From Candidatus Woesearchaeota archaeon (GTDB lineage: Archaea > Nanobdellota > Nanobdellia > Woesearchaeales > ARS49), in NCBI GenBank assembly GCA_016203305.1, contig JACQMY010000036.1:1886-65885 (forward strand): a stretch of 64,000 nucleotides of DNA, given 5' to 3'. Made by a program: the position numbers and the translations under genes. Shown one piece after another: positions 1 through 64,000 of this stretch (position 1 is the first letter of the stretch; each line of letters opens with the position of its first letter). The notes beneath the pieces are model-generated. The model worked only from the letters and a program-made list of their open reading frames with translations. It was not told where the DNA came from and searched no databases.

Positions 1-253
1 AGCGAAAAGAGCCGAGCCAAAAAATCAAAGAGCCGAGAACAGACAAGAAAAGAGCGGAAAAGGGTAGTCTTTGTGGCATCTGGAACGACAAGATAATGTA
101 ACAAAATTCAGCCAATCACTAAATACCTATGATTATCTGGGCAGAATGGCCGCCAAAAAAAGTGAACGGCCGGGGAGCTCTGCAAAACTGGCTGAAGAAA
201 AGCGTGGTGTGCAAACGGAGCATACCGAAACACAGGTTGCATAGGAGATCTCG

Positions 254-691
254 TTAACTTCGATCATACGTTTTTGCCTGAAACATACAGAAATCTTCGT
301 CCTTTTCAATCGCTTTTGATTTTAGCCCCAAATCTTTGCGTATAGCAATGATGAGATGTTTGATGTCTTGTGTATATGGTTGCTTGCCTTTTTTGATCTT
401 ATTGTTCAGTTTAACGAGTTCTTCAACAACATCTGGTGATGAGAAGAAGTACAATTCATTTAGTTTTTGGCAAGCATCTTTTAGATCGCGCTCTGATGGC
501 TGCCCTCCATATACCGTAGCAAGAGGTTTTGCGACGTCAAGGTATTTTTGCAATTTTAGTTCATATGCGCGCATTCGTTTTTCATGAAAAAACTTCAAAT
601 ACGCTGCAACTATCCCAAGGGAAACAAGTGAAGGTAATACAGTATTCTTAACAATCGGCCATGTTTCAATGGCAAAATTTATCCAACTCAT
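254..691 (-). CDS. hypothetical protein with an N-terminal hydrophobic segment
   Basis: ORF track; no recognisable motif; 4-nt overlap (688-691) with the upstream ORF suggests co-transcription. Confidence 0.35.
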   Translation of the reverse strand: MSWINFAIETWPIVKNTVLPSLVSLGIVAAYLKFFHEKRMRAYELKLQKYLDVAKPLATVYGGQPSERDLKDACQKLNELYFFSSPDVVEELVKLNNKIKKGKQPYTQDIKHLIIAIRKDLGLKSKAIEKDEDFCMFQAKTYDRS

Positions 692-1809
692 AGTTGCTCT
701 AATGCCTCTTGTTGAAGACCTTCATCTTTAGTACTCATGAAAAATACGGAGAAATCATTTTTCTCTGCCTCTTTGAAAAGAGCTAGAAGCATTGCGAAAT
801 CGCTTTTTCCTAATTGTTTCGTAAAATTCTTCAATTCTGTCGCATTTTTACAAAAACCATTGAAATGGTCTGTTGTTAAACCAAGAACTGGCTTTACGTC
901 ATACTGTTGTCCAGCTATTCTTGCTTCTGCAATATTGGTGTATAGAATCATTTTGATTAACCCATCTTGAATGTCTGCGAGACTTGGAATTGAGGTATGT
1001 GAATGTTTTTTCTCAATCAAAAATAGCTTTTTCTTGCTTATGACAATTTCGTCAACAGTGAAATAATACGCTCCGCCAAGATAATTTGTTATGGTGATGG
1101 TTCCTTTTTCATTCACTATTCTTTCTTTAGGCTGTGTTGTTAGTGATTCTCTTTTTTGTGCTTTTTTAGCAAGCTCGCGCGAGAATTCTTTAAATTTCTC
1201 GACATCTTGGGTGATTTGCTGTATTCGTTCTCGAAAACTCTCAATACCATGCAACTCAACACCGCATTTTTTGCTTATTTGTTTGTAATAGGCATTTTCG
1301 GATTTCTTTGATATTTTGTTGATTTCTGATAGTTGTTTTAGATTCCAATGTAACGCATCAGATTTGTAGTTAAGTAATTCTTGCAGTTTCTCTTTGAGAT
1401 ATTTGTAATCAAATTCCTGGTCTGTTATTTTATTTTCATATTCTTCTGACTTTTTGGCTTTCTTATAGTACGCAATGATTACGTATACGCCAAGAAGGCT
1501 CATAAGTGAAACGGTATCCCATTGCAAATAATCTCGATCGCCATCTTTTCCTTCATCTTTTACGAGAGGGATGATGGTGACTCTTGTTTTGTAAGTCATG
1601 GTGTCATAAACACGCGCAAATGGGTAACTTCGAGTTCTTTTGGCAGAAACCCAATGACTGACGGCAATTTTACCTTCTTTGAAGTCAATAACAAAAGAAG
1701 CATTAGCAAATGCTTTACCGTTTTCAAACTCTTTCAAAGAAACAATTGGAAGATCACGACAAAGTAACGGTTCATACTCTACGTTTTCAATTCTTGCAAG
1801 AACATTCAT
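688..1809 (-). CDS. candidate Type II restriction endonuclease, partner of the adjacent methyltransferase
   Basis: Its start codon overlaps the methyltransferase stop (1809/1811). No motif confirmed; D...ExK-like segments (TVDE...LIEKK) are only suggestive. Call rests on gene neighbourhood. Confidence 0.4.
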   Translation of the reverse strand: MNVLARIENVEYEPLLCRDLPIVSLKEFENGKAFANASFVIDFKEGKIAVSHWVSAKRTRSYPFARVYDTMTYKTRVTIIPLVKDEGKDGDRDYLQWDTVSLMSLLGVYVIIAYYKKAKKSEEYENKITDQEFDYKYLKEKLQELLNYKSDALHWNLKQLSEINKISKKSENAYYKQISKKCGVELHGIESFRERIQQITQDVEKFKEFSRELAKKAQKRESLTTQPKERIVNEKGTITITNYLGGAYYFTVDEIVISKKKLFLIEKKHSHTSIPSLADIQDGLIKMILYTNIAEARIAGQQYDVKPVLGLTTDHFNGFCKNATELKNFTKQLGKSDFAMLLALFKEAEKNDFSVFFMSTKDEGLQQEALEQL

Positions 1810-1810
1810 G

Positions 1811-2728
1811 TTAATCAGTAAGCTTCTGTTGCCCTTCTATATTCTTAATCTTTTCCAGGGCATAGTCAACGTACTCTTTTTGTGTGTCCATTCCTATAAA
1901 CTTTCTACCTTGCATTTCGGCCGCTAACAACGTTTGTCCACTTCCGGCAAAGATGTCTACCACTATGTCATCTTTGTATGAGTAAAATTTGATAACTCTT
2001 GAAGCAAGTTCAACAGGGAATGCACAGGGGTGAATGTTCTCTTGTGGCGCTACAGGACGGATTTTCCAAACATTCTTGCTCATTTCACCTTGATAATCCT
2101 TTAAGTCAATGCGATTTCTCTCCTTTTCTTCTTTTGATCGATGCCAATAAATATTCTCTTTATTTTCTTTTTCTGCAGCTTTCTGGAAGACAAAGACGTA
2201 TTCAGAAACAAGACTTGGATAATAGTAACCAGGGTAGGGGTGCTGCAGCAATACGCCCGATCTCCGGTCTTTTGCAATTGGTTTTTCCCAAATAATATCT
2301 TCGCAGAACTTCCAGCCTATGGACTCCATCCAACTGACAAAATGGAAAGGTAACGCAACCCGCGTACCATTCCAACCAACAGGAGCGATGTTGACAACAT
2401 TATACCCGCCTGGCTTGGTGATACGTAAAAGCTCTCTGAATCTATCAATTAAGAAATCCCTATATTCTGTATAAGAAACCTCTTTGCGCTCCCAGCGCGC
2501 CTTCTTTCCCTGCAATTTTTCGACATGCTCCTCATAGTTGATCGCATTATGATACGGAGGCGAAGTAAACGCCAAGGTGATACTATCATCAGCCAACTGC
2601 TGCATTGCTTTAAGGCAGTCACCCAAAAAGAACACACCGTTCTTACTTTTGAATGCTTTGACTTCAACAGCTTGAACTATCTGAATTGTTTCCTTCTTCT
2701 CAACACGTACTTGTGAAAGCGCAGGCAT
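1811..2728 (-). CDS. DNA methyltransferase, beta class (N4-cytosine or N6-adenine)
   Basis: Motif IV 'FTSPPY' lies upstream of motif I 'DIFAGSGQT' (FxGxG). This circular permutation is typical of the PF01555 N4/N6 methylase family. Confidence 0.85.
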   Translation of the reverse strand: MPALSQVRVEKKETIQIVQAVEVKAFKSKNGVFFLGDCLKAMQQLADDSITLAFTSPPYHNAINYEEHVEKLQGKKARWERKEVSYTEYRDFLIDRFRELLRITKPGGYNVVNIAPVGWNGTRVALPFHFVSWMESIGWKFCEDIIWEKPIAKDRRSGVLLQHPYPGYYYPSLVSEYVFVFQKAAEKENKENIYWHRSKEEKERNRIDLKDYQGEMSKNVWKIRPVAPQENIHPCAFPVELASRVIKFYSYKDDIVVDIFAGSGQTLLAAEMQGRKFIGMDTQKEYVDYALEKIKNIEGQQKLTD

Positions 2729-2897
2729 CTCTTTTACACCCCTTGTTGTTGTAGGGCGTGTTTATTAATAAGACTTTCGTTCGAAGATGTCCGGTGTCGA
2801 GTATATTTCCGTTCCATGATTATTTTTTATCATCTACAATCAAGACGATAGAACAGCGTAAGTAATATAAACTGGTTCTACAAAGCACGCTCGGAGG

Positions 2898-3386
2898 GTG
2901 ATAGAAATGAAGGAAAAAGTAATCGCGGCCGCAAAAGAAGCTGAGCAATGGATTAGCGAAGCCAATTTGTCTCCAGAATTCAAGCAAAAGGCATACGAAG
3001 TAATGTTTAACTTTCTGCTCGCACAGGGTGTTTCACCGAAGAAGATAAGCATCCCTGCGACCGTCAGCGAACCAATCACCGACGCACCACATAACACTTT
3101 TCCGGAGTTTTTTATGGGCCACAACTGTGAGACGAATGCCGAAATAATTACTGCGATGGCATACTTTCACGGCTTGAGAGAGCCAGATAAGCGAGTCAGC
3201 GTTAAAGATTTGGAAACGTACTTTGCCTTGATTAAACCAAAGTCGGCGAACGTTTCGCGAGATGCGAAAACAGCAGTGATGAATGCATGGTTGAAACCTG
3301 CAGAGAAAAAAGATAGCTCAAGCGCGTGGGAGCTTATTCCCTTAGGAAAGCAACATATTGAGAGCTTGAGGAAGAATGAAGACTGA
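2898..3386 (+). CDS. hypothetical protein, first gene of a two-gene cassette
   Basis: ORF track; overlaps the next ORF by 11 nt. Confidence 0.45.
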   Translation: MIEMKEKVIAAAKEAEQWISEANLSPEFKQKAYEVMFNFLLAQGVSPKKISIPATVSEPITDAPHNTFPEFFMGHNCETNAEIITAMAYFHGLREPDKRVSVKDLETYFALIKPKSANVSRDAKTAVMNAWLKPAEKKDSSSAWELIPLGKQHIESLRKNED

Positions 3387-4131
3387 AGTCCTTAATTCGG
3401 TAAAAAACATAGAGACATCACTATTTAAGGAGCTTGTAGACGAACAGGAAGAACTCACCAAAGCCTATTTTCGGAAAGATTATGAAAAAGTTCTGCTGAA
3501 AACAGGCAAGTTTACTGAAACTCTTTTTCAGATATTCGAATTTCTGCAGGAAGGAAGTTTTTCACAGCAACCAGTTATGAATGATATTGAGAATGCACTC
3601 GCGAAGTTGCCCGAAGGATCAATTCCCGAATCTATACGCATCATTCTCCCACGATTAGGCAAGGCAATATACTCTATTAGAAGTAAAAGAGGAGGAGGTC
3701 ATAAAACAGTAGTTCCGCCCCAGGAAGTTGATGCATATGTATGTCTTACCTCGTCTCAATACGTACTTGCAGAATTGCTTCGACTTTACTCTGATTTACC
3801 TGAAAAAAAGATTATTGATTATGTCAGGTCGTATATTCGGCCCAAGCTACCTTTTATTGAAGAATTTGAAAATGGTGACTTGATGCTTCTCGTTGAAACA
3901 AAATCCTGTAAAGATAAGATAATGTTGATACTATATCATTTGTACCCTCAAAGAGCATCCAACGACGTCCTTCGAAAGCATCTCAAGGGCGAAACATCTC
4001 AAAATATCATATCCTCCCTTGCCTTTGCAGAAGAAAAGAAACTGATCCATCGTTCAGATGAGGGTTCAAAATTAACAGAATTGGGTAAACGGTTTGTGGA
4101 AGATGAATATTCTGCAGAGCTTAAAGCGTAA
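3376..4131 (+). CDS. hypothetical protein; possible HEPN/Abi-like defence protein
   Basis: 'RSKRGGGH' fits the HEPN R-x4-6-H motif. C-terminal 'SKLTELGKRF' resembles an HTH. Sits next to the R-M genes. Inference only. Confidence 0.4.
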   Translation: MKTEVLNSVKNIETSLFKELVDEQEELTKAYFRKDYEKVLLKTGKFTETLFQIFEFLQEGSFSQQPVMNDIENALAKLPEGSIPESIRIILPRLGKAIYSIRSKRGGGHKTVVPPQEVDAYVCLTSSQYVLAELLRLYSDLPEKKIIDYVRSYIRPKLPFIEEFENGDLMLLVETKSCKDKIMLILYHLYPQRASNDVLRKHLKGETSQNIISSLAFAEEKKLIHRSDEGSKLTELGKRFVEDEYSAELKA

Positions 4132-4163
4132 TTCCTGCGCAAAACGGCTGTGGGACAGATTAA

Positions 4164-4322
4164 CTAGTCTTTGACTATGATGACGTATGCTCTCCAGTTG
4201 CGGTATTTCTTTGGAGCGTCGAGTTTAGCAGAATTACCGAACGCGGTAATTCTTTTTTCGTAGATGAGTTCTACGTTTTCTTTGAGGTTTAGTTCTCCTT
4301 TATGTGTTTTGATGTTTCTCAT
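4164..4322 (-). CDS. small ORF (52 aa) inside the IS; possible AbrB/SpoVT-like swapped-hairpin protein
   Basis: Hand-translated: MRNIKTHKGELNLKENVELIYEKRITAFGNSAKLDAPKKYRNWRAYVIIVKD. 'ITAFGNSAKLDAPKKY' resembles the VGNSxxVtIPK motif. Confidence 0.3.
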   Translation of the reverse strand: MRNIKTHKGELNLKENVELIYEKRITAFGNSAKLDAPKKYRNWRAYVIIVKD

Positions 4323-4378
4323 AATCTATGGATATCCATGGATATATTTAAATATTTGTATGTTCTACCCTATAAATC

Positions 4379-5380
4379 ATGACCCAACTCAGAAACAAAC
4401 AACTCAGAAAAATGTTGAAAGATATTGATGCTTTTGTCGAGGAGCAGTACAAGCCTGCGCACCCTGCGCAGGAACGTGACTGGCGCACGTATGAGCAGCA
4501 ATGGGAAGCGAGGATCAAGAATGCGGTTGCTCACTTAAGACCGTTAATAGACGAATCAACCGCGTCAATTATCAGTCCCGTAAAGACAGGACCTGAGCAC
4601 AAACTCTCGCTCTACCAGCGCGTCATGCTGTTGCTCGTTCAACGTTGGTGTAAACAGAGCAATAGGATTACGAGCTGTTTTCTCACTCTCTTTGGAGCAC
4701 TCAGCGGCTCAGATATTTCCTATAAAACAGTTGAGCGTCTCTATTCTGATCAAGACGTGATACTCGCGCTACACAACTTGCACGTTCTCATTCTCAAAAA
4801 ACAAGGCGTGACCATTATTCGCGCGGCCGGTGACGCCACCGGCTACGGGCTCACGGTCACCAAACATTATGCAACAGAAGCTCAAAAGCTCAAAGATGGT
4901 GCAAAGAGTCAGATGGGAGCACGTAAGTTCGTCTACGTGTTCCGCCTTCTCGATCTCAACTCGAGCATGTATGTCACACAAGGTACAAGTTTCACGAGCG
5001 AGAAGGATGCATTTGATCAAGCGATGCGCGTGCTGCGCACGCTTGACATTTCACTCGATAGCTTACGGCTTGATAAATATTACAGCGCACCGCATTATAT
5101 AGACCAATTCCCCGACACAACCATATACATCATCCCGAAAAAGAATGCCACTCTGAACGGAAGCTGGCATTGGAAACGAACCATCCTTCGAATGCATGAT
5201 AACCTCATGCATTATCTCGAAGAATACTACCAAAGAAATCACGCAGAAACCGAGATCAAAAACGACAAACAGCATTTCGGCTGGCAACTACCTCAAAGAC
5301 GCGACGATAGAATTGATACCGCAACACGAGCCACCATGAACTTGCACAATCTTCTCAAACTCACAACAGAACCGACCTAA
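4379..5380 (+). CDS. DDE transposase of the IS4/IS5 type
   Basis: C-terminal 'YYQRNHAETEIKNDK' matches the Y-x2-R-x3-E-x6-K signature. Candidate catalytic Asp residues at 'AGDATGYG' and 'LRLDKYY'. Lies within the TIR-bounded element. Confidence 0.65.
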   Translation: MTQLRNKQLRKMLKDIDAFVEEQYKPAHPAQERDWRTYEQQWEARIKNAVAHLRPLIDESTASIISPVKTGPEHKLSLYQRVMLLLVQRWCKQSNRITSCFLTLFGALSGSDISYKTVERLYSDQDVILALHNLHVLILKKQGVTIIRAAGDATGYGLTVTKHYATEAQKLKDGAKSQMGARKFVYVFRLLDLNSSMYVTQGTSFTSEKDAFDQAMRVLRTLDISLDSLRLDKYYSAPHYIDQFPDTTIYIIPKKNATLNGSWHWKRTILRMHDNLMHYLEEYYQRNHAETEIKNDKQHFGWQLPQRRDDRIDTATRATMNLHNLLKLTTEPT

Positions 5381-5506
5381 TATGTCCCACAGCCGCGCAA
5401 AACGAAACATTATTATTCTTGCTCGTCATTCCTACCATTCAGATTCTCGCACCTCCAAAGTAAGCTGTTTGTGCTTACGAAGAGGGTGCCGCCTCCCGTG
5501 TGAGGC

Positions 5507-6838
5507 TTACAACCCAATACTGGCAAGTAGTTTTTCCTTATCAAACGGTTGCAAGTCCTTGTACTCCTGACCCATGCCTAAGAACAAGATTGGCTTCTTG
5601 GTAACGTAACTCACGCTGATAGCAGCGCCGCCTTTTTCGTCAACATCCGCCTTTGCCAGAATTATGCCGTCAATGCCGATAGCTTCGTCAAACTTCTTAG
5701 CCTGCTCGATGCAGTCATTGCCTGTGATGCTCTCGCCAACAAAGATTTTGACATCTGGCTTTGCGATGCGCACTATCTTTTTCATCTCGTCAACAAGGTT
5801 CACGTTGCTATGCAGTCTTCCAGCAGTGTCAATAAGCACAACGTCTTTCTTTGAGGCTTCAGCGTGTTTTATCGCGTCAAAAGCAACAGCAGCAGGATCA
5901 GCACCATAATCATGACGCACCAATTTCACGCCCAAATTATCAGCATGCAATTGCAATTGGTCAATCGCAGCAGCCCTAAACGTATCAGCAGCAGCAAGCA
6001 CAACGCTCAAACCGTTTGACTGCAAATATTTCGTCAGCTTCGCAATAGAAGTTGTTTTACCGCTACCATTCACGCCAACAAAACAAATCACAAAAGGCTT
6101 CTTCTGCTTGGCACGCTCAAGCAAGTTAATAGACGGAACCTCAAACAAGCTTTCCAAACTATCATGCAAAGATTGAGCGATGGTTTCCTCAACCCTGCCT
6201 CTCGGCACTGGCTTGTCTATCAGGGCAGACTTAAGGTCTCCTTTTATTTTCTCAATTACTTCGACAGCGACGTTGTTTTCCAACAAGGCAAGCTCCAAGT
6301 CCCAGAACAACTCATCAAACTGTTCAACAGAAATCTTCTTCGTAGTAATCTTCTCAGTCAACCTTGAGAAGAAACCCTTTTCTGGCTTTTCTTTGGCAGG
6401 CTCGACCTTTGGCTCCTTTTCAACCTTAGTTTCAGGTTTAGCCATCTCAACTTTTGTCTCAACCTTTGGTCTTTCCGGTTCAACCTTAGGTGACTCAACC
6501 TCATCCTTGCCAACAATAGTCTCTTTCAACCTAGAGAAGAAACCTTTCTTTTCCGGCTCGGGAAGCTCAACCGGCTCTACTTGTGGTGCAGGCTTTGGCT
6601 CAACAGACTTTGGCTCTGGCTTAGTTTCAACCTTAAGTTTAGCTGGCTTTGGAGCTTTCTCAACTTTTGGCTTCTTTACACTCTCAAGCTTCTTCTCAAC
6701 CTTTTTCTCAATCTTCTCCTCAACAGGCTTCTTTTCTTCCGACTTTGGAACTTCAACGACTTCTTCAGGAGCTTCCTCTACCTTCTTCGTCAACTTCGCA
6801 AGCGCTCCTTTCAACTTGTCCTTAAGAAATCCGAACAT
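5507..6838 (-). CDS. ftsY: signal recognition particle receptor FtsY
   Basis: NG-domain motifs: 'GVNGSGKTTSIAKL' P-loop, 'DTAGR', 'ILAKAD'. Lys/Glu/Pro-rich repeat N-terminus. Confidence 0.9.
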   Translation of the reverse strand: MFGFLKDKLKGALAKLTKKVEEAPEEVVEVPKSEEKKPVEEKIEKKVEKKLESVKKPKVEKAPKPAKLKVETKPEPKSVEPKPAPQVEPVELPEPEKKGFFSRLKETIVGKDEVESPKVEPERPKVETKVEMAKPETKVEKEPKVEPAKEKPEKGFFSRLTEKITTKKISVEQFDELFWDLELALLENNVAVEVIEKIKGDLKSALIDKPVPRGRVEETIAQSLHDSLESLFEVPSINLLERAKQKKPFVICFVGVNGSGKTTSIAKLTKYLQSNGLSVVLAAADTFRAAAIDQLQLHADNLGVKLVRHDYGADPAAVAFDAIKHAEASKKDVVLIDTAGRLHSNVNLVDEMKKIVRIAKPDVKIFVGESITGNDCIEQAKKFDEAIGIDGIILAKADVDEKGGAAISVSYVTKKPILFLGMGQEYKDLQPFDKEKLLASIGL

Positions 6839-6839
6839 T

Positions 6840-7259
6840 TTACTTAACCAATGATTTCATCTCATCCTGCAAACCTTCCGCACGACCGGCAAGCTTTTGC
6901 AACTGCAACATCAAGTCTTCCTGCAATTTTCTCAACTCCAAACCTTGACCGTGCACAATCTTCTTGGCATCGCCAACAGATTTTTCAACAACAGCACCAC
7001 CGCCAACATTCAACAAAACCCGCTCTGTGTTCTCAACACGCGCCTTAACAAACAAGCCAGGAGTGAGTGTTACAAATGCATCGCCAGGCTTGGCACGAGT
7101 GAAATCATCCAATGCTTGCTCAACACTATCCATCTCGGAAGCTTGGGCTTCCAGCATTTGTGCTTGTTTTTGAACTTGCTGTACCTGTGTCTGGACCATC
7201 TGAAGCTCCATGTACTTCTGCTGTAACACCTTCATGTCCACCTGCTCTTTATCAGTCAT
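6840..7259 (-). CDS. pfdA: prefoldin alpha subunit
   Basis: 139-aa coiled-coil protein with a central beta-hairpin region. ftsY-pfdA adjacency is a conserved archaeal arrangement. Confidence 0.65.
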   Translation of the reverse strand: MTDKEQVDMKVLQQKYMELQMVQTQVQQVQKQAQMLEAQASEMDSVEQALDDFTRAKPGDAFVTLTPGLFVKARVENTERVLLNVGGGAVVEKSVGDAKKIVHGQGLELRKLQEDLMLQLQKLAGRAEGLQDEMKSLVK

Positions 7260-7403
7260 AACTTCTCCAACAACCTCTCCAAAAAGTGGCCATACTCATG
7301 CTCTGCCTTGAGGAACTTAAGCGATGAACTTGTCGCAACAGTCTTTTCCTCACGCTTAAAATGTTCCAACTCGCGCTTTACCAACTCCTGCAAAACCTTC
7401 ATT

Positions 7404-8156
7404 TCATCCTTGCTGAACATCCTTTCCCTCCACAAGCTTGATGCTGATAGGACCGAAAGCTTGTTCTTGCTCTAACTCAACCTTACGATGATTACTCAAG
7501 TGCAACAACGGAATAAACGTGTAAACCTTGTCCTGCTTTGTGTCGGCAGGCAACAAGTCGGTAAACAATAGTTTGCCCCTCGCGCCAAACAAAGAAGTAA
7601 TCCTGCGGAACAATCCAGTAATAGCGGCAGTAACGTCAAACCTCCGCTCAGGAAGAACAACAGGAGGAGGCATATGGTTAAGCACACGTCTCTGCTTAAC
7701 CTCCAAAGCTTTCTCCAACGCCCTCACCAGGTCGTACACGCTGACCTTACGACGACGAGCCTGCGGCATCCTAGGCAATAATTCCAGGTCCTCTTGCAGG
7801 GCAAGACGTTCTCCTTGTGCCAGTTCTTGTTCTAATGAGTCGTAGAATTCTTCTTGTGTGACATCGTTGCCAGCGAGCAATCGGTCAAACTCGTCCAAAT
7901 CATCGCCAACAAGCTTGTTGCTCTTAATCCGCAACAACATCGCAGCAGCCAAAAGAACCTTGCCACCAACCTTGAGGTCCTGCTCCTTCATCTGCCTCAA
8001 ACGCTCAACATATTTATCAGTAAGCAAAGAAATATCCACATCCCAAGGATTCATCTGCTCAGAACTAATAAGCTCCAAAATAATAGACTTCCAACTAATC
8101 TCGTTCTGCTCAACCAACAACGAAAATAACCGTTCTTGCATGAAGAAAAAAGGCAC
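7404..8156 (-). CDS. scpA: segregation and condensation protein A (kleisin ScpA)
   Basis: N-terminal 'ELISSEQMNPWDVDISLLTDKYVERL' and overall 250-aa layout are typical of ScpA. Confidence 0.7.
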   Translation of the reverse strand: MPFFFMQERLFSLLVEQNEISWKSIILELISSEQMNPWDVDISLLTDKYVERLRQMKEQDLKVGGKVLLAAAMLLRIKSNKLVGDDLDEFDRLLAGNDVTQEEFYDSLEQELAQGERLALQEDLELLPRMPQARRRKVSVYDLVRALEKALEVKQRRVLNHMPPPVVLPERRFDVTAAITGLFRRITSLFGARGKLLFTDLLPADTKQDKVYTFIPLLHLSNHRKVELEQEQAFGPISIKLVEGKDVQQG

Positions 8157-8178
8157 TCGAGGGTTTATAAATGTTTGT

Positions 8179-8334
8179 GGACGAGGATAAAGATTGAAGG
8201 TATAAGGTTGTAGGACGAAGGCAGAAGGTTGTGGGTATTAGGGTGAAAGCGGAAGGACGAAGGATGTAGGTATTATGCGATTGGCTATTGGGTATTAGGA
8301 TGTAGGGATTAGGACGGAGGAGGAAGGCACAAAG
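8179..8334 (+). repeat. tandem array of about 22 degenerate heptads (G-N-N-N-W-A-G)
   Basis: ggacgag gataaag attgaag gtataag gttgtag gacgaag gcagaag gttgtgg gtattag ... with strict 7-bp periodicity. Confidence 0.8.
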
Positions 8335-8366
8335 CTTAAAAACGCCCCATTCGCGGGAATACGTAC

Positions 8367-8439
8367 GGACCCGTAGTTTAGTGGCTATAACGCATCCCTT
8401 ACACGGATGAGGTCGGCAGTTCGAATCTGCCCGGGTCCA
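8367..8439 (+). tRNA. tRNA-Val (anticodon TAC), no intron
   Basis: Manual fold: acceptor GGACCCG/CGGGTCC, anticodon stem CATCC/GGATG, loop CTTACAC, T-arm GGCAG-TTCGAAT-CTGCC. CCA is not encoded. Confidence 0.8.
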
Positions 8440-8493
8440 TTATTCTTCTTCCCCACACAAAAACTTTTAAACGCCACTCAGTAAGACACCACT

Positions 8494-9522
8494 ATGGGAT
8501 GGTTATTTGGGAATGGGGTGAAGGGCAGCTGGCTCAACATACGCTTATCGCGAATATCAAATATTAGCGAAGCGCTCAAAAAACAACTACAAAACTATTG
8601 CATAATAGCAGACATAAAAGAACTTTCAAGCGTCAATCTTCTCAAGCTAGAAAAAGACTGGAACGTGCCAAGACAAGAACTCGCCAAACTCTTCCTACAC
8701 GCGACAAAAGAAAAAATATTCACCATGAACTATGTCATGCACTGCGAAAAATGCCCGGCACAAGGAACGCTGCCAAAACTCTCACAATTCAAAAGCAAAA
8801 TGGTATGCACAGGATGCCAAGCATCACTAACCCCAAAACTCGACCAGAGCGTAGAAGTAGCATTCAGCATACACGAAGACCTGGCAAAAAGCCAAAAAGT
8901 CCAACCAGGACACTATATCCCTGCAATAGAAATAGTAAACACAGAAGAATTCAGAACACTATTTGAAGCAGAAAAACCATTGCCAGGAGAACACCTAGTG
9001 ATAAACCAGCTCACCTTCTTCTTCACAGACCTATCAGGAAGCACGGCAACCTACGAAAAACTCGGAGACGGAAAAGCATACGGCATAGTCAAAGAACACT
9101 TTATACTGTTGTTTGAAATAATCAAAAAACACAACGGCGCCATTGTCAAAACAATAGGAGACGCAGTCATGGCAACATTTCTTTCAAGTGCTGATGCAGT
9201 AACAGCAGCACTAGAAGCCAAACAAGCATTTGTAAAATTCAACAAACGCAAAGACATCAAAGGAGCGGCAAACATCAAAATAGGAATACACACAGGCAAC
9301 TGCCTGGCAGTCACGCTAAACCAACGTTTAGACTACTTTGGAAACACAGTAAACAAAGCAGCACGCATACAAGGAGCAGCAGACAAAGACGAAATATGCA
9401 TCAGCAAAGACACACTACAAGAAGCACAAACAAGAGCTTTATTCAAGGACTTAAAACCAAGACCAAAAAGCATACAGCTAAAAGGAATACTTCAGCCGGT
9501 TGATATTCTAAGCATAAGATAG
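8494..9522 (+). CDS. class III adenylate/guanylate cyclase-domain protein with an N-terminal zinc ribbon
   Basis: 'FFFTDLSGSTATYEKLGD...IKTIGDAVMATF' cyclase-homology motifs. 'HCEKCPAQG...CTGCQ' Cys4 ribbon. Confidence 0.7.
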   Translation: MGWLFGNGVKGSWLNIRLSRISNISEALKKQLQNYCIIADIKELSSVNLLKLEKDWNVPRQELAKLFLHATKEKIFTMNYVMHCEKCPAQGTLPKLSQFKSKMVCTGCQASLTPKLDQSVEVAFSIHEDLAKSQKVQPGHYIPAIEIVNTEEFRTLFEAEKPLPGEHLVINQLTFFFTDLSGSTATYEKLGDGKAYGIVKEHFILLFEIIKKHNGAIVKTIGDAVMATFLSSADAVTAALEAKQAFVKFNKRKDIKGAANIKIGIHTGNCLAVTLNQRLDYFGNTVNKAARIQGAADKDEICISKDTLQEAQTRALFKDLKPRPKSIQLKGILQPVDILSIR

Positions 9523-9562
9523 GACGAAGGTTGTAGGTGTTAGGATGAAGGAAGGAGATAGT
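9521..9562 (+). repeat. heptad (GNNNWAG) tract beginning at the cyclase stop codon
   Basis: ta ggacgaag gttgtag gtgttag gatgaag gaaggag. Confidence 0.6.
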
Positions 9563-9570
9563 TAGTAGTG

Positions 9571-9660
9571 CATCGGAATTGTAATGTAATTCCGAGGTGA
9601 TCGGAAATTGAAAATTTCCGACATGTTGTTTGTAGTACTACGCACTACTGACTACAAACT
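9571..9660 (+). other. cluster of three hairpins
   Basis: cggaatt-gtaatgt-aattccg; cggaaatt-gaa-aatttccg; gtttgtagt-actacgcactactg-actacaaac (9-bp stem). Confidence 0.55.
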
Positions 9661-9734
9661 CGTTCTGTGGGATGAAGGCGGAAGAATGAGACCTACGCGC
9701 AGCATTTAAATAGTAATAATGCAGTTATTGGTTC

Positions 9735-11042
9735 ATGCAAAAGAGATTGCTGATATTACTCATCCTGGTTAGTTGCGCATATTCTGGCATTGACATTCCC
9801 ATCTCAGCCCAACAAGAAAGTTTACACACCACTCGACTCGACAATGGAATGGAAATAACCGTCAAAGAACTGCATTCACTTCCACTAGTAACAATACAAT
9901 TCTGGGTTCACGTCGGATCAAGGAACGAACCTGACGAATACCGCGGCATTGCACACATATTTGAGCACATGTGGTTCAAAGGCACACCAACACAGCCAAC
10001 TGGTAGTTTTGACAGAAAAGTCGAATCACTTGGAGGAGAGCTCAACGCGATGACATCAAACGATTGGACCACTTATTTCGTCACCCTTCCCTCAGACAAG
10101 TTTGATGAAATATTTCCATTAATGGTCGACCTGCTCTTAAACCCCCTTTTTGACAACACTGAAGTTGAAAAAGAAAAACAAGTCATCATAGAAGAGCAAC
10201 GATTCAGCTTTAATGAGCCAGAAAAATACACTGATGACCAGTTTGCGCAAATACTCATTGATGAGCACCCTTATAGGCACCCAGTCATAGGATACAAGAG
10301 CACCATATCCGCAACCACCAGAGAAGAAATCATCAAATTCTACCAAACATGGTATGTTCCAAACAACATGAACATCGTCATAGTAGGAGATGTCAAAAAA
10401 GAGCACGTAATCCCAAAAGTCAAGAGCGCATTCGAGAAACTGGCGCCAAAGGAATTGCCGCGCCTAGAGCTACCAATACAGAAACCAATAACCGTACCAC
10501 GATATAACAGCAGCTTCCGAACTCTTGGTTATACTTATGTTGAATTTGGATTCTTAGCACCAAGCTCGAAAGACAAAGACAGATACGCAATGGATGTTCT
10601 ACAAACAATCCTAGCAGTCGGAGATAGTTCACGACTCGAGCTCACCGTCAAAAAACAAAAAAACCTCATTGTAAGAGGCATAAGCTCGTTTGCCGCATTG
10701 AACGATTTTGGAGTACTCGCCATTCTGGCAGTTGTTGAGCCAGAAAAAGCAACTTCTGCAAAAGCAGAAGTACTATACCAGCTCAACCGTTTCAAAACAG
10801 AATACGTGACCGATGAAGAACTCGAACGAGCAAAAACAATCATCCTGGCAAATAAGTTAAAGTCCAGAGAAGAAATGTTCCAGGTCGCATTTGACATTGG
10901 ACAATCCTGGATTGATGGCGACGTTAACGAACATGAACAATTTGCAAACCGCATAAACTCGGTAACAAAAGAAGATATTAAGAAAGCGGCACAACAGTAC
11001 CTCGTCGCGTATACCATGTATGAATTGAAACCAACACCATGA
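9735..11042 (+). CDS. M16-family (insulinase-like) zinc peptidase, active subunit, secreted
   Basis: Inverted zinc motif 'HIFEHMWF' (HxxEH). Signal peptide. Overlaps the next gene by 4 nt. Confidence 0.8.
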   Translation: MQKRLLILLILVSCAYSGIDIPISAQQESLHTTRLDNGMEITVKELHSLPLVTIQFWVHVGSRNEPDEYRGIAHIFEHMWFKGTPTQPTGSFDRKVESLGGELNAMTSNDWTTYFVTLPSDKFDEIFPLMVDLLLNPLFDNTEVEKEKQVIIEEQRFSFNEPEKYTDDQFAQILIDEHPYRHPVIGYKSTISATTREEIIKFYQTWYVPNNMNIVIVGDVKKEHVIPKVKSAFEKLAPKELPRLELPIQKPITVPRYNSSFRTLGYTYVEFGFLAPSSKDKDRYAMDVLQTILAVGDSSRLELTVKKQKNLIVRGISSFAALNDFGVLAILAVVEPEKATSAKAEVLYQLNRFKTEYVTDEELERAKTIILANKLKSREEMFQVAFDIGQSWIDGDVNEHEQFANRINSVTKEDIKKAAQQYLVAYTMYELKPTP

Positions 11043-12349
11043 AAAAACTCGCGTTATTAATCATATTCCTTGCTGCCTGCAGTAGTGTAACGTTCGAAGA
11101 ACACAACGATGCAGGAAGCAAATATCTGTTAAACAACGGACTGGTCATTCTAATGAAAGAAAACCCTGACACTGGAATGGTCGCAATCGACTTCATGATC
11201 AAAAAAAGCATTGCGGCAGATAGAGAAAAACACGGACTTGGATACCTAACACACCGCTTATTGCTCGCAGGCACAACAACACGAAGCAGAGAGCAAATAC
11301 TCAACGATGTCGAAACAGTTGGAGGAAGTATCACAGCTAAAACATACGCTGAATACAGCGAAATTGTTGCAGAAGTTCCCAGTAACAAGTTCAGCATAGT
11401 ATTAGAAGTTTTACAGGACGTAATCCTCAATCCTGCATTCACACCTGAAGAAATAGAACGAGAAAAGATAGCAATCCTTGGCGAACTCAATGCAAAAAAA
11501 GACCAGCCTGGCCCGGTCACCGAAGACTTGTTTATGAAAACACTATATGAAAACCACCCATACCAACACCCAATTGAAGGGTATGAAGAAACAATAACTT
11601 CGCTCACCCGTGAAGACATAATAAACCATTATAATTCATGGTATGTTCCAAACGCAATAATAATATCAATAGTTGGAAACATCAAAGAAAAACCAACACT
11701 ACACGCAGTCCAACGCATCTTTGGAAAAATGAAGCCAAGCACTTTGCCACCTGAAGGGCTATTTGAACTTCCCCCACGCACTTCCTCCAAAAAAAGCACC
11801 CACAACATGCCAATAGAAAGTTTCTATATCCAATATGGACACCAACTAGTCCCGGCAACACACCCTGATTTCATAAAACTTCGCATGGCAAATGCAGTAC
11901 TAGGCTCAGGCGCTTCCAGCAGGCTATTCTACGAACTCCGCGAAAAAAGAGCACTCGCCTACCGCGTCTTCTCAATTGCACCAAGCGTAAGAACAATAGG
12001 CTTCCTAAAAGTAACCATGATTTCACGCCCCGCAGTACTAAACGAAAGCCTAGTAGGCATACAAGAACAACTAACTAGACTGCAAACAGAACCAGTAACA
12101 GAAGAAGAACTAAACATAGTCAAACAAAAAGTCAAAGGATTCTTCTTTTTAGACCACCAGAAAACAACAGACCAGGCAAACTATCTTGGCTTGTACGAAA
12201 TGCAAGGACTCGGATACCACTACGACAAAGAATACCCTGACAAGATTGGTGCGGTTAGTTCTGAAGAAGTCCAAACAGTCGCGAATCAATACTTTGTTAA
12301 TCCTGTGATTGCTGTTCTGGGACCGTTTGAAGGCGGCGGGATAGAATAG
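11039..12349 (+). CDS. M16-family peptidase-like protein, HxxEH-less partner subunit, lipoprotein
   Basis: Paralogous length and position. Lacks the HxxEH motif. 'LLIIFLAACSS' lipobox-like signal. Confidence 0.7.
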   Translation: MKKLALLIIFLAACSSVTFEEHNDAGSKYLLNNGLVILMKENPDTGMVAIDFMIKKSIAADREKHGLGYLTHRLLLAGTTTRSREQILNDVETVGGSITAKTYAEYSEIVAEVPSNKFSIVLEVLQDVILNPAFTPEEIEREKIAILGELNAKKDQPGPVTEDLFMKTLYENHPYQHPIEGYEETITSLTREDIINHYNSWYVPNAIIISIVGNIKEKPTLHAVQRIFGKMKPSTLPPEGLFELPPRTSSKKSTHNMPIESFYIQYGHQLVPATHPDFIKLRMANAVLGSGASSRLFYELREKRALAYRVFSIAPSVRTIGFLKVTMISRPAVLNESLVGIQEQLTRLQTEPVTEEELNIVKQKVKGFFFLDHQKTTDQANYLGLYEMQGLGYHYDKEYPDKIGAVSSEEVQTVANQYFVNPVIAVLGPFEGGGIE

Positions 12350-12467
12350 TTCTGATGCACCGTCCGCACGGGGCAAGAAAGGTGCAGTTCTTTATGTCAA
12401 AAACCGCAGGTCATCGCTCGCTCAAGACCAGTGGCTTGGATCATATCCAGTGGTTTTTGATCACACT

Positions 12468-12532
12468 CGGAAATCCACCCAATTGTGGTTTGCGAACGAG
12501 CAAACCACCAGTCTAAGACTGGTGGATTTCCG
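12468..12532. other. multi-hairpin structured element
   Basis: 12-bp perfect outer stem cggaaatccacc/ggtggatttccg enclosing tggtttgc-gaacga-gcaaacca and ccagtc-taa-gactgg. The alternative 9-bp pairing ccaccagtc/gactggtgg is mutually exclusive with it. Confidence 0.5.
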
Positions 12533-12556
12533 ATGTTTAAATGGTGATTTTGGTGG

Positions 12557-13192
12557 TTATCTGGTTAAAACTGCTTGTGCTTGCATATCCCAAAATAGCC
12601 AGAACCGTATTTCTTCTGCTTCAAGTGGAGCATTGCTGGCTGAAAACTTTTGCATTAGCTCCTTAAATTTTAATTGGGAGACGTTGTACGCATCCTCTGC
12701 GGTTTTTCCATTAAGAAGTGCAAGTGCGACTTGATTTGACGCTTCTTTAAACACATTGGCAAGTTCGTCATCTTTTGGTCTGCATTCTTTGTTCTTGTTT
12801 GTGAGAAATGAGAATGGTTCTGTGTAGCCTATATACGCTTTTGTTCCTTTTTTGATCGCGGAAGCTCCAAGTTTTGATGCAGAGTCGCAAGAAAGAGCAT
12901 AGACAACTTTGTCTTTTAGCACTTCTTCATTATCACCACATTTGACTAACGGTTCATCTTTGTGACCTTTAACTGTTTCAGCATCACCATGCCCATTGAG
13001 AAAAACGAATGAAGGATTTTGTTTTGTGAGGAACTTTTCAAATTCTGTTCGGTTTGCTTTATCCGCTGCCAAATCTTTCATTAAGATTCCTTTTTTCTTT
13101 GCTTCCGTAATAACCTCTTTGTTCCATTCAGATAGATATTTTGTTATCTTGTCGTGTTCCGGACGTGTGATTATTGCGTTTTGAGAAGTCAT
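12557..13192 (-). CDS. hypothetical protein; candidate clan-CD (caspase-like) His-Cys protease fold
   Basis: Hydrophobic strand + 'GHG' (H68) and hydrophobic strand + 'SCDS' (C102), spaced 34 residues apart as in caspase/gingipain pairs. Low-confidence inference. Confidence 0.4.
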   Translation of the reverse strand: MTSQNAIITRPEHDKITKYLSEWNKEVITEAKKKGILMKDLAADKANRTEFEKFLTKQNPSFVFLNGHGDAETVKGHKDEPLVKCGDNEEVLKDKVVYALSCDSASKLGASAIKKGTKAYIGYTEPFSFLTNKNKECRPKDDELANVFKEASNQVALALLNGKTAEDAYNVSQLKFKELMQKFSASNAPLEAEEIRFWLFWDMQAQAVLTR

Positions 13193-13194
13193 TT

Positions 13195-13398
13195 TTACAA
13201 TCCTTGTTTGAACGTCCTTAAGTATTTCATTTGTACTTCGATGAATTTCTTTCCAAAATCATCTCCTTTCTTAACGTGATTCATGAGTTCTTCTTTTCCT
13301 AAAGTGCCAAGATTTCCCAAGTTGATTTGAATGTACTCAGGCATGGTCTCCAAACGTGCAAGGATGAGTTTTTTGATGTCAGCTTCGTATTCGGTCAT
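13195..13398 (-). CDS. small hypothetical protein (67 aa)
   Basis: ORF track; overlaps the neighbouring ORFs by 4 nt, giving a three-gene operon. Confidence 0.4.
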   Translation of the reverse strand: MTEYEADIKKLILARLETMPEYIQINLGNLGTLGKEELMNHVKKGDDFGKKFIEVQMKYLRTFKQGL

Positions 13399-13586
13399 AT
13401 GAGCTCCATTTTTTCGAGTTTTTTTAATATGTCTTTGCCGAGAGGAGTGTCATTATGGATTTCGATGTATGCGCTGTCCCAAGTATACGGCTTGTCAATG
13501 TCGCCCACTTTGACAACTACAATAACTTCATTTCGTACATTTTCTGGAAGTTTGGCATAAACCTTTATAAAGCGGTCTTTTGACAT
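13395..13586 (-). CDS. small hypothetical protein (63 aa), first gene of the three-gene operon
   Basis: ORF track; TTTATAAA box about 25 nt upstream on its own strand. Confidence 0.4.
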   Translation of the reverse strand: MSKDRFIKVYAKLPENVRNEVIVVVKVGDIDKPYTWDSAYIEIHNDTPLGKDILKKLEKMELI

Positions 13587-13849
13587 CAGGTGTTGCCTTC
13601 CTTATGCGTGTTTATAAAGATGCCGTACGCTAAATATATACCTTTCTGTTGTCCAATTTGCATGCGTTCTCTGGTTGTGCTATATGCAGCAAAAAATGCG
13701 CATCAGTTATAAAAAATGTTGCGTGACTTGGACCAGAGTTGCTATGCGCCGTCCGGGCGGCTTATGTAAGGGACAAAAGAGGCGGTAGATTTATTTCAGA
13801 AACTATTATATGAGTTTGAATAGTGGTTTGAGTATTAATATTTTGTGCA

Positions 13850-15001
13850 CTATTTGAGTTTGATGAATCCATCTTTTTCTTCGTATTTCATGCCTGCATT
13901 TTTCATTTCCTTCTTTAAGAGCTTCAGATTTTGCGCCTGTACTGCTTTGCCTTTTTCTTCCCACATCGTGTGGTCTTTACCGAGTTTCTTGAGAACTTGC
14001 GCTTTCAAAGAGTAATAGTCAAAATGGGGAATGTTTCGTTTTTCTGCATATTTGATGCACTCATCAATGGTTTTGAGTGCGCTTTCGGGATTTCCTTCAT
14101 TCAGTTCAACTTGTGCTTTGTAAAGATGCGCGTGCGGATTCTCAGGGTTCTCCTGCAATAACCGGCGAATGAGCTGTTTCGCTTCCTCTGTTCTTTTCAG
14201 AACAAGAAGGCATTCTACTTTCATCCCTTTTACCATTTCTTTTATTTGTGGTTCGAGCGATTCCTCTTTGACGGCTCTGAGTAGGTAGAGTGCTTCTTCA
14301 AATCTCTCTTTGAGCATGAACTCATTGACTTTTTCCAATGTGTCATTTAATTGAGCCAAGGGATGGCAAGGAGGGATTTCTTCTATCCAGAATTTTTTCA
14401 TGAAATTGTCAGTCCGCTTTTTATCAATTCTTCTTGCGATGTCGATGAGCGATTGGTATTCCTTCCCCAACCAATAATGGAGTTGGGCTTTCATGATGAC
14501 CGGATCAAACCAATCAGGAGCCATTTTCAAGACCACGTCCACTTTTTTCAAAGCGGCATCATATTCTTCCTTGAGAATGTGCTGATGTACGATTGAGAGA
14601 AGGAACTCTGGATTTTCCGGATTGATATCCATTAATCTTGCGGAGTATTCTTGCGCCTCTTTGGACTGGCCAAGAGCAACATGCGCTTCAATGATGAGTG
14701 ATAACGCTTCTTCATCCTCAGGGATGATATTGAGGACTTTCTGCAATAACGGGATCGCTTTGGAGTACTTTCTTTTATCCATCAATGAGAGTGCATCTTC
14801 TATCAGATCGTCAGGTTCTGCGTAATCTTCCTCAAATTCAAACTCCCACGTTGTACTGTGTTTCTTATTATACCAACCATTGAATTCTTCTAATTGTTTT
14901 CTCTCTTCGGCATCATTTTGGGGCAGGGGTTTGTCTCTGAAGTACTCTTTCCATGCTTGTCTGAGCTGCCTTTGTTCCGCATTAAAATCTGATTTGGTCA
15001 T
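13850..15001 (-). CDS. TPR-repeat protein
   Basis: Multiple 34-aa helical repeats with the W-LG-Y/A-F-A-P tetratricopeptide pattern. Confidence 0.65.
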   Translation of the reverse strand: MTKSDFNAEQRQLRQAWKEYFRDKPLPQNDAEERKQLEEFNGWYNKKHSTTWEFEFEEDYAEPDDLIEDALSLMDKRKYSKAIPLLQKVLNIIPEDEEALSLIIEAHVALGQSKEAQEYSARLMDINPENPEFLLSIVHQHILKEEYDAALKKVDVVLKMAPDWFDPVIMKAQLHYWLGKEYQSLIDIARRIDKKRTDNFMKKFWIEEIPPCHPLAQLNDTLEKVNEFMLKERFEEALYLLRAVKEESLEPQIKEMVKGMKVECLLVLKRTEEAKQLIRRLLQENPENPHAHLYKAQVELNEGNPESALKTIDECIKYAEKRNIPHFDYYSLKAQVLKKLGKDHTMWEEKGKAVQAQNLKLLKKEMKNAGMKYEEKDGFIKLK

Positions 15002-15003
15002 TT

Positions 15004-15507
15004 TTATTCCTGTAGAACAGTTTTCGTTTTCTCAATAAAAGCCTTTGTTTGTTCGTATAATGCCCTAATTTTCCCTGCTTCAAAGCGAGTTTCTGTCCCG
15101 TACTGGAAGCGTTCCCGTAATTCAACAATATCGGCTGTTTCAAGCTTGTCTCGTTGGTCTGTTGCGAATATGCTATGCAGTTCTTCTTTGGTTAGACCAA
15201 TTTTACCTTGTTCAATGAGAACTTCTATTGTGGCGAACGTGCATTCTTGGTTCCTGCTCTCATAGCCAAATTTGCAGAGAATTGCGAGTAAACAATGATA
15301 CTGAGCGTAGAATGAAGCGTGAACGGCCCAATCAGTATATCCGCCTTTGATCAGGTGTTGCATTGCGGCAAGATTATGCTCTGCTTTCTTGACGTGGTCA
15401 CTCGCAGTATCTGTGTCTGGCTTTACTTCTCGAAGTCCGCGATGCTTTCTACCTTCTTTCTCAGCTTTCTTCAAGCACCAGTTGAGCTTGTTTTCCGCGT
15501 GCGTCAT
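15004..15507 (-). CDS. HEPN-domain protein (toxin-like)
   Basis: 'HASFYAQYHCLLAIL' resembles the HEPN conserved helix. Overlaps the upstream MNT gene by 4 nt. Confidence 0.65.
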   Translation of the reverse strand: MTHAENKLNWCLKKAEKEGRKHRGLREVKPDTDTASDHVKKAEHNLAAMQHLIKGGYTDWAVHASFYAQYHCLLAILCKFGYESRNQECTFATIEVLIEQGKIGLTKEELHSIFATDQRDKLETADIVELRERFQYGTETRFEAGKIRALYEQTKAFIEKTKTVLQE

Positions 15508-16091
15508 GCTGCCTCTTTCACCGCATTGATGATAATGTCATGTCCCCAGAGGACTTTGCCTGTTTTAAGGATTTCTAAAATGACTTTGTCAGGCTTCTTA
15601 AAGTTTTTGACGAGGTCATCGAACGTTTGCACGACGTCTTGAATCGGCTTGGTCTTTAATGCCCGCAATTCGTCAAGCGCTTTTTTATATGCCTCGTACT
15701 TTTTGTCTTCCAAGATGAACAAGACATCAATATCTCCTGCTTTCTCGCCTTTTTCAAGAACCGACCCAAAGAGCGCTGCTGCCTTTGCAAATGGGCGCAA
15801 TCTTTCCAAGTCTTTTGCTTGGGCTTTGGCATAGGGAAGCGCGATCTCTTCAACGAGCGCGAGGTTTGCAGCTATTCTTGCAACCTCTGAGTCGAAATTG
15901 AGCTGAAAGAAGACTGCATTTCCCAGTTTTTCGAATTTCAAAATGCCTTGTTTTTCCAATCGATTCAGAAGCTTATGCATCCCTTTTGGAGTGATTCCTA
16001 CCTTCTTTGCAAGCTGGTTTATGCTGTACTTTTCGTGAAAATGCCTCACAAGGAAGTTCAGCGTTTTCAATTCGTTTTGCGTCAAAGACAT
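15504..16091 (-). CDS. minimal nucleotidyltransferase (MNT) with an N-terminal wHTH
   Basis: 'LFGSVLEKGEKAGDIDVLFIL' (GS...DxD) nucleotidyltransferase motif. N-terminal HTH 'INQLAKKVGITPKGMHKLLNRLEKQG'. Confidence 0.7.
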   Translation of the reverse strand: MSLTQNELKTLNFLVRHFHEKYSINQLAKKVGITPKGMHKLLNRLEKQGILKFEKLGNAVFFQLNFDSEVARIAANLALVEEIALPYAKAQAKDLERLRPFAKAAALFGSVLEKGEKAGDIDVLFILEDKKYEAYKKALDELRALKTKPIQDVVQTFDDLVKNFKKPDKVILEILKTGKVLWGHDIIINAVKEAA

Positions 16092-16343
16092 ATGAACCCA
16101 AGGTATATGATTGAATACTTGAAGTATATAAAGCTTTCTAGGGGCAAATCATGTACCTTAAGTACATAAATATGTACTGGGCGTGAATAGCCTTCGTTCA
16201 CCCGAGCGAACAACTGTTCACCAAAGGACACTACAGACGGGACCAATCGATACTATTCGTAGCATAACGCAGCGCATAAGAACTCCCAGTTCCCATATGA
16301 GAACCAAAGGTTCCTGCCAAGCTCGCAAAGTGCGAGCAAGATT

Positions 16344-17201
16344 TTACTGAAAGATATACTTGTGTTTTCCTTCCAAGGAGAGTTTGAAGTTATACTTGTT
16401 CAACATCAAAATTAAATCGACTTCTTCAGAAAAAATATCGCGATTCTCTCTTTGCAGGAGATCGGCAAGAAAGCAGAACGTGAGATATGCGATAAAACGA
16501 TCTAACAATCGCGCATGCACCCTTGCTTTTTCCACACTCTCTATCGGCCGTCTGTAATAAAGTGTTCGCATCTTCTCAACAGATCTTTTGTCCTTCAAGT
16601 CAATCTTGATTAGGTGTTCAATTATGTCAAGATCTTCAGCTGCTCTCCGTCGATTTATGACCGAATGGAATGCCGTTCGGGATTGTTCGATAAGATGATA
16701 GATAAAACTGTACTGGTAGTAATTTGGAATTAATTCTTCGGATATTTGCAAGCTTTTGCTCAGAATCTTAGGCAGGTAATTGTGCAAAAGAACGCTAAAT
16801 GTTCTTGTTCTCATAAAATCTGTCAGCCGTCCATGTTTAAACGCTAAATTTGACAAACGAATGAATCCCGGCTCGTCATCTTTCAACTTCCAGGTATATG
16901 TATCAAGAAAGCCCTTCACAGTGAACACATCTTGGCGTTCTAAATAACCCAAATCAGCAAGCGCTTGTAAATGCTCACGAACCTCCTTTGTAGAACGAAT
17001 GTGAAACGCATCACGAACGTGAAAGTGAACATCCGCTGTTGGAACGTGCTTGAATGGATGCTCTCTAGCAAGATAAATCAAAATGTTCAACTTGGTTTCC
17101 CAAGGACCATAACCTTTGCCCCGCTCAAGCTTCTCAAACAACGGCTTTTTTGGCCTCTTCTTGCCGATTACTCTCTTACCTGCCCATTTGTGCTGTCGCA
17201 A
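16344..17201 (-). CDS. hypothetical protein with a probable wHTH
   Basis: ORF track; 'LQALADLGYLER' wHTH-like segment. Stem-loop gctcgca-aag-tgcgagc lies just downstream (16318-16334). Confidence 0.4.
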   Translation of the reverse strand: MRQHKWAGKRVIGKKRPKKPLFEKLERGKGYGPWETKLNILIYLAREHPFKHVPTADVHFHVRDAFHIRSTKEVREHLQALADLGYLERQDVFTVKGFLDTYTWKLKDDEPGFIRLSNLAFKHGRLTDFMRTRTFSVLLHNYLPKILSKSLQISEELIPNYYQYSFIYHLIEQSRTAFHSVINRRRAAEDLDIIEHLIKIDLKDKRSVEKMRTLYYRRPIESVEKARVHARLLDRFIAYLTFCFLADLLQRENRDIFSEEVDLILMLNKYNFKLSLEGKHKYIFQ

Positions 17202-17470
17202 ATTCCCGCCCCTTCCTAGTTCAAGAAAGACTGGTTCTTTTAAGCTTTCCCTTCATAAACACGAGGGGTTTCTCCACAAAACAAACCCCTTGTTCATTCT
17301 GTGAGAAAATAACAAAATACTCCGGACGCCACATAAGTATTATTGGATAAGGAATTAGAAAAACACCTGCCCGAATGGTACATTCTCCTACGCAGAGCTA
17401 TCTACGAACAACCCCAAAGCGAACAGGCACGTCCAGAAGCAGCAGCAGACAATCTTGACCAAACAAAACA

Positions 17471-17848
17471 GTGCGAGGTGGAAACATGACAAGCGGAAAA
17501 ACCATATGGGATTATGTGCCAGGAGAAATGGCAAAAAGGTTTGAGGCAGTTGCTAAGAAGGTGAGCTACAAAAAAAGCACTGATCTGGACGACAAGCCGG
17601 TTTTTCTCGCCAGCGTCGATTTGGAAAAAATCGACATGGACGACTTTGCGTATTATTGGGCGTTCACCCTGGGCAAAGACTTCGAGAACCCGCCACATAT
17701 GAACTTCTGGAGACACCAACTCACGCCAGAAGAGCTCAGAGCGTGGGATAAAGCATGGGAAAAAGCGGTTCTGCAAAGAAAACAGGAAATTGAGCGTATT
17801 CAGCATCTTTTGATGGAGTTCAACAAGAAGGCAACAGCTAAACAATGA
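17471..17848 (+). CDS. hypothetical protein
   Basis: ORF track; 4-nt overlap with the next gene. Confidence 0.4.
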   Translation: MRGGNMTSGKTIWDYVPGEMAKRFEAVAKKVSYKKSTDLDDKPVFLASVDLEKIDMDDFAYYWAFTLGKDFENPPHMNFWRHQLTPEELRAWDKAWEKAVLQRKQEIERIQHLLMEFNKKATAKQ

Positions 17849-18618
17849 CTGAACTTGCGCCTCCAGTCAAGGGCGAGGATCACAAGGAGTATTATCGGAA
17901 GCTTAAAGCGTGGCAGTTGCAAGACCGCGAAAGACGCTTCTACTTGCAATACTCCTTGCAAAACCCCCTAAGCTCAAAACGCCCTGAAGTAGCGAACGCA
18001 AAGGAGCGAGAGATTTGGCGAACTATGTTTTTCCAAAGATTCGGGAAAAACCGGCTGATGGAGCTCATCCAAGAATACGTTATTCCTTGCAGTGAGGTAG
18101 AACCAGAATTGCAGCACGTTCTCACCGATGACCTGCTCATCAGCTGCATCGGAAAATGGCTCAGAAGATACAACAAAGTACGCGCAACAGAACTCGGCGG
18201 CAACCAATTCAAGTATTATTTGGTTAAAGAGAATTGGAAACGAGAAAGCGCAAACCATTTGATATGGAAATTCGAACTTAAAAGACTTTTTAACTGCCAA
18301 ATCGAGCAACACGATAACGATACTCAAGGACGTTTCGACGCGGTTTTGAAGAAAAACGGCAAAACGATCATCATTGAGATTGTGTGCAAACGACAAAGCG
18401 TCAATCAGGCCTTGATCGATAAACTGCTCATCAAAGCGCCAGAAATAGAACGCAAAGGATATTTCGTTGTGCTCGCCCCGCAAAGAATCCACAAATACCT
18501 CAAAGGCGTTGAAGACGGACTACCTGGAACCATACACCTAACTGACTCAAAAAATATTTTATCACTACTCGATACCTTAGTTAACGGCCGGGAAGTTCAG
18601 AACGCCGAATCGGCGTGA
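17845..18618 (+). CDS. hypothetical protein with a candidate PD-(D/E)xK nuclease motif
   Basis: 'GRFDAVL...KTIIIEIVCK' gives a D ... E-x-K arrangement on beta strands. Confidence 0.4.
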   Translation: MTELAPPVKGEDHKEYYRKLKAWQLQDRERRFYLQYSLQNPLSSKRPEVANAKEREIWRTMFFQRFGKNRLMELIQEYVIPCSEVEPELQHVLTDDLLISCIGKWLRRYNKVRATELGGNQFKYYLVKENWKRESANHLIWKFELKRLFNCQIEQHDNDTQGRFDAVLKKNGKTIIIEIVCKRQSVNQALIDKLLIKAPEIERKGYFVVLAPQRIHKYLKGVEDGLPGTIHLTDSKNILSLLDTLVNGREVQNAESA

Positions 18619-18748
18619 CACCTGTTGAAACTCACTATTGCTTGGACGCTTGGAAAGAACAGCTAACCAAACCAGCCCACAAGGCGAATATTTTCTACAT
18701 ATCAACGTCGAATGCTAATCAAAACCAAGAAGTCAGGGGTCGTCGTTG

Positions 18749-20359
18749 CTAGATTTTCAAAGGTTTGTTTTCAGCATAGTTAATTCCAGATTCTCTGTAA
18801 AACTCTCTAGTAGTTTCGGGGTCGCCATTAAGTTTTTTGAATGATTCTCTTACATGGGCAATTTTTTCTCTTATATCTTTATCAGGAATTTCGCCGAAAC
18901 TATTTGGATTATCATTGTGTCCGTTAATAAGGGGTTCTTGGTAAGTGTGAACAACTACTCTTTTTCTTCCATTAAATTCTACTTTTGGAATGAAGTATGT
19001 TACTATTTGAGTTCGCGTATCAATTTCTTTATCGGCAGTAAAATGGGGGTAAGCAGTTAAGTACAGATTCCCCTGTTCGTGAAGAATGTTATAAGCCTGC
19101 CATCGTTCATGATCAGAATGATGCTCATGTTGATCTAAAAATCCGATTACTTTTGTAACCGTTTCAATCGGAACTGTTAAGTCTGAATGTGATGGAGAGT
19201 GCATATCAACAATCATTTTGTAAGGAATTACACCTAAACCATAAGCAAGTTTTGATATTCTTCTCAATTTTTCAATGCTCCATGCCATGTCATCTCTTTG
19301 AAAATTGATTCCTTCCTGTAAGGGCATTTGAAGATGGATTGTAATTCCGGCGCTTTCAAGTTTATCTACTGCCATTCTTGCTTCTGGTGCTGATAGTTGA
19401 TAGTCGTCTGTAACATGAGCATTGATGTAGACTTGCTTACCTGTTTCACTTTCAAAATCTTGTAACATTTGCACAAATTCATGATCTATTCTATACCACA
19501 TTCCCTGAAAGACAGAAGACGTGCACATCCTAACAACTTTTACGTGCTCTGCTTGTGTATATTGCTCAAGAATCTTTTTAAGAGCAGAATTTGAAAATAA
19601 GGTTGGCTCTCCGCCACTTATGACAATAGTGTCCACTTCTTGATTTTGATTGAGCCATTGCGTAAGGAGTTCTGCTTGTCTTTCTGCGCGTTCTTCTTGA
19701 AGATTAAGTTGTTTTTTAATTTGTGCATATTCAGGATAAACTTCAGCAAGGGCAGATAATGCGGTTCTTACCATTGAGCCCTTGTAACAACCATCACACC
19801 CAATATGGCAGGCCTCAGTAATATTTGCTAAAACTGCGTAGCTAAATTTTCTTGTCGCCAGATAAGTTTCATTTTCATTGCCATCAATAGCAACAACTCT
19901 ATCCATTCCTCTGAAAATTCCATAAGGATCCATACTGTGCCTCCAATTTCCAGAGAATTTGTCTGAGCGAGATGGAATGTATTTTTTTAAGGTGGTATCG
20001 CCCATTACTGCATTATACGGTAAAATACTCATTACTCTTCCAACTTTAACTGCCGCTTCTGCTGCTTCTACATATTGTTCTAAACCGAGAAGTCTTAGGT
20101 GCTCTGATTTTGTCGCTCTAAAGAGTAATTGAAATCTTTGCGAAGCCCAAAGTTGTTCGGGAGATAACCGTAGTTGTTGGCTAACAACATCAAGAATAGA
20201 GTCTAATGTTTGGTTTTCTTTGCTTGTTCCTAAGTATCTTTCTCTTGCTTGATTGAAGAAGTCTCTAGCAGAATGTCCTCCTAGTTCTTGCTCTAAGTTT
20301 CCTAAATTCAATTCTGATTCTACCATTTTCCATCGTGGAGTAGTGTTATGTTTATTCAT
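18749..20359 (-). CDS. radical SAM protein of the KamA family (lysine 2,3-aminomutase-like)
   Basis: 'CHIGCDGC' (CxxxCxxC). 'IVISGGEPTL' (KamA 'SGGDPL'-like). 'LESAGITIHLQMPLQEGINF' resembles the KamA AG(I/V)...NQ.VLL.GVND block. Has a long N-terminal extension. Confidence 0.6.
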   Translation of the reverse strand: MNKHNTTPRWKMVESELNLGNLEQELGGHSARDFFNQARERYLGTSKENQTLDSILDVVSQQLRLSPEQLWASQRFQLLFRATKSEHLRLLGLEQYVEAAEAAVKVGRVMSILPYNAVMGDTTLKKYIPSRSDKFSGNWRHSMDPYGIFRGMDRVVAIDGNENETYLATRKFSYAVLANITEACHIGCDGCYKGSMVRTALSALAEVYPEYAQIKKQLNLQEERAERQAELLTQWLNQNQEVDTIVISGGEPTLFSNSALKKILEQYTQAEHVKVVRMCTSSVFQGMWYRIDHEFVQMLQDFESETGKQVYINAHVTDDYQLSAPEARMAVDKLESAGITIHLQMPLQEGINFQRDDMAWSIEKLRRISKLAYGLGVIPYKMIVDMHSPSHSDLTVPIETVTKVIGFLDQHEHHSDHERWQAYNILHEQGNLYLTAYPHFTADKEIDTRTQIVTYFIPKVEFNGRKRVVVHTYQEPLINGHNDNPNSFGEIPDKDIREKIAHVRESFKKLNGDPETTREFYRESGINYAENKPLKI

Positions 20360-20433
20360 ATTTAAAGAGTTGTAGTCTTAATTGAGATGACAAAAGAGAA
20401 AAGTTTAAAAGGAATAGTTAATCCAATATTAGT

Positions 20434-21171
20434 ATGGCTGAACTTGAGGTGCTTGAGGAATTAGGGCTTTCCGAAGCAGAGGCAAAAGTCTATCTCGCTT
20501 TGTTAGAAACAGGATCCACGCTTGCAGGCACGATTATCAAAAAGACGGGCTTGCACCGAGGCACCACTTATCAAATCCTCCAAAGACTGAAAGAAAAGGG
20601 GCTTGTGTCATCGGTAATAAAAGGTAAAAAGCAATACTTTGAGCCAGTAAGTCCTGAAAGGCTCATGGACATCCTAAAGGAAAAACAGGAAAGACTGCAA
20701 GAATTCCTCCCAATTCTAAAAGCGCGCACAGAATTCAGTAAAGACAAACAAGACGTCACCGTGTATTCTGGGATCAGAGGTATTCGATCTGTGCTTGATA
20801 AAATGCTTGAAGAACTCGGTCCGCATGGGGAATATTATGATTTTGGAGTTTCTGGACTATTTCGCAACGTTATAGGTCCGTATTGGGATCTTTGGCAGAA
20901 ACGCAAAAGAAAAAACAACATAAAATCTCACGTTATTTTCAATGAAGAACTCAAAAGAACAAATCCAAAACTCTTGCAAGAGTACTATGGCAAAGCTCGC
21001 TTTCACCCAAAAGAATACGCAAGCATGACCGATACTATGATCTACAAAGATACGGTGATTATGTTCATTTGGACTGCTAAGCCTCCGATAGCAGTCATCA
21101 TTAAAAACAAAGAGAATGCGGAAAGCTACAAAAACCAATTCAGACTGATGTGGAGGTTTGCCAAACCCTAA
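20434..21171 (+). CDS. TrmB-family transcriptional regulator
   Basis: N-terminal 'LGLSEAEAKVYLALLETGSTLAGTI' wHTH typical of TrmB. Confidence 0.65.
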   Translation: MAELEVLEELGLSEAEAKVYLALLETGSTLAGTIIKKTGLHRGTTYQILQRLKEKGLVSSVIKGKKQYFEPVSPERLMDILKEKQERLQEFLPILKARTEFSKDKQDVTVYSGIRGIRSVLDKMLEELGPHGEYYDFGVSGLFRNVIGPYWDLWQKRKRKNNIKSHVIFNEELKRTNPKLLQEYYGKARFHPKEYASMTDTMIYKDTVIMFIWTAKPPIAVIIKNKENAESYKNQFRLMWRFAKP

Positions 21172-21280
21172 GACTCCCCCTGCTTAATTGCACAGTCTGA
21201 AAAGAGCCGTTTCTTGTGCGGTTTACGTGAGAGGATTAGGGTTCATTAATTATATAAACACGTATGTGTTATGGTAGAAT

Positions 21281-21637
21281 ATGGACAAGCTAACAATCGT
21301 AGGAAGAACAAATTGGGAGGGTGGTTTCTATGTCAAATTAAAATCTGAAGAAAAAGTTATGAAAATCATCAAGAAAATTGTTGAAGATCTCGACTCTGAC
21401 TATTTTGTGGATAATCAAGTAATACCAAAAGCATTTTCAAATTATTCTAAATGGAAAGACCAATGGATTCCAATAGTACAAAAGAATTTAAGAATTGATA
21501 TAATTTGTGGAGACAAAATGATCCACCTGATAGTGCACCGATATCCAAGCATTGAATTTGTGAACACTATTCTTGACAAGTACTGCAATTGGGCACAAGT
21601 AAGATACAAAAAGGGACTTGGTCAAGCAAGCAAATGA
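21281..21637 (+). CDS. hypothetical protein
   Basis: ORF track only. Confidence 0.35.
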   Translation: MDKLTIVGRTNWEGGFYVKLKSEEKVMKIIKKIVEDLDSDYFVDNQVIPKAFSNYSKWKDQWIPIVQKNLRIDIICGDKMIHLIVHRYPSIEFVNTILDKYCNWAQVRYKKGLGQASK

Positions 21638-21678
21638 TTTGAACATCCTTTTCGAACCGTCCGTTTGAGCAGAATTTG

Positions 21679-22473
21679 TTAGCGGGTTTCGGTTATTGCT
21701 TTGACTTTATTCACGAACTGCGTAAGCATTTCTGCGGAATCTGACATGCCGCATGCTTCGAGATCTTGGAAGAAATTTTCAGGGGCCAGGAATCTCTTGC
21801 CTTGAGCGGCTGCAACCACCTTAAAATCATCATATCCATATTTGTAAACCAACGGAATCCTGTTAATTGCAGCTATGGCTTTAGAGCAACACCAAAGCGC
21901 ATCAAATTTGAGTAGTGCGGCAGTGAACTTTGCCCGTCCTTTCGTTGCCTTTTGGCATTTATCAGCATTCCATAATGCAAGACCTATCGAATCTTGGATG
22001 AGCTTTTTGGTCGCCCAATCGGGAAACTCTTTCTTTTGAAGATCAGCGACTATTCCTGTTGGGTCGTACAGTACCTTTGCAACCTTCAGGAATTCGAGTT
22101 GTTGATCGATAACCGGATAATGGAGATTTTCCTTGAACGCATGAAGCAAAAATGCAACATTAACAAAACCCAACGTGACATCTATCCCTTCCGGTGTTTT
22201 GAATCCTTTGCCACCAAGAACGAAGTGGCGTTCAAGTTCAGGAAAAATTCTTGCTTCAGACACGGATTGTAATGGGAAATCTTTAGTCAATCGGTTAATG
22301 AGATCAGGAGTTGGGTCTTGTTCCAACTGAACTCCAAAATCATAATCGCTTGTTGAGACAGCAGTTCCTTTAGCACGACTGCCGCCTAAAATAACCGCGG
22401 TGATCTCTTTATGATCTCTTGCCCAATCTATAACTATTCCCGATATATCCATCAAGAGGTTAAATTTAGGCAT
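21679..22473 (-). CDS. Pol-beta superfamily nucleotidyltransferase with a C-terminal helical domain (ANT/LinB-like)
   Basis: 'LGGSRAKGTAVSTSDYDFGV' (GS-x9-DxD) followed by a helical domain of about 150 aa. Confidence 0.6.
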   Translation of the reverse strand: MPKFNLLMDISGIVIDWARDHKEITAVILGGSRAKGTAVSTSDYDFGVQLEQDPTPDLINRLTKDFPLQSVSEARIFPELERHFVLGGKGFKTPEGIDVTLGFVNVAFLLHAFKENLHYPVIDQQLEFLKVAKVLYDPTGIVADLQKKEFPDWATKKLIQDSIGLALWNADKCQKATKGRAKFTAALLKFDALWCCSKAIAAINRIPLVYKYGYDDFKVVAAAQGKRFLAPENFFQDLEACGMSDSAEMLTQFVNKVKAITETR

Positions 22474-22556
22474 GTTACTTAAACTTTTTGCTAGCTCTCG
22501 TGGATGAGAGTCTTTGAGTGAAAAGCTTAATAAGCAGCTTATTCTAAGGGCAAATT

Positions 22557-23420
22557 ATGGGGGATGTTGATATTAGAACTCTTCAAAGAGCAATCGAAGG
22601 TAGTCCGAATGATTTTATTGTGCATCAACAATTAGAAAATGCACTGCGACGTAAGTATGGTGGCTTAGTTGCAGAACAAGATGTTTTGGGTTTTGTCTCT
22701 GATTTCAATGCGCGTATGTTTTACATTGTTGAAACCGAGTCGAGTTACATTATTTTTAACGTTCTCAACATAAGGAATTCACAAGGACACGGACCTTCCA
22801 CTAATGTAACAGTGCAGTGGAGCAAAGGGCTACTTGAAAATGGACATCGCTACTCACAGGATGCTTGGCAAGCGCGTCTGAAAAAGATTGGTTGGGAACT
22901 GCCCGACTCACAATTATGGTTTCACACACTAAGCTCGCTTTACTTATTTCACCGTGGACAACAGGCAGCACTAATCAAAAACATTCGAGATATTTTTCAG
23001 ATATTCATGAAGGTGGGGGCGATGACAGGTTCGCGTGTAACTTCTCAAAGGCTTCCAAACTCCTTCACGCGTTTTAGAGACATCTTTCAGCATAGATATG
23101 ACACAGAATATGAATATTCAATCACCATAGAAGAGACTCATCCTGAAACTAGCGCGCAATTACAATCAGAACGCATTTGGCAAATCACCCGCGAGCAACT
23201 TGAGCTCGTAGCAGGTGCTCTTTTAGGAACAGATCTAAAAACGAAAGAAGAAGTAAAAAAATGGTTCGGCACCGATCTACTAGGGAGAGATCCATTTCCA
23301 TATGATAATCCATCTGAACTTACGACTCGCAATATCATAATAGACAATCTTAACGGTGCAAACTTTAAGAGCGATATAGCACTTGACAAACCCGCTTTTG
23401 GCATCCGATTCTTTCGTTGA
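22557..23420 (+). CDS. hypothetical protein
   Basis: ORF track only. Confidence 0.4.
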   Translation: MGDVDIRTLQRAIEGSPNDFIVHQQLENALRRKYGGLVAEQDVLGFVSDFNARMFYIVETESSYIIFNVLNIRNSQGHGPSTNVTVQWSKGLLENGHRYSQDAWQARLKKIGWELPDSQLWFHTLSSLYLFHRGQQAALIKNIRDIFQIFMKVGAMTGSRVTSQRLPNSFTRFRDIFQHRYDTEYEYSITIEETHPETSAQLQSERIWQITREQLELVAGALLGTDLKTKEEVKKWFGTDLLGRDPFPYDNPSELTTRNIIIDNLNGANFKSDIALDKPAFGIRFFR

Positions 23421-24135
23421 AGCCCCTACATAATTCTTCACCATTTAGGAGGGAGTTTGTCTTGCTCTTCTGTGTGCTCGTTTGAATGTTTTTTGGACTA
23501 TTGATTTTTGTCATGGCCTGTTTTAATTTAGGGCATACTGAATGAGCCGTAGGGTATACGGGTTTCGACTTCTCGTCGATATTTTTAGTATGGCCTACGG
23601 TTGTTGTATTAAGGGGAGGGTATCCGCCAGGGGGAGTGCTTTTTGAGGTGCCATTGGATGTGTTTGCATAGGATAGCTGGTATGCGTGGTTGAATGATGG
23701 CGTGGTATGAACGCTCACAGGCATTGATGGGTGAAGGGAGCGGGGTGCTTGCGTCAGGAGAGGAGAATGCGGGAGGGATATGGCGCAGGATTGTTTGCAG
23801 TGACTGTTGGATGTGAGGAAGACGCATCGGTGTTGGAGTTGGACGATCAAGAGGTATCTTTTGAAGGAGGTGGTCAAAGTGATAGTGGTAGACCAAAGCT
23901 GCTCAAATCGTGCACTTCGTAGTATGTCCTTGAAGAAGCAATAAAGAAAAAGATGAATAATACACGCGCACCGATACTACAAACCCATTCGCACATAAAC
24001 CATGTGCACCTCAAAACCTGTCCATGGTCGATAAACAGCCGCTTGCACACCAAGAATGATCGTGTCGAGGTATGTTGCCTCCCTATGGGAGGCACTCTTA
24101 CCCCCTTTCCCGCGCGCGCATGCGGGAGAGAGGCT

Positions 24136-25395
24136 TTACTTCTTGAGCAGTCGTTCAGCAAGTCCCTTCTTCATGACCTTCTCAACGAGCAGCTTCTGAA
24201 CCTCTGGGTCTTTGACAAGCTCGCTCATCAGGTCGTCTGCGTTCTTACGGTTCTCTTCAAGCTCGATAGCAGCTTTGGTATCAAGCGGCAAGCTGCAACC
24301 ACCGCAGAATTTGAAGTTTGGAGGGTTAATCTCTTTGCAGCGAGGGCATCGTTTGGCTTTAGAACTCTCATTATCTGGTTTTTCTTCCTGCAAGCCATGA
24401 AGTTTGAGTAAAGCATCATCGACGTCCCTGCCGCTCATATGGACGTATACGGCGGCCATGTCTGAGCTTTGCGTCCAGCCAAACATTTCTTTCAATTGTG
24501 CTTCTGTGAGTTTGCTTGCCAATATGGTGGCGCGGGAATGTCTGAAATTGTGCGGGTTCACTTTTTTCTTTATTCCTGCCTTGTCCGCTGCCCGTTGGAT
24601 GGCTTTCATTATAGTGTGGTGTTTGAGTTCGTATGACCATTTGAATTTGTAACCGTCTAATTTGCCGCTTTTTGCAACATTTTTGGTTGTGCCAATCACT
24701 ACCCATAATGCCGCGTTTGGATCGTCTTTGTCAGGATGCTCTGAAAGCCAACGGGATAGATACTGTGAGTACATAATCATGCGCACACGACGCATGCCAG
24801 TCTTGCCATTCACTAAAATAACTGCGCCGTATTTGTCAAAAGAAACGTGCTTCAAACGCAGAGACGCAAGTTCTCCCACGCGACAGCCAGTTTCGAAAAG
24901 GGTGGAGATGAGCGCTTTGTCGCGGATGTGGTCTGCTGAAGAAATCAGCTTTTCAACGTCTTCTTGGGAAAGTAAATCTTCAGGAAGGCGTTCCCTGTCG
25001 GACTTCATTGAGGTTTTGATCCATGCGACGTCTTCGGGGTAGCCCTCTTTTCCTTCCCAACCTTTGACATGTTTGTAGAACCTTTTGAACGAACCAAGAT
25101 AATCAATTCGAGTGTGTTCGGTGTATCCTTTTGCGTTCACTGCTTTGACAATTTGTTCAATATCTTTTCTTGTGAGTTGAGCAAAGTCGTTTTTTGTTAA
25201 TTGTGCGATTTGGTATAATCGTTCCAAGTAAAATAGAATGCGGGGTTTGGTCAAACCTTGAAGTTCTATGAATTCAATGAAGCTAAGAATTGCTTTTTTG
25301 TTTTTTGCGGGAATGTCGCTGTTGTTTAATCGCGTAATGGCTTGTGAGATTTGTTTGTCGTAGTTGTAGATGTCAATTTTCGCGCTTGCCATCAA
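24136..25395 (-). CDS. tyrosine recombinase/integrase with a C-terminal zinc ribbon
   Basis: Catalytic R...HxxR...Y signature ('HNFRHSRAT', 'AAVYVHMSGRD'). C-terminal 'RCPRCKEIN...CGGC'. Adjacent to tRNA-Gly. Confidence 0.85.
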   Translation of the reverse strand: MMASAKIDIYNYDKQISQAITRLNNSDIPAKNKKAILSFIEFIELQGLTKPRILFYLERLYQIAQLTKNDFAQLTRKDIEQIVKAVNAKGYTEHTRIDYLGSFKRFYKHVKGWEGKEGYPEDVAWIKTSMKSDRERLPEDLLSQEDVEKLISSADHIRDKALISTLFETGCRVGELASLRLKHVSFDKYGAVILVNGKTGMRRVRMIMYSQYLSRWLSEHPDKDDPNAALWVVIGTTKNVAKSGKLDGYKFKWSYELKHHTIMKAIQRAADKAGIKKKVNPHNFRHSRATILASKLTEAQLKEMFGWTQSSDMAAVYVHMSGRDVDDALLKLHGLQEEKPDNESSKAKRCPRCKEINPPNFKFCGGCSLPLDTKAAIELEENRKNADDLMSELVKDPEVQKLLVEKVMKKGLAERLLKK

Positions 25396-25454
25396 ATGTA
25401 GAGAAGTGCCCTTTACTTAAATACTTTTCGTTATATCTTAACCCTTAGGTTAAA

Positions 25455-25538
25455 TGCGCCGTCCGAGATTCGAACTCGGGCTACAGCCTCATTGCTTTGC
25501 AATGGCAAGGCAGCGTACTACCGCTATACTAACGGCGC
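25455..25538 (-). tRNA. tRNA-Gly (anticodon GCC) with a 13-nt intron at the canonical 37/38 position
   Basis: Manual fold: acceptor GCGCCGT/ACGGCGC, anticodon stem CTGCC/GGCTG (one U-U mismatch), loop TTGCCA|intron TTGCAAAGCAATG|A, T-arm CCGAG-TTCGAAT-CTCGG. Confidence 0.7.
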
Positions 25539-25822
25539 GAATACAGTGGCAAGAACGCAGTCTGTTTAAAAAGGTTACGAGCGCGAGTGCTCGTCAGCGG
25601 CAAACGCTGCACAACATGGAAACCGCCAACGTTACCTTTGGGCCAATAGCAGAACGCATCAACAATGGAAAAATAGTGCGTTCTGCTAATATAGCAAATC
25701 TCACAAAATCCCTTCCAAAATTAATGAGATTTGCTATAAGCTCGCGGTTAAGAGTATGCAAACTCGAGGTCGATGGTTTGACGTAGAAATGTTAATATAC
25801 TTATGCTGCAGTATTCAGGCAG

Positions 25823-26467
25823 ATGTCTGCGAAAACTGAGGTGATTCTCCCAGAAAAATTTCTGGACATATGTTCTCACGATTTCTTAAACGGCATCGTT
25901 CCTATGCTCGCAGCTACTGATATCCTGAAGAAACAAAAGCTCGGAAAACATCAAAAACGCATGATTAACCTAATTCGGGGCAGTGTTCAGACGCTTCACG
26001 AACTCATTAACATTTTTTTTGATGCTGAGCGCATGACCTATGGTTTGAAGACGTTAAAACTTTCGCGGGTGCAAGCAAATAAGGTGGCATCTGCCGCGAT
26101 TCACGATGCAAAGGCGTTTTCAAGCCAGAAAAAAGTACGTTTAAAAAAATCAGTCCCAAAACGGTTTTTTTTAATTGCTGATGAAACTTATCTTGCTAAA
26201 GCGCTCAGTTATGCTTTGAAAAGCGCCATTATGATTGCTCCGGAACGCGGAACAGTGCATATACGCGCACATCAATCAGGCAAGTATGTTGCGCTAAGCA
26301 TCAGCGGGGCGCGCATGGAAACTATAAAGTCATTGTTCAACATGGAGCCTGAAACGCTAAGGCGGTGCAAGGACGCCTCATTGTATGTGGCGAAAAACAT
26401 AATTAAGCTCCATGGGGGAAAGGTGAAAACTGCAAAGGACACTATAACGTTTTTCCTGCGCGCTTAG
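25823..26467 (+). CDS. minimal histidine kinase-like protein (H-box plus HATPase_c, no sensor domain)
   Basis: 'ICSHDFLNGIVPML' H-box. C-terminal 'LYVAKNIIKLHGGKV' G-box-like. Confidence 0.5.
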   Translation: MSAKTEVILPEKFLDICSHDFLNGIVPMLAATDILKKQKLGKHQKRMINLIRGSVQTLHELINIFFDAERMTYGLKTLKLSRVQANKVASAAIHDAKAFSSQKKVRLKKSVPKRFFLIADETYLAKALSYALKSAIMIAPERGTVHIRAHQSGKYVALSISGARMETIKSLFNMEPETLRRCKDASLYVAKNIIKLHGGKVKTAKDTITFFLRA

Positions 26468-26928
26468 TATTCCTTTGTCTCTCCATACACTTTACCAACG
26501 ACCACCCTGCCTGTTGAGACATCAAACCATATGCTTCGCCCCTGGCTACCGCCAACATCTTCCGCCACGATTCGTATGTTTTCAGCATGGAGCTTTTTTC
26601 TGACCGACTTGACATTGTCATTACCAATAGAGTTTTGAATGGTGGGAAACATAGAAGCGCCTCCAAATATTTTCGCAATTATGCTCTTGCAACCACGGGA
26701 TCGCATTTGTTTAACTATGGCATCGAGAGCAGCATAAACGAACCTGAGCGGGTTTTTCTCATGGCTGCTTTTTCGACCAGGGAGGAGTATGTGAGCCAGA
26801 CCCCCGATCTTTTTTCCGGCGTCATAGAGGCATACGACCACGCAGCTTCCCACACCGACGGATTCAAGGATGGCGTTGCCTCCAGCGACTCTGCATTCGG
26901 CGATGTTCACACTGATTTTTTCAGACAT
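26464..26928 (-). CDS. cheD: chemoreceptor glutamine deamidase CheD
   Basis: 'GVGSCVVVCLYD...GGLAHILLP' CheD signature. Start trimmed to the internal Met, giving a minimal overlap with cheC. Confidence 0.8.
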   Translation of the reverse strand: MSEKISVNIAECRVAGGNAILESVGVGSCVVVCLYDAGKKIGGLAHILLPGRKSSHEKNPLRFVYAALDAIVKQMRSRGCKSIIAKIFGGASMFPTIQNSIGNDNVKSVRKKLHAENIRIVAEDVGGSQGRSIWFDVSTGRVVVGKVYGETKEY

Positions 26929-27535
26929 GGGGCGTTCGAACCTTTTCGCGCAAGGAATAATAGAAAGAATCATCGAATAGAACGATCATGTGGAACCGCG
27001 TTTTTTCGTTCCCCATGGAAAAGTCAGTTTTGAAAACGAAAATTCCTTCTGCTCTTGTAGCAAGTTGGGCCAACAGCGTATCAAGAGTTGAACTCAAGCG
27101 ATCGATGCTGATGTCGGGAATGGATTCTATCAGGCGCAACCCGAGGGCCTGCGAAATGAAATCCAGACTCGAGCCGCTCAGGATATTGCCGGTCTCTTTC
27201 AACAGGTCTTTGCGCAGATCATCAAGGTCGTTTCTCTTCTCATGAAGAACTATGTTGGTGAAGGTTAACGCGTCGGCGATAGTTGAGATTAATAGGAAGC
27301 TTCCCACGCGTGCAGGTTTTTTCTTGATAAGCCTGTCAATCCCAAGATAAACCGTCGCCATGACAAGCTCTGGAGAAATATTCTTGGGCATATCTTCAAT
27401 GCGACACCAGCTGAACGACGTTTTAGTTATGACAATCTTTTTCTTAGCGAGTTCGGATAATGCTCTCGCTGCTTGTCGAGCGCTTCCAGATAAGACGCTC
27501 TTCAATGTATCACTCTCTTTTTTCGTCAGTTTCAT
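26921..27535 (-). CDS. cheC: CheY-P phosphatase CheC
   Basis: Two 'E.GN...S' motifs ('ETGNILSGSSL'). Confidence 0.8.
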   Translation of the reverse strand: MKLTKKESDTLKSVLSGSARQAARALSELAKKKIVITKTSFSWCRIEDMPKNISPELVMATVYLGIDRLIKKKPARVGSFLLISTIADALTFTNIVLHEKRNDLDDLRKDLLKETGNILSGSSLDFISQALGLRLIESIPDISIDRLSSTLDTLLAQLATRAEGIFVFKTDFSMGNEKTRFHMIVLFDDSFYYSLREKVRTPHV

Positions 27536-29097
27536 TTTGATGAGCAGCTCTCGAGGAGCGTTTGCATGTCGATAATCAGTGCGGTGCTGCCGTCTCCCAG
27601 GATGGTCGCGCCCGAGAGCCCGTTTATATCGCGCAATGACGGATCAAGCGGCTTGATCAAGACATCTTGCCGTCCAACTATCCGGTCAACAAGAAAACCG
27701 ACGCGTTCCCCTCTGACATCCACTACGATTGCAACACTCCTTTTCCTTGTCTCTGAAGGCTGTTCAAAGAGTCTCGCGAGGTGGAACAGCGCAATTTCCT
27801 GATCCTCGAAAATAATAATCTCCTGTTTCTCCATGGTTTTGATGTCATTCTCTTCTGTCTCAACGATTTTCACAATATTCGTCATTGGGATGGCGTACGA
27901 TGCTTGCCCGACAGCTACAAGAAAACATTGGACGATAGCAAGCGTGAGCGGCAGTTCAATTGTGATCTTTGTTCCCTCACCCTTCTTGGTGTCAAGGACA
28001 ACCTTGCCGCTCAGAGACTCCACAGTTCTTTTCACCGCATCCAAGCCAACCCCTCTGCCAGAAATCTCCGTTACTTTTTTGCTTGTGGAATATCTTTGAT
28101 TGAATGGAAGCTGGTACACTTTTTCATCAGGCAGTTTCCCCAGTTGCTCTTTCGTGATAATGCCTTTTTCCACGGCGACACGCTTAATTTCCTCGATGTC
28201 CAAACCCGCACCATCATCTTCGACACTGATGAGAACCTTGTTCCTGTCTCTTACCGCGCTGAGCGTGATTCTTCCTGCCTTCTTTTTCAGTCCTCCCCGT
28301 TCTTCATTCGCCTCAATCCCATGATCAACCGCGTTTCGCAAGAGATGCACGAGCGGTTCACCGAGCTTATCCAATATCGTCCTATCGAGTTCACTATCAA
28401 GACCGCTCATGGAAAAATTGACTGCTTTGTTTTCGCGTGCCGCTAAGTCTCGAACCATTCGGGGAAACTGCATGCATATGTGCTCCAGCGGAATCATCCG
28501 CATCCCCATCACCTGGAACTGCAGTTCCTGCATCAACCTATCAAGTTCAGTCAACGGCTGGTTCAACGCTTCACAGTCCTGTTTTAACCGGCTCAGTTTC
28601 AATTTGTTGACGAGAAACTCTCCTACCAGCTCAAGCAACGCATCAAGTCTTGAGCTTTCAATTCGTATAGAGGACGGAGTTCTGGCGAGTTCAGGCCTTT
28701 CGGCCAAATGAATGCCGGCCTGCTTAGTCTTCCGGTCTTGCTTCTCTCGCGAATCCAAAACATGCCCGTTTTGCGCACCTTTATTCATCAACTCCTCCAC
28801 CGCGTTCCCCAGAGCATCGATAGATGCGAACAAAGTGTCAACCACCTCTTTGGTCAGCTTCACTTCCTTATTTCTAAGCTTGACAAGGAGATCCTCCATT
28901 TGGTGAGCCCTATCCGCGAGTTCTGTGAATCCCATCATGGCCGAAGAACCCTTGAGTGTGTGGGCGCTTCGAAACAATTGATTTATGCTCTCCTGGTCTC
29001 CTGGATTTTTCTCCAAAGCAATCAGTGCGCGGTTGAGCTTTTCGATATGTTCTCTCGACTCTGCAAGAAACTCTTTGAGGAATTTGACCGTATTCAT
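27532..29097 (-). CDS. cheA: chemotaxis histidine kinase CheA
   Basis: P1 Hpt 'HTLKGSSAMMGF', P4 ATPase 'HLLRNAVDHGIE', 'GRGVGLD', C-terminal CheW-like P5. Confidence 0.9.
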   Translation of the reverse strand: MNTVKFLKEFLAESREHIEKLNRALIALEKNPGDQESINQLFRSAHTLKGSSAMMGFTELADRAHQMEDLLVKLRNKEVKLTKEVVDTLFASIDALGNAVEELMNKGAQNGHVLDSREKQDRKTKQAGIHLAERPELARTPSSIRIESSRLDALLELVGEFLVNKLKLSRLKQDCEALNQPLTELDRLMQELQFQVMGMRMIPLEHICMQFPRMVRDLAARENKAVNFSMSGLDSELDRTILDKLGEPLVHLLRNAVDHGIEANEERGGLKKKAGRITLSAVRDRNKVLISVEDDGAGLDIEEIKRVAVEKGIITKEQLGKLPDEKVYQLPFNQRYSTSKKVTEISGRGVGLDAVKRTVESLSGKVVLDTKKGEGTKITIELPLTLAIVQCFLVAVGQASYAIPMTNIVKIVETEENDIKTMEKQEIIIFEDQEIALFHLARLFEQPSETRKRSVAIVVDVRGERVGFLVDRIVGRQDVLIKPLDPSLRDINGLSGATILGDGSTALIIDMQTLLESCSSK

Positions 29098-29447
29098 TTC
29101 ACACGTTTTAAGTTGAGACTTTTACCATTCAATTCCGCGGCGACGGCCATTTTCAAGACTTTTATCAAGGCTTTAACTGCGATGAAAATGTCACGACTGC
29201 CGTCGAGATCCTTCTTTTGCAATGCGGCCACCAGATTTTTGATATTATCAGAGATCTCTTGGGCAATGATTGCAACGGAGTTGTAACCCATCTGCAAGGA
29301 ACTCCCTCGCAACATGTGATTTAACCGTCTCAATTCCAGAAGGACCTTTTCATCGTAGCTGTTCTTATCCAGCTTTTGCACCGATTTTTTAATGCCGGCG
29401 ATGCATTTTTTCGCTTCCTCTTTGTAGAGTTTTTTGAGGCAGTCCAT
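29094..29447 (-). CDS. free-standing Hpt (histidine phosphotransfer) protein
   Basis: 'NHMLRGSSLQMGY' Hpt motif in a 117-aa helical protein between cheB and cheA. Confidence 0.6.
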   Translation of the reverse strand: MDCLKKLYKEEAKKCIAGIKKSVQKLDKNSYDEKVLLELRRLNHMLRGSSLQMGYNSVAIIAQEISDNIKNLVAALQKKDLDGSRDIFIAVKALIKVLKMAVAAELNGKSLNLKRVK

Positions 29448-29448
29448 G

Positions 29449-30447
29449 TTATATCAACTCCATTATTTTTTTTGGAATCCTGTCTAGAGACAACACGTGG
29501 TCGGCATACCCGCGTTCGATAACGGCTTTCGGCATCCCAAAAACAACGCTGGTGCGCTCATCCTGCGCTATGACCACTCCGCGATATTTCTTGACCTCTT
29601 CTGCGCCACGAACGCCATCCTGCCCCATGCCGGTCAAGATGACAGCAATAACATTCTCCTTGAACACCTGCGCTATCGATTTCAACGCAGTATCAATGCA
29701 GGGCATGAGCTCCGCTCTCTCTCTTTTCAGCCTGACTTTCGCGCCATTGTCCTTCGCTACTATCTCAAGCGCGAACCCTCCTGGCGCCACCAGCGCTTTT
29801 CCCTGACTCGTCCTCTCTCCTTGCTCCGCTTCTTTCACGCCAATTTCGCATCGCTTGTTCAGGCGCTCAGCGAATGTCTTGGTAAAACCAGGGGGCATGT
29901 GCTGGACGACCAGAAGAAAAGCGGGAAATCCCGTGGGAATTGATTTCAGGATGAATTCTATGGCTCTTGGACCCCCGCTGCTTGCGCCCAAGACCACTAT
30001 TTTATTCGAGCGCCGCGGAAACCTTCCGATTTTCCCGCGCTGTTCAAGAGCTAGCTTTTTGATCTCGACGGACGCTGCCGTCTTGACAAGCGCAATGAGC
30101 TCTTCCTTCAGGTCCATCATTTTTGAGTTCCGTTTTGGCTTGGTGATGAAATCAAATGCGCCATATTCGAAGGCAGTGAGCACTTCATGGGAGGAAAGAT
30201 CGTTTGTCGAAGAGGTGATGATCACCGGCACTGGCTGCGTGCCCATGATGTTGTGCAAGATATCCAGGCATGAAATCCTCTTCATGTCGATGCTCAGAAT
30301 GATAACATCGGGATGGAGCTTCAATTTCTGCATGGCTTCCTCGTAATCCTTGGCCGTGAACGCCTTTATCAAGGGATCAGAATTGAGAAAGTTGGCCAGC
30401 GTGAATCTGAGAAAGTAAGCATCGTCGATAACGAGGACTTTGATCAT
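29449..30447 (-). CDS. cheB: chemotaxis methylesterase CheB (receiver plus esterase)
   Basis: Receiver 'IKVLVIDD'. Esterase 'VVLGASSGGP', 'VVQHMPPGFT'. Confidence 0.9.
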   Translation of the reverse strand: MIKVLVIDDAYFLRFTLANFLNSDPLIKAFTAKDYEEAMQKLKLHPDVIILSIDMKRISCLDILHNIMGTQPVPVIITSSTNDLSSHEVLTAFEYGAFDFITKPKRNSKMMDLKEELIALVKTAASVEIKKLALEQRGKIGRFPRRSNKIVVLGASSGGPRAIEFILKSIPTGFPAFLLVVQHMPPGFTKTFAERLNKRCEIGVKEAEQGERTSQGKALVAPGGFALEIVAKDNGAKVRLKRERAELMPCIDTALKSIAQVFKENVIAVILTGMGQDGVRGAEEVKKYRGVVIAQDERTSVVFGMPKAVIERGYADHVLSLDRIPKKIMELI

Positions 30448-30800
30448 TTAAGCACCTTTTTGATCGTTTCAATGACTTTTTTCGGTTCGAACGGCTTTCC
30501 AACATATTGTTTCGCCCCGGCACGCAACGCGTCATCAATGGTTTCTTTCTGGCCTGTCGCGCTGATCATGATGACCTTCGCCAGAGAATCAATTTTCATG
30601 ATTTTCTGAAGCGCGGCCAAACCGCTATCTTTCATGACTATATCCAAGAGCACGATGTCTGGCTTCTCCTTTTTGTAGAGTTTTATCGCATCTTCACCAC
30701 TCTCTCCTTCAACAATCTGCTTGTAGCCTCCTTTCATGAGGATGTCTTTTAGAACCGCGCGAATGAATGCGCTATCGTCAACAATAAGTATTTTCGTCAT
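30444..30800 (-). CDS. cheY: chemotaxis response regulator CheY
   Basis: 118-aa receiver: 'ILIVDDS', 'IVLLDIVM', 'KPF'. Confidence 0.85.
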   Translation of the reverse strand: MTKILIVDDSAFIRAVLKDILMKGGYKQIVEGESGEDAIKLYKKEKPDIVLLDIVMKDSGLAALQKIMKIDSLAKVIMISATGQKETIDDALRAGAKQYVGKPFEPKKVIETIKKVLK

Positions 30801-31165
30801 CAGCCAAGCACCTTTTTCACTTCCGTAACTAGTTTCTGTTCCGTGACTGGCTTTGTGATATACGCCTTTACTCCCAATCTCAGCGCTTCATCAACGGTTT
30901 CTTTGGCGCGCACGATGCTTACCACGATGCATTTCACGGCAGGATTTATCTTCTTGAGCGCCCGAAACACATCAAGGCCGGCAGGTTCGCCAGGAAGCCG
31001 CAAATCAAGAAGCACTAAATCAGGCTTTTCTTTCCTGTATTTTTCCACGCCTTCGGCACCATTCTCCGCTTCAATGACATCCGTATAGCCGCCCTTTCGC
31101 AGCAAGTTTATGATAGCTTTTCGTTCAAACATCGAATCCTCAATGGTAAGTATTCTTTTTTTCAT
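30800..31165 (-). CDS. second CheY-like single-domain response regulator
   Basis: Receiver 'RILTIEDS', 'LVLLDLRLPG', 'KP'. Start moved to the internal Met (MKKRIL). The longer ORF 30800..31219 overlaps cheW. Confidence 0.75.
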   Translation of the reverse strand: MKKRILTIEDSMFERKAIINLLRKGGYTDVIEAENGAEGVEKYRKEKPDLVLLDLRLPGEPAGLDVFRALKKINPAVKCIVVSIVRAKETVDEALRLGVKAYITKPVTEQKLVTEVKKVLG

Positions 31166-31742
31166 GGGAGATCCTCCTTTTCGTTCTTTGACGCACGACC
31201 TCTTTTTTCGCGTCGGCAACGCTTTTTTGGGGCAATTTTTCCCCTTTCACTCCTCTCGACTCCGCCTGAATCACGATTTCATGCACGTCTGAACTCTCTT
31301 GTTCTGAGAGAATCTTTTGCAAATTCAAGAGTATGACCATACGTTCACCAAGTATGATGACTCCTTGAAGATACTCTGAATGGATTTTCGTTGATAAGAT
31401 CGCAGGCGTCTTCTTGATGGCGTCTTTTTCCGCCCGGAGCACTTCCGAGACCTGTTCAACGATGATGCCAAAAAGATTGTCGCCAGCATTCACGATAAGA
31501 ATGTGCTGCGGTTTGGATTCAGCAGTGACGTGAAATTTCTTTAGAAGATCAATTGCTACTATGATCTTTCCCCGTACATTGATGATTCCCTCGACAAAAA
31601 CAGGAGCGTTTGGAACCTTTGTTATCCTTGTTGCTTTGAGTATTTCCTTGACATCAAGGATCGGCGCAGCATACTCTTCTCCCCCGATAGCAAAAACAAC
31701 GAACTGCAGCTCCTCTTTTGGTTTTTCAAGCTCTGCGTGCAT
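31140..31742 (-). CDS. cheW: chemotaxis coupling protein CheW
   Basis: 'QFVVFAIGGEEYAAPILDVKEI' CheW-domain start. Confidence 0.85.
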   Translation of the reverse strand: MHAELEKPKEELQFVVFAIGGEEYAAPILDVKEILKATRITKVPNAPVFVEGIINVRGKIIVAIDLLKKFHVTAESKPQHILIVNAGDNLFGIIVEQVSEVLRAEKDAIKKTPAILSTKIHSEYLQGVIILGERMVILLNLQKILSEQESSDVHEIVIQAESRGVKGEKLPQKSVADAKKEVVRQRTKRRISHEKKNTYH

Positions 31743-31743
31743 A

Positions 31744-33681
31744 TTACCTTTTCGTTTTTTTCTTTATCCTTGGATCTTCATGCTGAACAGTTTCACGCGC
31801 TTCCTCGCGGGGTTCTGGACTCGTTTGTCGTTTTTGCGGCTCTTTACCCATAAGCACCTGAAGCCTTACGGCGATTTCCGCGAGTTGCCGTGCAGACGCG
31901 CTGACCTGTTGAACCGCAGCGCTCGTTTGCTGCATGGATGCACTTACTTGCTGCGTGCCGGCGGCATTCTCTTCAGCAGTCGCGGCAAGCTCGGTCATAG
32001 CAGCGACTATTTGCTGTGTGCCTGCTTGTTGCTGCTGCGTCGCCGCAGAAATCTCCTGCAACTGGGACGAGATACTTTGGGCAGCCAATGAGATATCTTT
32101 CACCGCATTGAGCGATGCGCCGATTACCTCCGAACCCTGGACGACTTGTTCCGCCCCCTTCTCCATCGAGCTTACCGCAGCATTCGTACTCTGCTGCATG
32201 TCCATGATAAGCGCGGAAATCTGTTCGGCAGCCCTTCCTGATTCTTCAGCAAGTTTTCTGACTTCATCAGCGACCACTGCGAATCCCCTGCCTTGCTCTC
32301 CTGCACGGGCAGCTTCAATGGCCGCGTTCAACGCAAGCAGATTTGTCTGCTCGGCGACGTCGTTGATAGTTTTGATGATTGTGCTTATCTTCGCGCTTTT
32401 CTCACCGAGCGCTTTTATGCCCGCCGTCGAGTCTAGAACACTGGTTTTGATAGCATCCAAATTCTTAACGCCCCGTTCAGCCGCGGTTCCTGCATCAATC
32501 GCTTTTTTGCTCGCATCAGCCGCGCTCTTCGCTGATTTCTGGGCGTTGTCCGCAACCTGGGTGATGGCTGACGACATCTCAGTGATGATTTTCCCAACCT
32601 CTTCAACCTTCTCGGTCGCCTTCGTACTTGATGCTGCCATCTGCTGAGTCGTAGAAGCTATCTCTTGAGTGGCGGATGCGGTCGAAGTGCTGGTTTCAGA
32701 GAGCTGTTCTGACGCGGTAGCAGTGTTCAAAGCAGTATCTTCAATTGTTGCGAAAATCTTTCTTATTAGGAAAAAGCTTACGAATCCCGTGATAAGCATC
32801 GCAACGAGCCCTATCAAAGAGAGCATTGTTGCGAATTGTTCACTTCTTTCCATCTCCCGCATCGTGATTGGTTGGAGTTCCTCATCGAGAAGCACATCCA
32901 TCTCACGGCTTGTTTTTGTGAACAGGTCTATATCGTACGTTTGCCTGTCTTCGTCAGCAATAGTCTCCTTTGTCAACACGCTTATCTTTTGCAATTCCAT
33001 CTTTATTTCCGCAAAGAAATCACGTTCTGCCTGAGAAAGCTCCAAGGTCCGATACCCATCCAGCAACAGTCCAGCACCAGCGATAGCACTATCGACACTC
33101 GTTTTCAGCTTTTGATCGGGCTTTATGAGATACAATTGCAGCAAAGACGTGATTTCGTAAGTCTTGCTTTCCAGCTTGAGAATGAGTTCCTTTTTCTCTC
33201 CCGAACGCGAATCATCCACTCTCAGCGCGCGTACATTGCTCGCAAGAAGTTCGCGCACCTTTTCTTCCAGCCGCAGCCGTTCTTCTCTTTTTTGGATCTG
33301 CTGATCCTCGAGCGCAAAGATTTCCTTCGCTTGAGAGTTGAATTGTTTCATAAACTCTCCGAACCGCAGGAGTGCGTAGCGTTCTTCATCGGTGCGCACA
33401 AGGGCGAGATACGCAGCATACTCCCGGTTCAAATCGTCACTGTTATCGGCAAACTGCACCTTTTCCTCAGGATTCTTTGTCGCTAGATAATCAACTACGT
33501 CTTTTGCGAATTCTTTTTGATTGATTTCCAACTCCATCGCCGCTTGAACCTTGGGAGTTGCATGTCCAACAAGTTCAACGACAGTCGAGCGTATAAAGAG
33601 AAGACTGCCGCCTGCTACCATCAGCACAATGAGAAACAAAGTTATCAATTTGGATTGAGCACCAAACTTTAGTTGAACCAT
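31744..33681 (-). CDS. methyl-accepting chemotaxis protein (two transmembrane segments, HAMP, signalling domain)
   Basis: Highly conserved signalling hairpin '...[34 protein letters not shown]...'. Confidence 0.9.
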
Positions 33682-34010
33682 TCAATACCTCTTTTCTCTA
33701 ATACTCATTCAATAACCTACATTGATTTATAAATATTGCGACCTTGAGCATGCATGCCATAGTTTCATAAGAGTATTCTACAGACAGAACTCGTCATTAT
33801 TGGCTGTCCCAGCATGCCACTAAGCAGTATAGCACTATTCAAGCTCGGCACTTCTCGTTATATCAAATCACTTGCAATTGGAACGGAATTCCCTGCAAAA
33901 GTGATTGATTATTAGGAAATAACATTACACACATTTCATTTATCCTAAAATAAGGTTATTTCCTATAAATATATAAACACGCTAACAGATTGTAAAAATA
34001 AAAGAGCACC

Positions 34011-35237
34011 ATGAACATAGGAACAAAACTCGTCTTACTTTTAATAACGGCAACAGGCATAGTTGCAGCAGCAGAGTACTATGCGCTCAGAACCATCAAC
34101 CACCCAATAAGCTTTGAAGTCCTCGCACTCACCGTAGCGCCACTCCTTTCAGCACTAGGAATAGGCATGCTGATGAGCTACAACGTCAGCAAAAACATCA
34201 AAAAACTAACGCACACAATAGAAGATATCAGCAAAGGAAAACTAGACGTGCACGTAGCAGGAAAAAACAGACAAGACGAAATCGGCGAACTCGCAAGAGC
34301 GTTCGACAGAATACTTGTATCGCTCAAGCTGGCAGTGGAAAAAGTAGGCCTGAAAAAAGAAGAACTCAAACTAGGGGAAGCACTAGAAGCAAAAGAAATC
34401 GCAGAACACCTAAAAAGAGAAGCAGAAGAAAGATACAAAGTACTCGCACAAACAAGCCCAGACTGCATCACCCTACTAGACAAACAAGGCAAAGTAGTCT
34501 TTATGAATTCAAGCGGGCTAAAAGAACACGGCTTCAAACAGCTAAGCCAAGCAGTAGGGAAAGACTACTTGGCATCAGCAATGAAAGACGAGTACAGAGA
34601 ACAAGGCAAACACGCGCTAACAAACGCGCTCAAAGGAAAAACAACAACACTGGAAGTCCAACACCGCACAATAGGCGCGCCAGAATGGAGCCTGGATACA
34701 TATACTCCTGTGAAGAGCGAGAAAGAGGAAATTACCCACATCCTGGTGCTCAGCAGAAACATCACAAAACTCAAAAAAACAGAGTCACAACTAGTAACAC
34801 AACGCAACTTCGTACAAGAGATGATAACAGGAGCAGGAGTGCCGATAATAGCATTCGACAACCACGGAAAACTCTTGCTTACGAACAAGACTCTTACGAA
34901 ACTGACAGGATATGAGCACATCGCGACCAAGCAAAACTGGCTGGAGACTGCATTCCCGACTGAGGCCAGAGAAAAGGTTGCCAAAGCGATTAGCGATGTT
35001 CAACGAGGGCAAGCAGTCACTGACTTTGTGACACCCCTGCGCTGCAAAGACGGAAGAGACATAATAGTAGTAAGCAACATCAGCCCAATAAAAGACGAGA
35101 AAAACAACATAACAGGAACAGTCATGTTCATGAGAGACCTAAGCGAAATATTCACACTAGAACAACAAATCATGCACTGGGCAAGCCAAGACCTAAGAAA
35201 ACCAGCAAACATAGAAATAACCAACCATAAGAGTTAA
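34011..35237 (+). CDS. membrane-anchored HAMP/PAS sensor protein with no kinase domain
   Basis: N-terminal transmembrane segments, HAMP, two PAS-like segments ('DCITLLDKQGKVVFMN', 'PIIAFDNHGKLLLTN'). Confidence 0.6.
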   Translation: MNIGTKLVLLLITATGIVAAAEYYALRTINHPISFEVLALTVAPLLSALGIGMLMSYNVSKNIKKLTHTIEDISKGKLDVHVAGKNRQDEIGELARAFDRILVSLKLAVEKVGLKKEELKLGEALEAKEIAEHLKREAEERYKVLAQTSPDCITLLDKQGKVVFMNSSGLKEHGFKQLSQAVGKDYLASAMKDEYREQGKHALTNALKGKTTTLEVQHRTIGAPEWSLDTYTPVKSEKEEITHILVLSRNITKLKKTESQLVTQRNFVQEMITGAGVPIIAFDNHGKLLLTNKTLTKLTGYEHIATKQNWLETAFPTEAREKVAKAISDVQRGQAVTDFVTPLRCKDGRDIIVVSNISPIKDEKNNITGTVMFMRDLSEIFTLEQQIMHWASQDLRKPANIEITNHKS

Positions 35238-35251
35238 AAACAATGCTTGGT

Positions 35252-35283
35252 TTGTAGTGTGTAGTTAGTAGTTACAAACTGCA
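35252..35283 (+). other. hairpin gtttgta-(18 nt)-tacaaac
   Basis: Same GTTTGTAG...CTACAAAC arms as the hairpin at 9626-9660. Confidence 0.5.
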
Positions 35284-35296
35284 AAGAGGTAAAAAA

Positions 35297-36046
35297 ATGG
35301 TCAAACGCGTTCAAACAGGAATAAAAGGATTTGACAAACTAGTCCAAGGAGGACTCCCAGAAAACTCAGTAACACTCCTAATCGGCACGCCAGGAACAGG
35401 AAAAACACTATTCTCACTGCAATACTTGCATAATGGAGCCACTAATAAGGAAAAAAGCATGTATGTGACTCTTGAACAGAGCTTGGAAGACATCAGAAGC
35501 CAAGCCAAGGATTTGGGAATGGATCTTGCGAAGGCAGAAAAAACAGGCATGCTGACGCTCATGCACATCCCAATACACGATCTAACTTTGAACACAATAG
35601 AGCAAATCAAAAAAGAAGCAGAAAAACGCAAAATCAAACGATTAGTCATTGACAGCATCTCAACACTCGCAGTAAATGCGCCAGTCTACACTCCTTTGAA
35701 AGATCTTGCACTCAGGGATGTCATGAACTACAAAGCATTCTTCTCACCGCCAATACTGGGAGACTTTGTGGTGAAACGATTCATCTACGGATTTTTATCA
35801 GATTTAAAACAACTGGGATGCACAACCATTGTAACAGGAGAAGCGCCAGAAAAAGGAGAATTCCTGACAAGGGATACTGTGAGCGAGTTTATTGCAGATG
35901 GCATAGTGAGCATCACCTTTGAGAGCATGGGAGGACAATACAGCAGGAGCCTACTCGTGCGCAAGATGCGAGGCACGAAAGCAGACGAGGACATACATCC
36001 ACTAGAAATCACTGACAAAGGACTTGTCATTCACACAGTCAAGTAA
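35297..36046 (+). CDS. KaiC-like RecA-superfamily ATPase (single domain)
   Basis: 'GIKGFDKLVQGGLPENSVTLLIGTPGTGKTLFSLQY' Walker A. 'LVIDSIS' Walker B region. Confidence 0.75.
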   Translation: MVKRVQTGIKGFDKLVQGGLPENSVTLLIGTPGTGKTLFSLQYLHNGATNKEKSMYVTLEQSLEDIRSQAKDLGMDLAKAEKTGMLTLMHIPIHDLTLNTIEQIKKEAEKRKIKRLVIDSISTLAVNAPVYTPLKDLALRDVMNYKAFFSPPILGDFVVKRFIYGFLSDLKQLGCTTIVTGEAPEKGEFLTRDTVSEFIADGIVSITFESMGGQYSRSLLVRKMRGTKADEDIHPLEITDKGLVIHTVK

Positions 36047-36058
36047 ATTTGTCGAACG

Positions 36059-36688
36059 TCACAAACGGACTTTGCCCAAATCAGGCACGACTTCCTCAAA
36101 AACAAACTTATTCGCCTTTACCAACGGGTCCTTCTTATTCCACTTGTCCATCGGGCGAACAACAAACTCGCAATACGGCTGGCCCTTGGCAATACATGAA
36201 GTCTCTATACAAGCAGTCTTCTTTCCAAGAATGTATTCAAGCACTCCAGCCCATGCGCCAGCGTTCCAATAATCAACAGCCTCCTTGCTTAGCCCAAGCG
36301 TTGCCTTATAGACCTTCGCATACGAGCAATTCATATGCAAAATGAAGTGCTCATTTTGAAAATCCATACGCACCCACTCTGAAGAACCATACCCAAGCAA
36401 GTCTGATTGTCCAGAACTAAAAAGAAGCAAGTCCTTTTTGCTTTTGAACGTCTGCGAATAGCCAAACTTTTCGCCTGTTATGCGAACACCCATATACGCC
36501 TGGAACTTCTCTGAAAAATAGTCTATCTTCTTGCGCGTATCACCTTTAACCAGCTGATCAGTGAGCCGGTCACGAACGAGAACACCTATTATCGGGTTAA
36601 TAAGACATGAGTGACCCCACAACGTCACCTCTCCCTTCTCATGCTTAAGCGCATCAAAGCGCAGTGCCTTTTCAACAATACTCGGCAT
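36059..36688 (-). CDS. V4R-domain (4-vinyl reductase-like) protein
   Basis: C-terminal 'CIETSCIAKGQPYCEF' cysteine pattern typical of V4R domains. Confidence 0.45.
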   Translation of the reverse strand: MPSIVEKALRFDALKHEKGEVTLWGHSCLINPIIGVLVRDRLTDQLVKGDTRKKIDYFSEKFQAYMGVRITGEKFGYSQTFKSKKDLLLFSSGQSDLLGYGSSEWVRMDFQNEHFILHMNCSYAKVYKATLGLSKEAVDYWNAGAWAGVLEYILGKKTACIETSCIAKGQPYCEFVVRPMDKWNKKDPLVKANKFVFEEVVPDLGKVRL

Positions 36689-36696
36689 AAAAACCC

Positions 36697-37806
36697 CTAG
36701 CCTTGCCGAGTATAAATAGCTTGTGTCATCACTTTCAACTCAAGTCTGTCAAAATGCTCGCGAAAGGACGCTATCAGTTCTTCTGTTCCGTGCATCACGG
36801 GAGCCTCCCCATCCAATCTTGTCGTCAGCAACACACAATCGTAACGCCGCCCTTCTTCCTCGTACCACGCAGGAAGATAACCACTCATCCTAAAACGCTG
36901 GTTCGGAACCCCATTAAATTGGGCACATAACTGCGCGATGAGTTCAGCCTTATCCGCTAACACATACATCGAGACATGCCCGGCAACAGTTGATATTGGT
37001 TGGGCGGGCGTTGCTTGCGGTGCGATGAAATCCCAGATTAAACGCAACGCATCGGAAACATTATCCGCATTCACTCCTGTTATCGCGAGACACTTGCTTG
37101 GTTCAAAGTCAGCAAATGCCACTCGCCCATAACGCGATTCGTATGACCTCTCAGCCGCAGGGCCAACAATGAGCCTAGCAGGATACTGCCCGATATTTGT
37201 CTCAAGATCAAACTGTTCAACAAGCCTTGTTAGCTCCCTGCTCTTCCCATAAAGAGGATTTTGGGGAACAACGCGCGAAAGCGTCTTATGTGGATTATAG
37301 ACAAAACACATCAGATGCTCTTCACGAACCCCTGAGACTATATGCATCCCTCCATCGCTTCCGACAACTGCTATTGGCGGGGTGGTCTTCTCAAGCAGAC
37401 GTTTCATCAGGTCAGAACGTGGATACCCAAACACCATATCGCAATCGGGACGATGGAATGCTGTTTGCAACACCATCTCATAGAGAAACTTCCCTATATT
37501 GCGCCCATTGTACGACCCACGTGTCACACTCCTACAAGTCTCATAACTCTTATTCCATGATTCGGGCTTTGCAACAGCAGCACCCACGAGTTCACCTTTG
37601 TCAAATGCAACCATCCATATATGCTCATTTTTCTCAATTATATCATTGATCCGCACAGGATCAAGACAATCAACAATTGGATACCCTCCTTTGTAAACCT
37701 CATCATAGAGCTTTGCAAGCTTATGAGCATCGCTTGGAACCGCACTCCTATAATGAATCGTGCCCTGATCATCCGTACGTGAAAACCCTTTCTTGAATGG
37801 AACCAT
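36697..37806 (-). CDS. hypothetical protein with an N-terminal GNAT-like acetyltransferase region
   Basis: 'IHYRSAVPSDAHKLAKLY...GELVGAAV' GNAT-like. Weak call. Confidence 0.4.
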   Translation of the reverse strand: MVPFKKGFSRTDDQGTIHYRSAVPSDAHKLAKLYDEVYKGGYPIVDCLDPVRINDIIEKNEHIWMVAFDKGELVGAAVAKPESWNKSYETCRSVTRGSYNGRNIGKFLYEMVLQTAFHRPDCDMVFGYPRSDLMKRLLEKTTPPIAVVGSDGGMHIVSGVREEHLMCFVYNPHKTLSRVVPQNPLYGKSRELTRLVEQFDLETNIGQYPARLIVGPAAERSYESRYGRVAFADFEPSKCLAITGVNADNVSDALRLIWDFIAPQATPAQPISTVAGHVSMYVLADKAELIAQLCAQFNGVPNQRFRMSGYLPAWYEEEGRRYDCVLLTTRLDGEAPVMHGTEELIASFREHFDRLELKVMTQAIYTRQG

Positions 37807-37905
37807 AACCGCCTCTTTCTACCGACAAACTTTGCCAGCTACGCAAAAATTATACCAACCGCTACAAAAATATTCTCGCTATTTAAACATTTGGAACGAT
37901 TATCG

Positions 37906-39471
37906 TCACAATCGTACGGAATTTCGGTTTATACGCTCAACAGCATAACGCAGAAAGCCCACATCACCCTCCTGAATAGCAACCCTGCAACTCGCATTAA
38001 ACTCGTGGCACTGCGCTCTTCGCCCATCTTGCTCCAAGCTAAGCCGACCATGATACAAATCAGCCATCAAAACAATCTCATCAGATAACGAACGCATACC
38101 TTTTTGTGCGATCTGCTTGGCAAACCTGCCACTCACCTCAAATGGATTGTCAACGAATTCTCCATTCACCCTCAACTTCCATGGCGGCTTAGGCCACGAC
38201 CCGGAGGGCTGCAACAAATCAATCTCATATGCCATCAACCTGGCCACGTAGCCCTCCTCAAGCAAAATCCCCTGGGCAGGGTCAGCAGTCTTCATCAGCA
38301 CTGTGCCTGGCATAGGCCACATCGGCAAAACAGGAGTGAAATCAGGATTTGTCCTTAACAAGAAATCAAGCGTACGCGCCATACTCTCATCAGTCTCGTT
38401 GGGAGCAGGAACAATGCATGACGCAACCGAAGGAATTCCATGTTCCTTGAGAGAATGAATCAACACTTCGGCGTTGCGCACATACTCGATAGGATCATCC
38501 GCCTTTTTCATATCACGCAAAATAGCAGGATCAGCCGACTCAAGACCGATGAATACACCACCAACAAGCGTTTTTGACAGAAGATCAAAATCGTACCCTA
38601 CATGATCTGCCCGTCCAAACGCGCTGAACCTGGCGCCTTCTGGAAGCATTCTTGCTGTAGCGTTCACATATTCGACCTTCGGATCCGGACCACTCAGCCG
38701 AAAGATGTTGAACCCGTACGTCCTCTGATTAAACTCCACCTCCTTTATCAAGCCAGCAACACTCTTCTCTCTAAAACGCCCGCCGATACGCGGATGAATA
38801 CAGAATGTGCACTTTCTCCAATCACAATTCCTGCTATCCTCTATCGCATACACCTTAATCTTCTCATCTATACCCCGATAAACAGCAGGGTCATATGTTG
38901 GGTAAGGCAAGCCGTCTAATTCCACTTCTTGCTTTTTATTGCGAGCGGTATGCCCGCCTTGGCGATAAATCGCGCCAGGAATACGCGAGACCTCTGCATC
39001 CTGCGCAATTGCACGAATTGCAGCATCACCCTCACCTGCGACCAATGCATCAAACACATCACTCCCATAAGCAGACCGTGCATAGCCAAACACAGAATCA
39101 CCAAACCAACTCACCTGAGGTCCACCGCCAAAAACCCTGATGTCTGGGTTACGCTCCTTCAGCCTGGCAGCAATCAACACTGAGTCCTGAAAACCGTTTG
39201 CGTACAACTTGAAACCGATTTTTCGCACGCCGTGCTCCTTAATGAACGCATCCAACTCCGCGACCACTCCGTCCAGAAATCCCTGCTTGCCATCTCTTGC
39301 AATCTTTTCAATCGAACCAACCGTACTGTAATCAAATATCACCGGAACAAGACCTTCCTGCGCCACTTCTGCACCAAGCAAAGCAAGACCATTATCAAGC
39401 ATTAAGCCACTAAGCAAAGGCCCTTTGCTTTGTACTGCATAGCTAACCAGAGGGAAAACCTCTTTTACCAT
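37906..39471 (-). CDS. B12-binding radical SAM protein
   Basis: N-terminal Rossmann-like B12 domain. 'RNCDWRKCTFCIHP' cysteine cluster (C-x4-C-x2-C). Confidence 0.6.
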   Translation of the reverse strand: MVKEVFPLVSYAVQSKGPLLSGLMLDNGLALLGAEVAQEGLVPVIFDYSTVGSIEKIARDGKQGFLDGVVAELDAFIKEHGVRKIGFKLYANGFQDSVLIAARLKERNPDIRVFGGGPQVSWFGDSVFGYARSAYGSDVFDALVAGEGDAAIRAIAQDAEVSRIPGAIYRQGGHTARNKKQEVELDGLPYPTYDPAVYRGIDEKIKVYAIEDSRNCDWRKCTFCIHPRIGGRFREKSVAGLIKEVEFNQRTYGFNIFRLSGPDPKVEYVNATARMLPEGARFSAFGRADHVGYDFDLLSKTLVGGVFIGLESADPAILRDMKKADDPIEYVRNAEVLIHSLKEHGIPSVASCIVPAPNETDESMARTLDFLLRTNPDFTPVLPMWPMPGTVLMKTADPAQGILLEEGYVARLMAYEIDLLQPSGSWPKPPWKLRVNGEFVDNPFEVSGRFAKQIAQKGMRSLSDEIVLMADLYHGRLSLEQDGRRAQCHEFNASCRVAIQEGDVGFLRYAVERINRNSVRL

Positions 39472-39545
39472 GCACCCTGTAAGCCTGCGTTCCTATAAAA
39501 GCATTTGCCGAAAAAGCTATAAACACCCGTATCACTATAGGTTAC

Positions 39546-40295
39546 ATGCAAGCAGAGGATATTATCGGGCTTTTTTTGACTTACTCTGCCGAGCTCGATT
39601 CGGCAATACGAACACACAAACTTTTTGAACCCTTCTTCACTAAAAGGTTCAACGGAAGAACCATCGACCAGCTCAGAGCAGCCCACGCAGCATACCATCA
39701 TGTCAGCGCAGGATACACGCATTGGACTGTGCCGCTCCTTCGTGCGGGTGGAGAAGCGCTCGCAAATGGCGACGCAGAGGACAAGGCGTGCAGCAAAGCA
39801 TACGTAAAGAACGCAAATGACGAGATCGATCATAGAGGCCATTATGGACACGATCGCTGGGCGCTCAATGACATACAAGCAATCGGGTTCCCCGAACACC
39901 TTGCGCATTCACCTGCACCTGTAATCGTGAATGGAAAATATAAGCAATTCATGGTTGATAACGCAAACCTACACCCATATGGTGGATTGGGCGCAAAAGG
40001 AGTGCTTGAACATCTAGCAATTCACGTATCAGGCGATTTCTGCGAGGGCTTTCGCGCAAGCGGCATTCCAAACATAGAGAACGGCCTTGTTTTCCTTGCC
40101 CAACATGGCATCTTGGACCTTGACCACACAAAAAGCGGGAATGATGCCGTACGCAGCATAAGCTCTCCTGCCAAACTTGAGCAGATCGCCGAAGGATCAC
40201 GAATCACCCGAGAGCAATACCACCTGTTCCTTGGTGCAATGAATGAATCATACGAGTTCTTCCTTCGATCTCTACAAACCCAACGAAACACTTAA
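39546..40295 (+). CDS. hypothetical His-rich protein
   Basis: ORF track; 'HAAYHHVSAGYTHW', 'DHRGHYGHD'. Confidence 0.4.
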   Translation: MQAEDIIGLFLTYSAELDSAIRTHKLFEPFFTKRFNGRTIDQLRAAHAAYHHVSAGYTHWTVPLLRAGGEALANGDAEDKACSKAYVKNANDEIDHRGHYGHDRWALNDIQAIGFPEHLAHSPAPVIVNGKYKQFMVDNANLHPYGGLGAKGVLEHLAIHVSGDFCEGFRASGIPNIENGLVFLAQHGILDLDHTKSGNDAVRSISSPAKLEQIAEGSRITREQYHLFLGAMNESYEFFLRSLQTQRNT

Positions 40296-40332
40296 AAACA
40301 TAAAGGTCGCCTAAACACTAAAGAGGTGTCAA

Positions 40333-40710
40333 ATGGCAAAAAAAGCAAGTTCTGGGACAAAAACGATCATGATTGTTGATGATGAAGAAGACATACGCGA
40401 AACAGCCAAAACCATCTGTGAAAAAGCAGGATATGAAGTGATAACGGCGGCCAATGGAGACGACTGTCTTGAAAAGCTCAAAAAGGCCAAGCCAGACCTT
40501 ATACTAATGGACATTATGATGCCTGGCACTCCTGTCAAGGAAGTGGTCAAAAAAATCAAAGGCGTGCCGATCGCATATTGCAGCGTAGTTAGAACATCTG
40601 ATGCAGAGCGAGAACAACTCCTACAAGAAGGAAACGTCGTCGATTTCATACAAAAACCGTTTGACATCAACGACCTCCTCAGACGAGTGAAAAAACTGGT
40701 GGCTAAATGA
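40333..40710 (+). CDS. single-domain response regulator (receiver)
   Basis: 'IMIVDDEED', 'LILMDIMMPG', 'KPF'. Confidence 0.8.
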   Translation: MAKKASSGTKTIMIVDDEEDIRETAKTICEKAGYEVITAANGDDCLEKLKKAKPDLILMDIMMPGTPVKEVVKKIKGVPIAYCSVVRTSDAEREQLLQEGNVVDFIQKPFDINDLLRRVKKLVAK

Positions 40711-41219
40711 ACCTGCTGAAAGAGCTCCAGGACAACCAAACAGTCCTCATGCTCATGCCAGGAATGGATTACAAAAATACCATCCTGGAAACTGCCAAGG
40801 CTCTAAACGGCAAAAAAATCTGTTACATAACCCTCAACCGCACCTTTGACAGCCTAAAAGAACTCTTCAAAAAACACGGCATCAAAACGGAAAACACCAC
40901 CTTTATCGACTTGATAACAACACTTATCACAAAACCAGCCCAAACGCGAAATGTCCACTTCCTCAACCCACACCAGGCAGCGGAAACATTCGCATTCATC
41001 GCCAGCCAGCTAAAAAACAACTACGAATACATCATCTTTGACAGCATCACAAACCTGTTCAGCTACCGCGACATCGAAGACGTGGAACAATACATATTTA
41101 TAATCATAAACAAAATCAGGCAAACAAGAACTGTCATCTACGCGCTTGACGAGCAAGAAACACGCATCCCACGATGCTGCATGTATGTTGACAAAACAGT
41201 AAGGTGTACAAAAAAATGA
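40707..41219 (+). CDS. degenerate KaiC-like (RecA-fold) protein lacking Walker A
   Basis: 'YIIFDSITNL' aligns with the KaiC Walker-B region 'IVIDSLSAL'. No GxxxxGK[ST]. Paralog of the next gene. Confidence 0.45.
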   Translation: MNLLKELQDNQTVLMLMPGMDYKNTILETAKALNGKKICYITLNRTFDSLKELFKKHGIKTENTTFIDLITTLITKPAQTRNVHFLNPHQAAETFAFIASQLKNNYEYIIFDSITNLFSYRDIEDVEQYIFIIINKIRQTRTVIYALDEQETRIPRCCMYVDKTVRCTKK

Positions 41220-41734
41220 TACTTGACACTGCATTACAAGGCAACCAGGTAGTCCTTCTATTCATCCCTTCAGAAAAATACAACGAAGCAACGATCGACG
41301 TAGCCAAGAAGTTCTCCAGCAAAAAAGTATGCTACATTACCCTAAACAAAACTTATGAACACCTCAGCCAAACATTCACCAGCAAGAACATAAACATCAA
41401 GAACTTCTTCTTCATAGACGCAATAAGCAAAATATTCAAAGAACCAGCCACAACAGACCCCCGCTGCCAAGCAGTAACCCCTGGAAATCTGACAGAACTA
41501 GCATTAGTAATCTCTGAAGCGCTAACAATGAACTTCGACTACATAATCTTTGACAGCCTCACAAACCTCCTGGTATACCAAAAACATTCGGACATACTCA
41601 AATTCATAATGGACCTCTGCAGCAAGGTTAAAACATCCAAAACAAAATGCGTCCTCTACACAATGCAAGAACACCAGGAAATAATCCAACGCGCATGCGT
41701 AATGGTAGACTCGTGCGTCAACTGGGGCAAATAG
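41204..41734 (+). CDS. degenerate KaiC-like protein, tandem paralog
   Basis: 'YIIFDSLTNL'. Same architecture and length as the preceding gene. Confidence 0.45.
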   Translation: MYKKMILDTALQGNQVVLLFIPSEKYNEATIDVAKKFSSKKVCYITLNKTYEHLSQTFTSKNINIKNFFFIDAISKIFKEPATTDPRCQAVTPGNLTELALVISEALTMNFDYIIFDSLTNLLVYQKHSDILKFIMDLCSKVKTSKTKCVLYTMQEHQEIIQRACVMVDSCVNWGK

Positions 41735-41771
41735 GCTTAAATAATATATCATCTGAGTTCTATAAAAAAAG

Positions 41772-43379
41772 ATGAACCTGCAAAAAAAACTAACCATAAT
41801 AATCATAGGCATAGTTCTCATTCCAGGACTTGTAGCCTATTTCACAGTCCAGAAATCACTTGAACATGCCTCCAAGGAAGAAGCAACAAGCTACGGACTT
41901 CCAATAGCGCAACAAATCGCGAAAAATGCCGCCCCACTAGTAATACTCCAGCAAAGACAAGCCATCCATGAACTCATCACCCAAGCACGAGACCCACGAA
42001 TTTCTTACATAGTCATCACAAATCCACAACAAAGAATTCTGGCCAACACAGGAAAAATTCCTACAAAACTACCGCCTTTAACCGGACAGGCAACACTTGC
42101 AGAAGTAGATGGTGAAGAACTTTACGCCATAAGCTCCAAGCTCCCGCAAGAATTAGGAGAAGTCACAATAGGCATTAACACAAAAATGCCCACCAGCAAC
42201 ATCCTTCCACTAATCATACTGAGCACTATCCTCGCAGCAATAACTGCAATCTACACAACATCCAGAATAGTCAGCCCATTACGACAAATTTACAACTCAG
42301 CACACGAACTCAGCCAAGGAAATTTCAACACGAGAATAAACGTCAAAACAGGAGACGAACTGGAAGAATTAGGGAACACGTTTAACCAAGCAACAGAAGC
42401 ACTCGGCAGAATAGACCAAGAAAGAAAACAAATAGACCAAGCAAAGACAAGATTTCTCAGCATAACAAGCCACGAGCTAAGAAGCCCAATGACGCCCATG
42501 AAAGCACAATTGCAAATGCTCGGACAAGGATACTACGGCAAGCTTGGAACAAAGCAAAAACAAAGCGTGGAAATGGTGTTAAGAAACGCAGACCGATTGG
42601 ATTCAATCATTGGTGACTTCCTCGAAATCTCGCGCATAGAAGCAGCAAGACTAAGATTCACCTTCCAAAAAACAAACATTGCCGAAATTGTGCTTGATGT
42701 TGTAAAATACATGAACACATTTATGCCAGACAAAAAGGTAAGTCTGACCACAAAGCTAGGAAAACTGCCAGTTATCGAAGCAGACCCCAACCGCATAAGC
42801 CAAGTACTGCGCAACTTATTAAGCAATGCAATAAAGTTCTCACAGCCCAACAGCACAGTCACCATCGCGGCTGCCGTCAATGGAGAATTCATCGAGTTCA
42901 GCGTCCGCGACACAGGAATAGGCATTTCACAAAAAGACCAAGCAAAACTATTCGAGCCATTCTTCCAAGCAGAACAAACAATATACCGAGAAGGAAAAGG
43001 AGTGGGGCTAGGACTGGCAATCTGCAGAGGAATAGTACTAAGCCAAAACGGCAAAATCTGGGTTGAAAGCCAGCCAGGCAAAGGAAGCACATTCTTCTTC
43101 ACCCTGCCACTAACACCAGTAAAAGAAATAAGACCAATACGCGTACTATTCTCCAGCAAAGAAGCAATTGACCGCAAAATAAAAGAAGCCTTCAAAGAAA
43201 TGCTGGGACCCATCGGCAGCAGCGAATTTGACGACCTCAGACAAAACCTCACCCACGAAAGTCTCAGAAACTACGTAGACGAGCTCAGGAAAAGAAACAT
43301 AATAACACCAGAGCTTGCAGAACAATTCAAACACAGAGTAAACCACGCACTAATGGCAGATGTACATCATGTGAAGTAA
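41772..43379 (+). CDS. sensor histidine kinase (transmembrane, HAMP, HisKA, HATPase_c)
   Basis: 'ITSHELRSPMTPM' H-box. 'LRNLLSNAIKFS' N-box. 'DTGIGIS', 'GKGVGLGLAICRGIV' G-boxes. Confidence 0.85.
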   Translation: MNLQKKLTIIIIGIVLIPGLVAYFTVQKSLEHASKEEATSYGLPIAQQIAKNAAPLVILQQRQAIHELITQARDPRISYIVITNPQQRILANTGKIPTKLPPLTGQATLAEVDGEELYAISSKLPQELGEVTIGINTKMPTSNILPLIILSTILAAITAIYTTSRIVSPLRQIYNSAHELSQGNFNTRINVKTGDELEELGNTFNQATEALGRIDQERKQIDQAKTRFLSITSHELRSPMTPMKAQLQMLGQGYYGKLGTKQKQSVEMVLRNADRLDSIIGDFLEISRIEAARLRFTFQKTNIAEIVLDVVKYMNTFMPDKKVSLTTKLGKLPVIEADPNRISQVLRNLLSNAIKFSQPNSTVTIAAAVNGEFIEFSVRDTGIGISQKDQAKLFEPFFQAEQTIYREGKGVGLGLAICRGIVLSQNGKIWVESQPGKGSTFFFTLPLTPVKEIRPIRVLFSSKEAIDRKIKEAFKEMLGPIGSSEFDDLRQNLTHESLRNYVDELRKRNIITPELAEQFKHRVNHALMADVHHVK

Positions 43380-43385
43380 TAAATC

Positions 43386-43427
43386 AGGATGTAGGTTGTA
43401 GGAAGAAGAGTGGAGGATAATAAGATG
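43386..43427 (+). repeat. heptad (GNNNWAG) tract after the histidine-kinase stop
   Basis: ag gatgtag gttgtag gaagaag agtggag gataata. Confidence 0.5.
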
Positions 43428-43443
43428 GGCCCGAGGAGATTTG
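43427..43443 (+). repeat. 17-bp copy of the tRNA-Ile 3' end (att-like)
   Basis: GGGCCCGAGGAGATTTG is identical to 44641-44657 and 44745-44761. Confidence 0.65.
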
Positions 43444-43582
43444 GGTGTTTACCTTTTTCTTCAATTCTCTGGTAGTTAGATTATCTTGGATTAAGTATTG
43501 GTTGGGTATGTAGGTAGTTAATTTTTGCGCTCATTGTCCAGACCGATACATTTATATATCAGATGGCATATTTATATCTCAT

Positions 43583-44107
43583 ATGATACAAAAATATTCC
43601 AGATATAGAGTTTTGCAACAGTTTTTTGATTTTCCACGCAAAGCATTCTTGATTCGTGAGCTTTCGAGAAATACGAAGCTTTCAGTGCCTTCGGTTCGTC
43701 TCCACATTAAGGCTTTGCGCGCTGAAGGGCTTATCATAAAGGACAACACTGGCCTGTACCCTTCATTTAGAGCAGTGAGGGAAGACTCTTTGTTCAAACT
43801 TCTGAAAGCTCAGAACATGGTTTTAAGGCTCCATCAAACAGGCATTCTGAGCACCATCGAGAAAACTACGTACCCGTCTTGCATTGTGCTATTCGGTAGT
43901 GCTTCCCGAGGCGAAGACGCTGAGGAAAGTGATATTGATTTGTTCATGCAGGCAAAGCGAGTGAACCTTGATTTGAGAAAGTTCGAAAAGGCTTTGAACC
44001 GAAAGGTCAATCTTTTATTCGAACCCGATATGAAAACAATCAGTCCAGAGTTGCTCAATAATCTTGCAAACGGAACGGTAGTGTATGGGTATTTGAAGGT
44101 GATTTGA
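43583..44107 (+). CDS. minimal nucleotidyltransferase (MNT) with an N-terminal wHTH
   Basis: 'LFGSASRGEDAEESDIDLF' GS...DxD motif. Confidence 0.7.
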   Translation: MIQKYSRYRVLQQFFDFPRKAFLIRELSRNTKLSVPSVRLHIKALRAEGLIIKDNTGLYPSFRAVREDSLFKLLKAQNMVLRLHQTGILSTIEKTTYPSCIVLFGSASRGEDAEESDIDLFMQAKRVNLDLRKFEKALNRKVNLLFEPDMKTISPELLNNLANGTVVYGYLKVI

Positions 44108-44539
44108 TTGGAACCATGGACTGAACAATCTGATAAAGTAAGCAAACAACGACCTGACACTGAAAAAGCTCGCGCACTCCTCAAGATGATCGCCCTTCGA
44201 GAACAACGTGCCCAAATAACACCCCTTCCACAGTTTGCCACCTTGTTAGCAGAAGAACTATACGAAATCGTCAAGGAACTCATAACTGGAATAATGAGCG
44301 TTGACGGTTGGAAAACCGCCAGTCATGAACTGCTAATTGGATACCTCGCCAAATTCTATCCTGAATTTAGCACCGCAGAAGTCATGCTCTTGGATCAACT
44401 TCGGGAAATGCGAAACGATATCGCATACCGAGGCGTCATGATAAACCCAGAATATCTAGAGAGAAACCAACAAAATATCTCCAATGCCATTCAAAAACTC
44501 AAACAAATACTAAACGCAAGACTCAACAAAACAAGATAA
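44108..44539 (+). CDS. HEPN-like partner of the MNT
   Basis: Helical 143-aa protein directly abutting the MNT. 'LREMRNDIAYRG' occupies the position of the R-x4-6-H motif, but the His is not conserved. Confidence 0.45.
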   Translation: MEPWTEQSDKVSKQRPDTEKARALLKMIALREQRAQITPLPQFATLLAEELYEIVKELITGIMSVDGWKTASHELLIGYLAKFYPEFSTAEVMLLDQLREMRNDIAYRGVMINPEYLERNQQNISNAIQKLKQILNARLNKTR

Positions 44540-44632
44540 TCACGTTCAAACGTCGGAATTCCACCAGCCTGCTGGCTGGCGAAGTTCAAATCTCCTTGCA
44601 TGATGCGGATTAGCGCGAAGCGAATTAAAAAA

Positions 44633-44657
44633 GGTGGGCCCGAGGAGATTTGAACTC
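44633..44657 (+). repeat. 25-bp direct repeat of the tRNA-Ile 3' end (att-like scar)
   Basis: GGTGGGCCCGAGGAGATTTGAACTC is identical to 44737-44761 inside the tRNA. Followed by T-run on the minus strand. Confidence 0.75.
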
Positions 44658-44738
44658 AGTCCAACCCTTTTGGGCTTGGCCAAGTTCAAACTCCTCACTG
44701 CGCGGCCAGATGTTAGAGCTAACGCTGTGATCATTTGG

Positions 44739-44854
44739 TGGGCCCGAGGAGATTTGAACTCCCGACCACTGGTGGGCTTAGAACGTCCGGGTGTTGTTTT
44801 GTGCCAGACGCGGTCATATAAGACCAGTGCTCTACCAGGCTAAGCTACGGGCCC
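44739..44854 (-). tRNA. tRNA-Ile (anticodon UAU inferred) with a 42-nt intron; CCA encoded (44736-44738)
   Basis: Manual fold: acceptor GGGCCCG/CGGGCCC, D-arm GCTT-AGCCTGGTA-GAGC, anticodon stem CTGGT/ACCAG, loop CTTATA|intron|C, T-arm GGGAG-TTCAAAT-CTCCT, then ACCA. Anticodon depends on the canonical 37/38 intron placement. Confidence 0.6.
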
Positions 44855-44975
44855 AGTGTGCTCGAACTGTTACTGTATTAAAAACTCTTCGGCCATCACA
44901 ATCATTCATCTCAGAAAACCCAAACCAGTATACAAAAGAGTAACTTTTATATACTTGAGTTCTTGTGAAATACTT

Positions 44976-46046
44976 ATGCGTCACGTCGTCATCGCGCTAG
45001 CCGCATTGGTAATACTCCTCGGACTTGCAACAACCCTTGACAGAATTTCACTAGCACCTGCTGTTGTTGTAGAAACAATCATCCAATGCAACGATGGAAC
45101 GTTCGCACACTCACCAGAAGAATGCCCACTTCCACCAGTTCCAACACCAGTACAATTTGAAAGCACTGCATCAGCAGCAGTACAACCACAAATCACAATG
45201 CAGGAAGACCCGATCGGAAAAACATTCCTAAAAAAAATGCCACAAAATTACGTCTACAACAAAGGAGAACTTCCAATATACGCGTCAGGGCCAAGCAGAA
45301 GCACAGGAGAATGGCCGTTCGTCGCACCAGGAATACTCTACTGGAACGTTGAAGACAATAAAGCACTCTACGTCTACCCAGGAGATATCTCACCAGGATG
45401 GTGGGCAGAATACACAAACCAAACAAAACAGGTGATCACCACTGACCTGGTCGGCGCAAGCCTCTACCCCGCAGCACTAATAAGACTACAACTCACAGGA
45501 AACAAAGACCTTGACGAAAACCTGCTGCCAAAAGAATTCCTCAAATACTTCAACTTCCTCTTCAGAGGCACTTTACGCGAAGACAACATAATAAGAACCA
45601 TCGAACCATTCTACAGCAAAAGCCCAATAGAATGGTTTGCCAACTATGCAAGCGACCAGCCGGTCAAAGTCGATACCAAGGAACGAGTTCTCCCAACCAT
45701 TGGCGGAAGCATAATGAGCAAGCTCTCACTACACTATTCAAGCAAGGAAACGACCCAACGCATTCTACGAACACAAGAAGGAAGCGCCTACGAATACAAA
45801 CCAACCCAGTCAGCAGAAATAGTTTTCCGCTTTGATCCAAGAGGAATACCACTAGTTATCGACGAGCTTGACACAGAAGGAAACCTAATCGAAAGACACA
45901 CTTACACAGTCCAGACAACATACAACAGAGATGGCGTGATGAACACCCCAGTGGATCCAAGAATCGTAAACCTACCACCACACCTAATTGTAACAGTCCA
46001 AGACTGGGAAAAATGGACAAACAGCAAAGAAAACATAATGAGATGA
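44976..46046 (+). CDS. hypothetical secreted or membrane-anchored protein
   Basis: Start set at the internal Met (MRHVVIALAALVILLGL, signal/TM). The longer ORF from 44856 would overlap the tRNA. Confidence 0.45.
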   Translation: MRHVVIALAALVILLGLATTLDRISLAPAVVVETIIQCNDGTFAHSPEECPLPPVPTPVQFESTASAAVQPQITMQEDPIGKTFLKKMPQNYVYNKGELPIYASGPSRSTGEWPFVAPGILYWNVEDNKALYVYPGDISPGWWAEYTNQTKQVITTDLVGASLYPAALIRLQLTGNKDLDENLLPKEFLKYFNFLFRGTLREDNIIRTIEPFYSKSPIEWFANYASDQPVKVDTKERVLPTIGGSIMSKLSLHYSSKETTQRILRTQEGSAYEYKPTQSAEIVFRFDPRGIPLVIDELDTEGNLIERHTYTVQTTYNRDGVMNTPVDPRIVNLPPHLIVTVQDWEKWTNSKENIMR

Positions 46047-46999
46047 ACATGGACGCCCCTGAAAGTACACTAGAAGAACATAATCCAGAACAAGAAGCCA
46101 AAAACCTGCCAGAAGAACAGGCAACGCCTTCAGCCGGCCAACAGCGCAAGAAAAAACAGCCTGCGCAAAAACCAACCAATAAAAACTCAAACGAGCAAAT
46201 GGATTTCTCAAAACTCAAAGAAAAACTCCAACAAACCCAAAGCGCGCCTACCATCGCCATATCAGGCAAAACGCACGTAGGCACAGGAATCGACGGCATA
46301 GACCAACTGTTTGCCAAAGGAATCCCCCGCGGAAGCACAACACTGGTTGTCGGAGGACCAGGAAGCGGCAAAACAATCTTCTGCCTGCAAACCCTATACG
46401 AAGCAGCAAAAGCAGGAGAGAAAGTCCTCTACATGACACTAGAAGAAGACACTGAAAGACTAAGACAACACATGAAAGACTTCGGATGGGATATAACGCC
46501 ACTAGAAAAAAGAGGCTTCTTTGTAATAAAAAAATTCAACCCAATGGACATCACAAGACAAATGGACGCAATGCTTGAACAAGTAAGAGGAGAACTCCTC
46601 ATCGACCTAAAGCCGCTCTTAATCCCAAAAGATTTTGAACCAGACAGAGTGGCGCTCGACAGCCTGTCAGCAGTCGCGGCAGCACTATTTGAAAAAGAAG
46701 AAAGCTACCGCTTATACCTGGAACAACTATTCAAACTCTTCAACGACATTGGAAGCACAGCATTTTTGATATCAGAAACCCCAGACCCGACGCAAAAACT
46801 AAGCGCCACAGGAACAGAAGAATTCCTCGCAGACGGAGTATTCATCTTCTACAACGTGAGAACAGGGAACTCAAGAGAAAGCGCATTCGAAATCCTCAAA
46901 ATGAGAGGAGCAAGCTTCAAGAAACAAATAGTGGCAATGCAAATCAAAGAAAACGGCATAGTCGTCTATCCAGAACAAGAAGTGTTTACGACGATATAG
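46013..46999 (+). CDS. KaiC-like RecA-superfamily ATPase with a low-complexity N-terminal extension
   Basis: 'GIDGIDQLFAKGIPRGSTTLVVGGPGSGKTIFCLQ' Walker A. 'VALDSLSAV' Walker B region. Confidence 0.75.
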   Translation: MDKQQRKHNEMNMDAPESTLEEHNPEQEAKNLPEEQATPSAGQQRKKKQPAQKPTNKNSNEQMDFSKLKEKLQQTQSAPTIAISGKTHVGTGIDGIDQLFAKGIPRGSTTLVVGGPGSGKTIFCLQTLYEAAKAGEKVLYMTLEEDTERLRQHMKDFGWDITPLEKRGFFVIKKFNPMDITRQMDAMLEQVRGELLIDLKPLLIPKDFEPDRVALDSLSAVAAALFEKEESYRLYLEQLFKLFNDIGSTAFLISETPDPTQKLSATGTEEFLADGVFIFYNVRTGNSRESAFEILKMRGASFKKQIVAMQIKENGIVVYPEQEVFTTI

Positions 47000-47084
47000 G
47001 ACGAAGGCGGAAGGTATTAGGCGTTAGGTTGTAGGAGTTAGGACGAAGGAAGAAGCACGTAGGTATCAGGATGAAGGGCGAAGA
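46999..47084 (+). repeat. heptad (GNNNWAG) array, 12 units
   Basis: ta ggacgaag gcggaag gtattag gcgttag gttgtag gagttag gacgaag gaagaag cacgtag gtatcag gatgaag ggcgaag. Confidence 0.8.
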
Positions 47085-47085
47085 T

Positions 47086-47127
47086 AGACGTTCTTCGTCC
47101 TTCCACCTTATACCTTCATCCTCGTGC
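47086..47127 (-). repeat. heptad array in inverted orientation, 3' flank of the minus-strand gene
   Basis: Reverse complement reads g gatgaag gtataag gtggaag gacgaag. With 46999-47084 it forms a convergent pair between two convergent genes. Confidence 0.7.
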
Positions 47128-47134
47128 AAGTACT

Positions 47135-48055
47135 TCACCCCTTTCTAAACCGGTTCAGCAACGCATACCTCCGATACTTCTGAACACCAGACTTCCAAGC
47201 AGCAAGCTCTGCCTTAACTTTCCGTCCACGCTCACGCAACTGCTCCATACGCTGCCGATATGAAAACCTGCCCATCTTACCAGCAAAATACTCCTCCTGA
47301 ACATGTTGCAAAGTCTTATTCGTTGCATCAATCACCCTTGAAGCCTCACGCTCCTTCTGCAAAGCAAACATCACGCGAAACTCAAGCCAGCCCCAAACTC
47401 CCAAAATAGCCAGGATTGCCAGAACCACAATCACACCGATCGTATGCCTCTTGACAAACTCTGTTATGTTCTTCTTTGCAATATAAGCAAACGTGCGTTC
47501 ACGAACGGCAGCAGACTCTGCCTCTGCCAAATGCATCCTAGTGGCATGCACCAAGACAAAAACTTCATCGTACCGTTCTGACTCAAAAGCATCACGCGCC
47601 TTTTCAAACGTCCGGTCAACCAAAGACATATTTACCGAAACATTCACCTGAACCAACAACGCACCCAAATCCTCCAACGCATCACGAGCGTCAAAAGCAG
47701 AAACCTTTTTCTCAGCAATCCATCGCCCAAGCTCAACCACTCTGGTTAAATTCTGACCGGGCCTCAACCCAGCACTCCGCGCTTGTGCAATCATCCTGAA
47801 ATACTCCTCAGCAAGAGGCTTTCCCTCCACTGATTCGTTCAAGTGGACAGCAGTCTGCAACAACGCGAACTCATCACGGCCAACCAAAGAGTCGTTCATT
47901 CTCAATAACGTATCTTCCAAAGAAGCATATGGAAGACCTGCCTTTTTAACCTGAGCAACATCAACAGTAGCGTTCAAAAACACCTCTTTTGCCTGCTCAA
48001 CAGAAACTGCACAAGCCAAAGAAGACAAAACAATTAACAAAAGCAACCACTTCAT
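47135..48055 (-). CDS. signal-peptide protein with a C-terminal TM helix and basic coiled coil; paralog of the giant protein's C-terminal anchor
   Basis: Signal 'MKWLLLLIVLSSLACA'. TM 'IGVIVVLAILAILGVWGWL' followed by a 'QEEYF'-type coiled coil, mirroring the C-terminus of the 4872-aa protein ('WWALALLAALALYGAL...EAQEAYF'). 4-nt overlap with it. Confidence 0.6.
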   Translation of the reverse strand: MKWLLLLIVLSSLACAVSVEQAKEVFLNATVDVAQVKKAGLPYASLEDTLLRMNDSLVGRDEFALLQTAVHLNESVEGKPLAEEYFRMIAQARSAGLRPGQNLTRVVELGRWIAEKKVSAFDARDALEDLGALLVQVNVSVNMSLVDRTFEKARDAFESERYDEVFVLVHATRMHLAEAESAAVRERTFAYIAKKNITEFVKRHTIGVIVVLAILAILGVWGWLEFRVMFALQKEREASRVIDATNKTLQHVQEEYFAGKMGRFSYRQRMEQLRERGRKVKAELAAWKSGVQKYRRYALLNRFRKG

Positions 48056-51000
48056 TTTCCCACCTCTTTCCTCAACTCTGCAATATGCGCGTCCAGCTCA
48101 GTTACCAAACTCTTGAACACCTGCATTCGAAGCTCATATCTCCTCCTGGAAATAACGTGATGAGCAAAATATGCCAATTGAGCCTCGCGCAAGCCACGCA
48201 TTGCCTCCTGGCGTTCTGCGATGGCCACCTTCAAAGCCTGATCCTTTCGGTACAAACGAGAACGCAACAAGCGCAGCCCAACCATGTCGCCAGTAATTCT
48301 TTCCAAACGCAACTGCAACTGGCCACTTGCACGCTCGAACTCCCTGCCACCAAGCTCGCGCCTGACAAAATAAGCCTCCTGAGCCTCACGCAACAACCGC
48401 TGCGCCTCAACACGCTCGCGCAACAACGCATCCAACCTGTACTTTATGAACGCAAGACGCGCAAGAAGCACTGCTTTAAGAGCGCCATACAAGGCAAGCG
48501 CTGCCAGCAACGCCAAAGCCCACCAGTACCTGCGCGCAACACTCTGCCACGTCCAAGCACGCTCTACAACTCTCAACTGCACGGCGAGCGCTTCATCTGC
48601 CAACGAGATCGCACGATCAAAGTCCTCACGCTCGAATGCCTTAACAGCAAGAGAAAGCAACTTCTCAACAGCAAGAACGTCAAGCCCTTCGTCCTCTGCC
48701 TTGTTTATCTCTGTCCTTACCTTATCCAACAAAGCGCCTGCTTCCAACTCGCGCTCCAACAACAAACGCAACTTCTCAACAACATACGCAGACTCCTTGT
48801 AATCACGTTGAACAAGAGCGTTCCTTAACATTCCGCGCAACACATCAGCCCGAGTAACAGGATAATCCTTTGCCACAACTATTGCATACAAGCTCTCCAC
48901 ATCAGTATAAGCACGCTCAACCTCATCCGATGTAACTTCTCGAATAATCAAACGGACCCGTTTGTACTCAACAACAGTCTTCCTAATCTTGGTTGAAAAC
49001 GGCAAACCATTCCTGAACTCAACACCCTCTGCTTCCAACAGAGAAGTCATTATGAAGGTTATGTTTACTTCTGATTGCTGCTCATAAGCAGGAGCGGCAA
49101 GCTCGATATCGAAAATCCTACTCTGCCCATACGGAATGTTCTCCAATGCTTGCGGGGACCAGTGAATGTATCTTGAGAGGTAGCCGTCAACAGTTAAATC
49201 AACACGTTTCATCAAGGAATTATTGTAAACGTTCGTAACAATCAACGGAAATACTATTCTTGTACCACGCTTAACCTCGATAGTCTCATTTGTCACTAAG
49301 GCAGCTCGCTCAAAAAATGTCTTCTGGAACGTGCCGGGATCTATCCCTCCACCGCCACCGCCCGCACCTCCTGCGCCACCAGCACCACCACCGCTGCCTG
49401 AGCCGCCACCTCCTACAACAAATCCAGGACCGGCAACAACCAATACTTGAGCCGTTGTACCAAGCGTCAAGTTCTGAGAAGAAAGCAGGACGCCAGAATC
49501 ATTAAACCCGTCAGCTGCAGTGCTAACATCCCTGAACCCAAGAACTGCGCCTGATGGAATCTGCACAATAATCGGCAACTCCTCACTAGCATTCGGTTCG
49601 ATCGTTCCAAAGAACGTTGACAAACCACCACCAGTTAGCACCCAATCAACAGGCAAGGTTATATTCAAAGTCACATTAGACGCATTCTTCGTGCCTCTGT
49701 TAGTTACCCTTGCAATAATCGAAATTCCTGACTGGCCACGCTGCACTTGAGACGGAATTACTGAAAAGTCGGCAAACAAGAATGCATCATCCACAGTTGT
49801 AATTGTGAAACTTGTGTTCAACTGCGCAGGAGACGCGTTCAGCGAGCTGCCAACAGTGGTCGCGTTGATAGTGATATTATTAGAGAATACACCAACAGTC
49901 CCAGGAGCAGTCGCGTTAACACCCACCATTCTGACCCCGCCAGGAGAAAGAGTAAAGTTAGTCTCGCTGAAGAAGGTGGCATTAAGAGTAGAGTTCAACA
50001 CAAACGATAAGTTCACATCCCCTGTATTATTAATAGTTATATTGCCCATCGAGATATTGACCCCCATCGGACTTGAGAACACACCCAAATTGGCAGGAGA
50101 ACGCGTCCACGTAGCCTCGAATGAAACATTAAACACTACAATTCCAGACGTGCCATTATTTCCTGCGGTGTCATTCCCAGTCATAAACACGATATAACTC
50201 CCCTCGACTGCAAGGAACGAAGCATTAAACTCACCAGTCAAGACATTGAACGACATCGACACATTTGCAAAAGAAGAACCGTTCACCACTATATGCAACA
50301 CCACAGAGTTCAAGTCAACAGCGGTGAAATTATCAGTAATGTTCGCAGTGAAATTAATCAACACTCCTGGATCCAGCGCGTCAACCGTACTCGGAGAGAA
50401 TAACAAACTCAAGAAGTCAGGAGGAGTACGGTCAACAGCAAATACCCTCGTTTCAGACGTGCTTGTATCAGCCGAAGTATCAGTACATGCAACCGCCCAA
50501 GTATAGTTGCCCTCTGACAGGCCTGAGACAGTAAAGTTTACCACTGAGTTATTCAGAACCGAAGAATTTGTCTGATTAACTGAACCATTCAACAACAATG
50601 AACAATTCAAAGTTGCAGACTCCGCGTCAGTCACGTTGGCAAAAAACAACACTGTCAAGTTTGTCGTGTTCGTCCCATTAGCAGGAGCAATGGAAACAAC
50701 AACAGGGGAGAGACCTGAAATAACCGTTGTCGACTCCGTAGCATTCACCTGCACAAACTCGCCTGACACGCTTACCGCTGACACGTTCACAGAGTTATTC
50801 AAAACAGTGCCGTTTGCAATACCATTGCTAACGTTCACCAAAATAGACAAGTTCACAGACGCGCCAGGAGAAAGATTGCCTAGCGAGAACGTACTATTGC
50901 CCGAAGCAGGGGCAGGAGAAGAACTCACAAACAACACGCCAGACGGATAGGTTTCATTCACCGTCACGTTATATGCAATCTCGCCGTCCAGATTCTGCAC

Positions 51001-54000
51001 TGTGATCGTGTAATTCAATTGCGACCCTTGCAAAACAGGATCAACAGAGTCAGATTTTGAAACAGCCAACGCAACAATACCTGCGATTGTTGTCGTCGTA
51101 CTATTCGTTACCGTAAAGTTCTGCCCTGTTGCGTTGGCAAACGAAACGTTATACGAATTATTCAACAATGAACCGTTGAAGGCAGCAAAGCTCACGTTAA
51201 CAGTAATGTTAATCGTTGTTGAACCTCCAGGCAAAATATTGCCAACGCTAAACGTGCCATTTCCTGAGCTTGGAAGAGGCTGACTGCCATTGAACGTCAC
51301 ATTAACAGGATAACCCTCAACAACAGTAACGTTGTACGCAATGTCATCACCAACATTGTTCACCATAATCTGGTACCGCAATGTTGAATTCACCGGAACA
51401 GGATCAGGACTATCAGACTTTGAAGTAAACACAACAGCGAATCCTGTAACAGTTGTGACCTCTGTATCGCTCGACGACCTATTACCGCCAGACGTGTTCT
51501 GGAATGAAACATTCACAAAATTTGAAAGCAACGTTCCATTTGCCAAGCCATTGCTCACATTAACAGTAATGTTCACAGTTGTAGACGCATTCGGAGACAA
51601 GTTACCTAGAGAAAACGTATTGTTTCCAACAGTTGGAACAGGACTACTGTTGTGGAACACAACACCAGACGGATAAGTTTCTGTCAAAGTAACATTAAAC
51701 GCAACATCATCACCAGTATTGTTAACCAAAATACTATAATTCACCTGCTGGCCTTTTATGACCGGATCGGGTGAATCAACTTTTACAACCGAGATCGTTG
51801 CAGCACCCAAAACAGTAGTCGTTGTGCTATTGCGCACAGTCGTGTTCACCCCAGAAACGTTTGCAAACGTAACGTTATAACTATTATTCAAAACCGAACC
51901 ATTCGCTGCAGCAGCGCTTACGTTCAGGGTAATATTCACTGTAGCGCTCTGACCAGGAGACAAGTTACCAAGCGAGAACGTATTGTTCCCAACGCTTGGA
52001 GCAGGACTGCTGTTGTGGAACGTAACATTCTCAGGATAATTCTCAACAACAGTCACATTATATGCTATCTCATCACCAAGGTTGCTTACCACAATGGAAT
52101 ACTGCAACTGCTCGCCTCTTGCGACCGGATCAGGAGCATCAGACTTGCTCGTAAATACAACAGGGAAACCAACAACAGTAGTCTGTTCAGTATCACTCGC
52201 GCTCTGATTTAGCCCAAACGTATTCTGGAAAGAGGCATTTGCAGTATTGTTCAACAACGTTCCATTTGCCAAGCCATTGCTCACATTAACAGTAATGTTG
52301 ACCGTTGTTGAAGCATTCGGAGACAAGTTACCTAGCGAAAACGTATTGTTTCCAACAGTTGGAACAGGACTACTGTTGTGGAACACAACACCCGACGGGT
52401 ATGAATCCAAAAACGTCAAGTTGAACGCAGTATCATCACCAGTATTGTTGATTAAGATACTATAATTCAACTGCTGACCCTTAACAACAGGATCAGGACT
52501 ATCGGTCTTAATCGTAACAACAACCGGCGCGCCCAGCACACTCGTAAGAGTGCTATTCGTAACCGTAGCGTTCTGACCAGAAGCATTCGCAAAAGTCACA
52601 TTATAACTATTGTTCAACACCGTACCATTCACCAATCCAAGGCTCACGTTCACAGTAATATTCACCGTTGTTGACATGTTTGGCGAAAGATTGCCTACTG
52701 AGAACGTGCCGTTTCCTGAGCTTGCAACAGGACTACTACTATGGAACAAGACACCAGAAGGATAACTCTCAACAACAGTCACGTTGAACGCAGTGGAGTT
52801 GCCAGTGTTGTTGATTAAGATGCTATAGTTCAACTGCTGACCTTTCACAACAGGATCAGGACTATCGGTCTTTGAAGTCGAGATAGAAGGCGTAACAAAT
52901 AGTGCAGTGAAGTTCGTAACCTCAGAGCTATTGACTCTGCCACTAGTATCATTCGCTATAATTGTCACATTGTACAAACCAGTGAGCGGGATGAAGAAAG
53001 ATGCATTATACTTACTTGTGCCAGGAACAATCACCAACACAACCTGCTGTATTGTTCCATTAGGCAAGGTCACGTTGGCAAGCACGGTATCAATAACGCC
53101 ATCATCAGTCACGTTGGCAGCAAGCTCAATTGTCTCACCAATGTTAAACGTGCTATTCACAACAGGCCTCAAGTCAAACACCAATGGAGTCACCAAGTCA
53201 CAAGTCCCATCCCACGAACTGCCATCAGTGAAGAAGCCTTTAAACACGCCCTGGCCAGAACTATTCGTGTATGCAACCACAAACCTGCCAGGACAGATAG
53301 AGTTATTTGTAACTGAAACACGACCTGCAACATCCAACAATCTGAACGTACTATTAGGCTGAGACTCGACTGTTATCTCGTTGCTTATGTTGGAACCACT
53401 CGCATTAAAAGTAGCTGCCTTGATCGCACCAGCATTCTCATCCCACCACGCGACAACAGCCACATCCTCAGAGCTTGTCTCATTCATCTTCACAGTACCC
53501 GCCGAAATTCGCGAAATGACTCCTGCATTCCCATCGATAGATGCCGGAGCGAACAGCACCACGTTATCGCTCGTCCTGCCAGCAATGTAAACGTTCTGAT
53601 CAACAGAATCGTAGAATGCCATGAAGAAAGAATTGTTCACTAATGAGCTATTCCCAAGCGAGGTCATCGCAACCTGCCCAGTTTCGCCGACATCAGCATC
53701 TATGTCAACCTGGCCTGTCAACAATGCCCCCGTCTCACTTTGAATGCTGAAAGTAGCATCGTTTGACAAGTCATCAAACCAGAAGTACGCCCACCGTGTA
53801 CTATTCGCACCAGCGCATCCAACCAAATTCTCATTAGGAGCAGCAGGAGCCATGTTGCCATCAACCGCTAACTCCCCAACAGACTGAGTTCCATTATTGA
53901 AGAACGTCAAGAATGACGCGTCTGCGTTCCCATCATTCGCATAACACGTCACAGACTGGTTAACGATAGAGGCAAGCTTCACATCAGTATTCAAACCAAT

Positions 54001-57000
54001 CCCTGCACGCACAACAGTCGGAGAAGTTGTGTTCGTTCCATTTATCAGGAACAGCCCCTGGGTCAAGTCATCAGATGGCCCATCAACCCACGAAATCAAA
54101 AAGTGCGTGCTATTGACCAAAGCAACATCAACCCGCGAAACATTATCCGCAGAAGTATCAACATCAGTCGTGTTCACAATCACGGTTCCATTCGTGTTCA
54201 TAATTCTAAATGAGACATCAGATTCATTGTTGTCAACAAACGCTATCACAAATGCGGTATTGTTAACAGGCGCAATAGCGACATCAACAGCAGAGCTTGT
54301 TTCAAGGAAGCCAGGGTCGTTCGGCGTGATAGTTATTGTATAATTCTGTCCAGGAGAGATGTTCATTATTTCAGACCAGTTACCCAAACACTCCTGACCT
54401 GAGAAGTTATAATTCTTACACGTGTACAAAAGATAGTCTCCAATCGCAGTAACCACTACGCTTGCATTGGTGAAATTAATCCCAGTCGGATCGATAGCGT
54501 ACTCGACAAAGGAGCCATTCGGCGTCTGGCTCTCTGAGAACGGATCATCAATGCGCAAAATACTCAAAATGCTGCTTGAATTGTGCAACAGCATGCTGAT
54601 AGATTTCACACGCGACCCGCTAATATTCGCAGAAAGGTTCAACATGCCAGAAACATTACTCGTCACGGACAAAGTGTAGTTAACAAATCCACCCGTACGG
54701 TTGACTATGTCGATCACATTCAAGCTCTGCCTTATGAACGTCAGCGTGAAAGAGTTGTTCACATTATTCAAAGTATCATTCGCAAATATTCTGATCGTAT
54801 AATTACCACGCTGCGTCAAGTTTGAGAATGACAAATTATACAAAGAGCCAGTAACGTTTGTCGAAAAGTTCTGCAAAGTGCCATCTGGATAGGTAATCTG
54901 CACCATAACCGTGCCAACACCCAGCCAATCAGTCACGTTCGCCGTGATGTTAATAGTATCGTTCAACAAGAACGAACCGCCAGCAACAGGACTCAACACT
55001 GAAACATTCGGAGGATTAACCTTAACGACAACTTGCCGCGTCTCAGTATTGTTGATATTGCCAGCCAAGTCAAACACTGTTGCATTAAAGAAGTACAAAC
55101 CGTCCGCAAGACCTGTGAAGTTCACAAAGTTAGGAGAACTGGAAGTATTACTGCTGTTAATCTCTCCGCCAGTCGAGTTGAACAAGCGAATTGTGGTGTT
55201 CGCAAAGTTCACGTCTGTTCCGGTCAAATTAACCAGGATATTCCGCCTCGCAATTGTGGAACCATTCGCATCAGTCGGAGAAACAAATTCAGCAGCCGGC
55301 CTCAAAGTATCAATCGTAATCGTCCTGTTCCCAGTCTGATTCGAATTACTACCTATATCGCTCACACTGCCAAAGTACTGGTACACGCCATCCGCAAGAC
55401 CTGTGAAGTTATTGAAGAACGACATGTTCAAAGGAGTGTAAGTAATATTTGACTGGTCAATAGTTGCAGTAACTGCAATCACCGGAGCATACTCGATGGT
55501 ATTCGATCCTATAAGCAAGAAGTTTGAAGCATTCTCAAACGTCTTCGGAGAAACATCAGAAGTTCCAATTGTCCCAACATTGTTCCCGTTAACAAGCACG
55601 TTCAAAGTACCGGAAATTACGGAAAAAGTGGCTGTCAAATTAGCCCTTGAAGCATTATCGGCAATAGTAATGACATGGCTCTGTGAGGTAAGACTTGCGA
55701 CAAAAGTTATGTCAGTGCCATTCGCTTCTGACCTGAGAGGAGTTGTAAAGTTCACACGAGAGCCATTAAGCTCGATAAGCGCAACACTCATGTTCGCTTC
55801 GTCAACAGAAATGTTCACGGGCACAAACGTATTGCCTGTAAACGTGTTGTCAGCAGGAGTTGGACCTACAAATCTAATCTGTGGAACAATGGTATCTAGC
55901 CCTACATTGAATGACGTCACCACTGTATTATTGATGTTGCCTTCAGTATCGTTCGCCCTGAAAGTAATATTATACTGCCCGTTCAAGTTCGGCGTTATGA
56001 AAGACCCATTATATTTATCCGTACCTGGAACTCTGGTCAAGTTAACCAAGAACGTCGTACCATTAGGGAAAGTAATGTTCGCAGTCACGTTATCAACAGC
56101 AATATTATCTGTAACGTTTGCAGAGATCTCGATCACGATGCCTGGAGCGAATGCCGTTCCTTCAAACGGACGCACATCAAACACCAAAGGCTGAATAGTG
56201 TCTGCAATAACTGTTGTGTTCTGAGAAGCATTCTGAGTAAAGTTAACACCAGACAGGTTGGCAAAAGTCACGTTAACAGTGTTATTGATGACCGTGCCAT
56301 TCGCCAGACCACGGCCAATATTCAATGTGATGTTAATTGTCGTGAAAGTTCCATTCGTCAGGTTTCCAAGCAAGAACGTATTGTTGCCCGAGCTTGGAAC
56401 AGGTTGGGAGCCATTGAATACTACGCTCACAGGATAATCCTCAAAAACAGTAATGTTATACGCGATCTCATCACCAGTATTGTTCACAACAATCTGATAC
56501 CGCAACGTAGCACCACGCACAACAGGATCAGGACTATCAGACTTATTTACAGAAACTTGAGCAAAGCCAAGAACTGTTGTTAGCTCTGAATCAGACACTG
56601 TGACATTCTGACCAGAAGCATTAGCAAAAGTAGCAGAAACACTATTGTTCAAAACAGAGCCGTTTGTCAAGCCATTACTCACATTAACAGTAATGTTAAT
56701 CGTGGTTGACTGGCCAGGCAACAAAGTGCTAAAGCCAAACGTGTTATTGCCGCTACTTGGAGCAGGCGTACTTGAATGAAACACAACACCAGATGGATAG
56801 CTCTCAACAACAGTCACATTATAAGCGATCTCACCACCCGTATTATTCACAAATATCGAATAGTTCAACTGCTGACCCTTTATGACGGGGTCAGGATTAT
56901 CATTCTTAATCGTGATAACAATAGGAGTACCCTGCACATTCGTAGTAGTACTGTTAGTCACGGTCGTGTTAACACCTGAAACGTTTGCGAACGTCGCATT

Positions 57001-60000
57001 AAACGAATTATTCAAAACAGAACCATTAGCCAAAGCACCACTAACATTAACAGTAATGTTAACAGTCGCACTCTGACCAGCAGACAAGTTGCCCAATGAG
57101 AACGTGTTGTTGCCAGAAGATGGTGAAGGTTGGCTTCCATTAAATACGACGTTTGAAGGATAACTATCAACAACAGTCACGTTATACGCAAATTCATCAC
57201 CCAAGTTTATCACAGTAATCTGATACGACAAAACAGAACCATTCAACACAGGATCAGGACTATCACTCTTAGAAGCGAACACAACAGGGAAACCAAGCAC
57301 AGTAGTAAGCTCAGAATCAACAACAGAACTATTCTGACCAGAACTATTCGCAAACGTAGCATTAACAACATTAGTCAAAACAGTACCATTTGCCAAACCA
57401 TTGCTAACGTTCACAGTGATGTTAATCGTCGTGGAAGAACCATTTGAGATATTGCCAAGCAAGAACGTGCCATTTCCTGAGCTTGCAACAGGACTGCTAT
57501 TATGGAACACCACGCCAGCAGGATAAGTTTCTACTACAGTAACGTTAAACGCAGTATCGTCACCAGTATTGTTGATTAAGATACTATAATTCAACTGCTG
57601 ACCTTTAACAACAGGATCAGGACTATCGCTCTTAATGTTCACAATAACAGGACTACCCAAAACAGCAGTTGTAGTACTATTGGTCACGGTCGTGTTAACA
57701 CCAGACAAGTTCGCAAAAGTAGCATTAAACGAGTTATTCAACACAGTACTATTTGTAAGAGCAGAACTCACATTAACAGTAATGTTCACGGTTGTTGATT
57801 GACCAGGAGACAAGTTGCCAAGACTAAACGTGTTATTGCCACTTGTTGGAACAGGTTGGGAGCCATTGAATACTACGCTCACAGGATAACCATCAACAAC
57901 ACTCACATTATATGCAAACTCATCACCCAAGTTCACCACAGTAATCTGATACCGCAAAGTTGTGCCCTTAGGCACAGGATCAGGACTATCACTCTTAGAA
58001 GCGAACACAACAGGGAAACCAAGCACAGTAGTAAGCTCAGAATCAGAAGCAGAACCATTCTGACCAGAACTATTCGCAAATGTAGCATTAACCGTGTTCG
58101 TCAAAACAGTACCATTAGACAGACCATTACTCACGTTCACAGTAATATTAACAGTTGTAGATGCGTTCGGAGACAAATTACCCAAACTAAACGTGCCGTT
58201 TCCTGAAATTGGAACAGGGCCACTACTATGGAAAACAACACCAGCAGGATAAGTTTCCACCAAGGTAACGTTAAACGCAGTATCGTCACCAGTATTGTTG
58301 ATTAAGATACTATAATTCAACTGCTGACCCTTAACAACAGGATCAGGACTATCGCTCTTCACAGACACCACCACAGGAGAACCAAGCACAGTAGTCAAAG
58401 TACTATTAGAAACTGTTGAGTTCTGACCGGCCAGACTTGCAAAAGTAACATTATAACTATTGTTCAACACGCTATTGTTAGTCAACCCAGCACTCACGTT
58501 CACAGTAATATTAACGGTTGTAGAAACGCCAGGCAACAAATTGCCAAGACTAAACGTGCCATTGCCTGAAGAAGGCGAAGGTTGTGAGCCATTAAATATA
58601 ACGTTTGCAGGATAGCCGTCAACAACAGTCACATTATACGCAATCTCTGTTCCAACGTTATTCACAACAATCTGGTACCGCAAAGTTGTACCCTTAGGCA
58701 CAGGATCAGGACTATCAGACTTGCTCGTGAACACCAAAGCAGCACCCTGCACAGTCGTAATAGTACTATTAGGCACGGTCGTGTTAACACCTGAAATGTT
58801 GGCAAAAGTCGCATTAAACGAATTATTCAAAACAGAACCATTCGCCAAAGCGGCACTCACGTTCACTGTGATATTGATCGTTGTAGATTGGCCAGGCAAC
58901 AAATTGCCAAGACTAAACGTGCCATTGCCAGAAGCAGGCGAAGGTTGTGAGCCATTAAATATAACGTTTGCAGGATAGCCGTCAACAACAGTCACATTAT
59001 ACGCAATCTCATCACCAGTGTTGAATACTGTGATCTGATAACGCAACGTCGACCCATTCAACACAGGATCAGGAGTATCCGCCTTGTCCGCAAACACAAC
59101 AGGGAAACCAAGCACAGTAGTCAAGATGCTTGTGTTAACAGACTGGTTGCCAGTCGAGTTCGAATAGTTCACAACAGCAGTATTGTTCAACAACGAGCCG
59201 TTTGACGCGCTCACGTTCACAGTAATGTTAACAAGGAAAGATCGACCAGCAGAAAGATTACCAATCGTGAACGTGTTATTACCCGAACTTGGAGCAGGCT
59301 GTGAACCGTTAAATACAACGTTTGTCGGATAAGTTTCGCGCACAGTAACATTCTCCGCAACTATCGTACCAGCATTTGACACGTTAATCTGATACCGCAG
59401 CGTTTGGCCTCTCACAACAGGATCAGGACTGTCAGACTTGGCAACAGTCACATTAGTAAACAACGCACCACTAATTGTAAAGGACCCTGAAACAGAGCTT
59501 GACGCACCAGACGAGTCAAGCGCGAACACTGTAAAGTTATACTGACCATTCTGAGTCGTATTAGTGAAGTTCAACTCGTACAACCCACTTGTTGTTGTGC
59601 CGCTCACTAAAGTCAAGTTGAACGACACAATACTACCGTTCGGCAAAGTCACGCTCACGTTAACCCTGCTGATGTTAATGTTATCCGTCGCGTTCACGGT
59701 AAAGTTCACAGTTCCATTTGTCGTGAAAATCGAACCATTTGCTGGAGAAACAACCAGGATGCTCGGAGCGGGATCAAAGCTGCCCCAGGCAAACATTGCA
59801 CACTGAGTCTGACCGTTCAAGCAATCGAGAGCTGTTTCAATAGTGGAAACATTCGTCCAGTTTGAACCATTCCACCTCGCGCTCGCCAAATTCTCTACAA
59901 AGCTAAAACCAAGCATCATAATCTCATTCGTAACAGGATGCGGGTAGAACTCAAGCGTTTCCACGCTATTCCCGCCACCAATCAACGAGCCAGTGAGCGG

Positions 60001-62670
60001 ACAGTTTATCATGCTCGAATGCGACCATGACGAGCTATTGTAACTGCATACCCGGGCATCATTATCAGCACCAGGCAAACCAGGTATATACCCGAATAAT
60101 CCATTGTTACTCTGGCTTTCGAACGCACAATCCAAACTCACCGCGCCCGCACCATTTGCCTCAATCGCAGCATCCTCGGCAGGAGGAACAGGAGAAGTCT
60201 CAACAGCACTGCCATTCCACATCCTGAAGTTGCCATCACCCGTAGTATCCTGGCTCACGAAACCAATACGATCAGATTTTTTATCGCCACAAAGACGCAT
60301 CCCATTCGGAGCACCGCTGTCCAAAGTGAAGAACACCTGATCAGCACTCCAAGACTTTGCAGAATAGTTAAACGTCCTGAACGCATAAGTCGTTGTAGAG
60401 TTTGCGTACACTACCAAGCCATCCTTGCTTGAACCCTCCCAAATAAAGTCAAACAATTGCTCGGCAATATCGTTAACGCTACCAGTAATGTTCATCTGAG
60501 TAGCATTATCAAACCCTGTACCGTTCCACATCACAGCAAAAATGTCAAGGTTCGCATCCTCCAATAAAACCATGACATCATCACTACCATTGCGGCCCAC
60601 AGTCTTAACCCAATGAACAGCAGCAGTAACATTCGTATTCAAAGCAAACTCAGAACTCCAACCAGTGCCATTATACAACCTATACTTAACCTGTCCATTC
60701 GCAACAATTGAATCTTCATAAACAATTAAGGCGTCTCCTGATATTTGCTCGAAATCAAGATCAAACCCTCTGCGCCCAGTATTCGGGTTGTCAAACGCCA
60801 ACGCCTGAAAGTCAGACCAGTTAGACTCGTACACCTGAACAGACGTGTTTGTATTAATGTCAAGAGTCCCCATCACAAACTTGTCAAACCTAGGTCCCGG
60901 ACGCAAAACCAGCCATTCAATATCCGCACCAACCGAGTTCGCATCAGTTTGTTCCTGCATAAATGACTGGTTTGACAAATTCCAGAACCGGTAACGCGGA
61001 GCAGGAACTGAAGCTTCAGCATAAGCAGCCAAGCCATCAGAACCAGCAGCAGTAACTGCAGCATCATGAATGAAGTCAAACTCAATAAATCCAGACAGTG
61101 CGTTCTCTGCAAACGTATTAGCATTACAATCAGGCTCTGTTGCATCACAATTATCATTCGTAATATTGCGCACAAGCTTGACCACTTTGAGGTCGAAAAC
61201 ATCTGTGCCAAATGGAACACCACCTAGTTTCACATATTGAACTTCAGCAATACCAGCAATACCAGAACGGCCAACTATCACAGAAGTATTCGCCACGTAA
61301 ATTTCAACATAGCTAACTGTTCCATTATCCCTTGCCAAAAAGTCGATCACGCTGCCATTCGTCAAGTTACGCTCGAAAGTTACTCTAACTTTATGGCCTG
61401 CTGGAATCGGCTCAGACCACACACCATCAATAGCGTTCACCTGTGAGAAGACATCGCTCACGAACGAACCGTTCTTGTCAAGATGAATGGCAGCAGTAGC
61501 ATTAATCTCGCCAAAGCCAGGGTCTTCCGGAGTAAGCTCAAACGAATACTCTCTACCCGGAATCAACCCAGACTTGAAAACAGACCAGCTACCAGCGCAA
61601 GATCTTGAATCAAAGTCCCACTGCTTACACTTCAACAAAGCAGTACCCTGAGCAACAACAGTAACAGTGGCTGTTGAGAAGTTCACCCCAACAGGATCAA
61701 TCGCGTACATCTGCACGAACCTGCCGGACTCAGGAGTATCATCAACACGCAAAACCTCACTTCCAGAAAGGTTAACATCCTCGAACTCAATCGAACTTAC
61801 AGGACCTGAATCCAAGTCAACCAAGACGTCAACACTTCTTGGAACCTCAACAGCAGAGCTTGTTCCCACACCCATTGCCTTCTGCGCCAATAACCTGCCA
61901 GTGCCACGCTCAAGGAATTTCACACTGCCCGAAACACCCCTGCCAGAAGCATCACGCACAACAAACACTGCAGAGACATTGGCTAATGCATTGACCTGTG
62001 CAGACCCATTCAAAACCAATTCTACAGACTCATTAACCAGGATCGAGTCGTTAATCGCCACCAGCTCTCCGCGCAATGAATTGTTCACAGTATTGTTAAC
62101 AGGCGGCTCAACTGGTACAACAGGCGAAGCGTTCTGCAACTGGTCAACCATTGCATCCAATGCATCCTCAACATACGGGGCAACAGCAGGAACATCCACA
62201 GTTTCGACAACCTCGACAGTAGGCGGTAGGTTGTAGATAGTAGGTAGTAGGTAGTAGGTGGTTGGCGGAACTGAATAGTTTGTAGTGGGCAGCGTGTAGT
62301 TTGTGGTTTGTGGCACGTCATCTGGTTGTTCAGACTCATTGACCGCATCAAGCGGTTCAACAGAATAGTTTGTAACAGGCACTGCATCAGAATCGTTCAA
62401 TAGCCCGACAGGCTGTTCAACTATGCCTGTGTTTTCTGTCGTGAATTCCACAACTAACTCTGACAAATTGTCTGGAGTTTGCACGACTTCCAAGACACGG
62501 CCAGGCACGTCAGGAACTGAAGCGTTCGACAAAGCAGAACCTAGCACGCTCAGTGCGTCGTCTACAAGAGGAGCAGAAGCTGGAACGTCAACAGTCTCTA
62601 TCACAGTCACGTTCTCTGCAGCAGCAGAAAGAACAAGTGCAAGTACCAACAAGAGAGTGAAGCGTTTCAT
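48052..62670 (-). CDS. giant (4872 aa) secreted surface protein with about 30 DUF11-type repeat domains, Gly-rich linker and C-terminal TM/coiled-coil anchor
   Basis: Signal peptide 'MKRFTLLLVLALVLSAAA'. Recurring '(K/S)SDSPDPV..G..L.Y.I.V.N.G' DUF11/TIGR01451-type repeats, N-glycosylation-sequon rich. 'GGGGSGSGGGAGGAGGAGGGGGG' linker. Uninterrupted 14.6-kb ORF. Confidence 0.85.
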   Translation of the reverse strand: MKRFTLLLVLALVLSAAAENVTVIETVDVPASAPLVDDALSVLGSALSNASVPDVPGRVLEVVQTPDNLSELVVEFTTENTGIVEQPVGLLNDSDAVPVTNYSVEPLDAVNESEQPDDVPQTTNYTLPTTNYSVPPTTYYLLPTIYNLPPTVEVVETVDVPAVAPYVEDALDAMVDQLQNASPVVPVEPPVNNTVNNSLRGELVAINDSILVNESVELVLNGSAQVNALANVSAVFVVRDASGRGVSGSVKFLERGTGRLLAQKAMGVGTSSAVEVPRSVDVLVDLDSGPVSSIEFEDVNLSGSEVLRVDDTPESGRFVQMYAIDPVGVNFSTATVTVVAQGTALLKCKQWDFDSRSCAGSWSVFKSGLIPGREYSFELTPEDPGFGEINATAAIHLDKNGSFVSDVFSQVNAIDGVWSEPIPAGHKVRVTFERNLTNGSVIDFLARDNGTVSYVEIYVANTSVIVGRSGIAGIAEVQYVKLGGVPFGTDVFDLKVVKLVRNITNDNCDATEPDCNANTFAENALSGFIEFDFIHDAAVTAAGSDGLAAYAEASVPAPRYRFWNLSNQSFMQEQTDANSVGADIEWLVLRPGPRFDKFVMGTLDINTNTSVQVYESNWSDFQALAFDNPNTGRRGFDLDFEQISGDALIVYEDSIVANGQVKYRLYNGTGWSSEFALNTNVTAAVHWVKTVGRNGSDDVMVLLEDANLDIFAVMWNGTGFDNATQMNITGSVNDIAEQLFDFIWEGSSKDGLVVYANSTTTYAFRTFNYSAKSWSADQVFFTLDSGAPNGMRLCGDKKSDRIGFVSQDTTGDGNFRMWNGSAVETSPVPPAEDAAIEANGAGAVSLDCAFESQSNNGLFGYIPGLPGADNDARVCSYNSSSWSHSSMINCPLTGSLIGGGNSVETLEFYPHPVTNEIMMLGFSFVENLASARWNGSNWTNVSTIETALDCLNGQTQCAMFAWGSFDPAPSILVVSPANGSIFTTNGTVNFTVNATDNINISRVNVSVTLPNGSIVSFNLTLVSGTTTSGLYELNFTNTTQNGQYNFTVFALDSSGASSSVSGSFTISGALFTNVTVAKSDSPDPVVRGQTLRYQINVSNAGTIVAENVTVRETYPTNVVFNGSQPAPSSGNNTFTIGNLSAGRSFLVNITVNVSASNGSLLNNTAVVNYSNSTGNQSVNTSILTTVLGFPVVFADKADTPDPVLNGSTLRYQITVFNTGDEIAYNVTVVDGYPANVIFNGSQPSPASGNGTFSLGNLLPGQSTTINITVNVSAALANGSVLNNSFNATFANISGVNTTVPNSTITTVQGAALVFTSKSDSPDPVPKGTTLRYQIVVNNVGTEIAYNVTVVDGYPANVIFNGSQPSPSSGNGTFSLGNLLPGVSTTVNITVNVSAGLTNNSVLNNSYNVTFASLAGQNSTVSNSTLTTVLGSPVVVSVKSDSPDPVVKGQQLNYSILINNTGDDTAFNVTLVETYPAGVVFHSSGPVPISGNGTFSLGNLSPNASTTVNITVNVSNGLSNGTVLTNTVNATFANSSGQNGSASDSELTTVLGFPVVFASKSDSPDPVPKGTTLRYQITVVNLGDEFAYNVSVVDGYPVSVVFNGSQPVPTSGNNTFSLGNLSPGQSTTVNITVNVSSALTNSTVLNNSFNATFANLSGVNTTVTNSTTTAVLGSPVIVNIKSDSPDPVVKGQQLNYSILINNTGDDTAFNVTVVETYPAGVVFHNSSPVASSGNGTFLLGNISNGSSTTINITVNVSNGLANGTVLTNVVNATFANSSGQNSSVVDSELTTVLGFPVVFASKSDSPDPVLNGSVLSYQITVINLGDEFAYNVTVVDSYPSNVVFNGSQPSPSSGNNTFSLGNLSAGQSATVNITVNVSGALANGSVLNNSFNATFANVSGVNTTVTNSTTTNVQGTPIVITIKNDNPDPVIKGQQLNYSIFVNNTGGEIAYNVTVVESYPSGVVFHSSTPAPSSGNNTFGFSTLLPGQSTTINITVNVSNGLTNGSVLNNSVSATFANASGQNVTVSDSELTTVLGFAQVSVNKSDSPDPVVRGATLRYQIVVNNTGDEIAYNITVFEDYPVSVVFNGSQPVPSSGNNTFLLGNLTNGTFTTINITLNIGRGLANGTVINNTVNVTFANLSGVNFTQNASQNTTVIADTIQPLVFDVRPFEGTAFAPGIVIEISANVTDNIAVDNVTANITFPNGTTFLVNLTRVPGTDKYNGSFITPNLNGQYNITFRANDTEGNINNTVVTSFNVGLDTIVPQIRFVGPTPADNTFTGNTFVPVNISVDEANMSVALIELNGSRVNFTTPLRSEANGTDITFVASLTSQSHVITIADNASRANLTATFSVISGTLNVLVNGNNVGTIGTSDVSPKTFENASNFLLIGSNTIEYAPVIAVTATIDQSNITYTPLNMSFFNNFTGLADGVYQYFGSVSDIGSNSNQTGNRTITIDTLRPAAEFVSPTDANGSTIARRNILVNLTGTDVNFANTTIRLFNSTGGEINSSNTSSSPNFVNFTGLADGLYFFNATVFDLAGNINNTETRQVVVKVNPPNVSVLSPVAGGSFLLNDTINITANVTDWLGVGTVMVQITYPDGTLQNFSTNVTGSLYNLSFSNLTQRGNYTIRIFANDTLNNVNNSFTLTFIRQSLNVIDIVNRTGGFVNYTLSVTSNVSGMLNLSANISGSRVKSISMLLHNSSSILSILRIDDPFSESQTPNGSFVEYAIDPTGINFTNASVVVTAIGDYLLYTCKNYNFSGQECLGNWSEIMNISPGQNYTITITPNDPGFLETSSAVDVAIAPVNNTAFVIAFVDNNESDVSFRIMNTNGTVIVNTTDVDTSADNVSRVDVALVNSTHFLISWVDGPSDDLTQGLFLINGTNTTSPTVVRAGIGLNTDVKLASIVNQSVTCYANDGNADASFLTFFNNGTQSVGELAVDGNMAPAAPNENLVGCAGANSTRWAYFWFDDLSNDATFSIQSETGALLTGQVDIDADVGETGQVAMTSLGNSSLVNNSFFMAFYDSVDQNVYIAGRTSDNVVLFAPASIDGNAGVISRISAGTVKMNETSSEDVAVVAWWDENAGAIKAATFNASGSNISNEITVESQPNSTFRLLDVAGRVSVTNNSICPGRFVVAYTNSSGQGVFKGFFTDGSSWDGTCDLVTPLVFDLRPVVNSTFNIGETIELAANVTDDGVIDTVLANVTLPNGTIQQVVLVIVPGTSKYNASFFIPLTGLYNVTIIANDTSGRVNSSEVTNFTALFVTPSISTSKTDSPDPVVKGQQLNYSILINNTGNSTAFNVTVVESYPSGVLFHSSSPVASSGNGTFSVGNLSPNMSTTVNITVNVSLGLVNGTVLNNSYNVTFANASGQNATVTNSTLTSVLGAPVVVTIKTDSPDPVVKGQQLNYSILINNTGDDTAFNLTFLDSYPSGVVFHNSSPVPTVGNNTFSLGNLSPNASTTVNITVNVSNGLANGTLLNNTANASFQNTFGLNQSASDTEQTTVVGFPVVFTSKSDAPDPVARGEQLQYSIVVSNLGDEIAYNVTVVENYPENVTFHNSSPAPSVGNNTFSLGNLSPGQSATVNITLNVSAAAANGSVLNNSYNVTFANVSGVNTTVRNSTTTTVLGAATISVVKVDSPDPVIKGQQVNYSILVNNTGDDVAFNVTLTETYPSGVVFHNSSPVPTVGNNTFSLGNLSPNASTTVNITVNVSNGLANGTLLSNFVNVSFQNTSGGNRSSSDTEVTTVTGFAVVFTSKSDSPDPVPVNSTLRYQIMVNNVGDDIAYNVTVVEGYPVNVTFNGSQPLPSSGNGTFSVGNILPGGSTTINITVNVSFAAFNGSLLNNSYNVSFANATGQNFTVTNSTTTTIAGIVALAVSKSDSVDPVLQGSQLNYTITVQNLDGEIAYNVTVNETYPSGVLFVSSSPAPASGNSTFSLGNLSPGASVNLSILVNVSNGIANGTVLNNSVNVSAVSVSGEFVQVNATESTTVISGLSPVVVSIAPANGTNTTNLTVLFFANVTDAESATLNCSLLLNGSVNQTNSSVLNNSVVNFTVSGLSEGNYTWAVACTDTSADTSTSETRVFAVDRTPPDFLSLLFSPSTVDALDPGVLINFTANITDNFTAVDLNSVVLHIVVNGSSFANVSMSFNVLTGEFNASFLAVEGSYIVFMTGNDTAGNNGTSGIVVFNVSFEATWTRSPANLGVFSSPMGVNISMGNITINNTGDVNLSFVLNSTLNATFFSETNFTLSPGGVRMVGVNATAPGTVGVFSNNITINATTVGSSLNASPAQLNTSFTITTVDDAFLFADFSVIPSQVQRGQSGISIIARVTNRGTKNASNVTLNITLPVDWVLTGGGLSTFFGTIEPNASEELPIIVQIPSGAVLGFRDVSTAADGFNDSGVLLSSQNLTLGTTAQVLVVAGPGFVVGGGGSGSGGGAGGAGGAGGGGGGIDPGTFQKTFFERAALVTNETIEVKRGTRIVFPLIVTNVYNNSLMKRVDLTVDGYLSRYIHWSPQALENIPYGQSRIFDIELAAPAYEQQSEVNITFIMTSLLEAEGVEFRNGLPFSTKIRKTVVEYKRVRLIIREVTSDEVERAYTDVESLYAIVVAKDYPVTRADVLRGMLRNALVQRDYKESAYVVEKLRLLLERELEAGALLDKVRTEINKAEDEGLDVLAVEKLLSLAVKAFEREDFDRAISLADEALAVQLRVVERAWTWQSVARRYWWALALLAALALYGALKAVLLARLAFIKYRLDALLRERVEAQRLLREAQEAYFVRRELGGREFERASGQLQLRLERITGDMVGLRLLRSRLYRKDQALKVAIAERQEAMRGLREAQLAYFAHHVISRRRYELRMQVFKSLVTELDAHIAELRKEVGK

Positions 62671-62831
62671 TTTTTCTTCACCCTCTTCAGCGTCAACTTG
62701 CCACTCTCAAAACCAAAATCGATCTCATCCTTATCGTTCCACTCGAGAATTTTCACTAAAGTCTTAGGAATCGTTAGAATATACTGATCTTTAGGAGTCC
62801 TCTGTAATTTGCGTGTGATTCCCTTCGTCAC
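62667..62831 (-). CDS. small AbrB/SpoVT-family (swapped-hairpin) DNA-binding protein, GTG start, stop overlapping the giant-gene start
   Basis: Hand-translated: (V/M)TKGITRKLQRTPKDQYILTIPKTLVKILEWNDKDEIDFGFESGKLTLKRVKKK. 'ILTIPKTLVKIL' resembles the AbrB/MazE 'vtIPkei' motif. ATGA overlap with the giant ORF. Confidence 0.4.
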   Translation of the reverse strand: MTKGITRKLQRTPKDQYILTIPKTLVKILEWNDKDEIDFGFESGKLTLKRVKKK

Positions 62832-62956
62832 TTATTACTTCCTCTTTTCCTTTGAAATTCATATGAAAATGGAGCGCCTATTTAAAAGCTTTGTGGTGTG
62901 GTAAAAGGTATACTGGTACAATTGAGGAGTACATTCTTGACATATGATAAGTAGTA

Positions 62957-63001
62957 TGATGAATAATATGATGAATAATATGAAGATTCATATGAATCTA
63001 A
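62957..63001 (+). promoter_or_regulatory. tandem 12-mer plus palindrome upstream of the AbrB-like/giant-protein operon (candidate operator)
   Basis: TATGATGAATAA x2 (62957-62980) followed by the palindrome AGATTCATATGAATCT (62986-63001). TTTTAAATA box about 55 nt upstream of the GTG on the minus strand. Confidence 0.4.
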
Positions 63002-63099
63002 GAGCTGAAAATACTTCACAAGTGCCAGCAGGCATCAGAAAAAAACAACCACACAGCCAACGATATCTTTTTAAACGACTCGCCTTCCTCACAGACAAC

Positions 63100-63203
63100 G
63101 CCGCGGTAGTATAGTCCGGTCAAGTATTCGGCCCTTTCGAGGCAGCCAGCAAGTGCTGGTCCAAAGCTAGGCTGAGACACGGGTTCAAATCCCGTCCGCG
63201 GCA
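63100..63203 (+). tRNA. tRNA-Glu (anticodon UUC) with an intron of about 29 nt
   Basis: Manual fold: acceptor GCCGCGG/CCGCGGC, anticodon stem CGGCC/GGCTG, loop CTTTCG|intron with ccagca-ag-tgctgg hairpin|A, T-arm ACGGG-TTCAAAT-CCCGT. T-run follows. Confidence 0.65.
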
Positions 63204-63353
63204 CTTTTTTTAGTGCGTAGCACTTGCTGGTTAAGTTAAAAGGGGATTTGAACAAGCCTCCTCGCGATGCTATGCTCGCATCGGAGGTTCTCCAAATGCT
63301 TGCCTACGCTCGCATTTGCAGAAACTTTCCGTCCGCTACGCTCCCGGAAAGTA

Positions 63354-63372
63354 ATCCCGTCCGCGGCACTTT
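63354..63372 (+). repeat. second copy of the tRNA-Glu 3' end (19-bp exact repeat)
   Basis: ATCCCGTCCGCGGCACTTT is identical to 63189-63207 and 63467-63485. Followed by a T-run. Confidence 0.75.
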
Positions 63373-63466
63373 CTTTTTTTTGCAATGACGAACCTAATTT
63401 CTACCCCAAAAACGCACACCCTGGGGATCTCCAAAGCCGCCGCTCCCCTGGAACCCCTGCGGCATC

Positions 63467-63485
63467 ATCCCGTCCGCGGCACTTT
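63467..63485 (+). repeat. third copy of the tRNA-Glu 3' end (19-bp exact repeat)
   Basis: ATCCCGTCCGCGGCACTTT followed by a T-run. Confidence 0.75.
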
Positions 63486-63489
63486 TTTC

Positions 63490-63729
63490 TTAATGCGCAC
63501 GCTTAACCGCGAAATAATAAACGCTTGCGCCGATAAAGCCCAAGAAAACAAGCACGAGAATCCACGCGATGCGCTCGCTGTCAGCCAGCTGTTTTCTTTT
63601 TGCACAATCAATAATCATCAAAATCCAGAAAACTGTAAGTGCTATTACTGCGGCAAACATCAAAAACATGAAGAGTATCATGCCAACAACAAACAAGCCG
63701 TCTCCACCATTCATCATTGCTTGAAACAT
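63490..63729 (-). CDS. small two-TM membrane protein (PLD-nuclease N-terminal-like)
   Basis: 'IAWILVLVFLGFIGASVYYFAVKR' resembles the PLDc_N small-membrane-protein family. Confidence 0.35.
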   Translation of the reverse strand: MFQAMMNGGDGLFVVGMILFMFLMFAAVIALTVFWILMIIDCAKRKQLADSERIAWILVLVFLGFIGASVYYFAVKRAH

Positions 63730-63808
63730 GGTATGCTGAATATGTTTAAAGTTTATAAAATCTCTGCAAACAAAACTTAAATACTTGGCGTGGATAAGAG
63801 TATACTAG

Positions 63809-64000
63809 ATGGCTTACCAAAGAGGAAGTCTCCAGCGCCACGAACAGCTCAAACACCAAATTCTATCCAACCCGGAGATCGTCGGCATAGCAAAAAAGGA
63901 CATCATCAGCGTGGAAACAGAGTATCCACTAACAAAACGAAGACGAACAGTATTTGCACGACCAGACATCCACATAACATACCGTTGCAAACAAGGAATC
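63809..64000 (+). CDS. hypothetical protein, N-terminal fragment (runs off the window)
   Basis: ATG at 63809 with a TTTATAAAA box about 45 nt upstream; open to the window end. Confidence 0.3.
   Translation, partial: MAYQRGSLQRHEQLKHQILSNPEIVGIAKKDIISVETEYPLTKRRRTVFARPDIHITYRCKQGI

Follow-up and report, generated by a model that had tools for sequence, protein, structure and literature searches.

A small gene for a predicted AbrB/MazE-type DNA-binding domain heads a giant surface-protein operon of a Woesearchaeota archaeon and may control its own promoter

The 64-kb stretch of Candidatus Woesearchaeota archaeon DNA analysed here (64,000 nucleotides, referred to as the window) carries a conserved three-gene operon of a regulator, a giant glycosylated surface protein and a membrane protein of ~300 aa. 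The modelled fold of the 54-aa regulator is that of a stand-alone AbrB/MazE/SpoVT swapped-hairpin DNA-binding domain, a class from which binding to DNA is expected. The explanation held here with moderate confidence is that the protein is a dedicated autoregulator of the operon, probably repressing at a promoter-proximal site. The conserved palindromes of the promoter point to the 54-aa protein as the probable switch for a very costly giant gene. An AbrB/MazE-type regulator heading a giant cell-surface-protein operon is a conserved arrangement in Woesearchaeota-type archaea. The genes and the ribosome-binding site of the first gene are as follows.

62667-62831, minus strand: gene of the 54-aa AbrB/MazE/SpoVT-fold protein, GTG start and TGA stop, first gene of the operon
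62841-62847, minus strand: Shine-Dalgarno sequence AAAGAGG, 9 nt 5' of the GTG; its A/G-rich GAGG block is kept in relatives
48052-62670, minus strand: giant gene for a 4872-aa secreted, membrane-anchored surface protein, with N- and C-terminal orthology to the big genes of L001, L005, L014 and L023
47135-48055, minus strand: third gene, 306 aa, with signal peptide, transmembrane segment 200-229 and basic coiled-coil tail

The GTG-started 54-aa ORF noted in the original prediction is present, and its product has the sequence MTKGITRKLQRTPKDQYILTIPKTLVKILEWNDKDEIDFGFESGKLTLKRVKKK. Identity among homologues spans 62-92%, with 32 of them, all ~54 aa, at 65-92%, and pN/pS was 0.08-0.18 with pS of 0.6-0.9, indicating strong purifying selection along the whole peptide. 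These results, together with the Shine-Dalgarno sequence 9 nt upstream, establish the ORF as a real gene. The start codons of the regulator among the relatives are mostly GTG or TTG. The suggested check of conservation upstream of related giant genes gave a positive result, as the small ORF is kept before orthologous or related big genes at ~20 loci drawn from Woesearchaeota-type MAGs. An overlap with the start of a large secreted protein (736 to >3600 aa) is seen at almost all of these loci (L001, L005, L006, L007, L010, L011, L014-L019, L022, L023 and L027), and the synteny persists down to 62% identity. The genes upstream of the operon vary from locus to locus, which indicates that the promoter elements travel with the operon. 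A promoter region is missing in L011 and L020, where another gene immediately precedes the small one, a point against the autoregulation favoured below. The 4872-aa protein has a signal peptide, a C-terminal transmembrane helix and a coiled-coil tail, at least 15 DUF11 repeats along with DUF7619, DUF7507, Big_7 and NPCBM_assoc domains, and 365 N-X-S/T sequons. The start of the third gene overlaps the stop of the giant gene by 4 nt; its orthologue in L005 (38% identity) lies in the same position, where L023 has a 350-aa gene.

The family assignment was derived from profile and structure comparisons. All 33 of the 33 family members matched PF04014 (best E 9.4e-9), the window protein itself scoring 23.7 bits (E 4.5e-5), which is 1 bit under the Pfam gathering cut-off of 24.7. 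A PDB profile search matched solely MazE, AbrB, Abh and AbrB-family chains. The AF2 model of the 54-aa protein showed a beta-beta-alpha-beta-beta topology, for which the best Foldseek neighbours were MazE (probability 0.95-0.98, TM 0.53-0.62), AbrB-N, C56, C68, Sso7c4 and SpoVT; the E-values were all weak (>=0.05) because the domain is tiny. The AbrB/MazE likeness claimed from the sequence is in accordance with these results, a swapped-hairpin-type fold being predicted with MazE and AbrB-N among the top neighbours. Natural 2x and 4x fusions of the domain occur among the relatives, and a tandem-fused 2x relative gave a confident model (pLDDT 81.7, pTM 0.71) whose best full-length structural neighbours were MraZ structures. 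The motif RxLQxTxKxQY...T.PK is invariant and is retained by both halves of the fused forms, which fits the recognition of a symmetric palindrome.

The elements found upstream of the small gene are the following.

62858-62867, unstranded: palindrome TTCATATGAA as candidate proximal operator, 11 nt 3' of the TATA box and spanning about -10 to -1 relative to the predicted start of transcription
62879-62887, minus strand: predicted archaeal TATA box TTTTAAATA; T.TAAA is invariant in the promoter alignment
62889-62916, minus strand: block CCAGTATACCTTTTACCACACCACAAAG 5' of the TATA box, conserved in 7 of 8 close relatives and BRE-like at its 3' end
62937-62996, minus strand: distal array of five 12-nt units, each opening with (T/A)TCATA; unit 1 is the palindrome core TTCATATGAATC
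62984-62999, unstranded: 16-bp perfect palindrome AGATTCATATGAATCT, distal operator candidate, its core kept at the distal position in relatives

The transcription start was predicted from the TATA position, following the usual geometry of archaeal promoters. The tandem 12-mers and the 16-bp palindrome that had been proposed as operator sites are real, but they lie 124-168 nt upstream of the GTG and not at ~100 bp; the earlier picture had also missed the proximal palindrome, and the 12-mers are units of the five-unit array. The 12-mer TATGATGAATAA stands twice in tandem within this array (62955-62966 and 62967-62978 on the plus strand); the window has no other exact tandem duplication of 12 nt, and 0.01 would be expected. 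The palindrome AGATTCATATGAATCT is the only perfect one of 16 bp, but as ~1.2 are expected by chance it is not significant by itself. It gains significance from the second copy of the 10-bp core TTCATATGAA at 62858-62867 and from conservation of the core at both positions in relatives; the core occurs 2 times in the 64-kb window compared to 0.13 expected. No further TTCATATGAA site was found in the 64-kb window, and its two other TCATATGA sites fall on start or stop codons, which favours a dedicated rather than a global regulator.

Phylogenetic footprinting backed the idea of operator sites. In 16 of 19 loci the 200 nt preceding the small gene contain TCATATGA, with 24 occurrences in 3.8 kb of upstream sequence against 5 in 256 kb elsewhere, a density ~300-fold higher. 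All 10 columns of the proximal palindrome are invariant in 8 promoters with diverged spacers. Its position is -32 to -52 in 8 loci. The number of array units ranges from 3 to 6, and the distal-to-proximal spacing is 105, 105, 105, 105, 117, 129, 141 and 88 nt. In the distant fused-form loci L023 and L027 two palindromes flank the TATA box, as in the window. The proximal repression site is not universal, since L007, L009, L016 and L019 have instead a single half-site upstream of the TATA box and L010 has half-sites only.

The junction between the small and the giant gene showed three elements.

62667-62670, minus strand: ATGA stop/start overlap of the small and giant genes, TGA 62669-62667 sharing three bases with ATG 62670-62668
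62678-62682, minus strand: GGTGA Shine-Dalgarno sequence of the giant gene, lying 7 nt ahead of the ATG in the final codons of the small gene
62651-62687, minus strand: predicted RNA hairpin in which codons 3-7 of the giant gene pair with its Shine-Dalgarno sequence in a 12-bp stem, leaving the AUG and the stop codon in the loop

The overlap is exactly as had been claimed. Of the single-domain loci read, only one lacks this 4-nt overlap; the two fused-form loci have an 8-nt ATGAGTAA overlap. The GGTGA is kept 4-7 nt before the start of the big gene despite differing encoded C-termini (RVKKK, KGEK, RGEK). The predicted folding of the hairpin gave z = -3.3 for a 66-nt segment, and in 12 of 17 loci the Shine-Dalgarno sequence was paired at P >= 0.7. 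Covariation in the hairpin did not reach significance, and the structure is put forward tentatively. Translational coupling from the small to the giant gene is possible in view of the overlap, and the predicted sequestering hairpin is compatible with it. Coupling is not required, as a conserved Shine-Dalgarno sequence of its own precedes the giant gene's start, and with this GGTGA and the mostly GTG/TTG starts of the regulator, independent initiation on the big gene is at least as likely.

In the autoregulation favoured here, the 54-aa protein would act as a dimer, or as higher oligomers made of dimers, recognising the TTCATATGAA sites of its promoter, which are two-fold symmetric. While the protein occupies the proximal site, located between the TATA box and the start of transcription, RNA polymerase would not be recruited, giving negative feedback on an operon of extreme cost. 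The distal palindrome and the WTCATA units phased at 12 nt may nucleate cooperative binding in the fashion of MraZ boxes, the number of units setting the distance to the proximal site. The analysis establishes the gene, its fold class and its synteny, and that the sites are conserved and specific; binding of the protein at TTCATATGAA, the sign of regulation and the oligomeric state are inferred. Precedents are the MazE dimer, which represses its own promoter at a palindrome (PMC4333400), and MraZ, encoded by the first gene of its operon, which binds 3-4 phased boxes with the transcription start inside box 1 (PMC12957436).

The palindromes could also be used by a factor other than the 54-aa protein, the small protein then having a non-transcriptional role linked with the big protein, such as that of a cytoplasmic partner of the latter's N-terminus or signal sequence, or being a general nucleoid protein similar to Sso7c4. 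This is the foremost of the alternatives, though improbable. It draws on the distant family member P0085, whose in-frame fusion to a transmembrane helix and a large extracellular part of 700 aa suggests an association with the membrane protein itself and not with DNA, on the unusually strict conservation of the stop/start overlap with the big gene, and on the presence of the Sso7c4 'histone-like protein' (5itj, 5itm) among the structural neighbours. However, the protein has a pI of 10 and consists of the DNA-binding domain only, and such a protein is not known to have a non-DNA role. Two-fold symmetric sites suit a symmetric dimer, and the halves of the fused forms share conserved polar and basic residues. 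Within 256 kb of related sequence the motif is essentially limited to this promoter, so that its cognate factor should be dedicated, the adjoining gene being the obvious candidate; the mostly GTG/TTG start argues for low abundance and not for a stoichiometric partner or chromatin protein. Also unlikely is the opposite sign of regulation, by which the protein would be mainly an activator, with its binding at the distal palindrome and array upstream of BRE/TATA recruiting TBP/TFB and the proximal site acting only to restrain the promoter when the protein is abundant. Activation is frequent among archaeal factors that bind upstream of BRE/TATA, and the distal palindrome is the more widely conserved one, being present in subgroups without the proximal palindrome (L006, L007, L016, L019, L022, L025). 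Against activation, the subgroup to which the window belongs shows no variation in the proximal palindrome, whose site between the TATA box and the start is the classic position of archaeal repressors. Known stand-alone AbrB/MazE-domain regulators are mostly repressors too (PMC4333400; AbrB, PMC3025583).

An orphan or degenerate type II antitoxin (MazE/PrlF/VapB-like), placed beside the giant gene by chance, is very improbable and was rejected as an identity. JGI labels P0018, P0020 and P0028 as antitoxin components, and antitoxin models give the best matches in Pfam and NCBIfam, but the NCBIfam scores are ~14-16 bits against cut-offs of 56-125. The genomic context contradicts it: no toxin gene adjoins in the window or at any locus, a large secreted protein is always downstream, and big-gene synteny is kept even at 62% identity. 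The protein stops right after the DNA-binding domain, without a C-terminal toxin-neutralising tail, and a PADLOC search gave no match. Least probable of all is a mere translated leader (uORF) that opens the ribosome-binding site of the giant gene, its peptide being irrelevant. The ATGA overlap and the predicted pairing of the Shine-Dalgarno sequence would suit such a role, but selection acts on the whole peptide, PF04014 homology is clear and the hairpin lacks significant covariation; a leader function may coexist with autoregulation and cannot replace it.

Among known systems, the N-terminal DNA-binding domain of E. coli MazE (2mrn, 2mru, 1ub4, 1mvf) is the best match in sequence and structure, with the same swapped-hairpin fold. 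MazE is a self-repressing dimer at a palindromic operator, encoded by the first gene of its operon (PMC4333400), and the counterpart of this is proposed here. Its disordered C-terminal tail neutralises the MazF toxin encoded just downstream, whereas the window protein has neither tail nor toxin, its downstream gene codes for the 4872-aa surface protein and its host is archaeal. MraZ (9qlg, 9sz7, 1n0e) belongs to the AbrB-related cradle-loop barrel superfamily, likewise heads a long cell-envelope operon (the bacterial dcw) and is the structural neighbour of the fused 2x relatives. Its own promoter carries 3-4 phased boxes of GTG(G/T) plus a 6-nt spacer, with the start in box 1 (PMC12957436), compared to 3-6 units of WTCATA plus 6 nt and a site at the predicted start here. 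Unlike MraZ, the window protein is a single half-barrel and not a tandem one, the period is 12 nt instead of 10 nt, the core sites are palindromic instead of purely direct repeats, and the host is archaeal with a different operon; no MraZ Pfam match was obtained for the window protein. The N-domains of B. subtilis AbrB, Abh and SpoVT (1z0r, 1yfb, 2fy9, 2w1t; PMC3025583) have the same fold in ~50 aa and use basic residues of the N-terminal strand and loop. AbrB, however, regulates globally with low sequence specificity and carries a C-terminal tetramerisation domain, while the window protein has nothing beyond the domain and seems to serve a single promoter. The Sulfolobales proteins C56 (pSSVi, 7xi6), C68 (pSSVx, 3o27) and Sso7c4 (5itj) are archaeal stand-alone AbrB-fold proteins of ~55-68 aa; their genes lie on virus-plasmid hybrids, or the proteins are abundant and chromatin-like, without a link to a surface-protein operon. 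C56 shares 36% identity with the window protein over the Foldseek alignment.

The 54-codon ORF at 62831-62667 (-) begins with GTG and encodes the product MTKGITRKLQRTPKDQYILTIPKTLVKILEWNDKDEIDFGFESGKLTLKRVKKK; its Shine-Dalgarno sequence, AAAGAGG, lies 9 nt 5' of the start. A search of 5.8 billion proteins returned 32 homologues with 65-92% identity, nearly all of them 52-58 aa long, and the named sources were Candidatus Woesearchaeota. Thirteen alignment columns are invariant, among them R7, Q10, T12, K14, Q16, K23, the TIPKTL run and W31. Codon comparison between the window and eight relatives gave pS of 0.59-0.83 and pN of 0.05-0.12 (pN/pS 0.08-0.18). Of 19 distinct loci, 16 begin the gene with GTG or TTG. 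These comparative data indicate that the ORF is a real gene. The sharing of nucleotides between its stop and the next start, claimed in the original prediction, was also found: the TGA has three bases in common with the ATG of the 4872-aa ORF at 48052..62670.

The domain family of the encoded protein was analysed by profile and structure searches. Pfam PF04014 (MazE_antitoxin, SpoVT/AbrB domain) matched it with an E-value of 4.5e-5 and 23.7 bits, which is 1 bit below the gathering score of 24.7 bits, while all 33 aligned family members matched the same profile at E < 0.01, the best at 9.4e-9. A profile search of PDB sequences gave matches limited to MazE, AbrB, Abh and AbrB-family chains. The AF2 model built from the family alignment (pLDDT 73.5) has a beta-beta-alpha-beta-beta topology, with strands at residues 4-8 and 10-11/17-18, a helix at 23-29 and strands at 36-42 and 45-51. 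The nearest PDB structures by Foldseek were MazE, AbrB-N, C56 of pSSVi (36% identity to the window protein), C68 of pSSVx, Sso7c4 and SpoVT, with TM scores of 0.43-0.62; the MazE matches reached a probability of 0.95-0.98 and TM of 0.53-0.62. The Foldseek E-values were weak (0.05 or higher) because the domain is small, the query having only 54 residues; the AbrB-type fold dominates the top of the ranking and unrelated folds such as I-DmoI stand immediately beneath.

The fold was further examined through the distant relatives. With HMMER, 1.84 billion representatives were scanned in full, which gave 157 relatives at E <= 1e-3, many of which are single-chain tandem duplications and one of which carries four copies. 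The family occurs in a single-domain form, a tandem 2x form (99-131 aa) and one 4x form (226 aa); the fused-form proteins are P0033-P0039 and P0183-P0190, with 2x genes at 6706-7065 in locus L023, from an Aenigmatarchaeota-labelled MAG, and at 10001-10396 in locus L027. The invariant motif is present in both halves of the L023 protein and its relatives. The 2x form was modelled as a compact single unit (pLDDT 81.7, pTM 0.71), and its best full-length PDB neighbours were MraZ structures (TM about 0.5, probability 0.96-1.0). Natural 2x and 4x fusions would be expected if the fold works as a barrel built from two chains, and the predicted fold is therefore not one unrelated to swapped-hairpin barrels. 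The AbrB/MazE-like character proposed from the sequence alone is therefore upheld by the PF04014 match, the modelled topology and the MazE and AbrB neighbours, and by sequence and predicted fold the protein belongs to the AbrB/MazE/SpoVT domain family. DNA binding is suggested circumstantially by its pI of 10.0 (K+R make up 14 of 54 aa), by the invariant R7, Q10, T12, K14, Q16 and K23 and by conserved palindromes in its own promoter.

The elements before the small gene, given in window coordinates, were as follows.

62984-62999: 16-bp palindrome AGATTCATATGAATCT
62955-62978: tandem 12-mers TATGATGAATAA
62996-62937 (-): five 12-nt units, TTCATATGAATC, TTCATATTATTC, ATCATATTATTC, ATCATACTACTT, ATCATATGTCAA
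62916-62889 (-): conserved block, CCAGTATAC...CACCACAAAG
62887-62879 (-): predicted TATA box, TTTTAAATA
11 nt: spacer from TATA box to proximal palindrome
62867-62858 (-): proximal palindrome, TTCATATGAA
62847-62841 (-): Shine-Dalgarno AAAGAGG of the small gene
62831 (-): GTG start of the small gene

The repeats noticed upstream of the small ORF are present, at 124-168 nt from the GTG rather than the roughly 100 bp first reported. The exact 12-nt tandem occurs once in the window against 0.01 expected. The perfect 16-bp palindrome also occurs once, against 1.2 expected, which is about chance level; it is raised above chance because its 10-bp core, TTCATATGAA, recurs at 62858-62867 (two copies in the window against 0.13 expected) and is kept in relatives. 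In the alignment of eight promoters from the window's subgroup, the proximal palindrome and the TATA box stand out against diverged spacers: all 10 columns of the former are invariant, and the core of the latter is conserved. Of 19 distinct loci, 16 carry the octamer TCATATGA in the 200 nt preceding the small gene. It matched 24 times in 3.8 kb of upstream sequence and 5 times in the other 256 kb, which makes it about 300 times as dense upstream. In relatives the distal site, which heads the WTCATA array, is followed by 3-6 units of 12-nt period, and the distances between distal and proximal palindromes (105, 105, 105, 105, 117, 129 in the window, 141 and 88 nt) equal 105 + 12n, with the exception of locus L005. 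The distant fused-form loci L023 and L027 repeat the layout of palindrome plus repeats, TATA box and palindrome. Four loci (L007, L009, L016, L019) keep the distal palindrome and have merely a half-site beside the TATA box, L010 has half-sites only, and in L011 and L020 another gene directly adjoins the small gene, leaving no intergenic region. The centre of an archaeal TATA box lies about 26 nt before the transcription start, which puts the predicted start near 62857, where the proximal palindrome has its downstream edge.

The block of about 28 nt directly 5' of the TATA box (62889-62916 (-), CCAGTATAC(g/c)cTT.TCC.CACCACAAAG) is conserved in seven of eight close relatives, far exceeds the needs of a BRE and includes the palindrome GTATAC; a second factor may bind there. 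Two further TCATATGA sites in the window, at 13395-13402 and 43579-43586, were considered as members of a regulon; both lie on ORF start or stop codons and were taken as incidental. At 13195-13586 (-) a pair of short ORFs, of 63 and 67 aa, have their ATGA overlap inside such an octamer, and they are probably an unrelated small two-gene cassette.

Two known identities were weighed for the small protein. Some homologues carry automatic names of a type II antitoxin (MazE/PrlF/VapB type). No cognate toxin gene stands beside the small gene in the window, where its neighbours are the 4872-aa surface protein on the 3' side and tRNA-Glu on the 5' side, or in the related loci. The protein has no toxin-neutralising C-terminal extension; the PF04014 match covers residues 16-53 of the 54, most homologues end within 3 residues of a shared point, and nine have extra C-terminal residues. 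NCBIfam antitoxin models scored 13-16 bits against cut-offs of 56-125, PADLOC gave no match, and the PHROGs matches were uninformative. With no adjacent toxin, no tail, low NCBIfam scores and no PADLOC match, the antitoxin names are unsupported and this identity was rejected. Identity with MraZ was likewise rejected. No MraZ Pfam match to the window protein was found at E <= 10, and MraZ (UPF0040) has two repeats per chain and heads the dcw cluster, whereas the window protein is a single-domain archaeal protein of a surface-protein operon. The likeness to MraZ is functional and architectural only. The MraZ gene opens its operon, and the protein binds 3-4 boxes of GTG(G/T) with a 6-nt spacer, the transcription start lying inside box 1 (PMC12957436). 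The layout found here, with five WTCATA units of 12-nt period and the proximal palindrome at the predicted start, would be analogous, the units being putative binding sites. The palindromic operator of MazE gives a second precedent (PMC4333400). The mode of action of the small protein is probably that of MazE's DNA-binding half, and its arrangement resembles that of MraZ.

The favoured mechanism is negative autoregulation of the three-gene operon by the small protein. Since the motif is practically confined to the small-gene promoter, the cognate factor should be dedicated, and the putative DNA-binding protein encoded at that very promoter is the parsimonious candidate. A two-fold symmetric dimer would match the symmetric 10-bp sites, and binding could be cooperative, nucleated at the distal array. 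A position between TATA box and start is usual for an archaeal repressor. Negative autoregulation is favoured because of the dedicated factor, the repressor-type proximal site, the MraZ-like array and the MazE precedent; site binding, the sign of the regulation and its stoichiometry are inferred. A much wider reading is unlikely. It would see an undescribed, lineage-wide DPANN-type module in which a minimal AbrB-fold protein (1x, 2x-fused or 4x-fused) assembles in MraZ-like manner on a palindrome and variable 12-nt boxes and gates the giant surface proteins to which a role in cell-cell contact is ascribed; gain and loss of 12-nt units (105 + 12n) would then provide an evolvable, possibly phase-variable rheostat, and a hairpin sequestering the Shine-Dalgarno sequence would tie translation of the giant gene to that of the regulator.

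The genes downstream of the small gene were compared across the loci. In the window these were as follows.

48052-62670 (-): giant protein with signal peptide, at least 15 DUF11 repeats, DUF7619, DUF7507, Big_7 and NPCBM_assoc
47135-48055 (-): 306-aa membrane-protein gene, overlapping the stop of the giant gene

The giant protein has 365 N-X-S/T (N-glycosylation) sequons and one C-terminal TM helix followed by a cytoplasmic coiled-coil tail, and its N- and C-termini are orthologous to those of the big genes of L001, L005, L014 and L023. The 306-aa protein shares the topology of the giant (signal peptide, TM, basic coiled coil); a paralogy comparison between it and the C-terminus of the giant gave no significant similarity. 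Its gene has an orthologue in the equivalent position of L005, and L023 has a counterpart. Wherever the sequence extends far enough, a large signal-peptide gene stands directly 3' of the small gene, L020 being the sole exception. The encoded proteins measure over 3611 aa in L001, 2841 aa in L005, 2396 aa in L007, 2119 aa in L011, over 2277 aa in L014, 2422 aa in L019, 2351 aa in L023 and over 1015 aa in L027, and L006 and L010 encode a Laminin_G_3 protein of 736-737 aa. The small ORF is thus kept ahead of orthologous or related big genes, as the original prediction had suggested should be checked. The 5' neighbours vary by locus (tRNA-Glu, an Fe-S gene, an acylphosphatase, PLDc_N, an integrated element), and the promoter region therefore belongs to the small-gene operon. 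In L011 (1-3350) and L020 (70-1253) the small gene lacks its own promoter and overlaps the stop of the preceding gene by 1 nt. The preceding gene of L011 encodes a further large protein with a TM segment at its end, so that the genes run big, small, big; in L020 the big gene is absent 3' of the small gene.

Nearly all loci keep the ATGA overlap seen here at 62667-62670, and in all loci the big-gene start is preceded at 4-7 nt by a GGTGA Shine-Dalgarno sequence, even where the last residues of the small protein differ; with this conserved sequence of its own the big gene can initiate independently. The 2x forms too stand ahead of a large gene; here the overlap is ATGAGTAA, 8 nt long, and the Shine-Dalgarno sequence is a perfect GGAGGTGA. 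A 12-bp hairpin was predicted at 62687-62651, in which the giant-gene Shine-Dalgarno sequence pairs with codons 3-7 and the AUG lies in the loop. Comparable pairing was predicted in most loci, the Shine-Dalgarno sequence being paired at P >= 0.7 in 12 of 17. RNAalifold on 12 junction sequences did not recover this hairpin. An explicit count, using a structure taken from one of the compared sequences, gave 77% paired cells against 49-57% in slid controls, and 96 of 500 shuffles scored as high, which is not significant. On account of the RNAalifold result, the shuffle control and the structure drawn from one sequence, the modelled hairpin is tentative; and as the hairpin was not recovered and pair counts did not exceed the shuffles, translational coupling of the giant gene to the small gene is plausible but unproven. 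The weak GTG/TTG starts of the regulator beside the ATG and good Shine-Dalgarno sequence of the structural gene argue against strict dependence. A programmed -1 frameshift from the small ORF into the giant gene was prompted by the -1 frame of the giant and an A6 run in the window, and was rejected, as most relatives read AAGAAGAAATGA and have no slippery run.

Few genes of DPANN-type archaea are as conspicuous, or as little understood, as those for giant surface proteins, which are presumed to attach to other cells. No paper was found that connects an AbrB-like gene with operons for such proteins in archaea. The small-gene family is a new, well-delimited subfamily of a known regulator type in a new context, and is not categorically new. 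Before one giant surface-protein gene, a probable dedicated regulator of small size is identified together with two precisely located candidate operators, and the 54-aa protein with about 180 bp of DNA offers an experimentally tractable handle, uncultured organisms included. The antitoxin labels given to the family by automatic annotation are corrected, and the MraZ/MazE arrangement, with an AbrB-fold putative autoregulator as the first gene of the operon, gains an archaeal example.

One distant relative, the 791-aa protein P0085, is joined in frame to a TM helix and an extracellular part of about 700 aa. That it is a mis-called small ORF plus a neighbour like the 737-aa protein of L006 was rejected, since it has no similarity to the L006 protein and the join has no ATGA. 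P0085 is therefore treated as an independent in-frame fusion. It may point, in the Rosetta-stone sense, to physical contact with the membrane protein, or it may represent a membrane-tethered regulator.

The tRNA-Glu(TTC) gene at 63100-63204 (+), divergent to the operon, has a canonical intron of 29 nt and was detected by Rfam and intron-aware ARAGORN, default ARAGORN not calling it. Its last 19 nt or so (ATCCCGTCCGCGGCACTTT) occur at 63189-63207, 63354-63372 and 63467-63485, and an inverted partial copy of its intron and T-arm lies at 63219-63253. These copies look like scars of repeated integrations at the tRNA 3' end. A tRNA-Glu gene adjoins the operon in several relatives, in either orientation (upstream regions of L007-L009, L016 and L019; L003 and L004). 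An integration hot spot seems to lie next to the giant-gene locus. In L005, positions 1300-7583 hold a tyrosine integrase and about 6 kb of small hypothetical genes directly 5' of the operon, including another MazE-like gene of 88 aa.

Follow-up and report, generated by a model that had tools for sequence, protein, structure and literature searches.

In the window (the whole stretch of 64,000 nucleotides of Woesearchaeota DNA that was analysed), the gene for tRNA-Glu(UUC) is followed by two short units, each of which is closed by a further copy of the 3' end of the tRNA. We think that the two units are miniature non-coding cassettes, inserted successively by site-specific recombination at the T-loop/3' end of the tRNA gene; the reading is tentative and we give it a rough probability of 0.45. 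Units of the same kind recur at several tRNA isotypes across the Woesearchaeota and turn over between close relatives. Partial tRNA copies are normally read as the scars of large integrated viruses or plasmids, and here they come with a conserved, structured and gene-free unit. Since this insert recurs behind tRNA genes of related genomes, we take it as a family of small insertion elements and not as leftover virus DNA.

The tRNA-Glu(UUC) gene (63100..63203, + strand) has an intron of ~29 nt at the canonical position, scores 50.3 bits against the Rfam tRNA model and is found by ARAGORN when introns are allowed; with default settings, ARAGORN misses this intron-containing gene. Its promoter has a TATA-like box, TTTTTAAA (63068..63075, + strand), 24 nt upstream of the tRNA +1 position, and a T7 run (63205..63211, + strand) forms its terminator, both read from the sequence. 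The TTTTTAAA motif lies at the same distance from the tRNA in relatives. Oligo-T runs act as transcription terminators in archaea.

The original prediction described a 19-nt direct repeat in three copies, each followed by a T-run, the first copy being the end of tRNA-Glu, and this description is exact. The repeat, ATCCCGTCCGCGGCACTTT, occurs at 63189-63207, 63354-63372 and 63467-63485, always on the + strand, and these are the only three copies in the window; no extra match appeared in the 64 kb when up to 3 mismatches were allowed, and 100 dinucleotide shuffles gave 0 matches, none being expected by chance. Copy 1 was confirmed as the tRNA 3' end by the Rfam score and the ARAGORN prediction mentioned above. 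Between copies 1 and 2, the common stretch is really 20 nt long (AATCCC...CTTT; R1 at 63188..63207 and R2 at 63353..63372, + strand). It spans the last 2–3 nt of the T-loop, the 3' strands of the T-stem and the acceptor stem, the discriminator A and the 4-nt trailer CTTT. The T-runs are the T7 at 63205-63211, TTTCTTTTTTTT at 63370-63381 (so that R2 with its T-run covers 63353..63381) and a T6 at 63483-63488. The whole array is base-for-base identical in an independently assembled contig of 994 bp (Logan SRR12113384, L001) and is thus not an assembly artefact; the same contig supplied 167 bases past the end of the window. Copies 1 and 3 have similar-looking flanks (TTAGTGCG versus TTAATGCG), probably by chance, because a third T-rich look-alike sits within a gene.

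The spacers of 146 and 94 bp are gene-free and differ in their state of preservation. The unit 2 spacer (63213..63230, + strand) contains a mini-hairpin, GTGC-GTA-GCAC (63213-63223), which overlaps a 12-nt inverted copy of the intron hairpin of the tRNA. This inverted copy, already noticed in the original prediction, is genuine: AGCACTTGCTGG (63219-63230) perfectly complements the intron segment 63146-63157, within an inverted repeat reaching into the spacer whose arms measure 26 nt and are 77% complementary. Then comes an inverted copy of the T-arm, GGGATTTGAAC (63243..63253, + strand), the exact reverse complement of tRNA positions 63183-63193 (11/11), a homologue of which is present in every related unit. 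Three hairpins occupy 63257..63352 (+ strand), at 63257-63287, 63293-63318 and 63324-63352; the first is the bulged hairpin CCTC..CGATGC / GCATCG..GAGG of the original prediction, and it is real. A closing stem, GGGAUU (63243-48) with AAUCCC (63353-58), encircles the three hairpins, and the unit folds with an RNA minimum free energy of −46.1 kcal/mol (z −3.0; z −3.5 as single-stranded DNA). This hairpin architecture is common to the relatives and has covariation support. Unit 3 (63382..63466, + strand) is degenerate. It keeps an inverted-T-arm-like stretch, GGGGATCTCC (63423-63432), and a CTGGAAC motif (63448-63454), and it has no stable fold (z +0.29).

The array ends with R3 (63467-63485) and its T6 run, which together cover 63467..63488 (+ strand). 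It had been supposed that cargo might lie unseen to the right, and this idea had to be given up: right behind the T-run comes the stop codon (63490) of a gene for a small PLDc_N membrane protein (63490..63729, − strand; Pfam PF13396), which marks the array boundary and is a conserved neighbour, adjoining tRNA-Glu in L040, L052, L055 and L071-L089. The gene beyond it (63810 onwards) gave no Pfam or PDB sequence match; a PD-(D/E)xK-like motif was recognized in it by eye.

The same construction is found a second time in the window, behind tRNA-Ile (44736..44854, − strand; anticodon read as TAT; 42-nt intron; Rfam 58.4 bits and ARAGORN with introns allowed). The tRNA-Ile unit (44627..44694, − strand; fold z −3.6) comprises the T-arm in inverted copy, GGAGTTTGAACT (44683-44694), a hairpin at the apex (44661-44679), a direct copy of 25 nt running from the T-arm to the 3' end (44633-44657) and a T6 run (44627-44632), all on the − strand. 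A partial further unit (44564..44595, − strand) holds GGAGATTTGAACT (44583-44595), in which the T-arm is exactly copied in inverse orientation, together with the hairpin CCAGCC-AGCA-GGCTGG (44564-44579); no direct copy comes after them.

Beyond these two loci, we compared 33 distinct contexts of tRNA-Glu, tRNA-Ile and tRNA-Ala from the window and from related Woesearchaeota contigs. A direct copy of the tRNA's own 3' end lies at most 500 nt downstream in 12 of the 33 and upstream in none (0/33), the positive isotypes being Glu(UUC), Glu(CUC), Ile and Ala, the last with a unit behind tRNA-Ala of the relative L039. The 12 positive contexts share one order behind the tRNA: first a terminator, next the tRNA's own T-arm in exact inverted copy, then one to five hairpins and last the direct copy from T-loop to 3' end. 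The spacing before the inverted copy, ~30–40 nt, is as constant as the architecture, and the sizes are tightly bounded (69–250 bp). The direct copy may take in the whole T-arm, as in L040 (CACGGGTTCA...AATCCCGTCCGCGGCA) and L073 (CCGGGTTCA...). Direct and inverted copies both follow the local tRNA, that is, its T-loop variant A57 or G57 (L052, L086), its acceptor variant CCGCGGC or CCGGGGC (L073, L083) and also the Ile and Ala sequences. The spacers are therefore no random remnants and belong to a conserved, structured family that always includes the inverted cognate T-arm and is also present at tRNA-Ile and tRNA-Ala. A metagenome scan with GTAATCCCRTCCGCGGCA returned chance bacterial matches for the most part and three true loci only.

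Some other origins of these sequences were considered and rejected. Old copies of the tRNA 3' end or of its inverse, since decayed, might have given the hairpins, and local alignment scored these no better than shuffles. A minus-strand or permuted tRNA behind the inverted T-loop finds no acceptor or T-stem partners, by reading of the sequence and by ARAGORN. The inverted T-loop as a relic of convergent tRNAs, such as tRNA-Ile converging on tRNA-Glu in L037/L038, was rejected for the reason that the inverted copy agrees with the tRNA of its own unit, down to the A57/G57 variant.

In the predicted folds, whose z-scores are −3 to −6, the units form a four-way junction. Paired cells reach 93.4% versus 84.1% in shuffles (0/500), double-changed pairs number 9 versus 4.1 expected (0/500), and slid controls are 27–51% paired. 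A covariation-backed junction of this strength supports the cassette reading and speaks also for a different explanation, which we consider rather unlikely, namely that the units are functional structured RNAs, either co-transcribed 3' trailers or small RNAs ending in a tRNA-like 3' tail. They might then serve as back-up terminators or processing modules, as decoys for enzymes of the tRNA 3' end, or as partners pairing with the T-loop or the 5' acceptor strand. A role as RNA would also fit the T-run, or GC hairpin plus T-run, that follows each copy, those terminal hairpins having GNRA or UUCG-type loops (e.g., GGGGC-GCAA-GCCCC), and the G-U pairs present in the tRNA-sense strand. Moreover, the functional tRNA-Ile copy has no T-run of its own, so transcription should enter the unit behind it. 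However, no unit has the TTTTTAAA promoter box, neither unit 2 nor unit 3 of the window being preceded by one, and the T7 run stands between tRNA-Glu and unit 2. An RNA would also be hard to reconcile with units that are missing in many close relatives and that decay distally, or with a unit devoid of a 5' strand complementary to the 3' tail. Rfam, searched at permissive thresholds over the window end and six related loci, returned tRNAs and rRNAs only, with no match to an RNA family for the units. Finally, the units fold equally well as RNA and as single-stranded DNA, on either strand. This counts against the RNA explanation and also against the cassette reading, for the fold does not tell RNA from DNA.

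Two structural details count against the cassette reading. Most Glu units carry two hairpins exactly between nucleotides 57 and 58 of the T-loop of the displaced copy, which a plain attR would not show, and the direct repeat runs past the tRNA end for a variable 4–12 nt. In MFE folds judged by eye, the insert at 57/58 sits at a perfectly stacked junction with a bulge-free opposite strand; for comparison, an archaeal bulge-helix-bulge tRNA intron has two 3-nt bulges with a 4-bp helix between them at the exon-intron junctions.

The comparison of relatives shows that the units come and go. L038 has a clean extra unit of 69 nt with respect to L037, bounded by the 13-nt repeat GTCCGCGGCACTT and including 24 nt of non-tRNA sequence. 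L043 has two units and its relative L071 has zero; the original copy could not be told apart in this comparison, which counts against the cassette reading. A 55-nt insertion of two hairpins sits at the tRNA 5' end of L054 and is missing in L040, near-identical around the tRNA gene. Many close relatives are without units (L037, L039, L042, L071, L085, L087). The units are also mosaic: those of L040 and L086 are 97% identical over 32 nt, those of L040 and L083 are 86% identical over 51 nt despite different acceptor stems, L086 combines hairpins of the L089 and L040 types, and the Ala unit of L039 and the Glu(CUC) unit of L041 have a 14-mer in common.

Distal units are usually more decayed. In the window, this is seen in unit 3 (z +0.29) against unit 2 (z −3.0); likewise, copy 3 of L043 has 3 mismatches and the third unit of L089 is decayed. 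L073 is an exception in polarity, with copy 2 mismatched and copy 3 perfect, and counts against the cassette reading. The original prediction of successive integrations at one tRNA survives in part: presence and absence of units in relatives, the repeat boundaries in L037/L038, the start in the T-loop and the distal decay all support it, whereas its hidden cargo finds no support.

Units that always match the local tRNA, in arrays that expand and contract like tandem repeats, could in principle arise on the spot with no dedicated recombinase. While DNA is being replicated or a break repaired, the palindromic T-arm would promote fold-back priming, template switching or slippage, which would give both inverted and direct copies of the tRNA 3' part; later gene conversion would hold these copies to the sequence of the tRNA. 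The variable extent to which the direct repeat overruns the tRNA end and the lack of an adjacent recombinase agree with such a local origin, but we regard it as improbable. The units contain non-tRNA sequence (e.g., the 24 nt in the L038 unit), and their hairpin modules are homologous across genomes and isotypes, are mosaic and show no detectable decayed tRNA copies. In addition, the architecture and the spacing of 30–40 nt are constant.

Another explanation, essentially that of the original prediction, holds that the repeats are attL/attR scars of gene-carrying viruses or plasmids which were deleted down to ~100–250 bp, the spacers being debris. It has a well-documented precedent in archaea, where the integration of elements of 9–23 kb leaves partial tRNA copies (PMC9897764, PMC3293823). 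The position of the repeat fits T-loop-type att sites, and there is a tyrosine integrase beside tRNA-Gly in the window (24136-25395), with a possible 12-nt attR 11.7 kb away. We find this origin unlikely nonetheless, given that the sizes are 69–250 bp with no gene-bearing intermediate in ~15 lineages, that the ordered series of terminator, spacer, inverted T-arm and hairpins repeats in diverged lineages and at three isotypes, and that the hairpin stems covary instead of decaying. Neither is there any viral, phage or plasmid sequence match: the array matched nothing in BLAST searches of GenBank phages and PLSDB plasmids. A scan of viral contigs with the 15-nt repeat gave 35 matches, nearly all of them chance ones in GC-rich phage or bacterial tRNAs, and no archaeal attP. 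Scans of viral contigs with hairpin motifs specific to the units and with the 3' ends of tRNA-Ile and of the variant tRNA-Glu yielded nothing, or one attP-like site of an unrelated GC-rich phage.

Part of these searches also weighs on the cassette reading itself. No recombinase gene was found in or adjoining any array in the window and ~15 related lineages, nor was a circular or free form or a gene-carrying, full-size element with the same ends found, and both results count against it. The integrase beside tRNA-Gly, the only one in the window, is a candidate enzyme located 38 kb from the array.

According to the cassette reading, a recombinase supplied in trans would move the units, and each cassette would have arrived through site-specific recombination inside the stretch of the tRNA gene from T-loop to 3' end, where the crossover would be placed. 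In favour of this reading are the position of the repeat, the recurrence of the units, their match to the local tRNA, their turnover and mosaic make-up, the maintained structure, the mostly distal decay and the candidate enzyme. Read in the direction of the tRNA, a cassette consists of a tRNA copy from T-loop nucleotide 58 to the discriminator with trailer bases and terminator, a spacer of ~30–40 nt, the exact inverted cognate T-arm, one to five hairpins and the following 3'-end copy. Insertion would rebuild an intact tRNA and shift the previous 3' end outwards, so the repeats of 19–20 nt would mark where recombination joined the DNA and would correspond to attL/attR. Growth of the array would then take place on the tRNA-proximal side and decay on the distal one, the proximal unit being presumably the youngest. 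The inverted T-arm copy may pair with the displaced direct copy into a T-arm-like duplex at the base of the four-way junction, which would be the recombination site of the cassette. A more specific proposal is that the units are integrated tiny cassettes whose att site exists only in the folded single strand and which a recombinase in trans inserts at tRNA T-loops. We judge this version unlikely; if it were true, the two-hairpin modules at 57/58 and at tRNA 5' ends would be disrupting tRNA genes to this day, giving rise to non-canonical introns or split genes.

Should the units prove to be mobile cassettes, they would rank with the smallest known elements that insert site-specifically. They would then offer a sequence-level system for how DPANN tRNA genes gain insertions in the T-loop and at their ends, which bears on the debate over how non-canonical tRNA introns and split tRNAs arose, and also a system for asking what the minimum size of a functional att site is. 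If they are RNAs instead, they form an undescribed tRNA-linked RNA family. Besides, the units explain why tRNA finders and island finders may call false att sites or pieces of tRNAs in these genomes.

Among known systems, the tRNA attL/attR sites of elements with tyrosine integrases are alike in that their direct repeat corresponds to the tRNA from the T-loop through the 3' end, with the intact tRNA at one end and the fragment at the other, presence/absence in close relatives and tandem stacking. A classification of tRNA att sublocations by Williams (2002) reportedly includes the T-loop. The units described here differ by their size of only 69–250 bp, without genes or an integrase inside, and by their exact inverted T-arm and covarying hairpins, recurrent across lineages and isotypes. 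The split tRNA 3' halves of Nanoarchaeum equitans also are stand-alone tRNA 3' parts in a DPANN archaeon, preceded by sequence capable of pairing. However, in the present case a complete tRNA-Glu adjoins the unit, which has no TTTTTAAA box, the fragment begins inside the T-loop, and the leader of the unit pairs with its own T-arm and not with a separate 5'-half trailer.

Readings as casposon, CRISPR, attC or MITE were discarded, since the defining features fail. Like the REP/REPIN/MITE sequences, the units are short, non-coding hairpin modules that vary between strains (e.g., the 55-nt L054 insertion), but they are not dispersed and have neither terminal inverted repeats nor a fixed target duplication. 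No unit copies were found away from tRNA genes in the 64 kb or the related loci, BLAST finding tRNA-derived parts only; T-loop-like 9-mers outside tRNAs are those of the units plus four chance matches in genes. In a CRISPR array, the repeats measure ~23–50 nt and the spacers are similar, whereas here a repeat of 19–20 nt separates spacers of 146 and 94 nt. Casposons are reported to leave a 14–15-bp duplication of the tRNA 3' end and to form tandem arrays at one tRNA (PMC6614799, PMC4779613), and to that extent they are alike. They differ from the units, which have no terminal inverted repeats and a repeat length that varies with the lineage; no Cas1 and no Cas domains were found among the 40 ORFs of the window.

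Two further systems use a folded site. In CTX-phi and other elements that use the Xer recombinases, attP folds as a single strand: two inverse target-like copies and a spacer form a duplex that mimics the target, and successive integrations give tandem arrays. Inversely oriented target-like copies that can rebuild such a duplex are also present in our units. The target is dif in those elements and the tRNA T-arm here, and our units are non-coding and 100-fold smaller, with a single-stranded stage that is hypothetical. In integrons, new cassettes enter at the proximal attI site, whereas proximal growth is only inferred for the arrays described here. Arrays of attC sites with no integrase (CALINs) are often found and have also been reported in DPANN archaea (PMC9668308). 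Integron cassettes and CALINs resemble our arrays in their small tandem units, in an imperfect palindrome that is conserved in structure rather than in sequence and in the frequent absence of an adjacent integrase (PMC9668308). On the other hand, integron cassettes mostly carry one promoterless ORF and the units are ORF-free. The attC cores (R'' RYYYAAC, R' GTTRRRY) are not matched either, the units reading TTTGAAC or TTCGAAC in the inverted copy and GTTCAAA or GTTCGAA in the direct one, so that R'' misfits at positions 1 and 4 and R' at positions 4 and 7. Moreover, the palindrome of the units copies the tRNA T-arm, the anchor of the array is a tRNA gene instead of attI, and no IntI, the integron integrase with its specific extra domain, was identified. 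Should the att site indeed lie in the folded single strand, DPANN archaea would possess an integron-like cassette system anchored on tRNA genes.

The 19-mer ATCCCGTCCGCGGCACTTT starts at 63189, 63354 and 63467 on the plus strand, has no further match in the window with up to three mismatches allowed, and gives no matches in shuffled sequences; copies 1 and 2 have 20 nt in common. The first copy is the 3′ end of a tRNA-Glu(UUC) gene (63100–63203) with a canonical intron of ~29 nt, which scores 50.3 bits in Rfam and is detected by ARAGORN only with introns permitted. The repeat spans the last T-loop bases, the 3′ strands of T-stem and acceptor, the discriminator and four trailer bases, and each of the three copies is followed by a T-run. 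The observation of the original prediction, a threefold direct repeat of the tRNA-Glu T-stem, acceptor and discriminator with a T-run behind each copy, is thus confirmed. The repeat array is no assembly artefact, because the sequence is identical in L001, a contig assembled independently from another read set.

Two inserts, here called units 2 and 3, lie behind the tRNA. Unit 2 starts on the plus strand behind tRNA-Glu and its T7 run with a mini-hairpin, GTGC-GTA-GCAC, which is followed by the inverted copy of the tRNA intron hairpin already pointed out in the spacer, 12 nt long and perfect. The inverted T-arm copy GGGATTTGAAC (63243–63253) is the exact reverse complement of the T-loop region 63183–63193; between it and the second repeat copy stand three hairpins, and the unit ends with AATCCCGTCCGCGGCACTTT and a T-run. 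Folding predicts a multi-branch junction (z −3.0), in which GGGAUU and the AAUCCC in the second repeat copy would form the closing stem, leaving the hairpins inside and the tail GUCCGCGGCA single-stranded. Beyond the 12-nt intron copy, the minus strand of this spacer (63219–63244 against 63132–63157) reads GTTCAAATCC followed by CCTTTTAACTTAACCAGCAAGTGCT, a T-loop piece joined via a common CCC to sequence resembling the anticodon loop and intron start (18/26 positions); this permuted order was seen in this window alone. Unit 3 (63382–63488) has GGGGATCTCC where the inverted T-arm is expected, carries CTGGAAC as a further motif and does not fold stably (z +0.29). It is a decayed version of the unit.

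The phenomenon is not confined to this locus. Loci of tRNA-Glu were gathered from at least ~15 Woesearchaeota/Nanoarchaeota lineages by using the tRNA 3′ end to scan species-representative genomes, by a metagenome scan, and from contigs with homologues of the PLDc_N gene that neighbours the array; handles such as L040 denote these related loci. In most of the ~15 lineages listed, one or two units of a single architecture follow tRNA-Glu. A terminator (a T-run, or a GC hairpin with a T-run) and a spacer lead to the inverse of the cognate T-arm, GGATTYGAAC(C), which begins ~30–40 nt past the tRNA end. After a short apex loop there often comes GGTTCR, in which the T-stem 5′ strand and T-loop start are copied in direct orientation, then two or more hairpins, then (T)AATCCC up to and including the discriminator, and finally a second terminator. 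In five loci (L052, L086, L040, L083, L073) the direct copy is split precisely between T-loop nucleotides 57 and 58 by the two hairpins, with GGTTCR before and AATCCC behind them and zero bases lost or duplicated. Direct and inverted copies both follow the local tRNA sequence: GGGATTCGAACC is found in G57 lineages, and AATCCCGGCCGGGGCA in lineages with the acceptor GCCTCGG/CCGGGGC.

Other tRNAs also carry units, namely tRNA-Glu(CUC) in L041, tRNA-Ala in L039 and, in the window itself, tRNA-Ile (44736–44854, minus strand; anticodon read as TAT, 42-nt intron, CCA encoded), which together with its array occupies 44560–44854. Its first unit, on the minus strand, consists of the inverted T-arm copy GGAGTTTGAACT and an apex hairpin, then 25 nt that repeat the tRNA directly from T-arm to 3′ end, and a T6 run; a second, partial unit on the same strand has an inverted T-arm copy and a hairpin without a direct copy. 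The functional tRNA-Ile copy is without a T-run of its own. Among the 33 distinct tRNA contexts examined in the ~15 lineages, 12 have a copy of their own 3′ end downstream and none has one upstream. By isotype, the downstream copy is present in 10/17 contexts for Glu, 1/3 for Ile and 1/4 for Ala, and in none of the nine for Val, Gly, Met and Ser. No unit copies were found away from tRNAs in the window or the related loci.

The structure of the unit is maintained. Of twelve units folded, eleven reach z ≤ −2, window unit 3 being the sole exception; ten of these have values from −3 to −6, and −2.2 was obtained for the decayed unit 3 of L073. RNAalifold on eight aligned Glu units recovered the closing stem and three helices. 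In this alignment standard pairs occupy 93.4% of pair cells against 84.1% in shuffles, and nine pairs are changed on both sides against 4.1 expected (0/500 shuffles reach the observed value in either case); slid controls give 27–51% pairing. Such covariation, as well as the terminators, would suit a structured RNA trailer or small RNA. We nevertheless consider this explanation unlikely, since promoters are missing, the distribution is patchy and decay is mostly distal, as in window unit 3, L043 copy 3 (three mismatches) and the nearly erased third unit of L089; L073 is the exception, with copy 2 mismatched and copy 3 perfect. Moreover, either strand of the units folds equally well when treated as single-stranded DNA, so that the data do not distinguish an RNA from a DNA as the folded species. 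The units match no Rfam family.

Comparison of relatives indicates turnover. Between the close relatives L037 and L038, the latter has a clean extra unit of 69 nt with the 13-nt repeat GTCCGCGGCACTT as its edges, of which 24 nt are not tRNA-derived. L043 has two units and its relative L071 zero, a comparison that gives no indication of which copy is ancestral. L054 and L040 are near-identical in the surroundings of the tRNA gene, except that L054 has an insertion of 55 nt with two hairpins (about 7705–7760, minus strand) exactly at the tRNA-Glu 5′ end, between promoter and tRNA and with GCC on both sides; its second hairpin shares a UUU triloop with the junction-proximal hairpin of many units. 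In the same pair of loci, the PLDc_N gene next door has diverged strongly between almost identical flanks. Hairpin modules are common to lineages with different tRNAs: L040 and L083 agree at 86% over 51 nt, L086 has one hairpin of the L089 type together with one of the L040 type, and a 14-mer is common to the Ala unit of L039 and the Glu(CUC) unit of L041. This cross-locus homology and the non-tRNA content make it quite improbable that the units are recombinase-free products of fold-back or slippage.

The original prediction had read the array as successive integrations or excisions at one tRNA, with any cargo to the right unseen. This reading is partly supported. Stacking and the repeat-bounded indels between relatives agree with the first part; the cargo did not materialize, as the array ends at 63488 against the stop codon of the minus-strand PLDc_N gene, and this gene and the next are conserved tRNA-Glu neighbours in relatives. 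The ORF past PLDc_N (63810–64000, continued in L001) is homologous to a 130-aa protein adjoining tRNA-Glu in L043; it has a PD...E-I-K nuclease-like motif by eye and no Pfam or PDB sequence match. On the other side, the conserved neighbours are an AbrB/MazE-like gene and a giant protein. Promoter, tRNA-Glu and units (63065–63489) are inverted relative to these neighbours when compared with L043, L052, L055 and L071, as tRNA-Glu is relative to PLDc_N in the L073–L079 lineage; the breakpoints showed no inverted repeats.

The AbrB/MazE-like gene (62667–62831, minus strand, 54 aa) precedes the giant ORF (48052–62670, minus strand, 4872 aa), and the pair follows tRNA-Glu in many relatives. The start of the giant ORF resembles a signal peptide, many near-identical repeats lie inside it, and its C-terminal region is coiled and membrane-anchor-like. 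Within 62850–63012, the palindrome ATTCATATGAA occurs on either side of the AbrB/MazE-like gene's promoter region (62857–62867 and 62986–62996), and relatives have similar TTCATATGA boxes at the matching position. Between the palindromes, an AT-rich stretch has ATGATGA repeats, a CTGA and no more than weak Rfam C/D-box snoRNA hits (E about 7); more probably, these are operator sites rather than part of a C/D sRNA. Elsewhere, the window holds a full chemotaxis set (26464–35237: CheD, CheC-like, CheA, CheB, CheW, a methyl-accepting protein and a PAS/HAMP sensor).

No recombinase adjoins any array, in the window or in the ~15 lineages listed. The only one among the 40 window ORFs scanned is a tyrosine integrase (24136–25395, 419 aa, PF00589 with a zinc ribbon) directly downstream of tRNA-Gly(GCC); tRNA-targeting integrases therefore exist in this genome, none beside an array. 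Integrase and tRNA-Gly occupy 24136–25538; 11.7 kb away on the same strand (13744–13755, minus), 12 nt of the tRNA-Gly 3′ end recur as CGGACGGCGCAT, a match that alone is near chance expectation. The interval, with HEPN and nucleotidyltransferase genes, a TPR protein, a radical-SAM protein and several family-less ORFs, may be an integrated island. The tight size range and conserved architecture of the units speak against their being scars of ordinary large elements, which we think just as improbable as fold-back or slippage.

In our opinion, the most likely explanation, with a probability of roughly 0.45, is that the array consists of miniature non-coding cassettes that enter by site-specific recombination in the block from T-loop to 3′ end. 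Insertion would rebuild the tRNA and push the older 3′ end outward, and the inverted T-arm copy may be the symmetric half of the recombination site, forming a T-arm-like duplex with the displaced direct copy. Cassette insertion accounts for the position of the repeats, their stacking and the mostly distal decay, as well as for the repeat-bounded indels and for the modules' mosaic distribution among loci. Its weak points are the lack of an adjacent recombinase and of a free form, the hairpins exactly at 57/58 and the variable repeat length.

The unit family is recurrent, structured and dynamic, is undescribed in Rfam and in the literature searched, and bears on how tRNA genes of DPANN archaea become disrupted. 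Casposons, CRISPR, split tRNAs and MITEs were considered and rejected, as their defining features failed. The nearest known kind are the attL/attR tRNA fragments left by integrases (PMC9897764; PMC3293823), with which the units have repeats and polymorphism in common, but not integrase and cargo. Integron cassettes and attC clusters occur in DPANN archaea (PMC9668308); although the units are without their core motifs, ORFs and IntI, they resemble them in being small and stacked and in having a palindrome conserved in structure.
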